DNA of 62,896 nucleotides from Bacteroidia bacterium (GTDB lineage Bacteria > Bacteroidota > Bacteroidia > UKL13-3): the NCBI GenBank assembly GCA_034676125.1, contig JAUCCO010000003.1, positions 1-62,896 on the forward strand. Reading direction: 5' to 3'. The notes beneath the pieces are model-generated. The model did no database searches, was not told where the DNA came from, and was given only the letters and a program-made list of their open reading frames with translations. Shown here piece after piece: positions 1 through 62,896 of the stretch; within the stretch, counting starts at the first letter, position 1, and every line of letters starts with the position of its first letter. A program made the position numbers and the translations under genes.

Positions 1-2
1 TA

Positions 3-338
3 AGCATTACCTATCATGGAGAAGACACAAACATTGATGCTGATATTTTTGTACATATAGGCATGTTAATTAACGAATTGATAACAAACTCATGTAAGCA
101 TAACATAGTTAGCGGCACAAGTATAAATGTGAATATACAATTAAAAAAAACGGGGTTAAATAGCTTACAAATTACATATGCTGATAACTCTGGTGGGTAT
201 AACTTACAAAAATTTAAAAATCCAAATACGATGGGATTATTGATAATAAAAAACATAGTACAAAACCAATTAAAAGGTGAAATAAATGTTGAGAATACTT
301 TTGGAGGATGTACTTATACGATAATTTTTAACTATTAA
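3..338 (+). CDS. Sensor histidine kinase, HisKA_2/HWE-type HATPase C-terminus (5'-partial, runs off window start)
   Basis: Frame is open from position 3 (SITYHGEDTNIDADIFVHIGMLINELITNSCKH). N-box (INELITNS.KH), G1 (DNSGG) and G2 (MGLLII) are present, and a response regulator follows 6 bp downstream. Confidence 0.85.
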   Translation, partial: SITYHGEDTNIDADIFVHIGMLINELITNSCKHNIVSGTSINVNIQLKKTGLNSLQITYADNSGGYNLQKFKNPNTMGLLIIKNIVQNQLKGEINVENTFGGCTYTIIFNY

Positions 339-344
339 ACTATA

Positions 345-1379
345 ATGCAATCAAAAATATTAATAGTAGAAGACGAGGCCATAATTGCTTTAGATATAGA
401 GTTAAACTTAAAACAACTTGGTTATGAAGTATGCGGAATATGCAGCGATTACTCAAGTGCAATACAAAAAGTAAAATCAGAAAAACCCAACTTAGTAATA
501 TTAGATATTAACTTAAACAATTCGAAATCGGGGATTGAAATTGCCAATTATATTAGATTAAACCACAATATACCTTATATATTTTTAACAGCCTTTAATG
601 ATAACAAAACATTTAACGAAGCATTAAGCAGCAGCCCTTATGGGTATATTAATAAGCCATTTCAGCATGAGGATTTAAGAAATGTAGTTGCGATTGCCAT
701 TGAAAAATGGAACAACAACAATGATATTGATTTTGAAACAGTGCTAAATTTATTAGATAAAATGGATGAAGCTGCAATCATTATCAACCCAAAAGATGAA
801 GTGGTTGCATTAAACAAATCGTTTCAAAAACTTACGGGATACTTGGTAGACGACTTAAAAAAATCGTTACTAAAAGGTGTGTTTAATGCACATGCAAACA
901 CTTTAACTGGTGAATTAATATTAAGAAATAAGGATATTATTAAAACCCAGTTTGAAATGTACGAAATTAGTGAAACTTCTGAAAACAAGAGTTATAAACT
1001 ATATCAATTTAAGCAAAACAAAACAAAACAAAACTTTGATGGTGCTTTAGGTGAATTGATGAACCAAAACCAATACATATTTATTAAACACAATACCGAT
1101 TTACACAAAGTATTTTTTGATGAAATATTATGGATTGAGGCCATGGATAACTATGTTAAAATAGTAACAGAAAATAAAACTTACGTTGCAAGCTATTATA
1201 TATCAGAAATTGAAACAAAACTACCTTCCTCTATATTCATTAGGGTTCACCGATCTTATATTGTTTCGCTAAAAAAACTAGCAAAAATTATTGAAAACGG
1301 AGTAATTATTAACGAACAAACTATTCCTGTTAGTAGAAGCTACAAGCCTATATTACTATCAAAAATTAACACCATTTAA
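345..1379 (+). CDS. Response regulator with REC, PAS-like and LytTR domains
   Basis: REC: ILIVEDE, LDINL, FLTA, KPF. PAS-like middle: DEAAIIINPKDEVVALNKSFQKLTGY. LytTR C-terminus: ILWIEAMDNYVKI and FIRVHRSYIV. Confidence 0.9.
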   Translation: MQSKILIVEDEAIIALDIELNLKQLGYEVCGICSDYSSAIQKVKSEKPNLVILDINLNNSKSGIEIANYIRLNHNIPYIFLTAFNDNKTFNEALSSSPYGYINKPFQHEDLRNVVAIAIEKWNNNNDIDFETVLNLLDKMDEAAIIINPKDEVVALNKSFQKLTGYLVDDLKKSLLKGVFNAHANTLTGELILRNKDIIKTQFEMYEISETSENKSYKLYQFKQNKTKQNFDGALGELMNQNQYIFIKHNTDLHKVFFDEILWIEAMDNYVKIVTENKTYVASYYISEIETKLPSSIFIRVHRSYIVSLKKLAKIIENGVIINEQTIPVSRSYKPILLSKINTI

Positions 1380-1386
1380 CTATATT

Positions 1387-1415
1387 CATTCACCCCAATA
1401 TAGTTACCACTTACC
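1387..1415 (+). promoter_or_regulatory. Possible LytTR binding site (imperfect direct repeat, 21-bp period)
   Basis: CATTCACC at 1387 and CACTTACC at 1408 (6/8 identical), between the LytTR gene and the barrel operon. The match is short, so support is weak. Confidence 0.3.
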
Positions 1416-1485
1416 TTATAAAACCCCATTACTCAACACTAAAAAATTATTAGGCCAATGGTATGCATTTAATTCGAACTACCGA

Positions 1486-3174
1486 ATGCGTACCATGTAT
1501 TTTAAAATATCCATACTATTGATTTGTGTGAGCTTATTAAGCAGTTATACTTGCGCGCAAGACTTGGGTAATATCAATAAAAAAAACATATTTAAATTAA
1601 ATGGGTCGTTTAATATTGGGTATTGGCGCTACCAAGCTAATGGTATTGATAACAGAAGCAACCCGTTTGGTTGGTATGTTGTAGGCTCACCAAATGTATA
1701 TTTAGCGGGTATAAATTTTCCATTTACAGCTATAATTAGCGATCAAGACAGAAGCTTCTCCCAACCTTTTAATCAAGTAGGTGTTAGTCCATTTTATAAA
1801 TGGATAAAAGTACACGCAGGTTACCGAAATTTATTGTTCTCTGAATTTACACTTGGCGGAGCAACTTTTTTAGGAGGAGCAGTTGAACTTACACCAGGTA
1901 AATTAAGGTTTGGCAGCTTTTATGGCAGGCTAAGGCGCAGGGTTGATAATGATTCGCTAATGCCATTTGCTATTTTACCTAGTTACGAAAGATGGGCATA
2001 CGGTGGCAAATTAGGATATGGTAACAATAGTTCTTTTTTAGATTTCATATTCTTGAAATCGAAAGATGAGGTTAAATCTAACGACATTGAAACGTTTAAA
2101 ATTAAGCCTGAAGACAACATTGTATTAGGATTAAACACCGAATTAACTTTTTTTAAAACGGTATCATTGGGTACTAACTTAGCAGCTTCTGCTTTAACTG
2201 CAAATACTTTTTTAGATACCATAAGCTTAGATAGTTTTAGTGGATTTGAACAACTAAGTTTTATAAATGATTGGATAGTATTAAATGCAAGCACCAATGT
2301 AAAATTTGCAGGAAATTCTTTTATTCAAATTAAAGGAAAAAAAGCATCCTTAAAATTTACGTATAGGTATGTTGAGCCAGGATATATGTCGCATGGCGCT
2401 AATTATATACAAGATGATTTGAAACAATATTTAACTTCATCCACCATAAGTTTATTTAAACAAAAGCTGATTTTAAATGCAAGTGCGGGCTTGCAATACA
2501 ACAATTTAGACAACACAAAAATAACGACCTCCGAGCGGACCATTGGCTCGATAAATATGGCCATAATACCTACCAGTAGGTTAAACATAAATTTAAACTA
2601 TGCCAATTTTGGCACCTCAACCCAAGCAGGTACTTCTCAGGTAAATGATTCGATTTATTTAAGCTTAATAAATGAAAACGTAAGCGCAGGTATAAATTAT
2701 AGCATAATTAAAACTAAGCTTAACCACTTAATTAGTATCAATACTTTAATTACAACAACAAACGACCGTAATGAGTTTACCAGAAAATTTACACAAAGCG
2801 ATGTAAAGTTTGGTTCTATTAATTACAATTTGGGCATTAATAAAATTCAGTTAAATATTGGTTTAGGAATTTCTCAAACCTTATTAAATACTTATAATAC
2901 TTATATAACAATACCAGGCGTAAACACCAGTTTACGTAAGGCTTTATTTAAAAAATCGCTAAACCTTATTGTTAATTACAATTACCAAAAACGTACATTA
3001 AATACCAGTAAAGATGGTTCGGTTAGTACCCTAGCAGCAGATGTAAGGTACAACCTTAAAAAACGAAACACATTTACGGTTGGATACACATATACTGAAA
3101 ACTCTAGCTCGATAAAAACTTACAGAACTTATAACGAAAACAGATTAAGAATTCAATATGGCTACACATTTTAA
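1486..3174 (+). CDS. Predicted outer-membrane beta-barrel protein of unknown function
   Basis: Signal peptide ending TCA-Q, alternating amphipathic strands rich in G/N/Y/F, and a C-terminal beta-signal RIQYGYTF ending in an aromatic residue. Confidence 0.75.
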   Translation: MRTMYFKISILLICVSLLSSYTCAQDLGNINKKNIFKLNGSFNIGYWRYQANGIDNRSNPFGWYVVGSPNVYLAGINFPFTAIISDQDRSFSQPFNQVGVSPFYKWIKVHAGYRNLLFSEFTLGGATFLGGAVELTPGKLRFGSFYGRLRRRVDNDSLMPFAILPSYERWAYGGKLGYGNNSSFLDFIFLKSKDEVKSNDIETFKIKPEDNIVLGLNTELTFFKTVSLGTNLAASALTANTFLDTISLDSFSGFEQLSFINDWIVLNASTNVKFAGNSFIQIKGKKASLKFTYRYVEPGYMSHGANYIQDDLKQYLTSSTISLFKQKLILNASAGLQYNNLDNTKITTSERTIGSINMAIIPTSRLNINLNYANFGTSTQAGTSQVNDSIYLSLINENVSAGINYSIIKTKLNHLISINTLITTTNDRNEFTRKFTQSDVKFGSINYNLGINKIQLNIGLGISQTLLNTYNTYITIPGVNTSLRKALFKKSLNLIVNYNYQKRTLNTSKDGSVSTLAADVRYNLKKRNTFTVGYTYTENSSSIKTYRTYNENRLRIQYGYTF

Positions 3175-6100
3175 ACCAATCATTTTATTCATTTTGATAA
3201 TGAGTTTAATGCTAAAAAGCAATGCACAACCAATAAACATTGCAGTTACAATAGTTCCACCTGTTAGTAATGATATTGTGCAAATTTTAAACAACCCTAA
3301 TAAAGTAATGGTTTCAATAACCAATACATCAAATAAGGATTATAGCTTAAAGTTTCATTTAACCATTACTGGAGATAATGGCGTAAAGTTAGTAACAAAA
3401 GAAGACTATGTTCCTAGAAGGGTTTTTAAACTTGGAGCTTTAGAAAGTGTTATGGTTGGGCTTAATGAGTTTACTGATTATGCAATAGAATCTGACCTCA
3501 TTTACTCTGGTATAGACCCCGCACAAGTAATAAGAACGCGAAAAGTACCAGAAGGTAATTACTCATTTTGTATTGAGGCATTTGACTATAACACGCCAGG
3601 AAAAACAGCTCCGTTATCCAGTGGATATCCGAGTGGCTGTGCTTATAATTTAAACTTGGTATTGCTTGACCCACCACAAATTGTATCTGTTGGAAATGGT
3701 GATTGCGGAAACAAACTAACCCCACGTACACCACAGTTGGTTAACCTTATTTGGTTGCCACCTGCTGGTGTATCAAAATTTATTCAATACAAGGTAGAAG
3801 TAGTGGAAGTTTACCCAGCTAATAGAGAAGTAAATGATGCCATATTTAGTTATGGAGCGCCTTTATTTATTGATGAAACAGTTACATCAAACTTGTTTAT
3901 GATTTCTACTATTCAACAACAACTAAAACTTGGGGCTAAATACGCGTTTAGGGTAAAAGCCTTAGACCCAGATAGCCTTACTTCATTTAGAAACAATGGT
4001 TATAGCCAAGTATGTTGGTTTACATATGGCGATGAAGCGAATTATAGTAATGCAAATTTTTCGAGCCAAGTATTATTTCCAATTGAAGGAGATACAATAC
4101 CATTCATATCTCCCCCAATAATTTTAAAAACCACACCTGTAGATGTAAATTTAATATCGCTTAACAATACCATAAGTCAATTGCGTAATGGCATATCAAT
4201 AAACAATATTATAAAAAACTATACTTTTAGCCCTTCATTTACAGCTTATGCGCGCAGTAAAAACAATGGCATAAATGTTAGTAATAGCGATTTACAAAAA
4301 TGCATTTTACCAACAACTATTTCATTTGGCAACCAACTTGCACAAGTAAGAGGTGTGCAATACGACTTGCAAGTAAATAGCGAATACGAAATAAATAATA
4401 ACCCAATAAAACAAACCATTATTAGTACATCAAACTATACTTATGGAATGCCAACTCCACAATTAATAAGCCCCGAAAACAATGCAGTTTTAGATGAAGG
4501 AAACGTTAGTTTTAGGTTTAAAACCTGCGATAATTGTAGTAATCCATTTACCAACCAAGAGTTAAATAACTTAAGGCCAATAAAGGCTATATACGATTTT
4601 GAGAACTTAGTAAAAGTAAATGAAACTTTAGTTCTTGAAATTGCTAACAATGTAAATTTCAGTACCATTATAGCCAATAGAATAGTTCGGTTAAACTTTG
4701 AAACAGATGTAACCCAAATTGGTTCGGTATACGATTCGGTCTTTAAAACCTTTCAAATTAATGTGCCAAATTTAACTAGTGGTATTTATTATTGGCGAGT
4801 AAAATACTTAAACAATCCAGATACTTCTTTACATGATTTTAGCGCCTACAGAATAAGTGCGGCAAACAAAATAAACATTGGAAGATACAATAACGACAAC
4901 AATTCACCATGCGCTGCAAGTACATGTGAAGGTCAAGCAGTAGCTCAAAACCAAAGAATAGCACAATCAAATTTAGCTGTGGGAGCTAGTTTAAAATTTG
5001 GCGAATTTAACATGGTGGTAAGTAGTATTAGTGCATCAGCCAACAGTCAATTTTCTGGTGAAGGGATTATACTCATTAATCCATTTCCTAACGGTAATAA
5101 TGGAGCAAGTTTTTATCCAATTAAAGTTGCATTTACCAATATTCAATACAATAGTTTAAATCAAATTTATGCTGGTAGTGCAACAACAATAAACAACAAT
5201 ACCAATAATATTTGGAATGCTATAACTAATGTATCAAGCCCGCAAACCGCTAATACAAATACAATAAGCCAAATTTGTCATACTGCTCAAATAGCACTTT
5301 CATCAAACAATGCCAACAACCAAAATGGAGTAAATACGCCATTTATTATACCCATTTTAAAACATGCGTTCGAGTACAATTTTACAGTGCTAGGTATTTC
5401 CTTTACACCAACATCGGCCAAAATGAATTGCGCCTTAAATATGCAAGGAGTAAAAGAAAACAAACAATATACATTTATGGGTTCAGCACTTTGTTTAAAA
5501 GCTAATGGATGGGCAAAAGAAAGTGTAGAAATGAACTTGCTAAATGATGTTAGTTTTAACTTTTTTGATTCGGAAATACTAGTAGAAGGTTTTAAAAACG
5601 ACAGCGCAAACACACGTGCTGTATGGGATTGTAGCGGATTTAAACATGCACATATTGAAGGTAATATTAAGTTTTCGAGAAACATTATTAAACCAACAAA
5701 TTCGAGTAATCCAACCTATAAAGTTATAGGATATTATGCTACTAATATTATTTCATTTAATGATATAATGTATAGAATTGCAATTAACGAGCCTTATCAA
5801 TTTGGCATAACAGGAAAACAAATTGAAGTGAACTCGCCAGAAATTTACATTGATAGAAGTGGAACTACAAATCCCCCCAATTTAATTGCACCAGCACAAT
5901 ATAATGGTGCAATTACTAACCAATGGAATGGATTGTTTTTCCCTACATTAAACATCACGCTTAAACTATTTCCTGGTAAAAATATTCAGGCAACAAACTT
6001 CTTTTATGATGGAGAATTTACAGGCAGAGTAGCTATTACAAATGCAATTGCTGAAAGTACTTTTTTAAATTCAGTAAAATTATCAGTTGATAGTTTAGAT

Positions 6101-9100
6101 ATAAATATCGTTCAAGATAATTTTTTAAATTATCACTTAACTGGACTATTAGATCCCGGATTTGACGAAACACTTAGGCTAAATTACACAATGGATGTGG
6201 ATGTGCCAGATAGCACAGGCGAAGCATCAGTGCATGGAAGAGTAATGATGAACGAGGTATTGCCCTTAAAGTTTCTGAAGGCAAATTTTAATGTAGCGCG
6301 CACCAGTAGTTTTACTTTTGATGTAACAAACGATGATTATAGCATGTTGCTATTGCTTAATGGAAGTTTATCTATTGCAGCCGATTTAGATAATATTGGC
6401 CAAATAGATTTACCACAATTAACTGTACAAGGAATGAAGTTTCATTATTCATCAGACCCTAACCACAAATTCTTTACAGGAGGCACTTATTCGTTTGCTA
6501 GTCCGCAAAAAACTATTGGAGGTTACCCCATAAACATTAGTGCAATTGAGGAATTTAGCTTACCACAAAACCGTAACTTTGGTATAAATATAGTTTATGG
6601 TTTATCGTTAGGTTCACAAGCCGATGCATTTAGCGTAACAGGTAATTTGGCATTAAAAGCTAAAACCGAAATAACAAATAACAATATTAAATTTTCGTTT
6701 GTTGGCTCGTCTTTCGATTCATTAAATATATCAGGAAAAATTAGTGTGGTTGATGTATTGGGTAAAATATACTTTTATAAAAACAATCCAACCTATGGCA
6801 ATGGTTTAAAGGGCAGCGTAGAAGCTGATTTTGAACCTGGTGTTAAAATTGTTGCTCAAGCATATTTTGGACAATTTAGAAACAACCAAAATGTAAATAA
6901 TTATTGGGGAATTTATGGTGGAGCCAAATTTAATGAAGCCATTCCAGTATTAGGCGTAATGGAATGTAATGCATTTGCAGGAGGTGTTTATTACAACATG
7001 AAATTGAATGAAAACAATACTAATGTAAATATAAGAAGGGTACTAGCGCCAAATTTAAACAACATTACGGTTTCACTAATTCCACAAGCTAATACAACAG
7101 GATTTTCTGCTAAAATATGGTTACAAAGCACAGGTGGAGGAGATTCATATAAATCACTTTCAACTATCGGTGCTGTGTTTAACACCAATTCATGGTCGCT
7201 AAGGGAACTGTATTTAAGAGGCAATATGTGGTTAATGCCAGAGGATAACAAGGATGTGCCCGTTTGGGCTGATATGAATGTAAATTTAGATTGGACCAAC
7301 CATTCACTTAGTGGCAATTTTAATGCTTACATACAAAGTACAGGCATACAAGGCATCGGGAATAATTACCGAGCTGGATATATTGATTTATTTATTTCTG
7401 CAAATCAATGGCATATAAGAGTGGGTACACCTGACAATAGAATAGGTGTAACTGTTCCCGACCTAGGTGCAGAATTAAATGCATATTTATGCATAGGATC
7501 AATAGTTCCGGGTGTGCCACAACTACCAGATAGAATTAAAAACGTTTTACAAAACACACAAATTGGAAACTTTAGGGATGCAAACGTGGCGAGTGGAAAA
7601 GGGTTTGCATTTGGAGCATTTTTTAATTTTAATCCACCACCAAAAACCTTTTTAATATTACGAGGTGATTTAGATTTAATGCTAGGATTTGATATTTCAT
7701 TGATTAAATATGATGGCCCAGTTTCGTGTGATGGAGTAACCAATAGAAGTAGTTTAGGCTTTAACAACTGGTATGCACAGGGCCAAATATATGCTTATGT
7801 TTATGCAAGTTTAAGTATACATATTGATGTTTGGTTTGCTGAAGGAAACTTTAATATTTTTAGAGGCGAAGCTGGTGTAGCAATGGCTGGAGGCTTACCA
7901 AATCCAACTTGGGCTACTGGTGCAATGGCAGGTAAATATAGGTTATTTGGAGGGTCTATAAAGGGTAGATTTACATACGAATTTACTTTAGGCGATGTAT
8001 GTAGGCCAACACAAACAGTTGAAAACCCTGTGGCCGAATTAAAAATAATTGAGTCTGTTAACTTGGCTAATAACAGCAGAAACATTTCACCATTTGCAAC
8101 ATTTAGTGCTGCATTAAATTTTAAACCAAACCAAGCTTTTTCAATTGAATTAACTGATAATAACGGAGTAGATTATATTAGAACATTTAGAGCCAAAGTT
8201 AATCCTAGAATTCAAAATGGAAACTTAATTACTGCCATTACTAGCCAAGTAAATACACAAGCCGAAGGAGAAGATGAATATTATGTTATGGATGTAAACC
8301 ATGCTACCGCATTAAATGGAAACACTAATTATGTATTAACTTTTAACAGCCATTTTGAAGAAAAGAAAAATAATACATGGGCCGTAGCCCAGAAAAATAA
8401 TGGAGAAGAAGTACGAGAGGTAAGAACAATAAACTTCACCACAGGAGGTTTTCCTGATAAATTAACACAAGATATGATTGAAATGCAAATACCAACACCT
8501 CTTGAAAATTATTTTAAAGTAGTAGACAAGACTAACTCAAGTACTAGTTTACCCAAAATTTTTAGCCTGAGATTTATTCAGAATATAAGACATATTTATT
8601 TTTACGACTCGGCTAGCCATGTGTTGCCTGATATTATTAATGGCGGAACATATAACGGCAAAGTGGCTGTTAATTACATTTTACGGATAATTAATTACAC
8701 CAATAATAGCAGCAACGACTATCCTTTAACTGTTTTATCAAACCAAATAATTTGTAACTTAAATTTGCAAAATATGTTGAGTAATAACTCTATTTACAAG
8801 GCACAGATAATTCGCAAAAAAATTCTGCCAATAGATGTTATAAATCAAAGATTAAACGCAAATGCTAACATTAGTAAAAGGGTAGATAATTTAATTACTC
8901 GTAATAACTACACCATACAAAAACGTAATATTACCTTTAATTACAATGGGGGCAACTTGATAGACAACATTGCTGATGAAGAATTTACGCTATACGAGCT
9001 ATCCTTTAAAACAAGTAAATTTAATAGCATTTACGACAAAATAAATCAATTACAGCTTACAAGTAATAGCCGAGATAATGATTATAGGGTATTGAAAATT

Positions 9101-9721
9101 CGATTTACCTCTCAAGAAAGATTTAGCAATTACGAATTAAACAACGAAATTAAAGTAATAGATTTATACGAAAGAGAAAAGCAATACTTTAGCAAAAGTG
9201 ATAAGCAATATGAAGTTTATAATATCCTTAAACAAAAAGCAAACGGAACAAGATATTCTAGTTTACTAACCAGTCCTGAACCGTTTTTAATAACCAATAG
9301 TTATTATACACAACCAAATATTGAACAATATGTTGCGATTGAATCTAATGTTGACTTTAACAATGGCACAAGTTTAAAAAACCAACTACCAGAACCAACC
9401 AATAACAATATAGTTTTTATTGCTCACCACGAGCAGAGGGTAAGCACCGACAGGCCCAAAATACAAAGTTATTGTGCGCAATATATTTTACTATTAGCCA
9501 ATACCATCCAAAGTTCAAACTTATACAACCAAGTAAACTTATCTGCCAGCGAAAGAAGCAGTGTACAAAGTATAATTAGAACATCTTGGACAAAAAGAAT
9601 GGGATTAGATTTTGACGGAACCTACGTGCCTGATCCCAACCGATATATTCTTAGGTTTATTTTACAGCGCCCAAATGGAAGTTTAGGCTCTATTAAAAAT
9701 TTCTTTTATCAATTAAACTAA
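3158..9721 (+). CDS. Giant exported protein (2187 aa): TANFOR-like N-terminal domain, Fn3-like domains and a long beta-rich core
   Basis: Signal peptide ending SNA-Q. The N-terminus (QPINIAVTIVPP...VPEGNYSFCIEAFDY) resembles the Bacteroidota TANFOR domain as I recall it. Fn3-like segments include LIWLPP...YAFRVKA and PQLISP...YYWRVK. No YPNP-type T9SS CTD. The start overlaps the barrel gene stop by 17 bp. Confidence 0.7.
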   Translation: MATHFKPIILFILIMSLMLKSNAQPINIAVTIVPPVSNDIVQILNNPNKVMVSITNTSNKDYSLKFHLTITGDNGVKLVTKEDYVPRRVFKLGALESVMVGLNEFTDYAIESDLIYSGIDPAQVIRTRKVPEGNYSFCIEAFDYNTPGKTAPLSSGYPSGCAYNLNLVLLDPPQIVSVGNGDCGNKLTPRTPQLVNLIWLPPAGVSKFIQYKVEVVEVYPANREVNDAIFSYGAPLFIDETVTSNLFMISTIQQQLKLGAKYAFRVKALDPDSLTSFRNNGYSQVCWFTYGDEANYSNANFSSQVLFPIEGDTIPFISPPIILKTTPVDVNLISLNNTISQLRNGISINNIIKNYTFSPSFTAYARSKNNGINVSNSDLQKCILPTTISFGNQLAQVRGVQYDLQVNSEYEINNNPIKQTIISTSNYTYGMPTPQLISPENNAVLDEGNVSFRFKTCDNCSNPFTNQELNNLRPIKAIYDFENLVKVNETLVLEIANNVNFSTIIANRIVRLNFETDVTQIGSVYDSVFKTFQINVPNLTSGIYYWRVKYLNNPDTSLHDFSAYRISAANKINIGRYNNDNNSPCAASTCEGQAVAQNQRIAQSNLAVGASLKFGEFNMVVSSISASANSQFSGEGIILINPFPNGNNGASFYPIKVAFTNIQYNSLNQIYAGSATTINNNTNNIWNAITNVSSPQTANTNTISQICHTAQIALSSNNANNQNGVNTPFIIPILKHAFEYNFTVLGISFTPTSAKMNCALNMQGVKENKQYTFMGSALCLKANGWAKESVEMNLLNDVSFNFFDSEILVEGFKNDSANTRAVWDCSGFKHAHIEGNIKFSRNIIKPTNSSNPTYKVIGYYATNIISFNDIMYRIAINEPYQFGITGKQIEVNSPEIYIDRSGTTNPPNLIAPAQYNGAITNQWNGLFFPTLNITLKLFPGKNIQATNFFYDGEFTGRVAITNAIAESTFLNSVKLSVDSLDINIVQDNFLNYHLTGLLDPGFDETLRLNYTMDVDVPDSTGEASVHGRVMMNEVLPLKFLKANFNVARTSSFTFDVTNDDYSMLLLLNGSLSIAADLDNIGQIDLPQLTVQGMKFHYSSDPNHKFFTGGTYSFASPQKTIGGYPINISAIEEFSLPQNRNFGINIVYGLSLGSQADAFSVTGNLALKAKTEITNNNIKFSFVGSSFDSLNISGKISVVDVLGKIYFYKNNPTYGNGLKGSVEADFEPGVKIVAQAYFGQFRNNQNVNNYWGIYGGAKFNEAIPVLGVMECNAFAGGVYYNMKLNENNTNVNIRRVLAPNLNNITVSLIPQANTTGFSAKIWLQSTGGGDSYKSLSTIGAVFNTNSWSLRELYLRGNMWLMPEDNKDVPVWADMNVNLDWTNHSLSGNFNAYIQSTGIQGIGNNYRAGYIDLFISANQWHIRVGTPDNRIGVTVPDLGAELNAYLCIGSIVPGVPQLPDRIKNVLQNTQIGNFRDANVASGKGFAFGAFFNFNPPPKTFLILRGDLDLMLGFDISLIKYDGPVSCDGVTNRSSLGFNNWYAQGQIYAYVYASLSIHIDVWFAEGNFNIFRGEAGVAMAGGLPNPTWATGAMAGKYRLFGGSIKGRFTYEFTLGDVCRPTQTVENPVAELKIIESVNLANNSRNISPFATFSAALNFKPNQAFSIELTDNNGVDYIRTFRAKVNPRIQNGNLITAITSQVNTQAEGEDEYYVMDVNHATALNGNTNYVLTFNSHFEEKKNNTWAVAQKNNGEEVREVRTINFTTGGFPDKLTQDMIEMQIPTPLENYFKVVDKTNSSTSLPKIFSLRFIQNIRHIYFYDSASHVLPDIINGGTYNGKVAVNYILRIINYTNNSSNDYPLTVLSNQIICNLNLQNMLSNNSIYKAQIIRKKILPIDVINQRLNANANISKRVDNLITRNNYTIQKRNITFNYNGGNLIDNIADEEFTLYELSFKTSKFNSIYDKINQLQLTSNSRDNDYRVLKIRFTSQERFSNYELNNEIKVIDLYEREKQYFSKSDKQYEVYNILKQKANGTRYSSLLTSPEPFLITNSYYTQPNIEQYVAIESNVDFNNGTSLKNQLPEPTNNNIVFIAHHEQRVSTDRPKIQSYCAQYILLLANTIQSSNLYNQVNLSASERSSVQSIIRTSWTKRMGLDFDGTYVPDPNRYILRFILQRPNGSLGSIKNFFYQLN

Positions 9722-9725
9722 AGTT

Positions 9726-11759
9726 ATGAAAAAATACATCTCATTGCTAATCGTGTTTTTTGCGCTAATCATGCATGTTAAAGCCCAAAAAACATGCATG
9801 GAAGCAAACTACCAATACAACAACAATAACCTAAAAATTAGGTGGATTTTAAGTGATTATATTTCGTGGAAAACTGCTATAAAAAATGGTATTCAAATTG
9901 AAAAAGTAACTTTAAATAATGATTTGAATATTGCAGAAACTAAAACAATTTTTAATGCACTTAAACCTGCAACCCTTGATGACCTAAAAAAGCAGTTTGA
10001 TAAAAATAATAGTTACGCGGGTATTGCCGCTCAAATGCTTTATGGAAAATCTACAGTGGTGGATGATGGTAATTTTGGTACGTTTTTAAAGCACAAAAAA
10101 AACGAACAAGAGTTAAAACATAGTATTGCTATGTATAGCGCTGCCTTAGATTTTAATGTGGCAAAAGCAATTGCATTGGGTTATGAAGAGGAAGTACAGC
10201 CAAATAAAAACTATATTTATAAGTTAGTAATTAATGGTGCTACTTGCGATACGTTTTATTTATTGGTAAATACATTTGAGGTTACTCCAGAAACAAAGAT
10301 TTCGGCTACACTAAATGCCACTCCATCAGAAAAATCTGTAATATTAAATTGGAATGCAACACAAGATGATATTATCGGTTATTACCTAGAAAAAAGCCCT
10401 GCTAATTCGGATAAATTTACAAGAATTAACCAGCAACCTTTTGTACTTATTGAAAACAAATACAATAAAGAAACCTTACAGCATATTGATTCGGTCGAAA
10501 AAAATTATCAACCTTATCAATACCGGTTAATTGGTGTTAATGCTTATGGCGAAGAAACTAAACCATCACCAATAATAGTGGCAATGGGTAAAGATGTTAC
10601 CGCGCCAGGCCAACCAAGTATTACTAAAATAGATGTTAAAGCCAATGAAATGTTGATTGTGCATTGGAAACAAAATGCAAAAGAAAAGGATTTAATAGGG
10701 TTTAATGTATTACGTGCACCTAATATCGATGGACCATTTATTAAACAAAACAGCACTTTAATTAAAATAACCGAAACTATTTATTATGATTTAAAACCCA
10801 ATATTGGTGGCAATAACTTTTATATAATTGAGGCTATAGATACAGCAGGAAACACAAGTAATTCGTTACCAAGGCAAGGAATTATGACCGATACAATTGC
10901 ACCACATTGCCCTACAATAATTAGTCAAACAAAAATTTCAGATGGCTTGGTTGTGCTTAATTGGCAAAAACCAACAGCGTTAGATGTAATGGGATATAGG
11001 GTATATTTTTCTAACAGTAATACGCATGTATTTTCAATGGCATCAAAAAGCATCTTATATGATACGGTATTTTATGATAACTTAAATATAAATACCTTAA
11101 CAACTAAAGCATATTATAAAGTGCAAGCTTTAGATTTTAGCTACAACGAATCGAAGAATTGCCCGAGCATAGAAATTATAAGAAAAGATACCATAAAACC
11201 AGAAAACGCATTGTTAACACAAGTATCAATTGTTGATAATGGATTTAAGGTGGAATGGATTCCATCAACCAGTAAAGATGCGGATAAAGTATTAGTAAAA
11301 AGACGAAATAAAACATTAAATAAGTGGGAAACTATATATACCGGCAACAACTTTACCGATTCGCTTTTTATTGATAATAATATAACATTTAACCAACGAA
11401 ACGAATATGCAATTTGCACCATCGATTTAAGCGGCAACTCCACTCCCCTTTCAAAACCTTTTGCAGTAATTAATAAAAAAAGCATTCAAATGAAAGGTAC
11501 ATCAAACCTAAAAATAACCAATATTAATGGCCAATATAAACTTACATGGGATAGGATTTTAGCAGAAGATGAATGGTTTATTATTTACCAAACAACAGAT
11601 AATGGCCAAACAGCTAATGTTATTGACAAACAGCTGCTAAACGAATTTATCTTACCCAAAAGATTTTGTTCCGATAGCTATAGTTTTGGCGTATCGGTAA
11701 TTAACAAAAACGGCAAACAAAGTAAAATTGATAATTGGGTAACCATAAAAACAGAATAG
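9726..11759 (+). CDS. Exported fibronectin type III repeat protein
   Basis: Signal peptide ending VKA-Q. Tandem Fn3 signatures: VILNW...YYLEK...YQYRLIGVN...S; PGQP...IVHW...GFNVLR; LNWQKP...GYRVY...YYKVQALD; KVEWIPS. Starts 4 bp after the giant gene. Confidence 0.8.
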   Translation: MKKYISLLIVFFALIMHVKAQKTCMEANYQYNNNNLKIRWILSDYISWKTAIKNGIQIEKVTLNNDLNIAETKTIFNALKPATLDDLKKQFDKNNSYAGIAAQMLYGKSTVVDDGNFGTFLKHKKNEQELKHSIAMYSAALDFNVAKAIALGYEEEVQPNKNYIYKLVINGATCDTFYLLVNTFEVTPETKISATLNATPSEKSVILNWNATQDDIIGYYLEKSPANSDKFTRINQQPFVLIENKYNKETLQHIDSVEKNYQPYQYRLIGVNAYGEETKPSPIIVAMGKDVTAPGQPSITKIDVKANEMLIVHWKQNAKEKDLIGFNVLRAPNIDGPFIKQNSTLIKITETIYYDLKPNIGGNNFYIIEAIDTAGNTSNSLPRQGIMTDTIAPHCPTIISQTKISDGLVVLNWQKPTALDVMGYRVYFSNSNTHVFSMASKSILYDTVFYDNLNINTLTTKAYYKVQALDFSYNESKNCPSIEIIRKDTIKPENALLTQVSIVDNGFKVEWIPSTSKDADKVLVKRRNKTLNKWETIYTGNNFTDSLFIDNNITFNQRNEYAICTIDLSGNSTPLSKPFAVINKKSIQMKGTSNLKITNINGQYKLTWDRILAEDEWFIIYQTTDNGQTANVIDKQLLNEFILPKRFCSDSYSFGVSVINKNGKQSKIDNWVTIKTE

Positions 11760-11841
11760 GTGGAATAAAACAAATCAAAAACAGGGCTATTATGCTGGCT
11801 CAAATATCTTTATTAAATTCACCCACAATTTAATAGAGATA

Positions 11842-12576
11842 ATGAACATTTTTGACCTCATAATAAACGATAAAGAACCTGTTACTTTAAGTGATGTGAT
11901 TTTAAGCGACATTAATAAAAACAGCATCGAGCAGCTAATTAAAGAACATAAATACGTTGACGAACTAAGCCAATATGGTTTGCCAGTAAATAATAAAATT
12001 TTATTACATGGCAACTCGGGCTGCGGCAAAACTACTACTGCTAAAGCCATTGCCAATGCTATTAACAAACCTATTTTAACCTTAAATTTAAGCAATGTGG
12101 TTTGCTCGCGAATAGGCGAAACTGCACAAAACATGAAACAAGTTTTTGAAAAAGCTGGAAGAGAAAAAGCAGTATTATTTTTAGATGAGTTTGACCAAAT
12201 AGGCAAAACCCGAGGCAATGATGAAAACGATGTAGGAGAAATGCGTAGGTTAGTAAATACCATCATACAATTGATAGATTATTTCCCTAAACTTGCCATG
12301 TTAATTTGTGCCACCAATCATAAAGAAATTATTGATACTGCTTTGCTCAGGCGCTTTCAGTTAAGCATTAGTTTTGAAATGCCAGTGGATGCCGTTTTGG
12401 ATAAATATTATACTAATTTATTAAGCGTATTTCCTCAAAAAATGCAAAATATTACACGCAAATATGGCATTTCGTTTGCCGAAGCAAAAGACTATACTTA
12501 TACAACTGTAAAAAAACAATTGATTGAAGAGTTAGAAAAAAAAGCGGGTATTGCCTTAACCACACCTAATCAATAA
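11842..12576 (+). CDS. AAA+ family ATPase (single domain)
   Basis: Walker A GNSGCGKT, Walker B LFLDEFD, sensor ATN and arginine finger ALLRRF. Confidence 0.9.
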   Translation: MNIFDLIINDKEPVTLSDVILSDINKNSIEQLIKEHKYVDELSQYGLPVNNKILLHGNSGCGKTTTAKAIANAINKPILTLNLSNVVCSRIGETAQNMKQVFEKAGREKAVLFLDEFDQIGKTRGNDENDVGEMRRLVNTIIQLIDYFPKLAMLICATNHKEIIDTALLRRFQLSISFEMPVDAVLDKYYTNLLSVFPQKMQNITRKYGISFAEAKDYTYTTVKKQLIEELEKKAGIALTTPNQ

Positions 12577-12581
12577 AACCC

Positions 12582-13151
12582 ATGGCTAAAAAAGAAAAAA
12601 AAGAATTAATGCCTGATGAAGTAGAAGCACTAATGGCAACATTAGAAACGCGCTTTACTAAAAACATGAACAGACATAAAGGTTTATCGTGGGATAAAGT
12701 TGAAGCAAAATTATTTGCAAATCCTGAAAAATTATGGGCTTTAAACGAAATGGAGAAAACCCAAGGCGAACCTGATGTAGTTGGATACAACAGCAAAACA
12801 AACGAATTTACTTTTTATGATTGTGCTGCCGAAAGTCCGGCTGGCCGAAGAAGCATTTGTTATGATAGGGCTGGTTTAGAATCAAGAAAAGAGCATCAAC
12901 CCGCAAACACCGCAATTGATATGGCTGCTGAAATGGGTGTAGAACTTTTAACAGAAGAAGAATACAGGTCATTACAACAGCTTGGTAAGTTTGATGCTAA
13001 AACTTCGAGCTGGCTAAAAACACCCGAAAACATTAGAAAACTTGGTGGTGCTATTTTTGCAGATTTTAGATTTGGAACTGTGTTTGTTTACCACAATGGT
13101 GCACAATCTTACTATGGTGGCAGAGGATTTAGAGGCGTGTTAGTGGTTTAA
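12582..13151 (+). CDS. DUF4256 family protein
   Basis: Recognised motifs RFTKNMNRH, EMEKTQGEPD, ESPAGRRSICYD, SSWLKTP and YHNGAQSYY..RGFRG. Confidence 0.8.
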   Translation: MAKKEKKELMPDEVEALMATLETRFTKNMNRHKGLSWDKVEAKLFANPEKLWALNEMEKTQGEPDVVGYNSKTNEFTFYDCAAESPAGRRSICYDRAGLESRKEHQPANTAIDMAAEMGVELLTEEEYRSLQQLGKFDAKTSSWLKTPENIRKLGGAIFADFRFGTVFVYHNGAQSYYGGRGFRGVLVV

Positions 13152-13192
13152 TAATTCGCCACTAACACGCCACAAATCGTAACTAAATTTAG

Positions 13193-14638
13193 TTACAGTT
13201 TAATACAAACATTTTTGGTTTCAGTAAAAAAACGTAAGGCCTCTAAGCCGCCTTCGCGCCCTACTCCACTGCTTTTTACACCTCCAAAAGGCGTGCGTAA
13301 ATCACGTAACAACCAACAGTTAATCCATACAATTCCTGATTGAATATTGGCCGACATTTTATGTGCACGTGTTAAGTTTTCTGTCCAAATGGTAGCTGCC
13401 AAACCATACTCTGTAGAGTTGGCCATTTGTAACACTTCTTCTTCTGTATCAAAAGGTGTAATGGTAACTACCGGACCAAAAATTTCTTCTTGGTTGGTGC
13501 GGCAATCATAACTTAAACCTTCTATTATTGTGGGTGCAATAAACCATCCATTTGCGCAATCGCCATCAACCTTAACTACATTGCCTCCGCTTAGTATAGT
13601 TCCACCTTCTTGCTTGGCTAGTTCAATATAACTAAGCACTTTTTCGAAATGCATTTTACTTACAATGGCACCCGTTTTGGTTTTAGGGTTTAATGGATCA
13701 CCCACAATTAACTCTGCCTTAACTTTAGCTACAAAAGCTTTTTTAAACTGCTCATAAATTGGTCGCTCCACAAATATGCGCGAACCACATAAACATATTT
13801 CACCTTGGTTTAAAAAAGAAGAACGAACCGTTTCGTTTAGCATCTTATCAAAATCACAGTCAGCAAAAATAATATTGGGATTTTTTCCGCCTAACTCTAA
13901 CGATAATTTTTTAAACATTGGAGCAGCAACTCGGGCAATTTCGGCACCTGTTTTTGTGCCTCCTGTAAAACTAATTACCTTAATTTTAGGGTGAGCAGTA
14001 AGTGCACTTCCTACCTTTGTGCCCAATCCGTGAACGATATTTAAAACACCGGCAGGCAAACCTGCTTCTATACAGATTTCGCTTAACAAGAAAGCCGTGT
14101 AAGGTGTGATTTCACTTGGTTTTGCTACCACACAATTACCAGCAGCAATAGCAGGTGCAATTTTCCATGTAAATAAATATAAGGGCAAATTCCAAGGAGA
14201 AATACAAGCCACAACACCAATTGGGGTGCGCAAAGTATAATTTATAGCATGGTTGCCCATTGGATGTGCTTCGCTAGAAAAATGCTCGATAGCAGTGGCA
14301 AAAAAGCTAATATTACTAATGGCCCTTGGCATTTCGCCATTTTTTGATAACCACAATGGTTTACCTTGGTCGATGGTTTCGGCTAAAGCAAACTTGTCGA
14401 TATCACGTTGCAATAAATCAGCAATGCGTAACATTATTTTACTTCGTTTTTCGGTTGGTGTATTGCTCCAACCTTCAAAAGCTGCATTGGCAGCTTGCCA
14501 GGCCAACTCCACATCACGTTCATCACTATCCGGACAAAGGCTATAAACTGCTCCTGTTGATGGATTATAGTTATCTATATATTGGTTTGATATGGGTTGA
14601 ATTAAAGCTCCGTTGATGTAATTTGCTATTTTTTGCAT
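13193..14638 (-). CDS. Aldehyde dehydrogenase, 2-aminomuconate-semialdehyde dehydrogenase (ALDH8A1-like) subfamily
   Basis: ISPWNLPLYLFTWKIAPA, FTGG, LELGGKNP (catalytic Glu), GEICLCGSR (catalytic Cys) and EEIFGPV. Confidence 0.85.
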   Translation of the reverse strand: MQKIANYINGALIQPISNQYIDNYNPSTGAVYSLCPDSDERDVELAWQAANAAFEGWSNTPTEKRSKIMLRIADLLQRDIDKFALAETIDQGKPLWLSKNGEMPRAISNISFFATAIEHFSSEAHPMGNHAINYTLRTPIGVVACISPWNLPLYLFTWKIAPAIAAGNCVVAKPSEITPYTAFLLSEICIEAGLPAGVLNIVHGLGTKVGSALTAHPKIKVISFTGGTKTGAEIARVAAPMFKKLSLELGGKNPNIIFADCDFDKMLNETVRSSFLNQGEICLCGSRIFVERPIYEQFKKAFVAKVKAELIVGDPLNPKTKTGAIVSKMHFEKVLSYIELAKQEGGTILSGGNVVKVDGDCANGWFIAPTIIEGLSYDCRTNQEEIFGPVVTITPFDTEEEVLQMANSTEYGLAATIWTENLTRAHKMSANIQSGIVWINCWLLRDLRTPFGGVKSSGVGREGGLEALRFFTETKNVCIKL

Positions 14639-14806
14639 GGTGCGAAGATATGTTTTGTGATGGAAATTTGGAATGGGGTATTGATTGATTAAAACTTTTT
14701 CAAACCCAAAAAATCGGAATTGTACCTCACCGACTCACACTTTAACTTATTGTTGTTTATTACTTTAGTACCACTCAAGCACTACTCATAAACCAAGCAT
14801 CAGCTT

Positions 14807-14882
14807 GTTTAATCTTAAATCAATCAAACCTGATTGAATGATTCTTGGTGCGGTGAATATCCACGAATGGTGTAAAATCAGA
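14807..14882. repeat. Dispersed repeat family 2, partial copy downstream of the Fic gene
   Basis: Ungapped match to 16806-16881 at 60/76 identity by hand count (33/35 in the first part). Contains the hairpin TCAATCA-aacc-TGATTGA. Confidence 0.85.
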
Positions 14883-14900
14883 TGGTTTTATCTAAATAAA

Positions 14901-16466
14901 TCAGTTCTGAAAAATAGTTTTATATACATTTTCTATCTGCTCCATTTCTTTAGCATTAAGCTTTCTAAATTCCTTTTCCCGTGCTCGTTTAGATAACACA
15001 CCTTGATTTTGTTCTAGGAAGTTTACAAGAATTGAAATTAGGTTATCAGGCATTTCAAATTCTTCGTCTAAGAATTTTTTAAATTCATCATAATGTGCCA
15101 AATATTTTATTTCATTCGGTATAATGTTTTCAATGGTATCTTTTACACAGTCAAATAAAAACTCTGCTTGTTTTGTTGCATCAAAAAAGCGGTAATAATC
15201 TTTAGTTTGATTGGTTACAGCTATATTATGATCTGGCGTTTCTTCCCACTCAATAAAATTTAATAAAGGCTTTGAATATGATTCTAAAATTAATCTATAA
15301 TCAATAATATGGTTTAAAATAGATGATGAAATAGGAAAGATGATGCCTTGGTCTGAAAATTTCTTTTTTGCTAATATATGATGAATAATATAGCGGTGAA
15401 TTCTTCCATTACCATCTTCAAATGGGTGTATAAATACAAATCCAAATGCAATAACTGCTGCTGCAAGTACTGCATTAAATTCATCCTTTATTAATATTTG
15501 ATTTGCATCAATTAATCCCACCATTAGTTCTTGTATATCTTCGGGTTTTGCCGAAATATGTTCAGGAATAGGCTCTCCCGAATTTCGACCATGCTCACCT
15601 ACAAATCCACCTTTGGTTCTGAAGCTCATTTGAATAAAGCGACTATTTTCAATAACCAACTGCTGTAAACGTATTAACTCCGATTTAGTTAAATCATTAA
15701 TTCCTGCTTGACTAATTGCTACACCCCATCTTGCAGCTCGCTTACTTTTGGGACTTTCTCCTTCTATTGTAAATGATGCTTTAGAATCTTTGAGAAGTAA
15801 AAATGCGGAAGCCCGTTGAATGATATCTTTTCTAATTCCTGCAATTTGTTTTTTATTTATATCAACATAGTTGCAAGATAAGTGCTGTTCTATTTTCTTT
15901 GTTTTAGAGACCAATGCACAAAATTGATTTGTTCCAGGCAAGTTGTTTATTACTAAATGCCTAGGCGACTTAAAGCCTTTTACAGCAAACTGTAATTTTT
16001 CATCAATAACCGTAACATAACTTTTCTTGGAGATATCGCTTTTCCCCTTAATTTGTTTTCCCGAAACCCATTCAAGCAAAAACCAAATTCGTCTGGAATA
16101 TTGTCCCAATGGTTCAATATTCACTAATTCTAAAATTTCTTTATTACTTAATACTTCATTTAATTTTGCAAACACTAAAAGATTTACCCCTTCATATTTA
16201 AGGGCAAAAACGAGGTGGTTATAAAGCGCTTCAATTTTTGATTTTTTTTTAGTATCTAAGGGAAGGTACTTATATGGAAATACTTTCCAAGTGCTTGTTT
16301 CAAGTCTTTGGTTCTTCTCAGAAACCATTGTCTTGACTGAAGGATTCGGGATTTGTAAGTCTAGCTTAACTATTATTGCAACATATCCTACTATCCATCC
16401 CTGATAGGTTTTTTCTTCCCAATGAATTATGGGCGCATTGTCAGAAAAATAAGCGCTATTAACCAT
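14901..16466 (-). CDS. Fic family protein (putative AMPylase, class II with internal inhibitory helix)
   Basis: Canonical Fic motif HPFEDGNGRIHR. The upstream SFTIEG matches the (S/T)xxxE(G/N) inhibitory motif. Confidence 0.92.
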   Translation of the reverse strand: MVNSAYFSDNAPIIHWEEKTYQGWIVGYVAIIVKLDLQIPNPSVKTMVSEKNQRLETSTWKVFPYKYLPLDTKKKSKIEALYNHLVFALKYEGVNLLVFAKLNEVLSNKEILELVNIEPLGQYSRRIWFLLEWVSGKQIKGKSDISKKSYVTVIDEKLQFAVKGFKSPRHLVINNLPGTNQFCALVSKTKKIEQHLSCNYVDINKKQIAGIRKDIIQRASAFLLLKDSKASFTIEGESPKSKRAARWGVAISQAGINDLTKSELIRLQQLVIENSRFIQMSFRTKGGFVGEHGRNSGEPIPEHISAKPEDIQELMVGLIDANQILIKDEFNAVLAAAVIAFGFVFIHPFEDGNGRIHRYIIHHILAKKKFSDQGIIFPISSSILNHIIDYRLILESYSKPLLNFIEWEETPDHNIAVTNQTKDYYRFFDATKQAEFLFDCVKDTIENIIPNEIKYLAHYDEFKKFLDEEFEMPDNLISILVNFLEQNQGVLSKRAREKEFRKLNAKEMEQIENVYKTIFQN

Positions 16467-16560
16467 GCTTTACGATTTATAGGCGCAATTTACCAGAAAA
16501 ATAGGCGCAAAACAAGAAAACTAGGCGCAAAATTTTAATAATTAAGAAATATAGGCGCAA
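16430..16560. repeat. Array of TAGGCGCAA direct repeats spanning the Fic start
   Basis: Exact copies at 16480, 16502, 16522 and 16552; degenerate copies at 16430 (TGGGCGCAT) and 16450 (TAAGCGCTA). Confidence 0.85.
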
Positions 16561-16577
16561 CCAAAGGTCCTTTTATA

Positions 16578-16702
16578 CCGAAAGCACATTTAATATAGTC
16601 CAATTTCGGCTCGAGCCTCATTGACCTATTTTCATGTAGCATCGGCATTACCATTGTAAAATTATTTTTTAGTTTAGACTAAAAAATAATTACAATTGGT
16701 AT
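16578..16702 (-). repeat. Dispersed repeat family 1, copy A (125 bp, hairpin-containing)
   Basis: Reverse complement matches 27499-27623 without gaps at 116/125 by hand count. Contains a 14-bp perfect stem AATTATTTTTTAGT/ACTAAAAAATAATT. Confidence 0.9.
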
Positions 16703-16784
16703 TACAACCCAATTGCTCGGGTATTTACTTGTTGCGTAAAAATATTATTTGTCGTATAGAGTCCTTCAAACATGGTTCATCATT

Positions 16785-16995
16785 CAAGCATTGAGTTTGT
16801 TTGATGTTTAATCTTGAATCAATCAAATCTGATTGAATGACTCAACATGCGATGGGCGTCTACAAATGGTGTGAAATCTGACTGATTCGTTCCGAAGCTT
16901 CGGAACCAGGGGCGGTTGGCTTGTGCGAGGAATCAGACCGGATTTGGCATTCGTGGTGGGCTTTTTGGTTACTTTTTACCCAAATAAAAAGTGAC
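16785..16995. repeat. Dispersed repeat family 2, longer multi-hairpin copy
   Basis: Contains the 76-bp segment shared with 14807-14882, a perfect 18-bp palindrome GTTCCGAAGCTTCGGAAC (16889-16906) and an 11-bp stem GTTACTTTTTA/TAAAAAGTGAC (16968-16995). Boundaries are approximate. Confidence 0.7.
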
Positions 16996-17038
16996 AAATG
17001 AAAATAAAAGCGAGTACAAGGGACGTGAAGGTTTCAGA

Positions 17039-17965
17039 TTATCTATTTAATCTATTATTAAGAATGTTGTCTAGACTCTTATAATATGTATTCTTTTTGT
17101 ATTTATCATCAGGTCTGAAATACGACTTAGTGATGTGGCTAATTGTTCTGTCGCTATTAAAATGCAATGTGATTAATTTCATAATGCTATAATCTTTACT
17201 TTTATCAACAATCCTGTATTCATCTCTTGAAAGTCTTGTTACGAACTGAACCATTGAATCGTTTGAAATGAATAGTTTTTTGCAGTTTTTATTAATACCT
17301 CTAGTATTAGAAGTAATATCATAATCAAGGATGGAATACATGATGTTAAATACAGAAGATTTTTTCGTGAATGTATTGTATGTCCTATTTGATGGGAAAA
17401 ATAGTTTATTATATCCCTTTTTATTAAAAAACATATACAAGAATGCAATGTCAACAATTGTTAATTCAGGTTCTTTAAGAACTAAACCATTTATTTCATT
17501 GACTGATTTTGGAATAAGCACATTACAGCTATCATCTAATAGTGCTATTACTGCAAAGTAACTATGGTCAATATACTGAGTACGCTTATCGTAAATTTCG
17601 ATTTTCTTGTGTGATTTTAATGTGGTGATAGAGGTTGTATTATAACGAATGAATGGAATAAGTTTTTCTAATTTTGTTGTTTCTAGGACTGTTGCCATTA
17701 AAACACGAAATCTAATTAATATCCTTACATGACAAGTTGAATCATAGTCAGGCATTGCTCTGGTCTCCTTAGCATTATTAAGGCTGTCAAAATTAATATG
17801 GGCATTTATCCTTTTTAAGGAATTGCCTCTTATGTTTAACTCTGGCCTATATTGTAGAGGTTCTATAAATTTAATTTCAAATTTATTTGTGTCACCTATT
17901 TGACCATAAACGGCAAAAGTTAATAAAGAATAAAAAATGAATACTATACTTTTCAAATTGTCCAT
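17039..17965 (-). CDS. Hypothetical exported protein
   Basis: 308-aa ORF with a signal peptide ending VYG-Q; no recognised domain. Confidence 0.7.
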   Translation of the reverse strand: MDNLKSIVFIFYSLLTFAVYGQIGDTNKFEIKFIEPLQYRPELNIRGNSLKRINAHINFDSLNNAKETRAMPDYDSTCHVRILIRFRVLMATVLETTKLEKLIPFIRYNTTSITTLKSHKKIEIYDKRTQYIDHSYFAVIALLDDSCNVLIPKSVNEINGLVLKEPELTIVDIAFLYMFFNKKGYNKLFFPSNRTYNTFTKKSSVFNIMYSILDYDITSNTRGINKNCKKLFISNDSMVQFVTRLSRDEYRIVDKSKDYSIMKLITLHFNSDRTISHITKSYFRPDDKYKKNTYYKSLDNILNNRLNR

Positions 17966-18184
17966 TTAATTTATTGTTTGTAAAGGTTCAACTTTCACTG
18001 CCGTGTTAATTCCTTTTGTGGCTATTTGATAATCCAAACTTACAAAAAAGCCTTTATTTTTTTTTGCAAGGAAAAGGTTAATTGCTTACCAAGCCCAACG
18101 AAAATACAACTGCACTTACTTGTTACGCAAAAATGTTACCTACAGTATTGCGTTTTTCAAACATTACTCGAATTATCATTGCAT

Positions 18185-18209
18185 AAAAAAAGCGGCCGAA
18201 GCCGCTTTT
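18185..18209 (-). terminator. Intrinsic terminator after efp
   Basis: Stem AGCGGC-cgaa-GCCGCT flanked by A and T tracts. Confidence 0.8.
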
Positions 18210-18225
18210 AAATATTGTGTTTAAA

Positions 18226-18786
18226 TTATTTTACACGCTCTACATAATCTCCTGTGCGGGTATCAACTTTAACTTTATCGCCCACGCTAGTAAATAAAGG
18301 CACACGTACTTCTGCCCCGTTTTCTAAAGTTGCAGGTTTTAATGTATTTGTAGCAGTATCGCCTTTAACGCCCGGCTCGGTATAAGTAACTTCTAAAATT
18401 ACAAAAGTTGGAGGCTCAACACCTATTGGTTCATCACCTTCAAACGAAACTTTAATAATCATTTCTTCTTTTAAGAAACGTGCTTGGTCGCCAAACAAAA
18501 GCTCGCTTACATATATTTGGTCAAATGTTTCAGGATCCATTAAAACAAAGTTGGTTCCATCTTTATATACGTATTGCATTTCTTTAAAATCAACACGAAC
18601 CACATCTATCGATTCGCCTGCTCTGTAGCGATGCTCCATTTGTTTACCACTTTTAACGTTGCGCAGTATAACTTGAAAAAATGCACGTAAATTACCCGGT
18701 GTACGGTGTTGGTATTCCATTACTTGGCACAACTCGTTGTTGTGTCGTATAAACATACCTTTAGATAAATCTCCAGTATTTGCCAT
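18226..18786 (-). CDS. efp: Elongation factor P
   Basis: HRTPGNLRAF loop (Arg-type, typical of Bacteroidota), TEPGVKGDT, KPATLENG and VDTRTGDYVER. Confidence 0.98.
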   Translation of the reverse strand: MANTGDLSKGMFIRHNNELCQVMEYQHRTPGNLRAFFQVILRNVKSGKQMEHRYRAGESIDVVRVDFKEMQYVYKDGTNFVLMDPETFDQIYVSELLFGDQARFLKEEMIIKVSFEGDEPIGVEPPTFVILEVTYTEPGVKGDTATNTLKPATLENGAEVRVPLFTSVGDKVKVDTRTGDYVERVK

Positions 18787-18909
18787 TTTTAGCTTTTTAG
18801 TTTTTAATGATGCAAGTATACATTTTTTTGCAAACAGTTATTTAACGCCTAAATTGATTTATGTTATGCTGTTAAAAACTGATGTAATACCCAATTAATT
18901 ATTCGGTGG

Positions 18910-19296
18910 TTATTTTTCTAATCGTTTAAGCTCAGCACGCAATAACGCAGCTAAATTTATCGACCTACCATTTTTATACTTAATTTGATAAGGTTTACCA
19001 GACATGCTGCTTGTACTGGCTAGTTTATCAATAAATATTTCGGCAGTTTTAATGGCCTTACCTCCTCTTTTCCATTTCATGCGCAAGTGTTCAGCCGCTT
19101 GGCCAGGTGTGTACTCGCTCCCATTTCTAATAAAAACACCATCTTGCTTTGCTATAAATGCAATTAGTGATTCAATTTTTTGATCTTCATTAATTTTTTT
19201 AGGTTGTTGCTGGTAATAAATTGAACCAAATAAATCGGCCTTACTTGGTATAAAACACCATAAAAAAATTGCCATTAAAATTAACTTTAGTCTCAT
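18910..19296 (-). CDS. DUF5329 family exported protein
   Basis: Signal peptide; FIRNGSEY...AAEHLRMK...TAEIFIDKLASTSSMSGKPY. Confidence 0.8.
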   Translation of the reverse strand: MRLKLILMAIFLWCFIPSKADLFGSIYYQQQPKKINEDQKIESLIAFIAKQDGVFIRNGSEYTPGQAAEHLRMKWKRGGKAIKTAEIFIDKLASTSSMSGKPYQIKYKNGRSINLAALLRAELKRLEK

Positions 19297-19355
19297 AATA
19301 AATTGATTGGTTTTTAAGTTTGATTGGTGTTCAAGTATACATAAACTGCGCCAAA

Positions 19356-20477
19356 TTAGTTAATGGTTTCCCACCATCTTTGTGTTGGGTAATGTTTGCC
19401 TAACAAAACAGGTTCACCAATTAATGGTGTGGTATAATATAATTGTAATGCTTGAGCTTTGGCGGTTACCCGAGTTAATGGCTCGTTCCAGGCATGCAGT
19501 GCAAGTGTAAACTTACTATTATGCACTGGCATTAAAACCTTAGCTCTTAAATCTACCGCAGCTTGTGCAGTTTCTTCGGGCATCATGTGTATGTTACGCC
19601 ATGATGTATTGTATTGGCCGCACTCCAATATGGCAATATCAAAACCGCCAAACTTAGCTCCTATTTCTTTAAAATGATTTTCGTAACCACTATCACCGCC
19701 TAAAAACAATTTGTGGGTTGATGTTTGCAATACAAACGAAGACCAAAGTGATTTACCTCTGGCAAATTTCCGACCGCTAAAATGCCTTGCTGGTGTTGCA
19801 GTAAAAGACATATTACTATCAATATTAGCAGATTCCCACCAATCAAGTTCGGTAATTTTATTTGCAGGCACACCCCAATATTCTAAATGCGCACCAACAC
19901 CTAAACTGGTATAAAAATGTTTGGTTTTAGGTATCAGTTTTAAAATTGTTTTATAATCAAGGTGGTCGTAATGATCGTGGGTAATTAACACTGCATCCAA
20001 CTCAGGTAAATCATTAACACCATACACATTACTTCCGTTGTAATTTTTACCTGTAAAACCAACAGGCGAAGCATTACCACTAAAAACTGGATCTACTAAA
20101 ATATGCTTGCCATTTATTTTTATTAGGTATGATGAATGGCCAAACCAAACTATGCGTGGAATGCTATCATCAAGTAGGTTTATGTTAGTAGTAACACTCG
20201 GAATATTTGCACTTGGTTCTCTTCCTTCTACTTTTTTTAAGTAGTCTTTTAATATGCTAAAATAACTTACGCCATCGGCTAACATTGGTGTAGGTGTTAA
20301 GTTTTGAAAAGAACCATTTTTGTAATTAGGCGATTTTTCAATACGGGCCAAACGTGCTCCTTTTGGGTATGTACCAAACTGTTTTTGTTGCATAAATAAA
20401 TAACTTCCACTTGTAAAACTTGCCAATATGGCTAATAGAATAATCATTCGGGGTCTTTTAAAACTCACCTGCAACAA
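19356..20477 (-). CDS. MBL-fold metallo-hydrolase (RomA/NAPE-PLD-like)
   Basis: WFGHSS, LVDPVF, ITHDHYDHLD, PARHFSGR, GGDSGY and PVHNSKF. Confidence 0.9.
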   Translation of the reverse strand: MLQVSFKRPRMIILLAILASFTSGSYLFMQQKQFGTYPKGARLARIEKSPNYKNGSFQNLTPTPMLADGVSYFSILKDYLKKVEGREPSANIPSVTTNINLLDDSIPRIVWFGHSSYLIKINGKHILVDPVFSGNASPVGFTGKNYNGSNVYGVNDLPELDAVLITHDHYDHLDYKTILKLIPKTKHFYTSLGVGAHLEYWGVPANKITELDWWESANIDSNMSFTATPARHFSGRKFARGKSLWSSFVLQTSTHKLFLGGDSGYENHFKEIGAKFGGFDIAILECGQYNTSWRNIHMMPEETAQAAVDLRAKVLMPVHNSKFTLALHAWNEPLTRVTAKAQALQLYYTTPLIGEPVLLGKHYPTQRWWETIN

Positions 20478-20560
20478 TACTTTATTTTATGGTTAGGTTT
20501 ATTGGCAATTCGGTTAATTAATTGGTGTGATAGGTAAAGCGCTATATAAAAGGGATAATT

Positions 20561-20597
20561 AAAAAAACGTCCGCTTTGCATTGCTGCAAAACGGACG
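20561..20597 (-). terminator. Intrinsic terminator after the large T9SS gene
   Basis: CGTCCG(C)TTTGCA/TGCAAA(A)CGGACG stem followed by a 7-nt U tract on the minus strand. Confidence 0.75.
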
Positions 20598-20621
20598 GAA
20601 ACATGAATTGAAAAACTACTA

Positions 20622-23600
20622 CTATTCTACAATTAATTTATATGTTTTATTACCTTGATGCCTTACAAAATAAACTCCACTTTGTAATTCGCTAATGTCT
20701 ATACTGGCTTCAAAACCATTTTCAATTTGGGTTTTAACCAATTTACCTGTAATATCTATTATTGAAATTTCGCCTATAGTTTGTTGTGAAGTTTGTTCAA
20801 TAAACACCACATTTTTTGCAGGATTTGGGAATAAGGTTATGCCTGCTGCATCATTATTATTTGATTGACTTAAGTGAACTACAACTGCATCACTATATGT
20901 ATTTTTACCCGATACATCAACCTGATTTACCCTGTAATAAACCTTATCAATACCCATATTTAAAGCTTGTTTAGCGGCAAAAGCATCAACAAAATTATAG
21001 TTTATGCTAACCTTGCTATTTAGTGCTCCTTTAACTGTTCCTACTTCGGTAAAGGTTTTATTATCGTACGATTTTTCAACCATAAACCTATCATTATTTA
21101 CCTCTGTTGCAGTTGCCCATTTTACATCAATATCTGTATTGTTTGATGCAACATTTGCCTTAATTTCTATAAAGGTTACAGGTAATGAACTTTGGTTAGT
21201 TACAATTAATAAAAACCTATCACCTTGAGATAATCCATTTGACGTAATGTTAAAAGCATAAGTATTATTTAACCTTAAATCAACTATAGAGTTTGTAAAT
21301 AAATCTTTTATTAAAACTGTTTTTGTAGCAGGAATATCATCAAAACTAGATGCTGTTAACACATAACTTTTACTAGGTCCGTTTACAAACAATACAAATG
21401 TATCTGATACGGCAGTAAACTCAGGAATGGTATTAATTTGTACGTAAGATGAACTTAATTTATATCCAAAATTTAAGGTAGAATTGGTTAGTTTTAATGC
21501 ATCTTCCATTTGATCTAATGCCACTGTAGCGCCTGTTCTTACACGCAATAAGGCATAGTCGCTTGTTATAGAATCCATCACTACATTTAGTTTAAACGGA
21601 ATAGCATTACTTGTTTTAAATAAGCTACTTGTTACACCAGCGGTTTTATTATTTTCGTTAAAAGTAATGGTAGGATTAGTGCTAATTGCTTTCACAAAAA
21701 AACCTTGTCCAGATGCGATTGCAGTAACGCCTTCATTAGCCACATAAGCATTTGTTGCTGGATCTAAAACATAAGCAAACGGACTAATATTTGATTTTGA
21801 AACCGAACTCCAATCAATTTGAGAGGGATAAGGATTACCCACTAAATTCCATCCATCATCATCAATATAACCAGTATTGGTATAGGTAATAGTTGGCGAA
21901 AACGAGCCTTTATTTACTGGACCAACAAAATCAATGGTAACCTGGTTTTGTGTTACATAAGGAGCAGTGTACCATTGTGGTGAAGGCAAAGTTCTATCGC
22001 CACGCACAAATACTATTGCACCTTGTGATGGATTTAAAGTTTGGTTGATATTGGTAACCGCTACCCAACCTCTTCCGCCTATTGTACTTTCTCTGTAAGT
22101 ATAAATACTAGCCGAGTTAGGATTTGAAACATCAAAACCATTTGCAGCACCTCCTGAACCTGTTACAAAAATATCATCCTTAATATCGTTAAAAGTAAAC
22201 GAAGATGTATTAGGAGAAATCATTCTATAACGTCTAACAACCGAAGGAACATACCTTTGCGAAACAACATTTCCAATAATATCTGCTGTATTTGCAATGG
22301 CTGCAACACGTGCAGTAGCAGTAGCGTTTGATACCAAGGTTAAATTTCCATTGGCATTTAGTTTACCATTATTTAAATTTAAAGTTCCTACTAAATTTAA
22401 CATATTGCCTACTACTACCGAATCGTTTGTTTTTGTTGACCCAACATTGATTGTTAGATTTTGTAATGCATTGGTAACACCATTGGTTGTTTGATCCATT
22501 TTTAACATACCCATATTGCCACTTCCATTAACAATTATTGATGATGTAGTGCTTCCTTTCACAACACCATCACCACTAATTTTACCATTAATGGTTAGCG
22601 TTTTTCCATTCAATACAATATTTTTATTGCTTTCTGTTAGCTCTAAACTATTAACAGTGATATTGCCTGGTAGAATTGGCATATTAACAGCCGAACCGCT
22701 AATAATAATATTTGCATTACTTGCTGGTATTACACCACCACACCAATTTGCGGTATTATTCCAATTTGTATTGATACCCAACCAAAGCGGAGTAACCGTA
22801 ACCACAGATGATGCAGACATGTAACTTTGGCAACCCGTAGCTTGGCTTTGTGCTACAACTCTATATGCTCCACTAACCCTAACATTTGGAAAATTAATGG
22901 AAGCACCTGTTCCGCTTACAATATCAGACATGGTAGTTTGCGCTTGATATAATTGATATGAAGTACCAACCTCTGAGCCAGAAAGCGTAAACATTACACC
23001 ACTAGATGCTAAACAATATGTTCCTGAACCAGATAGAATATATGGATTAGGAAGTTCTATTTGTTGCAAGGTAGCTGTAATTGAATTGTTAGATTCGTTA
23101 ATATCTTTGGCGGTATTAGCTGTTGCAGTGTAAGTGTAATTACCCGCATTATTTACCATATAGTTTGATGTAATTAGCACTTCTAAACTATTTCCAGCAG
23201 TAATAATTCCACTATTAACCACAACAGTATTAAGGTTTGATTTTACATTTGCAGGACTTAAAACAGAAGCTGTAATAGTAACAGGATTTGATGCTAAATT
23301 AACACTGGCAACACCGTAGTTTTTTAATGCAACTTTTATTGTTGTATTTCCACAATTATTTGTAGTTGGACTCACAAAGTTTTCAATTCCTAAATCAACA
23401 TCATTAATTCTAATATTAAAGGTTAAAGAGGTTGGCGGAGTTGAACCAAAATCATACACACGTATATAATAAGTTTGGCCGATAGTTAAACCTGTAGCAC
23501 GTGCATTTTCAGTTATTCCATTACCATAAGCATTTACACATTGCATAGATGTTAATGAAGCGCATGAACCACTAAACACTTCTACAACTGGATTAAAAGA

Positions 23601-26600
23601 AGCATCGGCACTAACCGAAATATTATGTGCGGTAGATAATGCAGTAAACTTATACCAAACATCATCATCAGCAAAACCAACATTGCCAACCATACTTTGT
23701 GTAGCATTTAAGATAGTTCCTGTAACCGGGGTTGATGAGGTAGGATTGATAGCAATTGCACCTGAACAATTATCGTTAATTGGTGCAGCTGGAATAGTAG
23801 TAAAACTTGATACATAACAAGCCGAAGCTGAACCTGAGCCATTCTTAGGAATAATGGTCCAATAGTATGTTGCATTATTAACCAAACCAGTTGCACTATA
23901 AGTTTTGGCTGTAATACCAGTGGCTACTCTAGCCGAAGTAGAAAGGCTACTAACCAATGATTGATTGGTGCTTAAATAAACCGAATATGAAGTTGGCGAA
24001 CCAGAACCAACGGCCCAAGCTAAACTTAAACTTGTATTTAGGTTAGTTGTTAAAACTTCGGGTGTTAATCCTTGCGCGCAAGATGGTAATGTTGTAGCAG
24101 CGGTTGAGAATGTATAATAAGTACAACCTTCTGATTGACCGTTGGCATTAGATGCAATAACTCTCCAGTAATAAGTAGTAGCTGCTAATAAAGTATTGGC
24201 AGGTAAACTATAAGTTGTTCCTGATAATCCGCGTGCAGCAGGTAAGTTTAAGGTATCTGTAAATAAGGTATTGGTTGATATTTGTAAACTATATGTTTTT
24301 GTACCAATTGAAGGTATTGAAGATGCGCTCCAACTAAATGATTGTGCAGTTGTTTTATTGATATTTGTTGCACCATTTGTTGGTCCGCTTAAGGTTGGGC
24401 ATGATGGTAAAATAGGCATTGCAGAAATTTCAAAACCAGATGTAGGAGTTGCACCATTTGCAGAATGATAAGCCCTTAAAAAATAAGTAGTGCCAACAAC
24501 AGTAGCCACATCAATCATTTCTACACCCGCAGCACCAGTACTACTCACACAACCTTTGTTTACCAAGCTACCACATGTACCAGTAAAATATTGTAATACC
24601 GCATTAAATGCAGAACCACCATCAATAGTTAAGCGCGTAACTGTGCTAGTTGCAACAAATTTAAACCACACATCATCATCAGCAACACCTGGGCTGCTTG
24701 CGGTGCAATTTGTTATGCCTGCTGAGGCAGTTGCATTTGCCGTACTAGCAGATTTGTATGGCACACCAACTGATAATGATATTGCTCCCGAGCAATCGTC
24801 ATTTACTGGAGGGGCAATAATATTATAAATAGAAATTGCAAAATTACCAGAACCTCCAGCACCCGAATTTGCATCATAAACACGTACAAAATAAGTACCT
24901 TCTATTAATGTATCTGTTTCAATGGTTTCTATAAGTCCATTACTTGTAGCATTTGCACAATATAAATTGGTAAGTGTATTGCAATTACCACTAAATAATT
25001 GCACTACTCCATTATAGCTTCCTGATGAACTAATTTTTACACCGTATAAACCAGGTATAACTACAGTAAACTTAAACCACACATCATCATCTGCATTTCC
25101 GGCAATTGATGCAGTACAAACAGGTATTGAATTTGACTTAGTTGCACCTGCTGATGAATAAGTACGACAAAAATCATTCTGCACACCGTTTTGTATTGGC
25201 AATGTAATAGCGGTATTACATTCATCATTAGTTATTGTATTTGCTGCAACCCTAGGTAATACGTCCAAAGAATTTGGGGTAAACATAATAGCACTATAAC
25301 AATCAGGAAGCTCTGAAAGGTTAGTAATATTGGTATTACTATAATTTAGCACATTAGCCAACTGCTGACTGATTAACTGACCAGCCGAAGGTGAGCTTCC
25401 AATGGTGGTAGCACTTAAACCTGAACTGTATGAGTAAGTATAATTTACAGTTCCGTTAAATCCAAACATTTGGCCATATACAAACTCAATTTTATTATCC
25501 TGTTCATATAATTTAACCTGAAAATTAATACTTGGGCCAGCATTACTGTATATTTCCATTTCTGTCCATTCTATGGTTAAAACTTGGTTGCCTTGCTGGC
25601 CTGTTACCAAATATTTTATTGAGTTTTCTAAAAGCGCTAGTTGTGTTTCATTTGGTGAAGAGCTGATGTATCCTTGGCAAACCAAATCTTCCCAAAAGGG
25701 TGCGATTATTTGTTTTTGAGAGCTAAACGAATTGCTATACGAGGCTGATGAAGTTAAATTAAAAGTTATAAATCCATTAATATCTACCTTTAAAGCTGTT
25801 ACATTATTACCTTGATAGTTAAATCCTGTAAAACCTAAGCTTGTTAAATCTAAGGTTTCACTTTTATTATCGTCAGCAGTACGCGAATTCGTGGTCCATA
25901 CAAATTTATTACCTGAGTTAATTATACTATTATAGGTAACATTATTGGTACGAGATATTGAATAACTGAGTGGCATTTCGCCAGTAGTAAACTTCCATGT
26001 ACTAGTACCAGTAGCTTTTAAACTTGCTCCGTTTGTTGAAACTGCTTTCCAATAATAAATTGTAGAAAAATTCAAATCTGATAAATGTAAGTAACTATTT
26101 GTATTTACACCACTAGCAACTAATGCGCTAACTGATTCGTTGTTTACATCTGTTTGATTTGTGCTTAAATAAATATTATAAGCAGATGCGCCACATGCTT
26201 CTGGCCAAGCGAAATTTATACCTAAGGGACTTACACTTGTTTGATTATTGGAAGGTAAACTTGGCGAAGCAACTGCTATAACATCAGCAAAAACTACGGC
26301 ACCAGCAGAATGGTTATAGGCTTTATCTTCATGCACAATTGCATAAACATAATTATTACCAAACGAGTAAGTATTATCAATATAAGTAGTTGAACCAACA
26401 TTTACGGTATCAATAACTGTCCAAGTACCAAAAGTACTTTCTCCATAACCACCAGCTTTGCTATACACAACTTGATCATCTAAAGTAGGTGCTGTTGTAG
26501 TGCAATTACCGGTGTTGCGTAAAATCAAAGTACGCTGCACTCCGCTACCTCCAGTATTATCAGTTCCATTTTGCCAAGTTAAATTAGCACTATTGGTTGA

Positions 26601-27203
26601 ATAATTTACAGCTAAGCTTGTTGGAGCGGTTGGGGCAGTTAAATCAACTGTTGCAGTAGTACTCACATAAGCAATAATATCATCCCAATAAAAATCGCGT
26701 GCAGATGTACCTGAACTTGAATACATATTAAACCGGGGTTTCCAAGAAGCTGTGCTACCTGAAGTATTTTGTACTGACGAAGAAATAAAATAAAAGGTAT
26801 TGGCTTTTGCGGGTGTATATGCACTACCCATATTGCCATTAATTCCCAAAGTAACCTTAGATCTACTCTGTTGTGCAGTAACCAAATAATTGGCCATTAA
26901 AATCAAGTATTGATTGGCAGGTACACTAATGCTGGAGTTGCTTTCAACATAACTAGTAGTTGAAGTTGAAGTATTGTTATTATTGAAAGCATAACTCCCC
27001 GACTTGTTTTTAGTTGAGGAAACTGAACTTGTACCATTCATGTTGGTAGTTGTCCAGCCTGTTGGGGTTGATGAGTTAACCTCAAACCCATAATTATTAA
27101 TTAGGTTGGGTTGAGCTGATAATTGTAGTGTAATGAGTAACCCTACAATTAATGAAATGTTTGATGTACGATTAAGGGGGTGTTTGCACATGATAAATAG
27201 CAT
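20622..27203 (-). CDS. Large T9SS-secreted multidomain adhesin-like protein (2193 aa)
   Basis: Signal peptide ending LSA-Q. CBM-like N-terminus (NLINNYGFE), Fn3-like domains, a NIDO-like domain (INGFITF...IAPFWEDL...FQVKLYE..KIEFVYG) and three NDxC...DDDVW(F/Y)KF repeats. Pre-CTD LPVTF...WATATEVNN; CTD LFPNPAK...LQSGVYFV. Confidence 0.9.
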   Translation of the reverse strand: MLFIMCKHPLNRTSNISLIVGLLITLQLSAQPNLINNYGFEVNSSTPTGWTTTNMNGTSSVSSTKNKSGSYAFNNNNTSTSTTSYVESNSSISVPANQYLILMANYLVTAQQSRSKVTLGINGNMGSAYTPAKANTFYFISSSVQNTSGSTASWKPRFNMYSSSGTSARDFYWDDIIAYVSTTATVDLTAPTAPTSLAVNYSTNSANLTWQNGTDNTGGSGVQRTLILRNTGNCTTTAPTLDDQVVYSKAGGYGESTFGTWTVIDTVNVGSTTYIDNTYSFGNNYVYAIVHEDKAYNHSAGAVVFADVIAVASPSLPSNNQTSVSPLGINFAWPEACGASAYNIYLSTNQTDVNNESVSALVASGVNTNSYLHLSDLNFSTIYYWKAVSTNGASLKATGTSTWKFTTGEMPLSYSISRTNNVTYNSIINSGNKFVWTTNSRTADDNKSETLDLTSLGFTGFNYQGNNVTALKVDINGFITFNLTSSASYSNSFSSQKQIIAPFWEDLVCQGYISSSPNETQLALLENSIKYLVTGQQGNQVLTIEWTEMEIYSNAGPSINFQVKLYEQDNKIEFVYGQMFGFNGTVNYTYSYSSGLSATTIGSSPSAGQLISQQLANVLNYSNTNITNLSELPDCYSAIMFTPNSLDVLPRVAANTITNDECNTAITLPIQNGVQNDFCRTYSSAGATKSNSIPVCTASIAGNADDDVWFKFTVVIPGLYGVKISSSGSYNGVVQLFSGNCNTLTNLYCANATSNGLIETIETDTLIEGTYFVRVYDANSGAGGSGNFAISIYNIIAPPVNDDCSGAISLSVGVPYKSASTANATASAGITNCTASSPGVADDDVWFKFVATSTVTRLTIDGGSAFNAVLQYFTGTCGSLVNKGCVSSTGAAGVEMIDVATVVGTTYFLRAYHSANGATPTSGFEISAMPILPSCPTLSGPTNGATNINKTTAQSFSWSASSIPSIGTKTYSLQISTNTLFTDTLNLPAARGLSGTTYSLPANTLLAATTYYWRVIASNANGQSEGCTYYTFSTAATTLPSCAQGLTPEVLTTNLNTSLSLAWAVGSGSPTSYSVYLSTNQSLVSSLSTSARVATGITAKTYSATGLVNNATYYWTIIPKNGSGSASACYVSSFTTIPAAPINDNCSGAIAINPTSSTPVTGTILNATQSMVGNVGFADDDVWYKFTALSTAHNISVSADASFNPVVEVFSGSCASLTSMQCVNAYGNGITENARATGLTIGQTYYIRVYDFGSTPPTSLTFNIRINDVDLGIENFVSPTTNNCGNTTIKVALKNYGVASVNLASNPVTITASVLSPANVKSNLNTVVVNSGIITAGNSLEVLITSNYMVNNAGNYTYTATANTAKDINESNNSITATLQQIELPNPYILSGSGTYCLASSGVMFTLSGSEVGTSYQLYQAQTTMSDIVSGTGASINFPNVRVSGAYRVVAQSQATGCQSYMSASSVVTVTPLWLGINTNWNNTANWCGGVIPASNANIIISGSAVNMPILPGNITVNSLELTESNKNIVLNGKTLTINGKISGDGVVKGSTTSSIIVNGSGNMGMLKMDQTTNGVTNALQNLTINVGSTKTNDSVVVGNMLNLVGTLNLNNGKLNANGNLTLVSNATATARVAAIANTADIIGNVVSQRYVPSVVRRYRMISPNTSSFTFNDIKDDIFVTGSGGAANGFDVSNPNSASIYTYRESTIGGRGWVAVTNINQTLNPSQGAIVFVRGDRTLPSPQWYTAPYVTQNQVTIDFVGPVNKGSFSPTITYTNTGYIDDDGWNLVGNPYPSQIDWSSVSKSNISPFAYVLDPATNAYVANEGVTAIASGQGFFVKAISTNPTITFNENNKTAGVTSSLFKTSNAIPFKLNVVMDSITSDYALLRVRTGATVALDQMEDALKLTNSTLNFGYKLSSSYVQINTIPEFTAVSDTFVLFVNGPSKSYVLTASSFDDIPATKTVLIKDLFTNSIVDLRLNNTYAFNITSNGLSQGDRFLLIVTNQSSLPVTFIEIKANVASNNTDIDVKWATATEVNNDRFMVEKSYDNKTFTEVGTVKGALNSKVSINYNFVDAFAAKQALNMGIDKVYYRVNQVDVSGKNTYSDAVVVHLSQSNNNDAAGITLFPNPAKNVVFIEQTSQQTIGEISIIDITGKLVKTQIENGFEASIDISELQSGVYFVRHQGNKTYKLIVE

Positions 27204-27498
27204 TTATTAGGTACAAATATATAGTTGTACGAAATTAACAATTACTATACACTTTTATCAGGATGCAATAAACAATTGATTTTCAGGAACAAAAAATTTT
27301 AAAAACCGGAAGTGCAAACTTAAAAACAACCACTTATACGTATTTATGCATATTTATACCAAATGCATGCAACTTAAATATACTGCACAAAACCCGCAAA
27401 CCCAAAATATTGCTATTTGATAATAATTATCCCTTTTCAGAAGCCAAATTATTTTAACAGCCCCAACAATTTCTTTCGGGGTGCTTTCGAATAATGTT

Positions 27499-27623
27499 AT
27501 ACCAATTGTAATTATTTTTTAGTCCAAACTAAAAAATAATTTTACAATGGTAATACCGATGCTACATGAAAATAGTTCAATGAAGCTCAAAACGCAATTG
27601 GACTATATTGAATGTGCTTTCGG
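27499..27623 (+). repeat. Dispersed repeat family 1, copy B
   Basis: 116/125 identical to the reverse complement of 16578-16702. Confidence 0.9.
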
Positions 27624-27696
27624 CATTACAAGCTGCTATAACAATCACGAACGGAATTATTAATAACCGAAAACAACGTTGGTTGAAGAAGATGTG

Positions 27697-27764
27697 CGAC
27701 CCCGCTGGGGTCGAGTGGATGCAAAATGAGGTTTTATTACAGACATTTGAACCCGCTGGGTTCA
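27697..27764. repeat. REP-like hairpin doublet
   Basis: CGACCCC-gct-GGGGTCG (27697-27713) and TGAACCC-gct-GGGTTCA (27748-27764). The core ACCCCGCTGGGGT recurs at 37497. Confidence 0.7.
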
Positions 27765-27826
27765 TTTATTTAATCCAATTATTCCCTAGGCTGAAGCTTA
27801 GGGATATTCAAAAATCAATATAAAAC

Positions 27827-27855
27827 AAAAAAGGCCACCCGTTTGGGTAGCCTTT
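27827..27855 (-). terminator. Intrinsic terminator after rplI
   Basis: Minus strand AGGCTACCC-aaac-GGGTGGCCT followed by a U tract. Confidence 0.8.
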
Positions 27856-27876
27856 AATATGTTAATCAATCAAATA

Positions 27877-28317
27877 TTATTCAGAAACTACTTCTACAGC
27901 AATAGTAACTACTACATCTCTGTGCAAGTTTACGATAGCTTCGTATGTACCTAATAATTTAATATCATCTACTTCAATTTTTCTACGATCAATTTCATAA
28001 CCTAAGTTTTTCAATGATTGAGCCACTTGAAGTGGAGTAATAGAACCAAATATTTTACCATTAGCACCAGCTTTAGTACCAATAGTTAATTTTACTTCTT
28101 TTAGTTTTTCAGATAACACAGTTGCATCTGATTTCAATTTTTCACGCTTACGTGCACCCTGACGGTTATCTTCTTCCATCATTTTGATGTTTGAAGAAGT
28201 AGCCATTACAGCTAAACCACGAGGGAAAAGGTAATTGTTTGCATAACCGTCTTTAACAGTTACCACATCACCTTGTGTACCAAGGTTTTTCAAGTTTTCT
28301 TTTAATATAATTTTCAT
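27877..28317 (-). CDS. rplI: 50S ribosomal protein L9
   Basis: MKIILKE...LG..GDVVTVKDGYANNYLFPRGLA and GKIFGSIT. Confidence 0.98.
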   Translation of the reverse strand: MKIILKENLKNLGTQGDVVTVKDGYANNYLFPRGLAVMATSSNIKMMEEDNRQGARKREKLKSDATVLSEKLKEVKLTIGTKAGANGKIFGSITPLQVAQSLKNLGYEIDRRKIEVDDIKLLGTYEAIVNLHRDVVVTIAVEVVSE

Positions 28318-28342
28318 CTTGATGTTTCTCCTCTTGTTGAAA

Positions 28343-28621
28343 TTATTTTAAACCATCAGCAACGTAAGGTAAAATAGCTAAGTGACGAGCTTTTTTAACT
28401 GCCAATGCAATTTTACGTTGGAATTTCAATGAAGTACCAGTAATTCTACGAGGTAAAATTTTACCTTGCTCATTAATAAACTTCATCAAGAAGTTACCAT
28501 CTTTATAGTCAATATACTTGATACCGTTCTTTTTAAAACGACAGTATTTTTTCCTTAATGGAGTTTCCGGGGTTGTGTTAAACACCATGGCCGGATTGTG
28601 TTGAGTTCTTGGTTTGCTCAT
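28343..28621 (-). CDS. rpsR: 30S ribosomal protein S18
   Basis: KKYCRF...IDYKD...[10 protein letters not shown]...QRK...[13 protein letters not shown]. Confidence 0.98.
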
Positions 28622-28623
28622 AA

Positions 28624-29025
28624 TTACTTTCCTTCTTGTTGTTTTTCTTTTTTGTTTTGATTGAATTCGCCATTACGTTTACGTTGGTTGTAAAGTTGGG
28701 CGTGTTTGTCTAACGATGTTGTTATGAAACGCATAATTCTTTCATCACGTCTGAAGGCCAATTCAAATTTTGCGACAAACTCAGCTGGAGCTTTGTACTC
28801 ATAGATATGGTAAAAACCAGTGGTTTTTTTATCTATGGCATAAGCCAACTTTGTTAAGCCCCAATTTTCTTCATGAACCATCTCTCCACCATTATCGGTA
28901 ATAAAAGTACGATACTTGGCAACAGCATCTTTCAGCTGCTCTTCTGAGAGCACGGGTGTGAAAATAATCACAGATTCATAGTCGTTTAAGACAACTTGCT
29001 CATTAGTTGTTTTTTTAGCTGTCAT
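28624..29025 (-). CDS. rpsF: 30S ribosomal protein S6
   Basis: [25 protein letters not shown] and ERIMRF; first gene of rpsF-rpsR-rplI. Confidence 0.97.
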
Positions 29026-29055
29026 ATCTTGGGATATATTTATTTAAAATGAGGG

Positions 29056-29063
29056 CAAAAGTA
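29056..29063 (-). promoter_or_regulatory. Bacteroidota sigma70 -7 element of the rpsF promoter
   Basis: TACTTTTG on the minus strand matches TAnnTTTG, about 30 nt upstream of the ATG. Confidence 0.6.
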
Positions 29064-29282
29064 TGACTATTTTAAATAATCACCAAACATTTATACAATC
29101 TTTCCTAAAAAAACACCTTCCCTTTTGTGGCTTATTGCAATTATACGCTTTAAATTTAAGGTAAAATCCAATAAACGCATTTTAAATAAAACAAATTGTA
29201 ATGTGTCCTAATTCTTAACATCATGTTGAAATTGATTTTATAAACCTTCAATTACGAACCATTAATTTGCAGTACAGTATAT

Positions 29283-30413
29283 ATGATAAATCTTATCAAC
29301 CCTATCTCTTGGACTTTACTAGCCGCATTATGCATTTCGGCATTGGTACTTCTATATTACTACTTTGTAATATTTGGTAAGTTTGCTTTCTATAAGCCCA
29401 AACCTATCCAAAGTCAACCTCTTGAGCCCGTTTCTATTATCATAGCAGCACGCAATGAAATTGATAACCTGCAAAAAAACTTGATGACCATTTTGGAGCA
29501 AGACTATCCAGATTTTGAAGTAATTGTAGTTAACGATTGTAGCTGGGATGGCAGCCAAGAGTGGTTAGAAGAATTAAAAAAGACTCAACCCAAGTTAAAA
29601 ATATCACAACTTATTGAGCAAGATAAATATCCAACGGGCAAAAAATTTGCATTAACCATTGGTATTAAAGCGGCAAAAAATAATCAACTGTTATTTACTG
29701 ATGCAGATTGCGAACCCGCAAGTAACCAGTGGTTACGCATCATGCAAAGCAACTTTAACAATAGCAAACAAATTATATTAGGCTTTTCGCCATATCGCAA
29801 ACGCAAAGGTTTTTTAAACCAATTTATTAGGTTTGAAACATTAATAACCGCGCAATTTTATTTTGCATTAGCCTTGCGTAACAATGCTTTTATGGGTGTA
29901 GGAAGAAACCTTGCATACACCAAAGAGTTGTTTTTTAAACACAAAGGATTTGCCTCACATCAACACATTTTATCTGGCGATGATGATTTATTTGTAAACA
30001 AAGCAGCCACTGCTAATAATGTAGCAATAGAAATTAGGCCAGAAACCTTTGTAAATACCGATGCCAAAACAACTTTCGAATCGTGGAGCAGACAAAAGGC
30101 GCGCCACATGACTACAGGAAAAAACTACAAGCTAAAACACAAAATAGCTTTAGGTGGCTACTACGCTGCTATATTCGCTTTTTACGCATTGGTTACCGCA
30201 GCTTTGGCTTATAACATATTTTCGTGGCCAATAGTAGTTGGTATTGTAGCCGTAAAATATATTTCACAAACTTTAGTATTTTATAAAAGTGGCAAAAAAC
30301 TTAAATCACAAAGTTTGGTTTTTAACTTACTAATATTATATATTACATATTTGTTTTACATGATAATATACGGTACCAAAGGTGTATTTACTAAAAACAA
30401 AAAACGCTGGTAA
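29283..30413 (+). CDS. Glycosyltransferase family 2, membrane-bound
   Basis: SIIIAARNE, VVNDCSWD, FTDADC, SGDDDL and QKARH, with flanking TM helices. Confidence 0.9.
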   Translation: MINLINPISWTLLAALCISALVLLYYYFVIFGKFAFYKPKPIQSQPLEPVSIIIAARNEIDNLQKNLMTILEQDYPDFEVIVVNDCSWDGSQEWLEELKKTQPKLKISQLIEQDKYPTGKKFALTIGIKAAKNNQLLFTDADCEPASNQWLRIMQSNFNNSKQIILGFSPYRKRKGFLNQFIRFETLITAQFYFALALRNNAFMGVGRNLAYTKELFFKHKGFASHQHILSGDDDLFVNKAATANNVAIEIRPETFVNTDAKTTFESWSRQKARHMTTGKNYKLKHKIALGGYYAAIFAFYALVTAALAYNIFSWPIVVGIVAVKYISQTLVFYKSGKKLKSQSLVFNLLILYITYLFYMIIYGTKGVFTKNKKRW

Positions 30414-30423
30414 CACTACATTT

Positions 30424-31065
30424 ATGATTGATATAATTTTAAAATATTTTCCTGAAATTACACCTTTACAACAACAACAATTTGCCGCTTTGTATAACTT
30501 ATATAAAGAGGCAAACGAAAAAGTAAATGTAATTTCGCGAAAAGATATTGACCAACTTTACGAAAGACACATTTTACACGCATTGGCCATTGCAAAATTT
30601 ACCACTTTTATACCACATACTAAAATTTTAGATTTAGGCACAGGTGGCGGATTTCCAGGTATTCCATTGGCCATTATGTTTCCTGAGGTAAACTTTACTT
30701 TATGTGATAGTATAAGTAAAAAAATTGTAGTTGCCGAAGGTATTGCCGAAGCATTAGATCTAAAAAATACCGATTTTGTAATTGGTAGAGTAGAAAATTT
30801 AAAAGAACAATTTGAGTTTATTGTAAGCCGCGCTGTTGCACCAATGGAGCAGCTTTACCGCTGGACCCAAAGTTATGTAGATGATACCAGCCGCAATAGT
30901 AAACTTAACGGTTACTTGCTTTTAAAGGGTGGAGATTTAAAAGAAGAAACCAAAGAAATTAAACGTATAAACCGCAAGCTTTTTGTTGATGAATTTGCTT
31001 TGAGTGATTGGTTTGATGAAGAGTTTTTTGAAACTAAAAAACTTATTTACATTTATAAATTTTAG
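30424..31065 (+). CDS. rsmG: 16S rRNA m7G527 methyltransferase
   Basis: NVISRKD...RHILHAL, LDLGTGGGFPGIPLAI, SRAVA and LKG. I prefer the ATG at 30424 over 30382, which overlaps the upstream gene. Confidence 0.95.
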   Translation: MIDIILKYFPEITPLQQQQFAALYNLYKEANEKVNVISRKDIDQLYERHILHALAIAKFTTFIPHTKILDLGTGGGFPGIPLAIMFPEVNFTLCDSISKKIVVAEGIAEALDLKNTDFVIGRVENLKEQFEFIVSRAVAPMEQLYRWTQSYVDDTSRNSKLNGYLLLKGGDLKEETKEIKRINRKLFVDEFALSDWFDEEFFETKKLIYIYKF

Positions 31066-31245
31066 TACTTAAACTTGTTTAAGCTGTCAATAAACGCTAG
31101 CTTTCCCTTTTTATTAATTTAAATCCCTAATTGCATTATTGCTAATTATTGGATAGTATAAATTATGTTTTTAGCTATGTGGCTATGTAAGTATGATATT
31201 TTTACCTAAACATAATTTAAAAACCCTTAAATCAGTATTATATAT

Positions 31246-32502
31246 ATGAAATTTATTGAGCATTTAATTGATGAGTTATTATTACAATCGGGCATAAGCG
31301 CGCCTTGGGCAGAATATATTAGGTTGGTTATTTTAGTTGGATTATTGATTATTATTTCTGGGGTAGCATTTTTAATTACCAAAAAATTAGTCATTAGTTT
31401 TATACATAAAATAGTAGAAAAAACTCCTTTTAAATGGGATGATTTATTAGCCAACCAGCAAGTATTTAATAACCTGGCTCATGTTGTTCCTGCATTAATT
31501 ATTAAAATGTTGGTACCAAGTATTTTTGCCGATTTTACACAAATGATTCCAGTAATTATTACACTAACTAATTGTTATTTAATAATTGTTGGACTAACCA
31601 TAATTATAGCATTTTTAAGGGTTACAGAACATGGTTTATCAACCCACGAAGCATTTAAAGACAAGCCATTAAATAGTTATTTCCAAGTTGTTAGAATTAT
31701 ACTTTACATCATTACTTTCATTTTAGTTTTATCCATCATTTTAGACAAATCGCCCATCTATTTTTTAAGTGCTTTTGGTGCTATGACAGCTATTTTATTA
31801 TTGGTATTTAAAGATACTATTTTAGGATTAGTTGCAAGTGTACAAATGTCGGCAAACGATATGGTAAGAGTTGGTGATTGGGTTGAAATGCCAAAGTTTA
31901 ATGCCGATGGAGATGTAATAGCCATAAACTTAAATATAGTAAAAATCCAAAATTGGGATAAAACCATTACCACCATTCCTACTTATTATTTTATAACCGA
32001 TAGTTTTAAAAACTGGCGTGGCATGACCCAAAGTGGTGGAAGAAGAATTAAACGTTCCATCTACATCGACTCAAATTCTATAAAATTTGTTGACCCAAAC
32101 ATGCGCGAATCATTTAAAAAATATCAACTTATTAATGAGTTTGTAGTAAACCGACATCAAGAAATAGAAACATACAACAACCAAAATAATATAGATACAA
32201 GTGTTTTAATTAATGGCCGCAGAATGACCAATTTTGGGGTGTTTAGGCACTATATTGAAAGCTACCTTAGAAATCATACCGAAATAAAACAAGATATGAC
32301 TATTATGGTGAGGCAACTAGCCACCGAAAACAAAGGTATTCCACTAGAAATATATTGTTTTACAAACAGTACCGCATGGTTAAAATACGAAACTACACAA
32401 TCAGATATTTTTGATCATTTATATGCCGCTGCTGCATTTTTCGAATTAGCTATTTTTCAAGAACCAAGTGGCAATGATTTTTCGAGGGTGATAAAAGGAT
32501 AG
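31246..32502 (+). CDS. MscS family mechanosensitive channel (YbdG/miniconductance type)
   Basis: GAMTAILLLVFKDTILGLVASVQ, VRVGDWVEM, QNWDKTITTIP and GGRRIKRS. Confidence 0.92.
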   Translation: MKFIEHLIDELLLQSGISAPWAEYIRLVILVGLLIIISGVAFLITKKLVISFIHKIVEKTPFKWDDLLANQQVFNNLAHVVPALIIKMLVPSIFADFTQMIPVIITLTNCYLIIVGLTIIIAFLRVTEHGLSTHEAFKDKPLNSYFQVVRIILYIITFILVLSIILDKSPIYFLSAFGAMTAILLLVFKDTILGLVASVQMSANDMVRVGDWVEMPKFNADGDVIAINLNIVKIQNWDKTITTIPTYYFITDSFKNWRGMTQSGGRRIKRSIYIDSNSIKFVDPNMRESFKKYQLINEFVVNRHQEIETYNNQNNIDTSVLINGRRMTNFGVFRHYIESYLRNHTEIKQDMTIMVRQLATENKGIPLEIYCFTNSTAWLKYETTQSDIFDHLYAAAAFFELAIFQEPSGNDFSRVIKG

Positions 32503-32620
32503 GTTTATTAGGAGCTATGGATAACAAACCGAATAGTTCTTATTAAATATTAACTGTTTCAACAAAAAACGTGTACAGTTTAGTTTGACCTATATAGCAT
32601 GTTATCGGTACTAAAAATAT

Positions 32621-32705
32621 GCAACTAACCAAAGTAGATAATAATTGTAAACTTTAATTTAAATACAAAGTATAATGACAATTATCTGCTTACTTGGTTA
32701 GTTGC
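32621..32705. repeat. attC-like 85-bp imperfect palindrome
   Basis: 12-bp perfect terminal inverted repeat GCAACTAACCAA/TTGGTTAGTTGC with ...AAC and GTT... cores, plus an inner stem AGTAGATAAT/ATTATCTGCT. Lies 19 bp past the lipoprotein stop codon. Confidence 0.55.
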
Positions 32706-32724
32706 GGCAAAATGCTAAATGTAT

Positions 32725-33339
32725 TTATTGAGGGAAGGTGACTGTTGATGTTTGGCCACATCCTACATTCACATTATACGTTTGGTCTGTTGGATATACC
32801 GCATAACCACTTAATTGCAATATTCTTATACTATATGCACCAGTTGGAACATAATAAGCCATTTCGTTTGTACCGCCATTCATTTCTACTGCTGCAGTTC
32901 CGTTAATATAAACTCTATATGGATTGCTTGATGTATTTACTAATTTTAAAGTACCTGTAGTTGAAAGTATTATGTTAAGTGAAGTTGTAACATTTGCAGT
33001 TAATGGTGAAACTGTAGTAACGGCACCACGAACATTGTTTTGACAATCTTTTTCAACAAGCCAAAAATAAGAAATATTTGATAAATCAGTAAAAGTTACT
33101 TTTCCTGATGCATCTGAAACCAAAGTGGTTCCAATTTGATTTGTGCCAGCATTCCAATCAGTTTGTGAAGAATATAACTTAACTGATGCTCCTGAAACTG
33201 AATTTCCTAAATTATCTTTTATTGATAATTCTAAACGTGTTGGTGCAGGCGCGGGAGTAGGTTTGGGATCGTCTTTCGAGCATGAATTAATAAAAAACAG
33301 TCCAATTGAGACTAATAGTAGAAATAATGTTTTTTTCAT
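32725..33339 (-). CDS. Lipoprotein with two predicted beta-sandwich domains
   Basis: Lipobox FINS-C. GNSVSGASVKLY...SDASGKVTF resembles a Cna-B/carboxypeptidase-regulatory-like domain. Confidence 0.75.
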   Translation of the reverse strand: MKKTLFLLLVSIGLFFINSCSKDDPKPTPAPAPTRLELSIKDNLGNSVSGASVKLYSSQTDWNAGTNQIGTTLVSDASGKVTFTDLSNISYFWLVEKDCQNNVRGAVTTVSPLTANVTTSLNIILSTTGTLKLVNTSSNPYRVYINGTAAVEMNGGTNEMAYYVPTGAYSIRILQLSGYAVYPTDQTYNVNVGCGQTSTVTFPQ

Positions 33340-33513
33340 TTTTATTTAAAATAATGGTTACAAGTCCCTACTCGTATGGCTTTTCGGTTTCCGCCCCGTT
33401 TTTTTTATTGGTAGCTAGTCTCCAATTTCATCTTTCAATAATACTCAAAATATTTACTGGTTTTTATTTTAGTACTATTATTTGTTGATAAAAATTAGTA
33501 TTGAGCTAAATTT

Positions 33514-34779
33514 TTATGCCATAATATCTTTTACTTCAATATTAAGTTTCGTAGTAATTTTCTTCTTTTCATTGTTTGAATAGTCGATATATTTCCAATA
33601 TTTGTTTTTAATAATATTTTTGAACGTTTCGCAAAAATGGTCAAACTCAATTTGGTCTAAAAATTCATTTTCTAGAGTTCCTGCAAATGGAATAATGAAA
33701 ATATGAACTTTGCATGTGAAATAAAATACTCCAACAGCAAAAGGAATACTTTTGTCATCACCTATCCGGATATATGTTTCAATTCTCGGTTGCTTTGAAA
33801 ATGAATGATATGAAATAATTTCACCTATTAAAGGTAACTTTCCGGCCTTCTTCTCTCCGTTTATCCAACTTATCGTTTCTTTAAAACCTGCTAGGTAACT
33901 TGAATCTATAACACTTAGAAAATATTTACATAAACACTTGTAAACATTTTGGAGAACAACGTAATCTTTTCCTTCAAGGCTTAAATTATAAGGCATCCCT
34001 TCTTCTGGCCTTTCCTTAATGTCATTAAACGCAAGTGTGAGGTTTTTTTCATTTTTCAATTCAAAATTTACACCTTTTAGCTTTTTACTTCCATCTTTAC
34101 CTTTTACATCAAAAAATGTTCTAAAAACCGATAGATAATGAATTAAGTCCGGCTCAATTGAATTGCTGAAGTATTCATTACATTTTTCACATTCCTCATT
34201 AAGATAAACAGTTTTATTACCTAATGCTTCTGAAATAGCATGAGCCTTACTTGCGTAACTTATAGGCTTTCGCTCATTATTGCAAAATCTACATATTCTT
34301 TTAGACTTATCACTTTCTCCAATATGAATTCGTTTATGCCCATATGTTGATAACTGATATTTAGTCAAAAGATTTTCATATAATTCAGATGTTTGCCTTT
34401 GAACCTCTTCAATGTCTAAACCTTCATTAAGAGCCTTTAAGTGGCTATAAATTTTTAAATTACATTTAAGATCAAGTTTTATATTCGGCAAAAAATAAAA
34501 GTACTCATCTTTCTTTAGTTTACGAAAAAACGCACTTACCATATTTATAGGCGGTATTTCAATCTCGTACTTTTCTACGAAATTATTTATTCTCAAAAAA
34601 GTATTATCGTTGTTTTGTTGGAATGGTTCTACTTTAATTGTTTTGTTTTCCAAACTAACTTCTGAAAAAAGTAAAAGCAGCTCAAAAACAATACTTTTTA
34701 ACAGCTCATAATTTTGAGATTTAATTTCAAACGATAATGTATCATTATGTGCGTAAAATACTATTGTATATTTAAACAT
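33514..34779 (-). CDS. HNH endonuclease domain protein (HNH_5-like) with an uncharacterised N-terminal domain
   Basis: CRFC...KAHAISEALGN...ECEKCNEYFS zinc-binding HNH signature. Confidence 0.8.
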   Translation of the reverse strand: MFKYTIVFYAHNDTLSFEIKSQNYELLKSIVFELLLLFSEVSLENKTIKVEPFQQNNDNTFLRINNFVEKYEIEIPPINMVSAFFRKLKKDEYFYFLPNIKLDLKCNLKIYSHLKALNEGLDIEEVQRQTSELYENLLTKYQLSTYGHKRIHIGESDKSKRICRFCNNERKPISYASKAHAISEALGNKTVYLNEECEKCNEYFSNSIEPDLIHYLSVFRTFFDVKGKDGSKKLKGVNFELKNEKNLTLAFNDIKERPEEGMPYNLSLEGKDYVVLQNVYKCLCKYFLSVIDSSYLAGFKETISWINGEKKAGKLPLIGEIISYHSFSKQPRIETYIRIGDDKSIPFAVGVFYFTCKVHIFIIPFAGTLENEFLDQIEFDHFCETFKNIIKNKYWKYIDYSNNEKKKITTKLNIEVKDIMA

Positions 34780-34934
34780 AATTCATATTTGTTATGATTA
34801 TTTTTTTGCGTTTCAATTTTTTCATAATTAAACTTTAACTCAATCCATTTTTAAGTTATTTAATCTCCATTCAATTAAACTCCCAAATTTTACAAACAAA
34901 TAAATTATCCAAAAGGAATTTACACATTCAATTC

Positions 34935-37316
34935 TTAAATTTTTAAGAACCCTAATTCATACACCATTGGTTGAAGTTTTTCGGTTAAGGTTTTGTAGGC
35001 TTCTTCAAATGGTTTAAAACTTACTGGTGCAAAATCTCCGCTAGCATTGCGGGCTTGCAGTGCTTTGCGTATTTGGTACCAACCTACATCTGCCCTATTT
35101 AATTTTAACTCATCTCTTATGCTTCGCACATCGGTTTGTGCAAAGTATGCTTGCCATAAAAGTTTACCTGCTTGTAAAACTTGGGTGGCTTCTTTTGATA
35201 GTTTTTTACCTTTTAAGTAGTTTACCATAAAATCACTTTCAAACCTTTCGGGTGCATTTACTTCGGCTTCGGTAAACGGAATAAAATGGTTAACAATGCT
35301 CCATTTTTTGCCGTTCCATTCTAAATCGTTTGCACTGGCAGTTAAATTACTTCCATTAAAAAGCATCCAAATTAAACAGTCGGTTTTAAATTCTTCTGTT
35401 AATGGTGCTGTAGGTTGTAAAAATTGGTCGCGGTCGTTTAGCCAGGTTTTCTTAGTAATTAGTCTAACAGTTAAAATTATTGCAACTTGCCATAGGTTTT
35501 CTTTGTTAACAAAAAATGCACCTGGACTACTATATCCAGATGAAAGTAATGCAGTTAAATTAGCATTTTGCATATCACTTGCGTGTGCATACAAACTTCC
35601 AACTGCACCATCTGACCAATAAGCACCACGAATATCTTTTGTTTTAGTTGCAGGCGAGATTGCATTCTTCAATGGTAAAGCTGACGTCTTATTTGCTTTT
35701 GGTCTATTAACCCATTTCGTTAATAGATTTTCATTTGGCAAGTTATAAAAACATTTTTCTCCAATTGCTCGGGCGTTTTTATCTAATACATCAGTAACAA
35801 TTTCTAAAATATCATTTTTCTTTTTAGTATTTTTATTTGTTTTCCAAATCAAAAAGCCAATTGGGAACTCTCCTTTCAATCCATCAAAGGATTTGCTATG
35901 AACAACAAATCCTCCTAAATATTCTGCATTCCAAACTCCTCTAAATTCATCAAAATTGGGGGATGTTACATATTTCAATTTACTAAATATAGCAACTGTT
36001 GCAGTTGGTATTTCTCTATAAATTCTAATTAAAAACTGTGCAAATAGTTCACGTCTTGCATATCCAAATTCATCCATATTAATAGACATTTTAGTTGTTG
36101 CAACACCTTCTTTATTTCCACTTTCAACTCCAGTTCCACTTTCCGCATAAGGCGGATTAATCAACACCAAAATCTTTTTACCACTTTTAATGGCATCACG
36201 TAAACCTTGCGGTATTTTATTGGTAAGTGTGTAATCTATTTTTCCATCATCAGTTATATCATCATTTAAATAATCGTACTGAAAGCGGGTAGCAGCTACA
36301 CAAGTTTTGGTGGCTTTCATTACATCTATATCTGCACTATCTAAAGTACTCATATAAATATTGCGTGGGTTGCTGTGTTTAATTTCTAAGTTGCCCACAC
36401 CGCAGCACATATCCCAAACAATGTATTCTTTTTGCCAATTTTTGCCCAAGGTTTCGGTCAGTTTATCATAGGCTTTATCAACCACGGCAAGTGGTGTATA
36501 AAACGCACCTTTAAAACTGCGTTCGTCTACGGGTATTAAACTGTCGCGTCTTTCTAATAAATAATCTCTGTACTCGGCCTTTGGTGGTTTGTGGTAAATG
36601 CTCCAAAATTGGCGGTATCCTTCTTTGCTGTTTAGTTCATAAATTTTTCCGGCCAATTGAAAAACAGGTGCATTATTTTTATGCAATAATGCTGCTGTTA
36701 AATTATCGTGGGTAGCCGTTGTGCCATCATGCATAATATCTGCAAAAAACAATAAAGCGTAATCATCTTCGGGCACTCCATTAATTTCTCGCCCTATCAT
36801 TTGCACCCATTTATCAAACACTTGTTTTAAGTTATCGGGTGTAATTTGGGTGCGTATAATATCTCCCTTTGCAATGGCATTTTTTATGGTTGAAATAAAT
36901 TCATCCTCGTGCGTTTCAATCCTAAAACTCACAAAGTGAGTACCAATATGTGCCGATATTGAATCTAAAGCTTCTTGTGTATAATTACTAGCAGACTTAC
37001 CCCATTTAATAGTTTTTTTTTCAAGAAAAGGAATAACATCACTGCTTTTCATGATGGCAGCTTTTTGGGTATCAATTACTGCTAAAAATGGTGGAACTTC
37101 ATCGCCTTTATTTAATGCTTGCTGCACATAATGCAAAAGCTGTGTAAACATGGCGTAGGTAGAAATTTTGCTATTGTCTTTTGCCTCAAACCATATTTCT
37201 TTGGTTTGTATATCTATTAAATTTTTAGAATAAGCTTTTAAGCCCAATGCCTTTATATAAGCATCTTTAACATCTTCTTCACTTTTGGCTTGTTGTAATT
37301 TTTGGTAAAGTGTCAT
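34935..37316 (-). CDS. Fused restriction endonuclease/N6-adenine methyltransferase (type IIG-like)
   Basis: N-terminal ID...WFEAK plus QLLHY (PD-(D/E)xK and QxxxY-like). MTase motifs: X GAFYTP, I WDMCCGVGNL, IV NPPY. Long C-terminal putative target-recognition region. Confidence 0.8.
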   Translation of the reverse strand: MTLYQKLQQAKSEEDVKDAYIKALGLKAYSKNLIDIQTKEIWFEAKDNSKISTYAMFTQLLHYVQQALNKGDEVPPFLAVIDTQKAAIMKSSDVIPFLEKKTIKWGKSASNYTQEALDSISAHIGTHFVSFRIETHEDEFISTIKNAIAKGDIIRTQITPDNLKQVFDKWVQMIGREINGVPEDDYALLFFADIMHDGTTATHDNLTAALLHKNNAPVFQLAGKIYELNSKEGYRQFWSIYHKPPKAEYRDYLLERRDSLIPVDERSFKGAFYTPLAVVDKAYDKLTETLGKNWQKEYIVWDMCCGVGNLEIKHSNPRNIYMSTLDSADIDVMKATKTCVAATRFQYDYLNDDITDDGKIDYTLTNKIPQGLRDAIKSGKKILVLINPPYAESGTGVESGNKEGVATTKMSINMDEFGYARRELFAQFLIRIYREIPTATVAIFSKLKYVTSPNFDEFRGVWNAEYLGGFVVHSKSFDGLKGEFPIGFLIWKTNKNTKKKNDILEIVTDVLDKNARAIGEKCFYNLPNENLLTKWVNRPKANKTSALPLKNAISPATKTKDIRGAYWSDGAVGSLYAHASDMQNANLTALLSSGYSSPGAFFVNKENLWQVAIILTVRLITKKTWLNDRDQFLQPTAPLTEEFKTDCLIWMLFNGSNLTASANDLEWNGKKWSIVNHFIPFTEAEVNAPERFESDFMVNYLKGKKLSKEATQVLQAGKLLWQAYFAQTDVRSIRDELKLNRADVGWYQIRKALQARNASGDFAPVSFKPFEEAYKTLTEKLQPMVYELGFLKI

Positions 37317-37496
37317 TGTTTATTCTTGCAACTATTTTGTTTAATAAGTTATACCAGTAAGTGTTTTTAAACACCACTTTTAAAAACTCAATAATAAGTT
37401 AATTGCGGGAATAATTGTAGTGCAATTTGTATATAGTTTAGCACATCAATAATTACAAATTAATAGGCGAGATATTGTTGAATAAGATTACATGCC

Positions 37497-37620
37497 ACCC
37501 CGCTGGGGTTAGGAACTATTCTATTGTATTTTTTTTTATAATAATGTCATCCTTTCGGGATTGTTATTTACATCAAACTAAAAACTTTCCGCTCTTTGCG
37601 CATCCTTAGCGAGCTTTGCG
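37497..37620. repeat. REP-like hairpin doublet followed by short tandem CTT(T/A)(G/C)CG repeats
   Basis: ACCCC-gct-GGGGT (37497-37509, identical to 27699-27711) and ATCCT-ttc-GGGAT (37549-37561). CTTTCCG, CTTTGCG, CTTAGCG and CTTTGCG at 37585, 37594, 37605 and 37614. Confidence 0.6.
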
Positions 37621-37642
37621 GTTAACTCCCCTCCTAACAATT

Positions 37643-37672
37643 AAAAAAAGCCACCCCAAATAGGAATGGCTT
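37643..37672 (-). terminator. Intrinsic terminator after tnaA
   Basis: Minus strand AGCCAUUCC-uauuu-GGGGUGGCU followed by a U tract. Confidence 0.7.
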
Positions 37673-37716
37673 ATCTAAATATATGGTTAACCCTAATTTA
37701 TCGTTTGTTGTATTAT

Positions 37717-39084
37717 TTACACGTAATCAAAACTTGCTGTAAAGTGCCTTAATTGCGCTGGTTGCCAAGTAATTTTCATTCCTTTTAAATCTTGTTTACG
37801 AGCATTAATATCGGTTAATGATTCTATCACATAATCAATATGACTTTGTGTATAAACCCTACGTGGAATAGCCAATCTAACCAAATCCATTGCCGATGCT
37901 TTTTCTGTTCCATCAGGCTGCAAACCAAACATCACTGTTCCAATTTCGCAAGCTCTAATTCCTCCATCTAAATACATTTCTACAGCCAAACTTTGCCCAG
38001 GATATTGTAAAGGATTAATGTGCGGCAACATAGCTCGTGCATCAATATAAATAGCGTGGCCACCTGCAGGGCGCACAATTGGAATACCTGCTTTTAATAA
38101 ATTATTACCTAAATATTGTGTACTGGTAATGCGATAATGCAAATAATCTTCGTCAACTACCTCTTCTAATCCCACTGCAATCGCTTCCAAATCTCTCCCA
38201 GCCAAGCCGCCATAAGTAGGAAAACCCTCAGTTAAAATTAACAAATTACGTGCACTTTGTGCCCATTCATCATTGTTTAGGGCTAACCATCCACCAATGT
38301 TTACCAAGGCATCTTTTTTTGCACTCATGGTACAACCATCTGCATATGAAAATATTTCCTTCACAATGTTTTCTACAGAAACTTGCTCGTAACCTTTTTC
38401 ACGTAATTTTATAAAGTATGCATTCTCGGCAAACCTACATGCATCAATAAAAAGCGGAATATTATACTTATCGCAAATTGCTCTTGTGCCTTTAATGTTT
38501 TCCATTGATACGGGTTGTCCGCCACCAGAATTATTGGTAATGGTAAGCATCACAACTGGAATATTTTCTACACCAACTTCGGTTATAAATTTCTCCAATT
38601 TATTCAAATCCATATTGCCTTTAAATGGATGTTCGAGTGCTGGATTTTTACCTTCTTCAATCACTAAATCAACCCCAACTGCGCCTGTAAATTCAATATT
38701 AGCACGGGTGGTATCAAAATGTGTATTGTTAGGAATATATTTTCCTTTGCCACCAATTATCGAAAACAAAATCTTTTCGGCTGCCCTACCTTGATGCGTG
38801 GGGATAATATGGTTAAATGGCATTAAATGATGAACTGCATTTTTAAATCGGTAATACGAAGGACTTCCAGCATACGATTCGTCACCTTGCATAATAGCTG
38901 CCCATTGTTTGGCACTCATGCTACTTGTACCCGAGTCGGTTAGTAAATCAATGATCACATGCTCAGAATCAAGCTTAAATAAGTTATAATTTGCTTCTTT
39001 AATATAGGTTTCGCGTTGGCTGCGGTTGGTCATTTTTATTGGCTCTACCGACTTAATTTTAAATGGTTCAATAATAGTTCTCAT
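37717..39084 (-). CDS. tnaA: Tryptophanase (tryptophan indole-lyase)
   Basis: DLLTDSGT, HQGRAAE and the PLP lysine in SAKKD. HFDTTR (Asp) and LRHFTA (His) are tryptophanase-type rather than tyrosine phenol-lyase-type (Thr, Phe). Confidence 0.9.
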   Translation of the reverse strand: MRTIIEPFKIKSVEPIKMTNRSQRETYIKEANYNLFKLDSEHVIIDLLTDSGTSSMSAKQWAAIMQGDESYAGSPSYYRFKNAVHHLMPFNHIIPTHQGRAAEKILFSIIGGKGKYIPNNTHFDTTRANIEFTGAVGVDLVIEEGKNPALEHPFKGNMDLNKLEKFITEVGVENIPVVMLTITNNSGGGQPVSMENIKGTRAICDKYNIPLFIDACRFAENAYFIKLREKGYEQVSVENIVKEIFSYADGCTMSAKKDALVNIGGWLALNNDEWAQSARNLLILTEGFPTYGGLAGRDLEAIAVGLEEVVDEDYLHYRITSTQYLGNNLLKAGIPIVRPAGGHAIYIDARAMLPHINPLQYPGQSLAVEMYLDGGIRACEIGTVMFGLQPDGTEKASAMDLVRLAIPRRVYTQSHIDYVIESLTDINARKQDLKGMKITWQPAQLRHFTASFDYV

Positions 39085-39222
39085 GTTGTATATTTTTCAG
39101 CCGCAACTTCATTATTCATCCTATAAATAAATATGATTTGGCACATATACAGCACATGATTTAAGTTATTTAAAATAATTTGATACATTATTCATAAACT
39201 CGCATAACTAATTTTTAAAATT

Positions 39223-40923
39223 ATGATTACAATAACCAAACGCAGATTTTTACCAGATAAAATCAAAATCACTTCGTGGGAAGTTTTAGCACCATTTTAT
39301 CATCAATTAGTTGATAGAGAAATTAACTCGAAACAGGAGTTAGAAGAATGGTTGAAAGACCGAAGCGAACTTGAAGCATATGTTAGCGAAGACCTTGCTT
39401 GGCGTTATGTTAAAATGACTTGTAATACCGAAGATAAGGAACTTGAAAATGCGTATTTATTTTTTGTAACAGAAATTGAACCGAAAATTTCGCCAATAAA
39501 CGATATGCTAAATCGTAAAATGATAGCAAGTAAATTTATTAAAGAATTAGACCACGAAAAATATTTTATTTACATACGCGGAATAGAAAAAGAAATAGAA
39601 ATTTTTAGGGATGATAACGTTCCGTTAATGGCCGAAATTGCTACCGAAAGTCAGAAGTATGGAAGTATTGTTGGTGGCCTTACCGTAGTAATTGATGGCA
39701 AAGAACTAACCTTACAACAAGCAGCTAATTTTATTAAAAGTCCTAACCGCGAAAAACGTGAAGAAGCCTTCAAAAAAATAAACGAAAAAAGATTAGCCCA
39801 TGCTAGAGAGCTTGACGAATTATTTAACAAATTGGTAAGTTTACGCCACCAAGTTGCCATTAATGCAGGCTTTGAAAACGTTAGGGATTACATGTTTGCA
39901 GCAATGGGTAGGTTTGATTACACCCCGCAAGATTGTTTTAATTTTCATACCGCAATACAACAAGAGGTAGTGCCTTTGGTAAAAGATTTTAACTTAAAAC
40001 GTGAGAAAGAATTAGGGTACAAACTTCGCCCTTGGGATTTAGAAGTTGATACAAAAAATAGAGAGGCATTAGAGCCATTTACAAGTGGTGCTGATTTGTT
40101 AGATAAAACAGTAAAATGTTTTCGCAAGATTGATGATTATTTTGCATGGTGCATAGAAACCATGGACAACATGAACCGTTTGGATTTAGAAAGCAGAAAA
40201 GGTAAAGCACCCGGTGGATACAATTATCCAATGGCAGAAACCAGCGTGCCTTTTATATTTATGAATGCAGCATCATCAACCAGAGATGTAGAAACAATGG
40301 TGCATGAAGGTGGCCATGCAGTACATTCATTTTTGAGTAAAGACTTAGATTTAGCTGCATTTAAAAATTGCCCAAGCGAAGTTGCTGAATTGGCAAGTAT
40401 GAGCATGGAATTAATTAGTTATGATGGGCAAGATGAATTTTATACAACACCTGAAGAACTAAACCGTGCAAAGGAAGAACACTTAGAAGGAATTATTAAA
40501 ATATTACCTTGGATTGCCACAATTGATAAGTTTCAGCATTGGATTTATAGCAACCCAAAACATACCATAGAAGAGCGTACCGCTTATTGGATGGAGTTAG
40601 GCAAAGAGTTTGGAACAGGCATGGTAGATTGGAGTGGATTTGAAAACGTACAAGCATACTCTTGGCAAAAACAATTACACCTTTACGAAGTGCCATTTTA
40701 TTATATAGAATATGGTATGGCACAACTTGGTGCATTGGGTGTTTGGCGCAATTTTTTACATGATAAAACCAAAGCCGTTGCACAATATAAAACAGCCTTA
40801 ACGTTGGGTTACACCAAACCTATTGGCGAAATTTATAAAGCAGCCGGAGTTGAGTTTAACTTTAGTGCAGATTACATTAAATCGTTAATGGCTTTTGTAA
40901 AACAAGAGTTGGCAAAATTATAA
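39223..40923 (+). CDS. M3 family oligoendopeptidase (PepF-like)
   Basis: RKGKAPGGY, HEGGH zinc motif, EVAELASMSME and HLYEVPFYYIEY. Confidence 0.92.
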   Translation: MITITKRRFLPDKIKITSWEVLAPFYHQLVDREINSKQELEEWLKDRSELEAYVSEDLAWRYVKMTCNTEDKELENAYLFFVTEIEPKISPINDMLNRKMIASKFIKELDHEKYFIYIRGIEKEIEIFRDDNVPLMAEIATESQKYGSIVGGLTVVIDGKELTLQQAANFIKSPNREKREEAFKKINEKRLAHARELDELFNKLVSLRHQVAINAGFENVRDYMFAAMGRFDYTPQDCFNFHTAIQQEVVPLVKDFNLKREKELGYKLRPWDLEVDTKNREALEPFTSGADLLDKTVKCFRKIDDYFAWCIETMDNMNRLDLESRKGKAPGGYNYPMAETSVPFIFMNAASSTRDVETMVHEGGHAVHSFLSKDLDLAAFKNCPSEVAELASMSMELISYDGQDEFYTTPEELNRAKEEHLEGIIKILPWIATIDKFQHWIYSNPKHTIEERTAYWMELGKEFGTGMVDWSGFENVQAYSWQKQLHLYEVPFYYIEYGMAQLGALGVWRNFLHDKTKAVAQYKTALTLGYTKPIGEIYKAAGVEFNFSADYIKSLMAFVKQELAKL

Positions 40924-40984
40924 AACTATACCACAAGCAATACTTTTACGATGTGTGGCTTGTGGTTAAATACTTCTAATAAAA

Positions 40985-41593
40985 ATGAAAATACTTTGTG
41001 TAGGAAGAAACTACAGCGAACATGCAAAAGAGCTTGGTAATGCAGTGCCAGAAAACCCTGTAATATTTAGCAAACCCGATACTGCATTATTAAAAAATGG
41101 TGACCCGTTTTATCATCCAGATTTTAGCAACGACATACACCATGAAATTGAATTGGTAATTAAAATTAGTAAAATGGGTAAAAAAATCGACCCAAAATTT
41201 GCTCGTAATTATTACAACGAAATTGCATTAGGAATTGATTTTACGGCACGCGATTTACAAACCAAACTTAAAGAAAAAGGTTTGCCTTGGGAGCTGGCTA
41301 AAGCTTTTGATGGTTCTGCTGTAATAGGAGATTTTACAGCTATTGATGGCAAAGACTTATCAAACATAAACTTTAGTTTAACTAAAAATGGCCAAACCGT
41401 GCAACAAGGAAATAGCGCACAAATGATTTTTAGTTTTGATGAAATAGTAAGTTTTGTTTCGCAGTATTTTACCTTAAAAGTAGGCGATTTAATTTACACT
41501 GGAACTCCCGCAGGAGTAAGCAAAATAAACATTGGAGATAAGTTGCAAGGTTATATTGAAGACCAAGCAGCTTTAACTTGCGAAGTAAAATAA
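40985..41593 (+). CDS. Fumarylacetoacetate hydrolase family protein
   Basis: CVGRNYSEH, FSKP, HHEIEL, DFTARDLQ, AKAFD and TGTPAGV. Confidence 0.93.
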   Translation: MKILCVGRNYSEHAKELGNAVPENPVIFSKPDTALLKNGDPFYHPDFSNDIHHEIELVIKISKMGKKIDPKFARNYYNEIALGIDFTARDLQTKLKEKGLPWELAKAFDGSAVIGDFTAIDGKDLSNINFSLTKNGQTVQQGNSAQMIFSFDEIVSFVSQYFTLKVGDLIYTGTPAGVSKINIGDKLQGYIEDQAALTCEVK

Positions 41594-43756
41594 CTAGGCA
41601 CAACGATTAGGGAGTGTAACATAAAAGGTAGTTCCTTTTCCAAGTTCACTCTCTACTCTTATCGTTCCATTATTACGTGCAACAAACTCTTTGCATAATA
41701 ACAAACCAAGTCCGGTTCCTTTTTCGCCATTTGTACCATAACCAACTTTAACTTTTTCGCTAAATAATAAAGCCAATGTTTCAGGTTTCATTCCAACACC
41801 AAAATCGGTTACCGAAAAAATAACTTCATTATTATTTTTAGTAGCATTAACTACTATTTTAGATTCTGGATTTGAAAATTTAATGGCGTTTGATAGTAGG
41901 TTTCTAATGATAATATCCAAATGGTCTTTATCAGCACATACCATAATATTATTAGCAACAGCGCTTGATAATAAAATACTTTTTTGACTAGCAAACTCTG
42001 TTAATAATGCTACGTTTTTATTAACAGAAACTGCCAAAGGCATTTCTACAACTACCGGCTTTGCATAGCCTTGCATGTGGCTTTTCGACCAGTTTAACAA
42101 GTTATCTAACACCAATGTTAACGACTTTAGCTGTTGTGTTAAATTACCTTTTAACGAGTTAAAATCTTCGGTAGTAATTAGCTTTTGGTTCATTAAATCC
42201 ATTACCCCTACTAATGCCGAAACGGGGCTTCTTAAATCATGCGATAAAATAGAAAACGTTTTATCTTTTAAAGTATTTAGTTCTTTAAGTTTTACCGATT
42301 GTATTTCAATTTCTTGCTTTTGTAACAAGGTTTTTTCTTTTAATCGTTTTTCTTTGTTTCTTATTCCGTTAATATAAAATAATGCAATAACCATTACCAA
42401 TGCCAATGCAACTAATGATAATACAATAATAGTTTGTTGTTGGTTAATACCTGCTTGTATAAATTTATCTTTTTCTAGTAACTCAATTTCTTTTTCTTTT
42501 TTATCGAGTGCATAAATATATTCAACCTCATGTACTTTTATATTCGACTCATCATTTATAAGGCTATCTTTTAATATAATAGACTCATGTAAAAACTTAT
42601 TTGCTTTGATAAAATCATTTTGTAACTCATAAATCTCTGCTAGTAAATTGGCGGCCTCGTGTATCCTAAGTGTTTTACCCAATATTTTTGCTTCATTATA
42701 ACCCAAAGTTGAGTTAGTTAAAGCTAGGCCAATTTTATGTTGTTTTAAATAAGCTCGCCCCAACCCCAAATAACTCATTACTAAACCTTCCAAGTCATTA
42801 CTCGTTTTTGCAAATGATAGTGATTTTTGGTAACTATGTATTGCTTTTTCGTAAAGTCCTGTAATAATTGCAGCCTGACCAACATTTACATATGCAATTG
42901 CTTCTGAACTTATCGAGTTCATTTCCATTGCAATGGCCAATGCTTTTTCATAGTAATCTAATGCAATTTTAGGTTGCATGCGGTGTGTATGTATTGCACC
43001 AAAAGTTATATAACATTGAAAAACACCATCTTTATTCCCTAATATTTTATACCAATTAAATGCAATTTCATTATACTTATAAGACAAATCATATTTTGAT
43101 AACAAAAAATAAATTGAAGCGATATTGGTGTAACTATTTGCAATGGCCGAGGTATCTGGCAATTGTTCTCGTATGGTTAATCCTTTAAGCAAATATTCAA
43201 GAGAGGTAGAGTACTTTCCTAAATCGGTGTAAATATTACCAATATTGTTATAGCTAGCTGCCACTCCAGCACTATCATTAACAATAATGCGTTTCTTTAA
43301 ACTCAATTCGTAATACATCAACGCACTTTTAAAATCACCCTGATTATGAAAAATCATCGCAATATTATTAAGTACTGCGCCTTCTCCTTTTATGTCTTTT
43401 ATTTCTCTAAAAATAGCAAGTGCTTCTCTACACTTCCCTATTGCTTCATTGCTAAAAGAATACATATATGAGCCAATTGCCCAAAAATTTAAAGCATGGG
43501 CTATTCCCTCTTTATAATTTAATTTTTTGGCTAAGTAATATGCTTCCTTGCTAAGTATAACGGTACTATCTGGCCTAATTTGATGATACCTATAAGCCAA
43601 TTCATTAAGTATATTAACCCTTATTGTGTCCTGATTTTTAAGGGAACTTAATTCACGACTAATTTTTTCAACCTCACTTTGTTGTGCAAATGCTTGAAAA
43701 GGTAAAATGAACAAACCAAAAACAATTGTTAAAGAAAGTATAATACGATTACACAT
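41594..43756 (-). CDS. TPR-repeat sensor histidine kinase (orphan)
   Basis: Signal peptide, TPRs (NNIAMIF...ALMYY; NNIGNIY...SLEYL), a TM helix, H-box SHDLRSP, NLLSNAIKFS, DFGVGM and GTGLGL. Confidence 0.92.
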   Translation of the reverse strand: MCNRIILSLTIVFGLFILPFQAFAQQSEVEKISRELSSLKNQDTIRVNILNELAYRYHQIRPDSTVILSKEAYYLAKKLNYKEGIAHALNFWAIGSYMYSFSNEAIGKCREALAIFREIKDIKGEGAVLNNIAMIFHNQGDFKSALMYYELSLKKRIIVNDSAGVAASYNNIGNIYTDLGKYSTSLEYLLKGLTIREQLPDTSAIANSYTNIASIYFLLSKYDLSYKYNEIAFNWYKILGNKDGVFQCYITFGAIHTHRMQPKIALDYYEKALAIAMEMNSISSEAIAYVNVGQAAIITGLYEKAIHSYQKSLSFAKTSNDLEGLVMSYLGLGRAYLKQHKIGLALTNSTLGYNEAKILGKTLRIHEAANLLAEIYELQNDFIKANKFLHESIILKDSLINDESNIKVHEVEYIYALDKKEKEIELLEKDKFIQAGINQQQTIIVLSLVALALVMVIALFYINGIRNKEKRLKEKTLLQKQEIEIQSVKLKELNTLKDKTFSILSHDLRSPVSALVGVMDLMNQKLITTEDFNSLKGNLTQQLKSLTLVLDNLLNWSKSHMQGYAKPVVVEMPLAVSVNKNVALLTEFASQKSILLSSAVANNIMVCADKDHLDIIIRNLLSNAIKFSNPESKIVVNATKNNNEVIFSVTDFGVGMKPETLALLFSEKVKVGYGTNGEKGTGLGLLLCKEFVARNNGTIRVESELGKGTTFYVTLPNRCA

Positions 43757-43871
43757 ATTAAATTAGGGTTAGGATAAAAAAGGGTAAATATTGAAACACA
43801 CCTAAATACAAATTAATAGTACACAAAAGCATATTTATTAGCATATTTGAAGTGAAAACAATTATACAACT

Positions 43872-45602
43872 TTGATTAAAATTTACAAGCATTTACTTTT
43901 AATAACCATAACATTTTTGTTAGCGGTATCAAATGTTTGGGCGCAACACTACCCTACTTCATACTTTGTTTCGCCAATGGATACTCCGTTATATTTAAGT
44001 GCACCTTTTGGTACGTTAAGGGATAACCATTTTCATAGTGGTATGGATATAAGAACTTACGAAAAAGAAGGACTACCAATTTATGCAGTAGCTGATGGTT
44101 ATGTATCGCGAATTAAAGTATCTGCTTTTGGCTATGGAAAGGCCATTTATATCGACCATCCTAATGGTTACACAAGTGTTTATGGCCACATGCAAAAATA
44201 CGATGGCGATTTAGCTGTTTATGTAAAAAAAGTGCATTACCATGAAAAAAGTTTTGAAATAGACCATTTTCCTGGTCGAAATAAAATTAAAATAACCAAA
44301 GGACAACTTATTGGCTACAGCGGAAACAGTGGTGGAAGTACAGGCCCACATTTACATTTTGAAATTAGAGACACCCAAAAAGAAGAACCTTTAAATCCGC
44401 AGTTATTTAATATTTTAGGGGTTGATTTTTATGAGCCTGAAATAAAACGATTAGTGGTTTATGATTTAAATAACTACAAACCAATTATTCAACAAAACTT
44501 ACCAATAAACGAAAGAAATAGTATTAAAACAGATAGTGGTATTGTATTAATAGATACCATAATGGTTTCAAAAGGAGCTATTGCTTTTGGAATTGAAGCA
44601 TATGATTATTTATTAAACGAGAAAAAAGCTTACAGTATTTATTGCAGTGATTTTTATTGGAACCAAAAGAAATATTTTACTTTTAGAATGGATAGGCTAA
44701 ACTTTTCTGAAACTAAATTTATAAATGCACACATTGATTACGAGCTTTATAAAAGAGAAGGATACCGTGTACAAAAATGTTTTTTAGATGACGGAAATCG
44801 TGCACAAATTTATCCATTTATGCGAAATAAGGGTGTTATAAACCTAGAAGATACTTTAGTGCATACAGCACAGTTTTGTGTAGGAGATTTTGATGGTAGA
44901 ATAAAAACATTTTATGCCAAAGTTAAATCAAACAACAGTGTAGTTACTGCTGAAACACCTTGTAACGACAAAGTTTTTTACCCCAATATAAATAACACCA
45001 TAAACGAAGAGCTACTTAGAATAACATTACCTAAAAATGCGATTTACGATACCCTTTATCCATGTTTAATAACCACAAATCCAAACATAAAAGGAACACT
45101 TTCTTTGGCATACCAAGTGCATACACCAAATACACCTTTACAAAAGCCATTAACCATTGCTATACAAGTTGACACATTAAATATTCCTTCATCAAAATTA
45201 TTATTAGCAAGTGTAAGAAATAACAAATATTTAAGCGGTGCAGGTGGCAATTATAAGGATGGTTGGGTAACTTTACACACCAGCAATTTTGGAACCTACA
45301 CAGTTGTTGCAGACTCTACTCCACCAACAATAAAAGTACTTGGTTTAAATAGGGCAAATCAATTTAACGATACCACTAAATTTCAGGTTAAAATTAACGA
45401 TAACATGAGCGGCATTGCAAGCTATAATGGTTACCTAAACGGCCAATGGATTTTGCTTGATTATGATGCAAAAAACGACTTGTTACAATTTGATTTTGAT
45501 GAAACAACTTTGTTTAACCAAAAACAAGAATTGCAAATAATTGTTACTGATAAAAAAGAAAATACAACCACTTGGAAAAGTGAAGTAACTTTTAAAAAGT
45601 AA
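43872..45602 (+). CDS. M23 family metallopeptidase with long C-terminal extension
   Basis: HFHSGMDIR (HxxxD), YGHM and GNSGGSTGPHLHFEIR (HxH). Confidence 0.9.
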   Translation: MIKIYKHLLLITITFLLAVSNVWAQHYPTSYFVSPMDTPLYLSAPFGTLRDNHFHSGMDIRTYEKEGLPIYAVADGYVSRIKVSAFGYGKAIYIDHPNGYTSVYGHMQKYDGDLAVYVKKVHYHEKSFEIDHFPGRNKIKITKGQLIGYSGNSGGSTGPHLHFEIRDTQKEEPLNPQLFNILGVDFYEPEIKRLVVYDLNNYKPIIQQNLPINERNSIKTDSGIVLIDTIMVSKGAIAFGIEAYDYLLNEKKAYSIYCSDFYWNQKKYFTFRMDRLNFSETKFINAHIDYELYKREGYRVQKCFLDDGNRAQIYPFMRNKGVINLEDTLVHTAQFCVGDFDGRIKTFYAKVKSNNSVVTAETPCNDKVFYPNINNTINEELLRITLPKNAIYDTLYPCLITTNPNIKGTLSLAYQVHTPNTPLQKPLTIAIQVDTLNIPSSKLLLASVRNNKYLSGAGGNYKDGWVTLHTSNFGTYTVVADSTPPTIKVLGLNRANQFNDTTKFQVKINDNMSGIASYNGYLNGQWILLDYDAKNDLLQFDFDETTLFNQKQELQIIVTDKKENTTTWKSEVTFKK

Positions 45603-45630
45603 ACATTACTAAACAACTAAATTTAACACA

Positions 45631-46080
45631 ATGGCATTATTACAACAAGGCGATAAAGCACCTGCATTTAAAGGCATAAACCAACATGGCGAACCCGTAA
45701 AACTTACTGATTACAAAGGCAAAAAACTGGTATTATACTTCTATCCAAAAGATAGCACCCCTGGATGCACAGCCGAAGCCTGCGACTTACGCGACAATTA
45801 CCACCAATTTATTGCAAATGGATATGAGATTTTAGGTGTAAGTCCTGATAGTGCAAAATCGCATATTAAATTTATTGAGAAATATGAATTGCCTTTTAGT
45901 TTATTAGCTGATGAAGACCATAGTATTGCCGAAGCATTTGGCGCATGGGGCGAAAAAAGCATGTACGGCAAAAAATACATGGGAATTTTACGTAGCACTT
46001 TTGTGATTGATGAAAAAGGCAAAATTGAAAAAGTAATAGAAAAAGTAAATACCAAAGCACATACACAACAACTTTTGTAA
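45631..46080 (+). CDS. bcp: Thioredoxin-dependent thiol peroxidase (BCP/PrxQ)
   Basis: YFYPKDSTPGCTAEAC, GVSPD and RSTFVID. Confidence 0.95.
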   Translation: MALLQQGDKAPAFKGINQHGEPVKLTDYKGKKLVLYFYPKDSTPGCTAEACDLRDNYHQFIANGYEILGVSPDSAKSHIKFIEKYELPFSLLADEDHSIAEAFGAWGEKSMYGKKYMGILRSTFVIDEKGKIEKVIEKVNTKAHTQQLL

Positions 46081-46114
46081 TAAATTGATAAAACTTTATA
46101 GGTAGAAGTAATTT

Positions 46115-46261
46115 AACCCAAATTACGCATGCGAAATGCATAATCGATAAAGAAACTGTAAATCAGTTTTATGCAAAACTGCTAACATTTTCTTTATTGG
46201 GATTACCCCAACTAAATCAAGTAGTTCGACTTTTCAAATCTGCTATTGATTAATTTGGGTT
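46115..46261. other. Predicted multi-stem structured intergenic element
   Basis: An 11-bp perfect closing stem AACCCAAATTA/TAATTTGGGTT encloses further stems (see findings). Confidence 0.4.
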
Positions 46262-46322
46262 TAACATTGCCACTGCATGTATATTTAAAAAGGTTGTGTA
46301 CTTTCGCCACACAATTTTTATT

Positions 46323-46628
46323 ATGGATATCAATACAAAAAAATCAGTAAATCGTTTTAGACAAGTGGCCGTTTTAGAAGGCTGGAGTTACATACTTTTA
46401 TTATTTGTGGCAATGCCTTTAAAGTATGGTTTTGATATGCCTTTGTTTGTTAAATACTTGGGCTGGGCACATGGTGCATTGTTTGTAGTTTATGTATTTA
46501 CCTTATTGCAAGCAACCATAAATGCTAAATGGGGTTTTGGTAAATTTGTTTGGGCTGGAGTAGCTTCTCTTATTCCTTTTGGAACTTTTATTTTAGACAA
46601 GCAACTAAAGAAAGAATTAGAAATGTGA
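46323..46628 (+). CDS. DUF3817 family small membrane protein
   Basis: FRQVAVLEGWSYILLLFVAMPLKY, GWAHGALF and SLIPFGTF. I prefer the ATG at 46323. Confidence 0.85.
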   Translation: MDINTKKSVNRFRQVAVLEGWSYILLLFVAMPLKYGFDMPLFVKYLGWAHGALFVVYVFTLLQATINAKWGFGKFVWAGVASLIPFGTFILDKQLKKELEM

Positions 46629-47792
46629 TTCTTTTTTCACACGCATCAAACCAAATAAAATGCGTAATGCTAAACGAATAATTACATAACTGCTCCATCT
46701 GCCAAATTGCAATATCCAATTTTTATTTTTTAAGAATTCTTCCTCTTTTACTGGTACGCAACCTGTTTGTATAAGCAGATTTAACATAGCCTCTGTATCT
46801 GCTGCAAACTGTTTGTTATACACTTCTACATTCGCTTCTAAACTTCCGTAATCGCTAAGTGCATTTAAGTTGTAGGAACCCACTGTAGTCCACACACCAT
46901 CAGCAGTTGCAATCTTACCATGTAACACAGATTTTTTCCATTCGTAAATGTTAATTTTATTGCGCAACATCCAATCATACAAATAAGTTGTGGCTGGTTT
47001 TATAAACGGAACATCAGAGTAAGATGACAATATAATGGTTACTTCCACTCCTCTTAACCTTGCTTCTTTAATAAGTTTTCGCATGCGCGTACCCAATAAA
47101 AAATAACTAGCTGCTATTATGATTGATTTTTCTGACTTACGAAAAGCTTGTCGGTAACTACGTGAAATTTCTATGCGCGAACGAAACCAATCATTTTTTC
47201 GTAAACGAGAAGTATGGGGCAAATCATCTTTGTAAGTAACTTCGGGCATTAATCGGTAAATATTTTTTGTTAACCTATTTGGCAAAACTTCGTCACAAGC
47301 TTTTCTAATATCTTCACACAATTCACCTTCAATTTTCACAGCAAAATCAAGCCAAGGTGTTTGCCCATCCCAGCCACTATATTTATCTGCAATATTAATT
47401 CCACCAAGCAAAGCAGTATGCCCATCAACCCAAACTAATTTATGGTGCAACCTGCGGCCTAAGCCTAAACCCTTATTATTACGTATGGGCGAAAATCGTT
47501 TAATATAAATTCCGTAATTGGTAAATAAAGGAGTAACTTTTTGTGTAATTTGTTCGCTTCCAAAAGCATCAACCACAACAAAAACCGAAACGCCTCGCTT
47601 TACTGCAAGCTTAAGCTCTTCTAAAACCATTAAGCCAGTTTTATCTAAATCAAAAATATAAAACTGTAAATGCAGTACATATTTTGCTTCACGAATAAGG
47701 TTAAGCAGCAAATCAAAATAAGCATCACCACTATTAACTAGCGTAATGTTATTATTTGATAATTTAAGTACAGGTTTAAAAGGGTTGTGCAT
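46617..47792 (-). CDS. Cardiolipin synthase-like phospholipase D (ClsB type)
   Basis: Two HKD motifs (LHHKLVWVD, LHGKIATAD), GGINI and GSYNL. Confidence 0.9.
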   Translation of the reverse strand: MHNPFKPVLKLSNNNITLVNSGDAYFDLLLNLIREAKYVLHLQFYIFDLDKTGLMVLEELKLAVKRGVSVFVVVDAFGSEQITQKVTPLFTNYGIYIKRFSPIRNNKGLGLGRRLHHKLVWVDGHTALLGGINIADKYSGWDGQTPWLDFAVKIEGELCEDIRKACDEVLPNRLTKNIYRLMPEVTYKDDLPHTSRLRKNDWFRSRIEISRSYRQAFRKSEKSIIIAASYFLLGTRMRKLIKEARLRGVEVTIILSSYSDVPFIKPATTYLYDWMLRNKINIYEWKKSVLHGKIATADGVWTTVGSYNLNALSDYGSLEANVEVYNKQFAADTEAMLNLLIQTGCVPVKEEEFLKNKNWILQFGRWSSYVIIRLALRILFGLMRVKKESHF

Positions 47793-47885
47793 TAACAGTG
47801 CGAAGTTAAGCTACAATTAATGAAAAATATCATATATGGCTTGTATAAAAAATAAGTATTTTTCCGAAGTATTAAAAACAACAAA

Positions 47886-49166
47886 ATGCAATTTACAAAC
47901 ACATTTGTATCAGCTGATGAAGCTTTAAAATTTATCCAATCAAACCAACGCGTATTTTTACAAGGTAGTGCAGCTACTCCCGTGCATCTTATTAATAAAT
48001 TATTTGAACAAAAAAGCCGTTTACAAAATGTAGAATTAGTGAGCATTACCCAGCAAGGAGTTAATATGAACGACCCAAGTTTGGCAGGGCATTTTTTCAT
48101 GAATTCTTTGTTTGTTTCTGAATGTAATCGTAAGGCAGTAAATAGTGCGATGGGCGATTATGTGCCTGTATTTTTAAGTGAAATACCGTTGTTATTTAGA
48201 CGTGGTATTTTACCACTTGATGTTGCCATAGTTCATGTTTCGCCACCAGATAAACATGGTTATTGCTCTTTAGGCACATCGGTTGATACTGCACGAGCTG
48301 CGGTAGAAACTGCAAAAAAAGTGATTGCCCAAGTAAACCCAAAAATGCCGCGCGTGCATGGTGATGCTTTTGTACATTTTTCTAAATTTGATGCCGCAGT
48401 TTGGGTTGAAGATGATTTGCCTGAAGTGAGTTATGCTGATGGTGCTAACGAAATGACCAATAAAATCGGTGAAATTGTAGCTGAATTAGTTGATGATGGC
48501 GCAACACTACAATTAGGCATTGGCACTATTCCCGATTCGGTTTTAAAAAATTTAACCAACCATAAAAACCTAGGCATACATACCGAAATGTTTTCGGATG
48601 GTGTTATTCCATTAATTGAAAATGGAACAATAAATAACTCGTTAAAAAAGGTTGTGAATGGATATTGTGTAACTTCATTTATGTTAGGCACACGAAAATT
48701 GTACGATTTTGCTGATGATAATCCCATCATTAAAGCACTTGAGGTTAATTACGTAAACGACCCTCGAGTGCTATGTCAAAACCCAAAAGTTACCGCCATA
48801 AATAGTGCAATAGAAATTGATTTAACCGGACAAGTTTGTTCAGATTCAATTGGATCTTACCAATATTCAGGCATTGGCGGACAAATGGATTTTATTAGAG
48901 GAGCAGCTTTATCTGAAGGCGGAAAACCAATTATTGCAATTCCATCTGTTACGGCAAAAGGAATTTCGCGTATTGCGCCATATTTAAAAGAAGGTGCAGG
49001 AGTTGTAACTACCCGTGGCCACTTGCATTGGGTGGTTACCGAGTATGGCGCAGCAAATTTATTTGGTATGAATTTAGAACAACGCGCAAAAGCTTTAATT
49101 AAGTTAGCACATCCAGACCATAGAGAAATTTTAGAAAAAAGTGCTTTTGAGCGCTTTAAACATTAA
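47886..49166 (+). CDS. Acetyl-CoA hydrolase/CoA-transferase family (4-hydroxybutyrate CoA-transferase-like)
   Basis: LQLGIGTIP, HTEMFSDG, GIGGQMDFIRGA and VVTEYG. Confidence 0.92.
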   Translation: MQFTNTFVSADEALKFIQSNQRVFLQGSAATPVHLINKLFEQKSRLQNVELVSITQQGVNMNDPSLAGHFFMNSLFVSECNRKAVNSAMGDYVPVFLSEIPLLFRRGILPLDVAIVHVSPPDKHGYCSLGTSVDTARAAVETAKKVIAQVNPKMPRVHGDAFVHFSKFDAAVWVEDDLPEVSYADGANEMTNKIGEIVAELVDDGATLQLGIGTIPDSVLKNLTNHKNLGIHTEMFSDGVIPLIENGTINNSLKKVVNGYCVTSFMLGTRKLYDFADDNPIIKALEVNYVNDPRVLCQNPKVTAINSAIEIDLTGQVCSDSIGSYQYSGIGGQMDFIRGAALSEGGKPIIAIPSVTAKGISRIAPYLKEGAGVVTTRGHLHWVVTEYGAANLFGMNLEQRAKALIKLAHPDHREILEKSAFERFKH

Positions 49167-49205
49167 GAGTTTTATATATTGCATTTTTTATCCTAAACAA
49201 AAAAC

Positions 49206-50612
49206 ATGACAACCCGAATTGAACACGACTTTCTTGGAGAAAAAGAAATAGAAAACACTAAATATTATGGTGTACAAACTTTGCGTGCACTCGAAAATTT
49301 TAACATTACTGGTTTAACCATTTCGCGTGAACCATTATTTATTAAAGCATTTGCACATGTAAAAAAAGCTGCTGCATTAGCAAACTTTGATTGCGGTGTG
49401 CTTACAAAAGAAATTACTGATGCCATTTGTTTTGCTTGCGATGAGTTGCTTACAGGAAAATATGACGACCAATTTGTAAGTGACCTAATACAAGGTGGAG
49501 CTGGTACTAGCTGTAACATGAATGCCAATGAGGTGATTGCCAATATTGGTTTAGAACACATGGGAAAAGCTAAAGGCGATTACGATTTTTTACATCCAAA
49601 TAATCATGTAAACTGCTCGCAAAGCACCAATGATGCCTACCCTACTGCTTTCCGTTTGGCTTTATACCACAAGATGGGCACTTATGTAGATGCTTTAAAG
49701 GTATTGCAAGATGCTTTTAGCCGCAAAGCTGTTGAGTTTAAAAGTGTAATAAAAATGGGCCGTACGCAATTACAAGATGCCGTGCCTATGACTTTGGGTG
49801 CTGAGTTTCATGGATGGGCAACTACCATTAATGAAGACATACAACGCATCACAGAAATGCAACAACTGTTACTGGAAGTTAATATGGGAGCTACGGCAAT
49901 TGGTACACGTATTAATGCGCCAGAAGGTTACCCAGAATTATGTGTAAAATACCTAGCCGAAATTAGTGGATTAAAAGTAAGTTTAGCTGAAGATTTAATT
50001 GAGGCAACAAGTGATACTGGAGCTTATGTATTGATAAGTGGCACATTAAAAAGAAGTGCAATTAAAATATCAAAAATTTGTAATGATTTACGTTTATTAA
50101 GCAGCGGACCTCGAACTGGGTTTAATGAAATAAATTTACCAAAACTGCAACCAGGTAGTAGTATTATGCCAGGCAAAGTAAACCCCGTAATGCCCGAAGT
50201 AGTAAACCAAACTGCCTATTACGTAATTGGTGCCGATGTTACCATTAGTATGGCTGCCGAAGCAGGCCAATTGCAGCTTAACGTAATGGAACCTGTTATT
50301 GCATTTAGTTTATTTACATCATTTACCTACATGGGTAATGCCATTTTAGGTTTGGTTGATAAGTGTATTATTGGCATTACTGCAAACGAAGAAGCTTGCA
50401 GAAATATGGTGATGAATAGCATTGGAATTATTACTGCACTAAACCCAATTTTAGGTTACGAAGCTTGCAGTGTAATTGCTAAAGAAGCATTAGAAACTGG
50501 TAAAAGTGTGCATGATATTGCAGTTACCGAAAAACAATTGATAACCCAACAAAAATGGGACGAAATATTTAACCTCGATAACTTAATTAACCCTAAGTTT
50601 ATTAATAAATAA
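49206..50612 (+). CDS. aspA: Aspartate ammonia-lyase
   Basis: YYGVQTLRALENF, QGGAGTSCNMNANE, QSTND, GRTQLQDA, GSSIMPGKVNP and GQLQLNVMEP. Confidence 0.93.
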   Translation: MTTRIEHDFLGEKEIENTKYYGVQTLRALENFNITGLTISREPLFIKAFAHVKKAAALANFDCGVLTKEITDAICFACDELLTGKYDDQFVSDLIQGGAGTSCNMNANEVIANIGLEHMGKAKGDYDFLHPNNHVNCSQSTNDAYPTAFRLALYHKMGTYVDALKVLQDAFSRKAVEFKSVIKMGRTQLQDAVPMTLGAEFHGWATTINEDIQRITEMQQLLLEVNMGATAIGTRINAPEGYPELCVKYLAEISGLKVSLAEDLIEATSDTGAYVLISGTLKRSAIKISKICNDLRLLSSGPRTGFNEINLPKLQPGSSIMPGKVNPVMPEVVNQTAYYVIGADVTISMAAEAGQLQLNVMEPVIAFSLFTSFTYMGNAILGLVDKCIIGITANEEACRNMVMNSIGIITALNPILGYEACSVIAKEALETGKSVHDIAVTEKQLITQQKWDEIFNLDNLINPKFINK

Positions 50613-50632
50613 AACGAATTTTATACCGCATA

Positions 50633-50669
50633 AAAAAGGCTGTTTTTAGAATATAAAAACAGCCTTTTT
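50633..50669. terminator. Bidirectional intrinsic terminator between aspA and the PepSY-like gene
   Basis: Perfect inverted repeat AAAAAGGCTGTTTTTA/TAAAAACAGCCTTTTT between convergent genes. Confidence 0.85.
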
Positions 50670-50692
50670 ATTTTTAAAATACGTTGGGTATG

Positions 50693-51142
50693 CTAGTCGG
50701 CTTTTTTGCTTAAAACATTGCCATCCGCATCAAACAATACTTTCCATTTTTCTGATAAAGTTTTTAGTTCTACTTTATAGGAAACCTTACCGCCTTCGGT
50801 AATTTTATCTACATCACTCGTTCTAAATCCATTGTAATCAGATTTTATTTTGTCTGAAACTTTTTGTGGCAATTCGGTTGAAGATATTTCTTCTTTGTGA
50901 CGGATTAATTTACCCATTTTATCATACCAAACTTCGTGATCTTGCCCAAGCAAACCAAGTTCAAACTCTACTTTAAACATTTCGCCATCCATCTCCCACT
51001 CCACATCAGACGCTTTAGGAAACTTTTGTTGAAAATTATTTACCACCACTGATGGAACTTGGCTTTGCGGAATATCACGTCCGTAAGCAGTGCCCAATGT
51101 TAAAAACAAAGCAAAAGCACCAATTAAAATTTTATTTTTCAT
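50693..51142 (-). CDS. Exported PepSY-like (BLIP-like) repeat protein
   Basis: Signal peptide; VPSVVVNNFQQKFPKASDVEW...FKVEF...WYDKMG, with a second repeat LPQKV...YKVEL...FDADG. I prefer the ATG at 51142 because a -7-like box overlaps 51167-51174. Confidence 0.88.
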   Translation of the reverse strand: MKNKILIGAFALFLTLGTAYGRDIPQSQVPSVVVNNFQQKFPKASDVEWEMDGEMFKVEFELGLLGQDHEVWYDKMGKLIRHKEEISSTELPQKVSDKIKSDYNGFRTSDVDKITEGGKVSYKVELKTLSEKWKVLFDADGNVLSKKAD

Positions 51143-51185
51143 ATTATTATTTATTAAATTTAAGTTCAAAGTTCATTCCAGATTC

Positions 51186-51203
51186 TGGAAAGAAATGGGA
51201 ATT
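51186..51203 (-). promoter_or_regulatory. Putative response-regulator operator, copy A
   Basis: TGGAAAGAAATGGGAATT on the plus strand, 11 nt from the -7-like box GAACTTTG. Confidence 0.7.
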
Positions 51204-51204
51204 T

Positions 51205-52008
51205 TTAAGGTAAGTAAATAATTCTAAAAAAAGAACTAAAACTATTGTTTGAAGCACATATAGGAATACCCGTAACAAACCCAATTGCAAGTTGATTACT
51301 AAGCCTAATTTTAGCTTGCGGGCGAACTGTTAATTCATAGCCATGCTGTCCTAATTCGTTATTAAACTCAACCCCAATAAAGTGTTTTGAATGTGGAATA
51401 TTATAATGAAATGAGGTGTTGATTTCCCAATTAGTGGTTAAATTTTGTTCAATAACCGAAGTAGCATAAACTAATGAGTGTAATTGGTTTCCCCAGCGTT
51501 TGGCAGCTACAAAAAATGGATTAAAAGTAAAATTGGTTAATAGGTTTTGTTTACCATAGTTTTTAAAATCTGTAAAGCCAATAACTTGGGTATAACCAAC
51601 TGCTAAAGTAGTTTGATATGTTGCAGATACAAAGAACGAATATTGAGCAGAAAGTCTTAATCCTTCTATCTTATTATTTAAGCTTTCAACTTCTTTAACA
51701 GTTCCATTATAAAAAGAAAAATCAACTTCTGCTTCTAACCCCAAGCGGTTAATTGGTGCAAATTCATACTCGGCTAATAAGTTGTATTTATTACAGTTGT
51801 TAATATTCGAAAAATTAGCCCCAAAATTAAATTCCTTTTCACCTTTAAGTGCACCTAAATCACGCACCAAATCATTATAAAGCGGCTCGGCATGTGATAC
51901 CTTAATGGGTTTATCAAAATTAATTTGTGCATTACTCTTTTCTATAACAGCTGTGGTTATTAAAGTAGATAAAACACCTTTATAAAAATAATTTTTTATC
52001 CAATTCAT
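51205..52008 (-). CDS. HAEPLYID-like family protein (probable outer-membrane beta-barrel)
   Basis: KVSHAEPLYNDLVRDLGALKGEKEFN, EYEFAPINRLGLEAE and amphipathic strands. Confidence 0.78.
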   Translation of the reverse strand: MNWIKNYFYKGVLSTLITTAVIEKSNAQINFDKPIKVSHAEPLYNDLVRDLGALKGEKEFNFGANFSNINNCNKYNLLAEYEFAPINRLGLEAEVDFSFYNGTVKEVESLNNKIEGLRLSAQYSFFVSATYQTTLAVGYTQVIGFTDFKNYGKQNLLTNFTFNPFFVAAKRWGNQLHSLVYATSVIEQNLTTNWEINTSFHYNIPHSKHFIGVEFNNELGQHGYELTVRPQAKIRLSNQLAIGFVTGIPICASNNSFSSFFRIIYLP

Positions 52009-52031
52009 ATAGCAAAATAACTACATGATAT

Positions 52032-52049
52032 TGGAATGATTTGGGAATA
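52032..52049 (-). promoter_or_regulatory. Putative response-regulator operator, copy B
   Basis: TGGAATGATTTGGGAATA, 11 nt from the -7-like box TTATTTTG. Confidence 0.7.
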
Positions 52050-52072
52050 ACGTTAGTTACCATTTAATAAAT

Positions 52073-53359
52073 TTAACAGTTATTAAATCGTAACTCAAAT
52101 TGGTGTTGGTTATTTACAAACTGATACGAAATGGTAAATCCATACAATACACAAATTGCTTTAACAATTGCTAAACCAAGGCCTGTGTTTGATTGTTCGT
52201 TGTTTGATTTATAAAACCGTGTAAAAATTTTATCAGCATTTAATGCTTCGTTTTTACCAGAGTTAGAAACTTTAATTACGTTTTCGGAAATATCAACCAA
52301 AACGAAACCATTATTAACATTATGAAAGATGGCATTTCTAAGCAAATTTGCTATAATAATATTTGCAAGTGCACTATCCATTTCTACAACCAATTCAAAC
52401 GATTGTTGCTTGTTTAATTTTACATGTTTAAATGCAGCTAAATCATACAAATCATCAAAATTATCATCAACAACTTTATTCATACTAATAGATTGATTAT
52501 CTAAAAACTGCTTATTTTCAATTTTAGTAAGTAACAACAACGATTTATTTAACCTAACCAATCGCTCAATAATATTCATAACTTCAACTATACTTTCTGC
52601 TTGGTTATCTGCTAAACCCTCATTTTCTAACAACAACTCAAGCTTGTTAATGGCAATAGCTAAAGGTGTTTGCAGCTCGTGCGAAGCATTTCCTATAAAT
52701 TGTTTTTGTTGATTGTAAGTTTCTAAATTGTGCCCTAACAATGTATTTACAGCAATTTGCAAATCAGTAAATTCTTTGGTTTTGGTTTTAACTTCGGGTA
52801 AGTTACTGTTACTTCCCACTCGGTAACTTTTTAGTTGTTGCAAAAAATCGTAAAAAGGTTTCCATAATCTTTGTAAAACAAGGTTATTAATTACAATAAT
52901 ACTTAGCAGTAAAATTAAATATAACCAAACGGCTTGCCAAAGTAATTCTGCAATCAAATCATCCTCTTCAACCATTGGGTTAATTATCTTTAATTTATAA
53001 TACCGCCCATTATTTTCAAAAGCAGTGGTAAGCATCCTTACTGGCTCCAGCTCTAACTCAATATCATCTGCATCTTGCATATAAATTAAGGTATCAATGC
53101 ACCTATCTTTAATGGTGATGGCCTCAGATTCCTCAATTGCTGTAATGGCAAAAAAACCTTCCTTAAAAGTGTGTTGGTTTAAAATAGAAGTATCCTTTTG
53201 GCTTTTATAAACTATTTGTCTTTTATAGTTTTCTAGGCCTTCATCAACACTTTCTTTTATCTCATTAAGCATGATAAAATAGAAAACCACCGTCCATAAA
53301 CTAATGATGAAGAATATTGAAACCGATAAATATTTTAATGATTGATTAAGTAGTTTCAT
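52073..53359 (-). CDS. Sensor histidine kinase (two TM helices, HisKA and HATPase)
   Basis: H-box NASHELQTPL, NLLRNAIFH, FTRFY and GLGLAIV; overlaps the response regulator stop by 4 bp. Confidence 0.93.
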   Translation of the reverse strand: MKLLNQSLKYLSVSIFFIISLWTVVFYFIMLNEIKESVDEGLENYKRQIVYKSQKDTSILNQHTFKEGFFAITAIEESEAITIKDRCIDTLIYMQDADDIELELEPVRMLTTAFENNGRYYKLKIINPMVEEDDLIAELLWQAVWLYLILLLSIIVINNLVLQRLWKPFYDFLQQLKSYRVGSNSNLPEVKTKTKEFTDLQIAVNTLLGHNLETYNQQKQFIGNASHELQTPLAIAINKLELLLENEGLADNQAESIVEVMNIIERLVRLNKSLLLLTKIENKQFLDNQSISMNKVVDDNFDDLYDLAAFKHVKLNKQQSFELVVEMDSALANIIIANLLRNAIFHNVNNGFVLVDISENVIKVSNSGKNEALNADKIFTRFYKSNNEQSNTGLGLAIVKAICVLYGFTISYQFVNNQHQFELRFNNC

Positions 53360-54033
53360 TTTTCAATTAACTTATAGCCTATTCCATAAACAGCTTCTAT
53401 CTCGATACCAGCATTTGCCGATTGTAATTTTTTACGAAGATTTTTTATTTGATAATATATAAAATCAAAATTATCTGCTTGATCAATATTGTCGCCCCAA
53501 ACGTGCTCTGCCAATGCACTTTTAGAAACCAACCGGTTTTGATTAAGCAAAAAATATTTTAACACATCAAACTCCTTTCTATTAAGCATTACATTTTGGC
53601 CATTAATTAACAATTGTCTTTCGTTTAAATCTAAACTAAGGTTAGCCACTTCAATGGTGTTTTTTCCACCTAACATTTTGCGTCTTAAAACCGCCTTTAC
53701 CCTAGCATTAAGCTCGGCAATATGAAATGGTTTTGTTAAGTAATCATCTGCTCCTAAATCCAATCCTTTAAGTTTATCATCAAGTGAATTTTTGGCCGAA
53801 ATAATAATCACATTATCCGATTTTTCTGATTGTTTTAATTCCTCTAAAAGTTCAAGCCCGTTGCCGTCTGGCAGCATAATATCCAATAAAATGCAATCAT
53901 AATCATACACCAATAGTTTTTCTCGAGCATCATCGATAGTACTGGCCGTTTCAATCACAAAATGTTCTTTTTTTAATGATTCAACCAGTGTATCCAATAA
54001 TTCTATTTCGTCTTCAACAATCAGCATTTTCAT
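53356..54033 (-). CDS. OmpR/PhoB family response regulator
   Basis: MKMLIVED, LDIMLPDGNG, GADDYLTKPF and winged helix ending VYGIGY. I prefer the ATG at 54033 over the TTG at 54051. Confidence 0.95.
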   Translation of the reverse strand: MKMLIVEDEIELLDTLVESLKKEHFVIETASTIDDAREKLLVYDYDCILLDIMLPDGNGLELLEELKQSEKSDNVIIISAKNSLDDKLKGLDLGADDYLTKPFHIAELNARVKAVLRRKMLGGKNTIEVANLSLDLNERQLLINGQNVMLNRKEFDVLKYFLLNQNRLVSKSALAEHVWGDNIDQADNFDFIYYQIKNLRKKLQSANAGIEIEAVYGIGYKLIEK

Positions 54034-54038
54034 AAGCA

Positions 54039-54076
54039 CAAATATAGCCAATCAATATGGGAACGAATTGGGAATT
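54039..54076 (-). promoter_or_regulatory. Promoter of the two-component operon: -7 box plus operator copy C
   Basis: Perfect -7 box TATATTTG (54039-54046) and GGGAACGAATTGGGAATT (54059-54076), 12 nt apart. Confidence 0.72.
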
Positions 54077-54358
54077 TAAACCTCTAATATCCTAAAATGA
54101 AATAAACACCTGTTACATTTTATCAAACGACATTTGTTTATTACGGATAATTTTAGCGCTTTTACTTTACATATAAATGCAATACAACAAAAAAAAACGC
54201 TTTAAAAATGGAGTGCTAAAGATGAAATTTAGTTAATTGCTGCATTTTAATATTAATGCCAATACCTATAATTTTATGGGTATTGTTACATTTGTACTAA
54301 TATTAAAAACTGAAACTATCTTTTAGTTTGTTTGATACAAAAACAACATAAGCTTGTT

Positions 54359-54724
54359 ATGGAAAAAAAAAAGAAGAAACTTATACATAAATTAAAAAAC
54401 AGGTACCGCATTGTTTTAATTAACGATACTACTTTTGAAGAGAAGTTTTCGTTGAGCTTAACACCTATGAATGTATTTGTTGGCTTTAGTAGTTTTTTGG
54501 TGTTTTTTACAATCATTATTTCGTTGCTAATAATTTTTACACCGCTACGCGAGTATATACCAGGCTATGCCGACCCAACCTTAAAATACAACCTAGCTAA
54601 AACACTTTACAAAACCGATTCGCTTGAAAAAGCTTTGTTTGATAAAGATGCTTACTACAAAAACTTAATGAATATTGTTACCGATAATATTCCTAAAGAT
54701 ACTGCGGTTTTAAAAACTAGGTAA
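54359..54724 (+). CDS. N-terminal portion of a Bacteroidota M23 peptidase family protein, lacking the catalytic domain (truncated or a natural short form)
   Basis: KLKNRYRIVLINDTTFEEKFSLSL..MNVFV, a TM helix and FTPLREYIPGY match the N-terminus of M23 proteins usually encoded next to bactofilin. The ORF stops with no HxxxD/HxH motif. Confidence 0.7.
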   Translation: MEKKKKKLIHKLKNRYRIVLINDTTFEEKFSLSLTPMNVFVGFSSFLVFFTIIISLLIIFTPLREYIPGYADPTLKYNLAKTLYKTDSLEKALFDKDAYYKNLMNIVTDNIPKDTAVLKTR

Positions 54725-54843
54725 TTATTTGTAATTGTAACATGTATTAAGTTGCTTTCTTTAAATACAAAATGCAACCAAAATTGTAATTTGCTTTACT
54801 TGTAAACGTGTGTTAAATTCCAACCTAAATTTATAAACCAAGC

Positions 54844-56439
54844 ATGAAAAACCTCTACTTTGTTATTCTTACCCTATTCTTATTTAACTATAACACTAAG
54901 GCCCAAAAAATAATATTAGAAGATAATGTTATAGAAATTAACTCTTTAGTGAAATTAGATAAAGATAAAGCAATAATATCTTGCAAAATATACAGTCCAT
55001 ACGCTATAGTGCAACCCAATGCACTAAAAATGTACACGGTAAATAACCTTACCAATTTTTCGTTAACACAAACTATTGATAATTTAGCACCAGATATTGT
55101 TTCATGGAGTCACCATGCCATATTTTTAAATAAGCCAGATACCATTACGGTTATTACCAATTATTTAAACACAACTGATACAACTGTAGGCTTAGCAGTA
55201 TTATTTTTAAATTACAATTTAAAGGTTATAAAAAAGCAATTTTACAAGTTTAATTTACCTTTTAAATACCCCGGTTTAAAAAACTCAGACATTGTTCCTT
55301 TTAATGTTAAAGCCAATGGCTCAAAAGGCTACTATGGCACAACTACCATTATTAACAGTAAAAATAATAGTTTATGGTCGATAGGTGCTCCTGTGGTTGA
55401 AGTACTTTTTGATTTGGATGAAAACTTAAACCTTAAGGTAATGAAAAACATTGTTTCAGACAGTGTAGAATTGGGTGATGATTTTTTTTTAAAAGCTTTT
55501 AATGTACTTGGTTTGATGAAAACCAAAAATGGTTACCGGTTGCAGGGCGAACATAGTTTAGCTTTTAACTTAGATTCAGTTTTTAATATAACCAATCATA
55601 CTTATACTCAACCATGGGAATCGAATTGGATGTTAGACGGATCAATAAGTTACCGCAAAACAAAATGGGGTTACCAATCAGTAGCCATACAACTAACCGA
55701 CTCTAGCAACATTAATAATTTTCCTGAAAGTGCAGTAATTAATAGGCTAAACTTACTGCGGTTGCGCAACTATGATAATAATGCCAACATACTTGATGAA
55801 CGTTTAATGCGGTTACCAAACCAAGCCGACTCGGCAGAGGTAAGAATATGGGAGAACAGCACGGTTATATATGAAAACAACTTACAACTTAGTAACCTAA
55901 ACCTAGAATCATTTAATACCAATAACAATGGCGAGGCTATTTATGGATATTACCCTATTATCAGATTGGGTGATTTAAGCTCGATAAGACGATATAGCTT
56001 AATACTTTTTGATAGCACACTTAACCTTAAAAATGCCAACACTTTTTATGAAGAAAGAACAACTTTAATAAACAGTATTTTGCTTGAAGACAATGGAAAT
56101 ATATGGGTAAGCGGTTATCACACAGGCACTATTCCAACAAAAAACTACTTGAGGCTTATTACCAAAGCAGCGTTTTATACGGGTTTGCCATCTTTTAAAA
56201 ATCAAGAAACTAAAATTAATATCTACCCAAACCCAGCAAGCAATTACATCAACACAAGCACATTGCCATTAAACAGCATTTTAAATATTTACGATTTATC
56301 GGGCAGGGTTTTAAAATCTACTACATCAACCCAAAACAATAACCTAAGTATTGTTGATTTAGAAACGGGTATTTACTTAATAGAACTAATAACCCCAAAC
56401 GGCAAAATAGCTAGAAGCAAATTTGTTGTTTCGCGGTAA
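54844..56439 (+). CDS. T9SS-secreted hypothetical protein
   Basis: Signal peptide ending TKA-Q; CTD INIYPNPASNYI...IYDLSGR...LETGIYLI...KFVV. Confidence 0.88.
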   Translation: MKNLYFVILTLFLFNYNTKAQKIILEDNVIEINSLVKLDKDKAIISCKIYSPYAIVQPNALKMYTVNNLTNFSLTQTIDNLAPDIVSWSHHAIFLNKPDTITVITNYLNTTDTTVGLAVLFLNYNLKVIKKQFYKFNLPFKYPGLKNSDIVPFNVKANGSKGYYGTTTIINSKNNSLWSIGAPVVEVLFDLDENLNLKVMKNIVSDSVELGDDFFLKAFNVLGLMKTKNGYRLQGEHSLAFNLDSVFNITNHTYTQPWESNWMLDGSISYRKTKWGYQSVAIQLTDSSNINNFPESAVINRLNLLRLRNYDNNANILDERLMRLPNQADSAEVRIWENSTVIYENNLQLSNLNLESFNTNNNGEAIYGYYPIIRLGDLSSIRRYSLILFDSTLNLKNANTFYEERTTLINSILLEDNGNIWVSGYHTGTIPTKNYLRLITKAAFYTGLPSFKNQETKINIYPNPASNYINTSTLPLNSILNIYDLSGRVLKSTTSTQNNNLSIVDLETGIYLIELITPNGKIARSKFVVSR

Positions 56440-56559
56440 ACAAGTAAAAATCATCCCAAAAAGTTGTGTTAAATTATATTTTGTGTAGTTTTGCCTGTAA
56501 TGTATTAATTACATTGTAAATACTATTTTTAATAATAAACTTGATTTAATATAAAATAA

Positions 56560-57003
56560 ATGGCAATATTTAATAACAACAAAAGCGTAAATACAGCTTT
56601 TAACCCCAATACACTAAACATTATTAATAGTGGCACCCAAATTAATGGTGATGTAAACTCTGATGGAGATATGCGTGTTGATGGGAATATTAAAGGTTTA
56701 TTGTCATCAAAAGCAAGGTTGGTTTTAGGCCCAACGGCTTTAATAGAAGGTGATGTAAAAGCAGCAAATATCGAAATATCGGGCGAGGTACAAGGTAATA
56801 TATATGCCACCGAACTTTTAACCATAAAAGCCACTGCAAAAATCTCGGGCGATATTATATCAAACAAGCTAATTATTGAAGCCGGTGCAGTGTTTAACGG
56901 AAACAGTAAAATGAACAAGCCAAAAGAGGCTTCGTTAAATAACAGCAACAATGGAGCAAAAAACCAACAAATCAACAAGCAGCCAGAAGCAATTGCTAAT
57001 TAA
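56560..57003 (+). CDS. Bactofilin (polymer-forming cytoskeletal protein, CcmA family)
   Basis: IINSGTQINGDV...MRVDG.IKG...IEGDV.A..IEISGEVQGNI...GDI...KLIIEAGAVFNG. Confidence 0.95.
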   Translation: MAIFNNNKSVNTAFNPNTLNIINSGTQINGDVNSDGDMRVDGNIKGLLSSKARLVLGPTALIEGDVKAANIEISGEVQGNIYATELLTIKATAKISGDIISNKLIIEAGAVFNGNSKMNKPKEASLNNSNNGAKNQQINKQPEAIAN

Positions 57004-57190
57004 GTACGCTAAGTACAGTGCAATTGCTTTTCAAATGGTGGGCGCATTTGTTGCCTTTTCGTTAGGTGGCAATTGGGTTGATAGCCATTATAACCTTAGT
57101 TTTCCTTACTTTACTTTATTGGGTGTATTAATTGCGCTAGTAAGTGTTTTTTACAGCATATTTAATTTAACAAAAGACAAGAGCGAATAA
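56951..57190 (+). CDS. AtpZ/AtpI family small membrane protein
   Basis: KYSAIAFQM...GNWVD...FTLLGV; two TM helices ahead of atpB. The start is uncertain (alternative TTG at 56993). Confidence 0.82.
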   Translation: MEQKTNKSTSSQKQLLIKYAKYSAIAFQMVGAFVAFSLGGNWVDSHYNLSFPYFTLLGVLIALVSVFYSIFNLTKDKSE

Positions 57191-57239
57191 TACAATTACC
57201 CATACCAAACACCATCTAATTTTTCCACATCAGCATTAA

Positions 57240-57626
57240 ATGACATTAATCAGGTTTTACATTTATTTAGCCTTATTAACCCTACTACAAATAGGTGTAG
57301 TTTTGTTAATTCCTAACCTTACCCCAACCAAAGATACCATAGAGGCCATTTTGTTTTTTGCTATTTTAACTGGTATAGTTTACCGCATAGCTAATTGGGG
57401 TACAGCACATAAAAGTCCACAGCATTTTTTAACGGCAACATATATTTCAATAGGATTACGATTTGTGTTGAGTCTTTTTTACGTACTTTATTACAAACTT
57501 ACCCGAACAGAATACGAGCTAGGATTTATTTTTTCGTTTTTCTTTAGCTATGTTTTTTACACAATATTTGAAATTACAAGCCTAACAACTAAATTGCGGC
57601 CCGATTACACAGGAAAAAAATCGTAA
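57240..57626 (+). CDS. ATP synthase protein I-like membrane protein
   Basis: Four predicted TM helices; lies directly before atpB. Confidence 0.7.
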   Translation: MTLIRFYIYLALLTLLQIGVVLLIPNLTPTKDTIEAILFFAILTGIVYRIANWGTAHKSPQHFLTATYISIGLRFVLSLFYVLYYKLTRTEYELGFIFSFFFSYVFYTIFEITSLTTKLRPDYTGKKS

Positions 57627-57627
57627 T

Positions 57628-58803
57628 ATGAACCCAATAACCGCAAGATTTTCAATTAATAAAGCAACTTATTTAAGTGTGTTTTTTGCAGCTTTTTTGT
57701 TTGTGTTTAACACTGCATCTGCTCAAAACCATCAAGATTCTACTACAACAGAAGAAACATCAATTGAAGTTTTAAGTGAAATAGCTACTGAAAATAACAA
57801 TTTACCTGATCATAAACTATTAACAAAAGAAGAAGAGTTTCAAACAAGTGAAGTTATTATGTCGCATATTGCTGATGCACACGATTGGCATTTATGGGGA
57901 CACACTTCCATCCATTTACCAGTAATTTTATATACCAATAAAGGTTTTGAAGTTTTTTCGTCAGGCAAATTCGACCACGGGCATGCAACACACCAAGGTG
58001 CACATTACAATTACCGCATTGTAAAAAATCCAGGCGGACACAGAGAACACATTAAAGCAGTAGATGCTTCAGGAAATATTGACGAAACAGCAACCGATTC
58101 TATCATCGATTTATCTATCACAAAAAATATTGCCTCTTTATTATTATCAGTAGCATTTTTATTAATACTATTTATTGGTATTGCTAATGGATACAAAAAA
58201 AGAGGTATAGGTGCACCAAAAGGTTTAGCATCTTGGTTAGAACCCGTTATTATGTTTGTACGTGATGACATTGCAAAACCAAATCTTGGCGAAAACTACC
58301 AGAAATTTATGCCTTACTTACTTACCGTATTTTTCTTTATTTGGATAAATAACGTATTGGGTTTAGTGCCATTTTTTCCGGGAGGAGCAAACGTTACAGG
58401 TAATATAGCAGTTACAATGGTATTGGCTGTAGTTACCTTTGTAATTACAACACTTAATGGTACAAAAACTTATTGGAGCCACGTATTTACACCACATGTG
58501 CCAAAATGGTTGTACCCATTATTAATTCCGGTTGAAATAATTGGATTATTTACCAAGCCATTTGCATTAATGATTCGTTTGTTCGCAAACATTACTGCTG
58601 GGCACATTTTAGTATTGAGTTTAATTTGTTTAATTTTTATATTTAAGTCGGTTTTAGTAGCTGGAGTATCGGTGCCATTTGTAGTATTTATTAGTGTAAT
58701 AGAATTACTAGTAGGATTTATACAGGCATTTATTTTCACTATTTTATCGGCTGTATATATTAGCATGGCTTTAGAAAAACCGCATGCTGAAGAACATCAT
58801 TAA
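57628..58803 (+). CDS. atpB: ATP synthase F0 subunit a (long N-terminal extension typical of Bacteroidota)
   Basis: IMSHIADAHDWH, ANVTGNI, KPFALMIRLFANITAGH and LQ-like FIQAFIF. Confidence 0.97.
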   Translation: MNPITARFSINKATYLSVFFAAFLFVFNTASAQNHQDSTTTEETSIEVLSEIATENNNLPDHKLLTKEEEFQTSEVIMSHIADAHDWHLWGHTSIHLPVILYTNKGFEVFSSGKFDHGHATHQGAHYNYRIVKNPGGHREHIKAVDASGNIDETATDSIIDLSITKNIASLLLSVAFLLILFIGIANGYKKRGIGAPKGLASWLEPVIMFVRDDIAKPNLGENYQKFMPYLLTVFFFIWINNVLGLVPFFPGGANVTGNIAVTMVLAVVTFVITTLNGTKTYWSHVFTPHVPKWLYPLLIPVEIIGLFTKPFALMIRLFANITAGHILVLSLICLIFIFKSVLVAGVSVPFVVFISVIELLVGFIQAFIFTILSAVYISMALEKPHAEEHH

Positions 58804-58845
58804 ACCATTTTTATTTAGAAACTTTTTTTTGTTAAACCACAATAA

Positions 58846-59067
<222 letters not shown>

Positions 59068-59078
59068 TTAATCACAGC

Positions 59079-59118
59079 AAAGCCCGATTGTAGGAAGAAA
59101 CTAATCGGGCTTTCTTTT
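59079..59118 (+). terminator. Internal hairpin (terminator or stabiliser) after atpE
   Basis: 11-bp stem AAAGCCCGATT/AATCGGGCTTT followed by a U-rich tail. Confidence 0.6.
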
Positions 59119-59158
59119 CCGTTTTAAAAACAACACAAAACAAAAAAATTATCAATTT

Positions 59159-59653
59159 ATGGAATTAGTTACTCCAAGTATCGGTTTAGTAGTTTGGTCT
59201 ACCTTATCGTTTCTTATATTAATGTTTTTGCTTACCAAGTTTGCTTGGAAACCAATTACTGCATCATTAAAAGAACGTGAAGACAGCATTGAAAATGCAC
59301 TTAAGCAAGCAGAAGCTGCTAGAGAGCAAATGCAACTATTAAAAAATGACAACGAGCGTTTATTAAATGAAGCACGTGCTGAAAGAGATCGTTTGTTAAA
59401 AGAAGCAAGTGAAATTAAAGACCAAATTTTAGCTAAAGCAAAAAATGATGCTAAGGTTGAAGGTGATAAAATGATTGCTGCTGCTAAAGATGCAATTAAC
59501 TTAGAAAAAACAAATGCAATGCACGAGTTAAAATCTCAGGTTGCACAATTATCTGTTGATATGGCCGAAAAAGTATTACGCCACCAATTAGCAGATCGCG
59601 CACAACAAGAAGCATTTGTAAACGAAAACTTAAAATCAATTAGCTTAAACTAA
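59159..59653 (+). CDS. atpF: ATP synthase F0 subunit b
   Basis: N-terminal TM helix, KFAWKPI...L.ERE..I and a long coiled coil. Confidence 0.97.
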   Translation: MELVTPSIGLVVWSTLSFLILMFLLTKFAWKPITASLKEREDSIENALKQAEAAREQMQLLKNDNERLLNEARAERDRLLKEASEIKDQILAKAKNDAKVEGDKMIAAAKDAINLEKTNAMHELKSQVAQLSVDMAEKVLRHQLADRAQQEAFVNENLKSISLN

Positions 59654-59654
59654 C

Positions 59655-60206
59655 ATGTCAGAATACAGGGTAGCCAGCAGATATGCCAAATCTATTTTAG
59701 AACTAGCTATTGAGCAAAAGAGCCTTGAAGCTGTGTTAAGCGACATGAAAACTTTTGCTAATGTGGTTGCTAACAGTAAAGAACTAGTGTTATTATTAAC
59801 CAGTCCTATTATTAATGGCGATAAAAAACTTTCGGTTATTAAAAGTGTATTCGAAAAACAATTTACACCTTTAACCATTAAGTTTTTTGAAATTATTATT
59901 CGCAAAAAGCGTGAAAAATACTTAGCTGCAATTGCTGATGGATTTATTGAGCAATACATGGTTTTAAATAACATGGCAAATGCCACAGTAAAATCGGCAG
60001 TACAGCTTAGTGATGATGTGCTTAACGAAATTAAAGGACACATTGAAAGCCAAACAGGCAAAAAAATAAACCTAAAAGCAACCGTTTCGCCAGATTTAAT
60101 TGGTGGTGTGGTAGTGCAAGTAGGCGATAAGTTATTTGATGCAAGTATATCAGGTAAACTTAGCAAACTAAAACAAGAATTATTAAACAGTTACATTTCT
60201 AAATAA
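59655..60206 (+). CDS. atpH: ATP synthase F1 subunit delta
   Basis: [12 protein letters not shown]...[17 protein letters not shown]. Confidence 0.97.
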
Positions 60207-60213
60207 ACAATTT

Positions 60214-61791
<1,578 letters not shown>

Positions 61792-61798
61792 TTTGAAG

Positions 61799-61849
61799 AT
61801 GTGTTTTTGTGGACCTAGCGATTTTTAAATTGTAGCCACAAAAACACAT
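61799..61849 (+). other. Long intercistronic hairpin between atpA and atpG
   Basis: 14-bp perfect stem ATGTGTTTTTGTGG/CCACAAAAACACAT with additional inner pairing. Confidence 0.7.
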
Positions 61850-61909
61850 TTCATATAAATACCCGTTGCCAAAAGCAATAAAGTATTTACACAACATTAC
61901 ATTAACAAA

Positions 61910-62788
61910 ATGGCCAATTTAAAAGAAGTACGTACTCGTATCACTTCGGTTTCATCAACCCAGCAAATTACCAAGGCTATGAAATTGGTAAGTGCTACTA
62001 AATTGCGTAGGGCGCAAAATGCCATTATACAAATGCGTCCTTATGCATTAAAACTAAATGGTATTTTAGCTAACTTAGCAGATAGCGTTGAAGTAGACTC
62101 GTTAAAAGTATATTTTGAACCACGTAAAGTTAAAAAAGTATTACTTGTAGTTATTACCAGTGATAGAGGTTTGTGTGGTGGTTTTAATAGCAATGTTATT
62201 AAACTAACCAACCAATTGGTTAAAGAAAAATATGCTGGCAAAGACATTACAATATTGCCAATAGGGAAAAAAGGTGGTGAGTTTTTTGCGAGAACCAACA
62301 TTACGGTTAATGCAGATTTTAGAGATACCTTTTTAGACTTAAATGGTAATAACAGTTTTAAAATTGGTGAGTTTTTACTTGATGTTTATAAAAACAATAA
62401 GTATGATGCAATTGATTTGGTGTACAACCAATTTAAAAATGCAGCAACCGTAATTTTAACTAACGAGCCTTTTTTACCAATAAATGTAACTAACATTAAC
62501 GGTGAAACTAGCACAGGTAAAAAGAACGATTACATTTTTGAACCTTCGAGTGTGGAGATTTTAGAGGAGTTAATTCCTAGAATTTTAAAAACACAATTGT
62601 ACCGTGCATTATTAGATTCGTTTGCATCTGAACACGGTGCGCGAATGGTAGCAATGGATAAAGCAACCGAAAACGCAGGCGACTTATTAAAGAGTTTAAA
62701 AGTAGAATACAACCGTGCACGCCAAGCAGCCATTACAACCGAAATTTCGGAAATTGTGAGTGGAGCAGCAGCACAAAGCGGAGGTTAA
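61910..62788 (+). CDS. atpG: ATP synthase F1 subunit gamma
   Basis: QQITKAMKLVSATK, TSDRGLCGGFN, SEHGARMVAM and NRARQAAITTEISEI. Confidence 0.99.
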   Translation: MANLKEVRTRITSVSSTQQITKAMKLVSATKLRRAQNAIIQMRPYALKLNGILANLADSVEVDSLKVYFEPRKVKKVLLVVITSDRGLCGGFNSNVIKLTNQLVKEKYAGKDITILPIGKKGGEFFARTNITVNADFRDTFLDLNGNNSFKIGEFLLDVYKNNKYDAIDLVYNQFKNAATVILTNEPFLPINVTNINGETSTGKKNDYIFEPSSVEILEELIPRILKTQLYRALLDSFASEHGARMVAMDKATENAGDLLKSLKVEYNRARQAAITTEISEIVSGAAAQSGG

Positions 62789-62811
62789 TTATTAACCCAT
62801 ACCTTATTAAA

Positions 62812-62846
62812 AGCCGTTATAACTTTATAGTTGTAACGGCTGTTTT
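62812..62846 (+). terminator. Intrinsic terminator after atpG
   Basis: 13-bp stem AGCCGTTATAACT/AGTTGTAACGGCT followed by GTTTT. Confidence 0.75.
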
Positions 62847-62896
62847 AGTTAGTTTTTTTGTGAATTCGAGTGATTGCTGAAAGGCCCAACTCCTAC

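Follow-up and report, generated by a model that had tools for sequence, protein, structure and literature searches.

A conserved gene module of a predicted outer-membrane barrel, a divergent TANFOR giant and an Fn3-repeat partner in Bacteroidota and relatives

In Flavobacterium, giant surface proteins are known whose genes adjoin that of an outer-membrane protein dedicated to them, namely SprB with SprF and further type-B cargo of T9SS with PorP/SprF-like partner barrels. A barrel followed by a giant is also the arrangement of the type Vb systems TPS (TpsB-TpsA) and CDI (CdiB-CdiA-CdiI). Jana, Salomon & Bosis (2020; PMC7073777) described a further class of giants, the TANFOR proteins, which they proposed to be polymorphic toxins of Bacteroidetes. 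At the C-terminus, TANFOR proteins frequently carry nuclease, lysozyme or ADP-ribosyltransferase domains, with immunity genes behind them, and Fn3 proteins are enriched beside their genes, as are SprB repeats and Por_Secre_tail cargo in the neighbourhood. The export route was left open in that paper, and its authors speculate on T9SS. Since T9SS is present in over 95% of TANFOR genomes, independence from it cannot be read from distribution.

The genes described here lie in a window of 62,896 nucleotides, the whole stretch of Bacteroidia DNA that was analysed (Table 1). A preliminary description of it had proposed three co-oriented, translationally coupled genes whose products carry Sec signal peptides cleaved before Gln, and the exact reading frames bear this out. 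The barrel and giant genes share 17 nt (3158-3174), and 4 nt (9722-9725) separate the giant gene from the Fn3 gene. Read by eye, the cleavage sites are ...SSYTCA/QDLG in the barrel protein, ...LKSNA/QPIN in the giant (a Sec signal, in full MATHFKPIILFILIMSLMLKSNA before Q) and ...HVKA/QKTC in the Fn3 protein; this Gln has a conservation of 90% or more in all three family alignments. As also proposed, no catalytic motif is apparent: Pfam and NCBIfam profile searches matched none of the three proteins to an enzyme family, and no CxxCH motif occurs in them. The hairpin behind the Fn3 gene is one of 8 terminator-like sites found by the scan, compared with 8.1 expected by chance. A scan for a sigma-70-type consensus, which does not cover Bacteroidota promoters, stayed at chance level. 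The genes downstream of the trio (AAA ATPase, DUF4256) are not conserved at other loci. Weak evidence also comes from metatranscriptomes, whose contigs match the giant gene and the Fn3 gene at 95-100% identity.

Table 1. Features of the locus, with nucleotide positions in the window.
Feature	Position	Strand	Basis
Histidine-kinase gene fragment, 3' end	3-338	+	HATPase_c Pfam match 1.3e-7; gene begins outside window
REC-PAS-LytTR response regulator, 344 aa	345-1379	+	Response_reg 7e-21, LytTR 1.8e-19, PAS weak
Intergenic region, 106 nt, presumed promoter/operator	1380-1485	+	Sequence reading
Barrel gene, 562 aa	1486-3174	+	Signal peptide, N-terminal Gln, C-terminal beta-signal YGYTF
Giant gene, 2187 aa	3158-9721	+	Open reading frame
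Giant head module, aa 1-~300	3158-4057	+	Signal peptide, divergent TANFOR aa 26-143, Fn3-like aa 188-269
Giant body, aa ~300-2187	4058-9721	+	Nearly all-beta, long hairpin meander
Fn3-repeat partner gene, 677 aa	9726-11759	+	fn3 match 1.8e-8
Terminator-like hairpin, possible operon end (weak)	11784-11801	+	25 nt past Fn3 stop codon

The 562-aa protein is predicted with high confidence to be an outer-membrane beta-barrel of about 26 strands. The AF2 model (pLDDT 91, pTM 0.80) has 25 long strands and 1 short one, without an N-terminal soluble domain, and the predicted secondary-structure map contains no separate plug domain. With its signal peptide, all-beta barrel and C-terminal aromatic beta-signal, the protein has the predicted features of a barrel inserted by BAM. 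The beta-signal had been noticed before, as QYGYTF; in the terminus ...RIQYGYTF, Y558 is nearly invariant in an alignment of 87 sequences and invariant in one of 32 (A1), and F562 is nearly invariant in A1 and A2 and the majority residue among the 87. The family numbers 4205 cluster representatives at E<=1e-3. It matches no sequence in Pfam, NCBIfam or PDB and, by these searches, belongs to no described family, as had been supposed.

The best Foldseek match of the barrel model is MtrB of MtrCAB (6r2q_B, E 9e-10, TMq 0.52), followed by SlpA, LptD and FimD/PapC (TMq 0.39-0.45; FimD 0.42-0.45). MtrB, LptD and FimD/PapC are large barrels with 24-26 strands that accommodate another protein or a lipid in the lumen or let it pass, and for this model a TM of about 0.5 reflects only a shared barrel size class. 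None of these has sequence kinship with the barrel, and the trio partners have no haem motifs; the plug and the N- and C-terminal domains of ushers are absent, as is the jellyroll of LptD. No usher family match (PF00577) was obtained for the barrel and no PapD-like chaperone match at the locus; FimD/PapC are fold neighbours only.

By homology, the first ~300 residues of the giant comprise a TANFOR domain of divergent type with an Fn3-like domain. The giant shares with the TANFOR proteins the N-terminal Sec signal, these two types of domain and the very large size (PMC7073777). The head of the window giant differs in scoring low against TIGR02542: over aa 26-143 it reaches 23.9 bits in the whole protein and 27 bits in the first 350 aa (E 3e-5 to 3.5e-6), below both the NCBI cut-off of 67 bits and the E<=1e-7 over at least 90 aa used by Jana et al. 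Homology is established through the family, in which 45 of 57 orthologous heads match TIGR02542 at E<=1e-3 (best 9e-19). Relatives also bear the name, namely WP_073307596.1 of Flavobacterium terrae (locus L075) in PMC7073777, and P0284, a 'TANFOR domain-containing protein' at NCBI. The preliminary naming of such giants as TANFOR-like was thus sound (E 3e-6 in the window), while their description as uncharacterised has to give way to the class published in 2020. The Cys138/Cys161 pair of the head is invariant. Such a pair would fit an oxidising compartment.

The trio extends far beyond this window. At genome loci, a giant lies 3' of the barrel in 69 of 73 cases and an Fn3 gene 3' of the giant in 56 of 57, the loci being the top 80 matches per scan and biased to the window's subtype. 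The co-occurrence on which the preliminary description depended is therefore found: the gene order recurs in hundreds of genomes, far above chance by this survey, and divergent barrels retain their giant. The reciprocal search started from TANFOR heads in metagenome contigs with room upstream (n=61). A barrel is present at 57 of these, directly upstream at 51, just upstream at 2 and in the order giant-Fn3-barrel at 4; none was found at the other 4, at locus L089 or for the PKD-lipoprotein TANFOR type. The 17-nt overlap of barrel and giant genes is repeated in Tannerella, Dyadobacter, Spirosoma, Runella and other genera.

The published data hold the same arrangement. The supplementary table of PMC7073777 includes un-annotated upstream proteins of the same size, often at -17 nt, with Fn3 proteins downstream, giving the pattern of a protein of 535-584 aa, a giant and an Fn3 protein of ~640-712 aa. 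It is carried by the founding T. forsythia giants and by many from Dyadobacter, Spirosoma, Runella, Pedobacter and Mucilaginibacter. Flavobacterium terrae is shared by that table and our loci (L075), and its upstream protein is a confirmed barrel homologue. The barrel is not mentioned in PMC7073777; as it has no domain model, it lay outside the domain-enrichment test of that paper. As far as sequence comparison reaches, the trio is a conserved module in hundreds of species of the Bacteroidota group that fits no described system, and a widespread cell-envelope module of Bacteroidota and relatives is the best explanation of it.

New in this comparison is that the module varies in two halves. Over 260 locus pairs, identities correlate strongly between barrel and head (r=0.88) and between body and Fn3 protein (r=0.89), and less between barrel and body (0.51) or barrel and Fn3 protein (0.41). 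In 6 of 8 close pairs, the identity of the giant falls off abruptly at residue ~280-320, and body plus Fn3 gene are exchanged between close species (21% versus 85% identity). Furthermore, the body is homologous to head-less Flavobacterium proteins of ~1600 aa (E 4e-57), and a pair of body and Fn3 genes without head and without barrel is found among proteins of this type. The body and the Fn3 gene thus seem to travel as a cassette behind a constant barrel and head. Both co-variations could nevertheless merely reflect DNA neighbourhood and recombination at a domain boundary. The Fn3 protein itself consists of a signal peptide, a ~190-aa N-terminal region and about five Fn3 repeats, with fn3 matched by 42 of 54 orthologues. 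It had been pictured as a periplasmic scaffold or chaperone; a scaffold bound to the barrel is not the favoured role, because the Fn3 protein tracks the body and not the barrel.

The body is predicted to form strands nearly throughout (AF2 model of aa 561-1760, nt 4838-8437; pLDDT 80.7, pTM 0.46), and it contains no known domain, T9SS CTD, toxin domain or beta-signal. Its highly variable distal part, together with the published toxin-ended relatives, could point to a polymorphic toxin with an unrecognised C-terminal toxin, exported by the barrel in the manner of CdiB, with the Fn3 protein in an accessory or protective role. Candidate upstream proteins of 549-593 aa, un-annotated, do stand beside BaCT-, EndoU- and TNT-linked TANFOR genes (PMC7073777, rows 273-278), and 'FIAHHEQ' occurs close to the end of the window giant. 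However, the AHH profile gives no match in the giant at E<=1, and toxin families match 0 of 57 giant C-termini and 0 of 48 from further head-bearing proteins (n=105); the last 450 aa of the 57 giants have 0 Pfam matches. Identity between the window giant and its closest relative (L001) stays even as far as the final residues and shows no switch at the C-terminus, and what varies is a unit of ~1900 residues instead of a tip of ~150. The Fn3 gene begins where a small immunity-like gene would be expected from the TANFOR toxins, and neither a C-terminal toxin domain nor a cognate immunity gene was found for the window giant. A toxin is accordingly very improbable here.

The body could alternatively be a periplasmic bridge or groove of beta-sheet that the barrel holds at the outer membrane, comparable to TamA-TamB or LptD. 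It would then serve the transport of lipid or polymer or the mechanics of the envelope, and the Fn3 protein would be a strut in the periplasm. Long beta-hairpins make up a stretch of ~1100 residues, and many of them are hydrophobic on one face and polar on the other; LptD and the lipid belt of ApoB100, together with SlpA, are resembled, although locally and at a TM of only ~0.1. TamB is not among the top 50 fold matches listed. One relative (P0300) is named 'DUF490 domain-containing' in UniRef, yet AsmA/DUF490 has no Pfam match in it (E<=0.01) or in the giant (E<=1). For the T. forsythia giant WP_052449025.1, CELLO predicts a periplasmic location (PMC10682907). Against such a bridge, the giant has a cleavable signal peptide, as read by eye, instead of the signal anchor of TamB; the exchange of body and Fn3 gene suits exposed, fast-evolving parts better than housekeeping transport; and the module is accessory and patchy, with a two-component system beside it that would control it. 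An envelope-spanning role is on balance improbable.

A third possibility is that the giant exits through SprA with an unrecognised signal, and that the barrel comes into play after secretion, as anchor or adaptor, in a role like that of PorP/SprF-like proteins for SprB-type cargo. The surroundings speak for it. GldK-N are present in every checkable barrel-type genome (PMC7073777, Suppl. 5), which adds to the T9SS cargo enriched around TANFOR genes, and the window carries T9SS cargo genes. As in SprB-SprF, the gene of a giant adjoins that of an outer-membrane protein dedicated to it, and SprB-type genes are often nearby. At L086 a barrel homologue follows a SprB-repeat/Por_Secre_tail cargo gene by 9 nt, in the sprB-sprF order and not before a TANFOR gene, and at L084 a head-less body and Fn3 pair shares one gene string with SprB-type cargo. 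Nevertheless, T9SS CTDs of type A (PF18962/TIGR04183) and type B (PF13585/TIGR04131) were found at E<=1 in neither the window giant nor its Fn3 partner, and in 0 of 105 giants (57 plus 48 more head-bearing proteins) and 0 of 54 Fn3 partners; the latter have no CHU_C match either. This agrees with the preliminary description, which had set the two proteins against others in the window that do carry a CTD: PF18962 Por_Secre_tail is matched by ORF 20625-27203(-) at 1e-14 and by ORF 54844-56436(+) at 7e-11, as a positive control. The barrel gives no PF11751/TIGR03519 match at E<=1, is much larger (~560 aa and ~26 strands, ~200 residues more than PorP/SprF-like barrels) and is encoded upstream. Its conserved link is to the N-terminus of the giant, whereas T9SS signals are C-terminal, and Sphingobacteriaceae, which are almost without CTD cargo, retain barrel-type giants. 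We regard exit through SprA as unlikely.

In our estimate there is an even chance that the TANFOR head has its own dedicated outer-membrane dock or translocon in the barrel. The preliminary description had likewise pictured the barrel as a translocon or anchor and the giant as a possible passenger, roles that stay putative. All three proteins would cross the inner membrane by Sec, as their signal peptides indicate, and BAM would insert the barrel. Strict adjacency, translational coupling and co-variation suggest that the TANFOR and Fn3-like head of ~300 residues is the part that recognises the barrel, which would make the barrel a dock, a translocon or both. It would export or anchor a giant without a T9SS C-terminal signal, leaving the variable beta-rich body on the cell surface. 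Also in favour of this reading, the T. forsythia giant WP_052449025.1, linked to a barrel in PMC7073777 (Suppl. 1), was detected in a T. forsythia proteome table of a vesicle study (PMC10682907). The Fn3 protein would be the cognate partner of the body, as a co-assembling subunit, stalk or chaperone.

Expression would be switched by the two-component system next door, here a kinase and a REC-PAS-LytTR regulator. The link with a LytTR system, made in the preliminary description, holds in part. At 36 of 64 loci, the 8 kb upstream of the barrel contain TPR-type kinases (cluster 3); the same count applies to LytTR regulators (cluster 4), which adjoin the barrel immediately in the closest relative. 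The regulator is, however, not always LytTR, with Y_Y_Y/AraC and GerE types in its place at other loci.

In logic this arrangement resembles TPS/CDI or an usher, with parts that, compared by family, are homologous to neither. As in TPS/CDI, a giant follows a barrel that would recognise its conserved N-terminal module, the variable distal part is exchanged together with the next gene, and export would be in two steps and Sec-dependent. Unlike their barrels, the one described here is not Omp85-like (no POTRA or Bac_surface_Ag match) and has ~26 instead of 16 modelled strands; the giant lacks the TPS domain (Haemagg_act) and beta-helix repeats; and the partner is a 677-aa protein predicted to be secreted, in place of a small cytoplasmic immunity protein. 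Tentatively, and with more doubt than belief, barrel and head can be seen as a hitherto unrecognised pathway for secretion or display at the outer membrane in the Bacteroidota-Ignavibacteria group, in which the head addresses a barrel unrelated to Omp85, ushers or SprA and the payloads are interchangeable (beta-rich bodies with Fn3 proteins, elsewhere nuclease and other toxins), as a functional analogue of TPS/CDI.

The trio may be a route by which TANFOR giants and toxins are exported or anchored. Standing before most giant TANFOR genes and co-varying with the head, the barrel is a concrete candidate for the export route, and a head-addressed pathway, if true, would answer how TANFOR toxins exit the cell. 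The question is a general one, since the module is found in bacteria of soil, water, sludge and the mouth (Tannerella). If the barrel is an exporter or anchor, it would represent a new outer-membrane pathway in a phylum whose large surface proteins are generally assigned to T9SS, and it would explain why these giants lack CTDs. Bodies and Fn3 partners swapped behind a constant head would then diversify the surface by cassette exchange, and head and barrel could serve as a handle for surface display in Bacteroidota.

The barrel, giant and Fn3 genes form a real and strongly conserved trio, which is uncharacterised as a system. The positions assigned to them in the preliminary description are borne out by the ORF coordinates, all on the forward strand, with an overlap of 17 nt between the barrel and giant ORFs and a spacing of 4 nt between the giant and Fn3 ORFs. 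The signal peptide followed by Gln, claimed for all three products, is visible as ...YTCA/QDLG in the barrel, ...KSNA/QPIN in the giant and ...HVKA/QKTC in the Fn3 protein, and this Gln reaches at least 90% conservation in each of the three family alignments. Exposing an N-terminal Gln through signal peptidase I cleavage is a habit of Bacteroidetes, and the trio fits it. Consensus scans for promoters and terminators gave no signal above chance level. Genes for an AAA ATPase and a DUF4256 protein lie downstream; they are not conserved alongside the trio and were left out. The sequence turns up in metagenomes from bioreactors, sludge and wastewater. In three wastewater metatranscriptome runs, short contigs align with the giant and Fn3 genes (window 3270-10145) at 95-100% identity, with thin coverage and almost no contigs on the barrel and flanking genes; these are a weak sign of transcription, DNA carry-over being possible.

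Coordinates of the trio, its flanking genes and the T9SS cargo genes of the window
Feature	Position	Strand	Length	Remark
Histidine kinase, 3' end	3-338			upstream of barrel
REC-PAS-LytTR regulator	345-1379			upstream of barrel
Barrel ORF	1486-3174	+	562 aa	
Giant ORF	3158-9721	+	2187 aa	
Fn3 protein ORF	9726-11759	+	677 aa	
AAA ATPase, DUF4256 protein, Fic-domain protein beyond	11842-13151 and 14901-16466	+ and -	244 aa (AAA ATPase), 189 aa (DUF4256)	downstream of operon
T9SS type-A cargo with GBD_T9SS_assoc and NIDO domains	20622-27203	-	2193 aa	PF18962
T9SS type-A cargo	54844-56439	+	531 aa	PF18962

One genome per species was scanned, which gave at least 585 stretches with barrel relatives, found in Pedobacter, Mucilaginibacter, Spirosoma, Runella, Dyadobacter, Flavobacterium, Chitinophaga and Filimonas, and further in Bacteroidales MAGs, Ignavibacteria and Kapaibacteria. 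Gene order was counted in the best 80 of these at least 585 loci, which lean to the window's subtype, and the neighbourhood expected from the window recurs there: a giant of 1400-3050 aa is the gene after the barrel in 69 of the 73 loci with enough downstream DNA, and the giant is followed by an Fn3 protein of 500-740 aa in 56 of 57. The four loci with another gene after the barrel belong to Ignavibacteria, Kapaibacteria or unclassified genomes. In 36 of 64 loci the 8 kb upstream of the barrel hold a kinase and a LytTR regulator. Barrels at 24-31% identity still have giants and Fn3 proteins downstream, the regulators sometimes being of other kinds. The reciprocal test took the giant head (aa 1 to ~300) into metagenome contigs, where the best 80 matches, again leaning to the window's subtype, included 61 heads with upstream room. 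The barrel lies directly upstream in 51 of these and just upstream in two; four have the permuted order giant-Fn3-barrel (L121, L136, L149 and L167) and four have no barrel in the locus.

Two side observations concern the neighbours of these operons. A TPR-HisKA-HATPase sensor kinase elsewhere in the window (41594-43756, reverse strand) has the architecture of the kinases adjoining barrel operons in other genomes. In L017 (8179-9927) and 13 other Sphingobacteriales loci, the gene directly before the barrel encodes a ~590-aa protein with a collagen triple-helix repeat at its N-terminus; a ~200-aa protein often precedes it. The ~590-aa protein may be an extra component in Sphingobacteriales.

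The C-terminal beta-signal noticed in the first protein holds up: the sequence ends in QYGYTF, with Y558 nearly invariant in an 87-sequence alignment and F562 nearly invariant in smaller ones. The AlphaFold2 model (87 sequences; pLDDT 91, pTM 0.80) has 25 long strands, one short strand and two short helices, and is read as a predicted barrel of about 26 strands; its secondary-structure map has no separate plug domain, and Pfam gives no POTRA-family match. By Foldseek against the PDB the top match is MtrB (6r2q_B, E 9e-10, TMq 0.52), followed by Deinococcus SlpA, LptD, the FimD/PapC ushers and TonB-dependent transporters. These matches put the barrel in one size class with barrels that hold a protein or lipid in the lumen or let it pass, and are no evidence for membership in those families. 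No match came from a profile search against PDB sequences, and no family from Pfam or NCBIfam beyond sub-threshold DUF2490/YfaZ. The relatives are full-length at ~560 aa, all annotated as hypothetical and free of Pfam domains; with a cut-off of E<=1e-3 an exhaustive profile search collected 4205 cluster representatives, and 2043 with one of E<=1e-30.

The head is the sole stretch conserved across all giants, and C138 and C161 within it are an invariant cysteine pair. The window giant matches TIGR02542 (TANFOR) weakly at aa 26-143, with 23.9 bits for the whole protein against a 67-bit NCBIfam cut-off and 27 bits for the head alone, and has a weak Pfam fn3 match. Of 57 orthologous heads, 45 match TIGR02542 at E<=1e-3 (best 9e-19), which makes the window head a divergent TANFOR domain with an Fn3-like domain behind it. 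The orthologues were taken from the loci, a word-based search with the full-length giant having given few relatives. TANFOR is a domain of proposed polymorphic toxins, in which it is N-terminal and accompanied by a Sec signal in ~87% (PMC7073777).

The remainder of the giant, its body (aa ~300-2187), is almost wholly beta in an AlphaFold2 model of aa 561-1760 (31 sequences; pLDDT 80.7, pTM 0.46), with long hairpins, tight turns and many two-faced strands, hydrophobic on one side and polar on the other. Foldseek against the PDB gave local similarity to LptD, the ApoB100 belt and SlpA at TM ~0.1, a fold search against viral structures found nothing useful, and a profile search of the core against PDB sequences found no match; since the resemblance is local only, no fold is named for the body. 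A non-secreted bridge spanning the periplasm, of the TamB or LptD type, is improbable. The TamB relationship suggested by a UniRef name was not reproduced by Pfam: the body-only relative P0300, named 'DUF490 domain-containing', has no DUF490 or TamB domain at E<=0.01. A giant barrel like SprA is not the leading reading either, as the C-terminus carries no beta-signal and the hairpin turns are tight on both sides. The C-terminus likewise has no CTD (T9SS C-terminal domain) and no toxin domain, and the giant has no CxxCH motif. Published TANFOR proteins end in diverse toxins with immunity genes (PMC7073777), and delivery of an unrecognised toxin by the trio would follow that precedent. It is very improbable here: toxin-family matches in the C-terminal segments were 0 of 57 and 0 of 48, and identity between the window giant and that of L001, the closest relative, is even through the last residue. 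An AHH nuclease, suggested by 'FIAHHEQ' in the giant, was rejected, with no PF14412 match at E<=1.

The trio is built of two co-varying modules, a finding that is new here. Over 260 random pairs from 53 complete loci, percent identity of the barrel correlates with that of the head (r = 0.88) and identity of the body with that of the Fn3 protein (r = 0.89), against 0.51 for barrel and body and 0.41 for barrel and Fn3 protein. Between the Spirosoma loci L056 and L062 the barrel, head, body and Fn3 protein are 85, 78, 21 and 28% identical, and between L069 and L076 they are 95, 92, 45 and 48% identical. Along the giant, six of eight close pairs hold 80-97% identity as far as residue ~280-320 and fall to ~20% beyond it. 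Head-less Flavobacterium proteins of ~1600 aa are homologous to the body (E 4e-57) and have a downstream Fn3 partner of ~690 aa, with no barrel. In Flavobacterium araucananum (L084:10001-24806) such a body (1601 aa) and its partner (693 aa), with no barrel nearby, precede four paralogous proteins of ~400 aa that match SprB repeats weakly, and an SprB/Por_Secre_tail cargo. Another locus, L086 (3693-9635, reverse strand, and 10001-13615, forward strand), has a barrel homologue (30% identity, E 4e-55) 9 nt behind an SprB-repeat T9SS cargo gene, a 1204-aa TANFOR protein transcribed divergently from this homologue and, further downstream, a separate body (1480 aa) and Fn3 pair. Co-variation, break and head-less pair together indicate that barrel and head are one unit, that body and Fn3 protein are another, and that the two meet at a recurring break point. 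Adjacency and recombination at the domain boundary alone, without protein contact, could produce such correlations; the free-standing occurrence of body and Fn3 protein argues for their real functional pairing.

The arrangement can be recognised in published data. The barrel is absent from the main text of PMC7073777, whose domain-enrichment test missed it because it has no domain model; the paper reports enrichment of Fn3 and T9SS-cargo domains near TANFOR genes. Entries in Supplemental Data 1 of that paper place an un-annotated signal-peptide protein upstream and an Fn3 protein downstream of the founding giants of T. forsythia (3078-3100 aa, four TANFOR repeats), and likewise in many entries from Dyadobacter, Spirosoma, Runella, Pedobacter, Mucilaginibacter, Sphingobacterium and Chryseolinea. 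In rows 231-247 the upstream protein is 535-584 aa long, the Fn3 protein after the giant measures ~640-712 aa, and the upstream distance is often -17 nt in that table. The entry for Flavobacterium terrae DSM 18829 is our L075, and there the product of the upstream gene is confirmed as a homologue of the barrel. Rows 269-282 list upstream proteins beside BaCT-, EndoU- and TNT-linked TANFOR genes whose likeness to the barrel is one of size. Other TANFOR proteins have a PKD lipoprotein or SprB-type gene upstream instead, and some lack a barrel nearby. A T. forsythia proteome table in a vesicle study (PMC10682907) includes the barrel-linked giant WP_052449025.1 among the detected proteins.

As first described, neither the giant nor the Fn3 protein carries a T9SS CTD, none being found by Pfam or NCBIfam even at E<=1. 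The sole match of the Fn3 protein in these databases is fn3, and its only matches among PDB sequences by profile search are titin Fn3 repeats. Two other window proteins match PF18962 (Por_Secre_tail, the type-A CTD), the 2193-aa one at 1e-14 and the 531-aa one at 7e-11; the absence is thus no failure of the tools, and the organism has T9SS cargo. Export of the giant through the T9SS, with the barrel as a PorP/SprF-like anchor, would agree with the enrichment of T9SS-cargo domains near TANFOR genes (PMC7073777) and with the barrel behind an SprB-type gene in L086, and is nevertheless unlikely.

We give an even chance to a mechanism in which the barrel would serve as a dedicated outer-membrane dock and/or translocon contacting the TANFOR head. 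The giant would be exported outward or anchored by the barrel without a T9SS CTD, the variable body and its cognate Fn3 partner would be displayed at the surface and exchanged as a cassette, and the adjoining two-component system would turn the operon on. For TANFOR proteins, the published class to which the trio is connected, PMC7073777 gives the export route as unknown and a T9SS route as 'interesting to speculate', and our literature search found no follow-up on their export. The analysis shows the order, coupling and conservation of the genes, the predicted barrel, the missing CTDs and the co-variation; contact, transport direction, surface exposure and regulation are inferred. The mechanism is plausible, unproven and directly testable.

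Follow-up and report, generated by a model that had tools for sequence, protein, structure and literature searches.

A candidate operator shared by the three promoters of a two-component system, HAEPLYID and PepSY_like cassette of Bacteroidota

Genes of the cassette

The window, that is, the whole stretch of 62,896 nucleotides analysed from a Bacteroidia bacterium, carries on its minus strand a 3.4-kb cassette of four genes coding for a response regulator, a sensor histidine kinase, a HAEPLYID outer-membrane protein and a PepSY_like protein. The regulator gene (53356..54033, with the start taken at the ATG at 54033) codes for an OmpR/PhoB-type protein of 225 aa made up of a receiver and a winged helix (PF00072, 95.6 bits; PF00486, Trans_reg_C, 64.9 bits), in whose sequence the phospho-acceptor D51 and K101 are readable. 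Compared with NCBIfam, it reached no equivalog cut-off, the best matches being PmrA, RppA, PhoB and CopR, and it scored 157.7 against the Bacteroidetes PhoB model, which has a cut-off of 270. The kinase gene (52073..53359, minus strand) overlaps the regulator gene by ATGA and is translationally coupled to it. Its product of 428 aa contains HisKA and HATPase_c domains with H227, two membrane helices placed by hydropathy at about residues 11-33 and 138-162, and, in the periplasm, an acidic domain of about 100 aa; the motifs YMQDADD, EPVR and SMVEEDDL are conserved. A small sensor fold of the PAS/PDC-like kind is predicted by the structural model (pLDDT 85), and a search with this fold returned only weak matches of the PAS/PDC type (the best, a WalK model, with an E value of 2e-4), from which no ligand could be inferred.

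The HAEPLYID gene (51205..52008, minus strand) codes for a protein of 267 aa with a signal peptide, which matched NF041634 with 324.3 bits (cut-off 125) and shows the SHAEPLY motif at residues 38-44, within its N-terminal HAEPLY segment. PF28045 was matched on all HAEPLYID homologues. The protein had been described as a barrel in an earlier note on this DNA, and the AlphaFold model agrees with this description, since a closed antiparallel barrel of 12 strands was predicted with a pLDDT of 91.2. The top Foldseek matches of the model were 12-stranded FapF, a COG4313 channel and KdgM, with TM values of about 0.65, and HAEPLYID is thus predicted to be an outer-membrane channel. A literature search returned no papers with the term 'HAEPLYID'. 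Members of the family are often misannotated as phosphoribosylformylglycinamidine synthase.

The last gene (50693..51142, minus strand) codes for a periplasmic PepSY_like protein of 149 aa with a signal peptide and two repeats of PF11396, formerly DUF2874 (52.7 bits, cut-off 28.3). A sequence search of the PDB led to 3u1w, 4fr9 and 4k61, all structural-genomics entries with no assigned function, and in the literature search nothing was found linking PorY and PepSY, while DUF2874 was mentioned in three papers only. Downstream of this gene lies the sole terminator-like site of the cassette, a hairpin of 16 pairs with runs of A and T on its flanks (50633..50669), which is common to the convergent gene at 49206-50612; the only Rfam match in the cassette region was a sub-threshold chance match on this hairpin. 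Since the terminator scan revealed no such site in the two internal spacers of the cassette, read-through probably adds to the expression of the downstream genes. The window sequence was found in DNA metagenome runs only, from bioreactor and sludge.

Candidate operator box and promoter architecture

One box with the consensus GGAANGAWWTGGGAAT, which reads ATTCCCAwwTCnTTCCA on the gene strand, precedes three of the four genes. The three 18-mers in question, together with their GGAA half-sites spaced 11 bp apart, were found just as the earlier note had described them. Box 1 (ATTCCCAATTCGTTCCCATA, 54056..54075, 18-mer at 54059-54076) lies upstream of the regulator gene, box 2 (ATTCCCAAATCATTCCAATA, 52029..52048, 18-mer at 52032-52049) upstream of the HAEPLYID gene and box 3 (ATTCCCATTTCTTTCCAGAA, 51183..51202, 18-mer at 51186-51203) upstream of the PepSY_like gene, beginning 3 nt past the HAEPLYID stop codon. 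All three are on the minus strand, intergenic, in a single orientation and ahead of a start codon. On the gene strand, the box consists of two half-sites of 11 bp in direct repeat, TTCCCA-N5-TTCCAA, with TTCC at box positions 0 and 11 in all three cassette sites and in the strict sites of related loci. Direct repeats with a period of 10-11 bp are the established binding mode of the OmpR/PhoB family.

The whole genome (3.61 Mb, 34% G+C) contains three exact matches to the consensus, and all of them are inside the cassette. When up to two mismatches were allowed, the window contained five matches, with 0.47 expected, and this number was reached in none of 100 shuffles. We also scored the genome with a 20-nt weight matrix derived from 59 strict TTCC-N7-TTCC sites, 56 of them in related loci and three being the window's own. 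Boxes 3, 1 and 2 obtained the three highest scores genome-wide (30.6, 25.1 and 24.3 bits, respectively), a ranking that is partly circular because these sites contributed to the matrix, while the pattern count is independent of it. The next score, 20.7 bits at C53:6214, belongs to a site within an opposite-strand ORF with no downstream gene, and a site with one mismatch at C29:11423 sits within an ORF of 848 aa; both were rejected as additional members of the regulon. The scan of the genome therefore left only the cassette copies as credible, as expected for the self-contained regulon that had been proposed, and the best reading of the sequence is that the putative regulon is confined to the cassette, or nearly self-contained.

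Each box is followed by a Bacteroidota -7 box (TAnnTTTG), and the spacing of 11-12 nt given in the earlier note was reproduced. On the minus strand, the regulator/kinase promoter has TATATTTG (54039..54046) 12 nt past box 1 and 5 nt before the ATG, the HAEPLYID promoter has TTATTTTG (52013..52020) 11 nt past box 2 and 4 nt before the ATG, and the PepSY_like promoter has the -7-like GAACTTTG (51167..51174) 11 nt past box 3, with a transcript leader of 24 nt up to the ATG. The regulator/kinase transcript would accordingly be leaderless or nearly so; many related regulator genes would have a GTG start just 4 nt past the -7 box, which would be an unusual leaderless arrangement. None of the three cassette promoters has a TTTG at -33. 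Since Bacteroidota in general conserve the -33 element weakly, its absence is soft evidence for dependence on an activator. With the start sites assumed, the geometry is that of class II promoters, in which the site stands next to the -7 box, at a set distance from it, and substitutes for the -33 element, so that a location of the box over the -33 region is well supported. At the PepSY_like promoter, the second half-site of the box forms a palindrome, TTCCAGA-N-TCTGGAA (51176..51190), with an inverted third half-site, and a related inverted element, CCCAA...T(T/C)GGG, recurs in roughly half of the PepSY_like promoters of related loci. It is unlikely that the CCCAA...TTGGG repeat acts as an intrinsic terminator, because its stem is short, its loop measures 10-11 nt and the repeat is absent at the box of the regulator gene.

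Conservation of the box in related genomes

We sampled 31 related loci from Flavobacteriales, Cytophagales, Sphingobacteriales and Chitinophagales. A box was present upstream of the regulator gene in 28 of them, the three without it being L041, L043 and L045, and upstream of the PepSY_like gene in 28/29; it also preceded every cassette-linked HAEPLYID gene seen (L016, L017, L046, L093 and L094). The geometry was equally well kept. In 29/29 PepSY_like promoters, exactly 16 nt lead from the 20-nt box to the G of TTTG. Of 28 related regulator promoters, 27 have the start codon 19-22 nt past the end of the box, and over about 60 promoters of several orders the -7 box follows at a constant spacing. 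The information content of the box is 1.35 bits per position versus 0.19-0.22 in the 29-nt upstream flank. Tandem arrays were found as well: L094 has two boxes spaced by 22 bp, and L105 has three units of 11 bp. The conservation of both the box and its exact geometry across Bacteroidota orders supports the proposal of one operator shared by three promoters, and its presence at the regulator promoter speaks for a two-component circuit that would be autoregulated.

Of 19 other genomes, the first 14 yielded 42 matches to the strict pattern, compared with 8 to the reversed control. Outside the cassettes, only PepSY_like paralogues of Zobellia, among all 19 genomes, had the box together with a -7 box and a downstream gene; an extra site in Galbibacter has a -7 box and no ORF, and was discarded. 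Seven HAEPLYID genes of relatives that have no adjacent two-component system were also devoid of the box (best score <= -8). Inheritance of the box thus follows the two-component system rather than the HAEPLYID gene. The channel partner varies across genomes, being HAEPLYID, a DUF2490-like protein or an OprO/P-type porin, the last of these (Porin_O_P) encoded directly after PepSY_like in 9/31 related cassettes, whereas the constant output of the module is the PepSY_like protein. The suggestion that the output is an outer-membrane protein is refined by this, as the channel family is swapped between genomes and the output that persists is PepSY_like.

The kinase family was present in 43 of the 151 Bacteroidales genomes sampled. 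In the Bacteroidales homologues the box has drifted to TTTCAGA repeats, with period and position unchanged, and the recognition helix of the regulator reads YAQ, YTH or YAH versus YYQ, although this co-variation of helix and box between Bacteroidales and the other orders is confounded by phylogeny.

Proposed circuit and related systems

We consider that the cassette's own OmpR/PhoB-type regulator uses the box as its operator, acting by PhoB-type activation on an autoregulated regulon, and give this reading a probability of about 0.75. The loci with no box at the regulator gene and the unusual leaderless starts count against it. Binding of the regulator to the box, activation rather than repression and the transcription start sites are all deduced from sequence and comparison. 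Given how short the motif is, one might take the three copies for a repeat that arose by chance or has no function, but the shuffles, the location of every exact match of the genome in one cassette and, above all, the retention of the box across orders with randomised flanks refute this for practical purposes. The regulator could instead bind the box and repress, blocking polymerase over the -33 region in negative autoregulation. In favour of this are the overlap of box and promoter and, between box 3 and the PepSY_like -7 box, the inverted third half-site, which could occlude polymerase; HaeR of Porphyromonas gingivalis has been reported to both activate and repress (PMC3764172). However, the invariant distance to the -7 box over so many promoters is what one expects of a stereospecific polymerase contact, and occlusion does not call for it; an unaided polymerase would find no TTTG at -33, and the placement of the box fits what is generally known of class II activation by PhoB, so we hold repression to be unlikely. 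Because the tie between the box and the cassette regulator is itself deduced, the box might also be read by a factor encoded elsewhere, either a transcription factor other than this regulator or an alternative sigma for which it would be the upstream element. Against this, the genome has no box elsewhere, the boxes of other genomes are essentially confined to the cassette or to PepSY_like paralogues, and HAEPLYID genes unlinked to the two-component system have none. ECF -35 elements read GGAAC on the gene strand, an orientation unlike the TTCC seen here, and an ECF-sigma promoter is ruled out by the primary-sigma -7 box downstream. An outside factor of any kind is thus very improbable.

There is as little reason to believe that the kinase is the PorY of this organism, with the cassette under the PorXY control of type IX secretion. 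It is true that the kinase passes the threshold of the NCBIfam model NF052314, 'PorY family' (496.9 bits, cut-off 350), as the only protein of the genome to do so, and that the genome encodes PorX (808 bits). Yet the kinase family does not co-occur with PorX, which is found in 38/41 relatives while the kinase family is found in 7/41; within the genus, the respective numbers are 17/17 and 1/17 genomes. Bacteroides thetaiotaomicron has a kinase match over the cut-off and no PorX match. Moreover, PorY is described as lacking a neighbouring regulator and as a partner of PorX (PMC4800418), whereas the cassette kinase is co-operonic with an OmpR-type regulator, and a gene for such a regulator lies directly upstream of the kinase gene in 30/30 Bacteroidales matches inspected.

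If the cassette regulator does act through the box, its phosphorylated dimer would bind head-to-tail at about -41 to -25, substitute for the absent -33 element and recruit primary-sigma RNA polymerase to the -7 box fixed 11-12 nt downstream, as PhoB does at pho boxes. Promoter 1 would then drive the regulator and the kinase, giving positive autoregulation, promoter 2 the HAEPLYID outer-membrane channel and promoter 3 the periplasmic PepSY_like protein. The cassette would share with PhoB and the pho box of the E. coli Pho regulon, and more broadly with the OmpR-family branch of PmrA, PhoP and CusR, the receiver and winged helix, the 11-bp direct repeat, an operator placed just upstream of the -10/-7 element in the position of the -35/-33 element, and an autoregulated regulator/kinase operon. 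Unlike the PhoB system, it has the half-sites TTCCCA/TTCCAA, a Bacteroidota -7/-33 promoter and a regulon that appears confined to the cassette. Control of an outer-membrane channel by an OmpR-family regulator has analogues in the porins of EnvZ/OmpR and in the Pho-controlled PhoE and OprO/OprP, although here the channel is a predicted 12-stranded HAEPLYID barrel whose family is swapped between genomes. CpxP and ZraP are small periplasmic main targets that feed back on the kinases of CpxAR and ZraSR. By analogy with these autoregulated E. coli systems, in which the most conserved target is likewise an adjacent small secreted periplasmic protein, PepSY_like may modulate the adjacent kinase, even though its fold is unrelated to those of CpxP and ZraP.

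By gene order, the closest studied system is HaeSR (PG0720/PG0719) of P. gingivalis, a periodontal pathogen. It comprises regulator, kinase, a hypothetical protein and a lipoprotein of DUF2874 domains (PMC3764172). The gene order regulator, kinase, DUF2874/PepSY_like, on which this comparison is based, is common to both, and Bacteroidales loci of the sample share it, with two PepSY_like genes. HaeR binds its own promoter by EMSA and ChIP-seq (Scott et al. 2013, PMC3764172), and it was assigned 57 ChIP targets and a link to hemin, with no binding motif or operator defined in that paper (PMC3764172). In contrast, the putative regulon of the cassette is confined to it and includes an outer-membrane channel.

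Since the module consists of regulator, kinase, PepSY_like and a swappable channel across Bacteroidota, the circuit most likely tunes how permeable the outer membrane is, the trigger being a periplasmic cue that the small acidic PAS-like domain of the kinase would sense. Far more tentatively, the module might be a three-tier trans-envelope sensor specific to Bacteroidota, in which the regulated channel, swapped between lineages, admits the cue, PepSY_like works in the periplasm with the acidic PAS-like domain of the kinase as its co-sensor or feedback partner, and the regulator closes the loop by way of one type of operator, an idea that we find rather doubtful.

The biology is otherwise that of a standard autoregulated OmpR-family circuit, for which a precise operator and promoter architecture can now be given in a two-component module of many Bacteroidota. 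Annotation of such kinases as 'PorY family' is no ground for linking them to type IX secretion, and the drifted box of Bacteroidales could help to re-read the ChIP targets of HaeSR. PepSY_like/DUF2874, with several crystal structures, and HAEPLYID are both families without an assigned function; if the three-tier sensor were true, PF11396 and PF28045 would gain one, and HaeSR would gain a defined class of operator.

The cassette and its candidate operator

The cassette consists of four genes on the minus strand, which encode an OmpR/PhoB-type response regulator (54033-53356), a sensor kinase (53359-52073) whose gene overlaps that of the regulator by an ATGA, a HAEPLYID-family protein (52008-51205; NF041634, 324 bits with a cut-off of 125) and a PepSY_like protein (51142-50693; PF11396, two repeats). 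The two internal spacers measure 64 and 62 bp, and a terminator scan found no terminator-like site in either. The only hairpin of the cassette with flanking A and T runs lies 3' of its last gene (50633-50669) and is common to the convergent gene.

The earlier note had claimed one 18-bp operator at three promoters, those of the regulator/kinase, HAEPLYID and PepSY_like units. The three 18-mers are present at 54059, 52032 and 51186, with the gene-strand sequence ATTCCCAwwTCnTTCCA. The window contains three exact matches to the proposed consensus and five with up to two mismatches versus 0.47 expected, a number reached by none of 100 shuffles; in the whole genome (3.61 Mb) exactly three exact matches were found, all in the cassette. 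Bacteroidota promoters recognized by the primary-sigma polymerase have the consensus TAnnTTTG at -7 and TTTG at -33. A TAnnTTTG-like element follows each box after 11-12 nt; its distance to the start codon is 4-5 nt in the regulator and HAEPLYID units and 24 nt in the PepSY_like unit. TTTG is absent from the -33 position of all three cassette promoters. In the PepSY_like promoter, the second half-site also belongs to a palindrome, TTCCAGA-N-TCTGGAA (51176-51190), which adds an inverted half-site, the third of this promoter, between the box and the -7 element.

Conservation of the box in related loci

A kinase search with one genome per species returned 31 related loci, besides one spurious weak match, from Flavobacteriales, Cytophagales, Sphingobacteriales, Chitinophagales and one Mangrovibacterium (Bacteroidales) genome. 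Kinase identity across them is only 41-63%, Taishania pollutisoli being the nearest (63%). All 31 loci have the regulator and the kinase, and 29 have the PepSY_like gene; the box was found upstream of 28 of the 31 regulator genes and 28 of the 29 PepSY_like genes. Three of the 31 have a full-length HAEPLYID gene between those for the kinase and PepSY_like, and another (L026) has a weak, apparently broken match there; a HAEPLYID gene is also at this position in one metagenome contig and one Chryseobacterium genome, both located via HAEPLYID homologues. Every cassette-linked HAEPLYID gene has the box in front.

The consensus of 59 strict TTCC-N7-TTCC sites, ATTCCCAAwTCTTTCCArAw, consists of two 11-bp units (TTCCCA-N5-TTCCAA), with an information content of 1.35 bits per position versus 0.19-0.22 over the 29 nt upstream. 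Its spacing is fixed: 29/29 PepSY_like promoters have the G of their -7 TTTG exactly 16 nt past the 20-nt box, and in 27 of 28 regulator promoters the box ends 19-22 nt ahead of the start codon. The MKILVIED of the receiver domain is encoded right from a GTG 4 nt downstream of the -7 box in most flavobacterial and cytophagal relatives, so that the regulator has to start there; as read from the sequence, its mRNA would be leaderless or nearly so and initiated at GUG, which is unusual.

Several loci carry additional elements. Two boxes 22 bp apart and in phase precede the Chryseobacterium HAEPLYID gene (L094:4939-4980), and three to four in-phase 11-bp units precede a Bacteroidales PepSY_like gene (L105:2805-2846). 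About half of the related PepSY_like promoters contain a CCCAA...T(C/T)GGG element, related to the palindrome of the window and absent from the regulator and HAEPLYID promoters of these loci. In about 17 of 29 PepSY_like leaders (-7 box to ATG; loci L018-L039) there is an inverted repeat whose 5' arm directly follows the -7 box and whose 3' arm extends up to the start codon; its arms vary on both sides between species (TCTTGTAA/TTACAAGA, TTGTATAA/TTATACAA, GGTATATA/TATATACC, TAGTA/TACTA). It could be a translation-limiting leader hairpin or a second palindromic operator, and it is absent from the PepSY_like leaders of the window and Taishania. One Cyclobacterium genome lacks both the PepSY_like gene and the box belonging to it, and has instead an ORF (L044:5247-5576) that starts just within the 3' end of the kinase gene; by eye, its N-terminus resembles a REP-associated (IS200-type) transposase.

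The kinase family scored above cut-off in 43 of 151 Bacteroidales genomes. An OmpR-type regulator gene was directly 5' of the kinase in 30/30 loci inspected, and in 8 of the 9 with downstream ORFs listed the kinase was followed by small genes, one or two per locus, whose products have PepSY_like-type N-termini; Pfam confirmed PepSY_like in all four products tested, from two loci. In many of these loci, TTTCAGA-type 11-bp repeats occupy the place of the box in front of the regulator and PepSY_like genes. Their regulators have the recognition helix DFIYAQ, DFIYTH or DFVYAH, and those of canonical-box loci DF(I/V)YYQ, less often YSQ. This co-variation, which is confounded by phylogeny, fits a regulator that would read the box.

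Extent of the regulon and the envelope proteins

The 20-nt weight matrix built from the 59 sites scored the three cassette sites highest in their own genome (30.6, 25.1 and 24.3 bits); as these three are among the 59, their rank is in part circular. The next best (20.7 bits) was discarded, as it lies within an opposite-strand ORF with nothing downstream. In 14 other genomes the strict pattern gave 42 matches versus 8 with a reversed control, and outside the cassettes only two sites combined a -7 box with a downstream gene; these lie in two species of Zobellia, and in each the gene encodes another PepSY_like lipoprotein. With so few credible sites outside the cassettes, the regulon is essentially self-contained in every genome examined, as the earlier note had proposed for this one. 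Within 150 nt upstream of seven HAEPLYID genes that do not adjoin the system (in relatives, four of the same genus) no box was found (best matrix score <=-8); the box goes with the two-component system. Among the neighbours of non-module HAEPLYID genes are a Kir-type potassium channel (L010:3889-4839) and a SulP transporter with beta-carbonic anhydrase (L012:4884-7136), which hint weakly at traffic of small ions, and also a DUF808 protein (L009:3444-4316).

In related cassettes, an outer-membrane protein gene closely follows PepSY_like on the same strand, overlapping or with a gap of up to ~45 nt. It is DUF2490-like in 14 loci (a representative scanned weakly, 24.4 bits with a cut-off of 29.8) and a Porin_O_P (OprO/P-type) porin in 8; L034 has such a porin 3' of its DUF2490-like gene, and the Chryseobacterium locus also has a DUF2490 gene after PepSY_like. 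From this gene content, the unit is regulator, kinase and PepSY_like plus one interchangeable outer-membrane channel, which in the genome of the window is HAEPLYID. The structure of HAEPLYID is predicted, with high confidence (pLDDT 91.2), to be a 12-stranded barrel behind a signal peptide, with a ~30-residue unstructured N-terminal segment bearing the HAEPLY motif. Its best structural matches are the 12-stranded FapF, a COG4313 channel and KdgM, and its first three strands bear invariant Glu pairs at i, i+2 (E57/E59, E80/E82, E92/E94) that should face the lumen. Many database HAEPLYID proteins are named 'phosphoribosylformylglycinamidine synthase', which cannot be reconciled with a secreted beta-barrel of 270 aa and seems to be an annotation error that has spread. 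Besides its two membrane helices, the kinase has a ~100-residue periplasmic domain with a small PAS/PDC-like predicted fold and conserved acidic motifs (YMQDADD, EPVR, SMVEEDDL). PepSY_like matches were limited to structural-genomics entries; the paper on these structures describes a strongly acidic concave face and makes no mention of a kinase context (PMC2954215).

Proposed mechanism and relation to known systems

A phosphorylated regulator dimer would occupy the direct repeat, from about -41 to -25, stand in for the -33 element and activate the three promoters, and read-through from upstream promoters may boost expression of downstream genes. It is possible that the box-bound regulator instead represses by occlusion, but the fixed spacing between box and -7 box favours activation via polymerase contact. 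The inverted third half-site (51176-51190) might restrict output of the PepSY_like promoter. PepSY_like could feed back on the kinase, by analogy only, as CpxP or ZraP do, and one may speculate from the acidic surfaces of all three envelope proteins that the cue is cation-related.

NCBIfam assigns the kinase to the 'PorY family', and a PorX equivalog lies elsewhere in the genome (contig C89:2210-3748; 519 aa, 808 bits). PorX is found in 38/41 relatives and 17/17 genomes of the genus, and a 'PorY family' kinase in 7/41 and 1/17; Bacteroides thetaiotaomicron has a kinase match over cut-off and no PorX match. These discordant phyletic patterns argue against membership of the cassette in PorXY, and that of the kinase shows the cassette to be accessory in this genus. 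Since the family kinase occurs there in this genome only, the kinase of PorX in the genus is not identified by NF052314. By gene order, the closest studied locus is HaeSR of P. gingivalis, in which the regulator PG0720 and the kinase PG0719 precede PG0718 and the lipoprotein PG0717, with four DUF2874 (= PepSY_like) domains; HaeR binds its own promoter, the system is tied to hemin, and the paper reports 57 ChIP targets, apparently without defining a binding motif (PMC3764172). The PepSY-like genes BT0922-0923 of B. thetaiotaomicron are up 3.7- to 5-fold under iron depletion (PMC10434189). A literature search found no paper on the box operator, a two-component/PepSY_like link or HAEPLYID.

The shared box is confirmed as an observation, and the comparative evidence strongly supports its interpretation as an operator, with putative binding of the regulator. 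The circuit is of an ordinary type: an OmpR-family system that is autoregulated and has a PhoB-like operator. The novelty lies in its membership, in an architecture conserved across the phylum, and in the functional context that the PepSY_like and HAEPLYID families gain.
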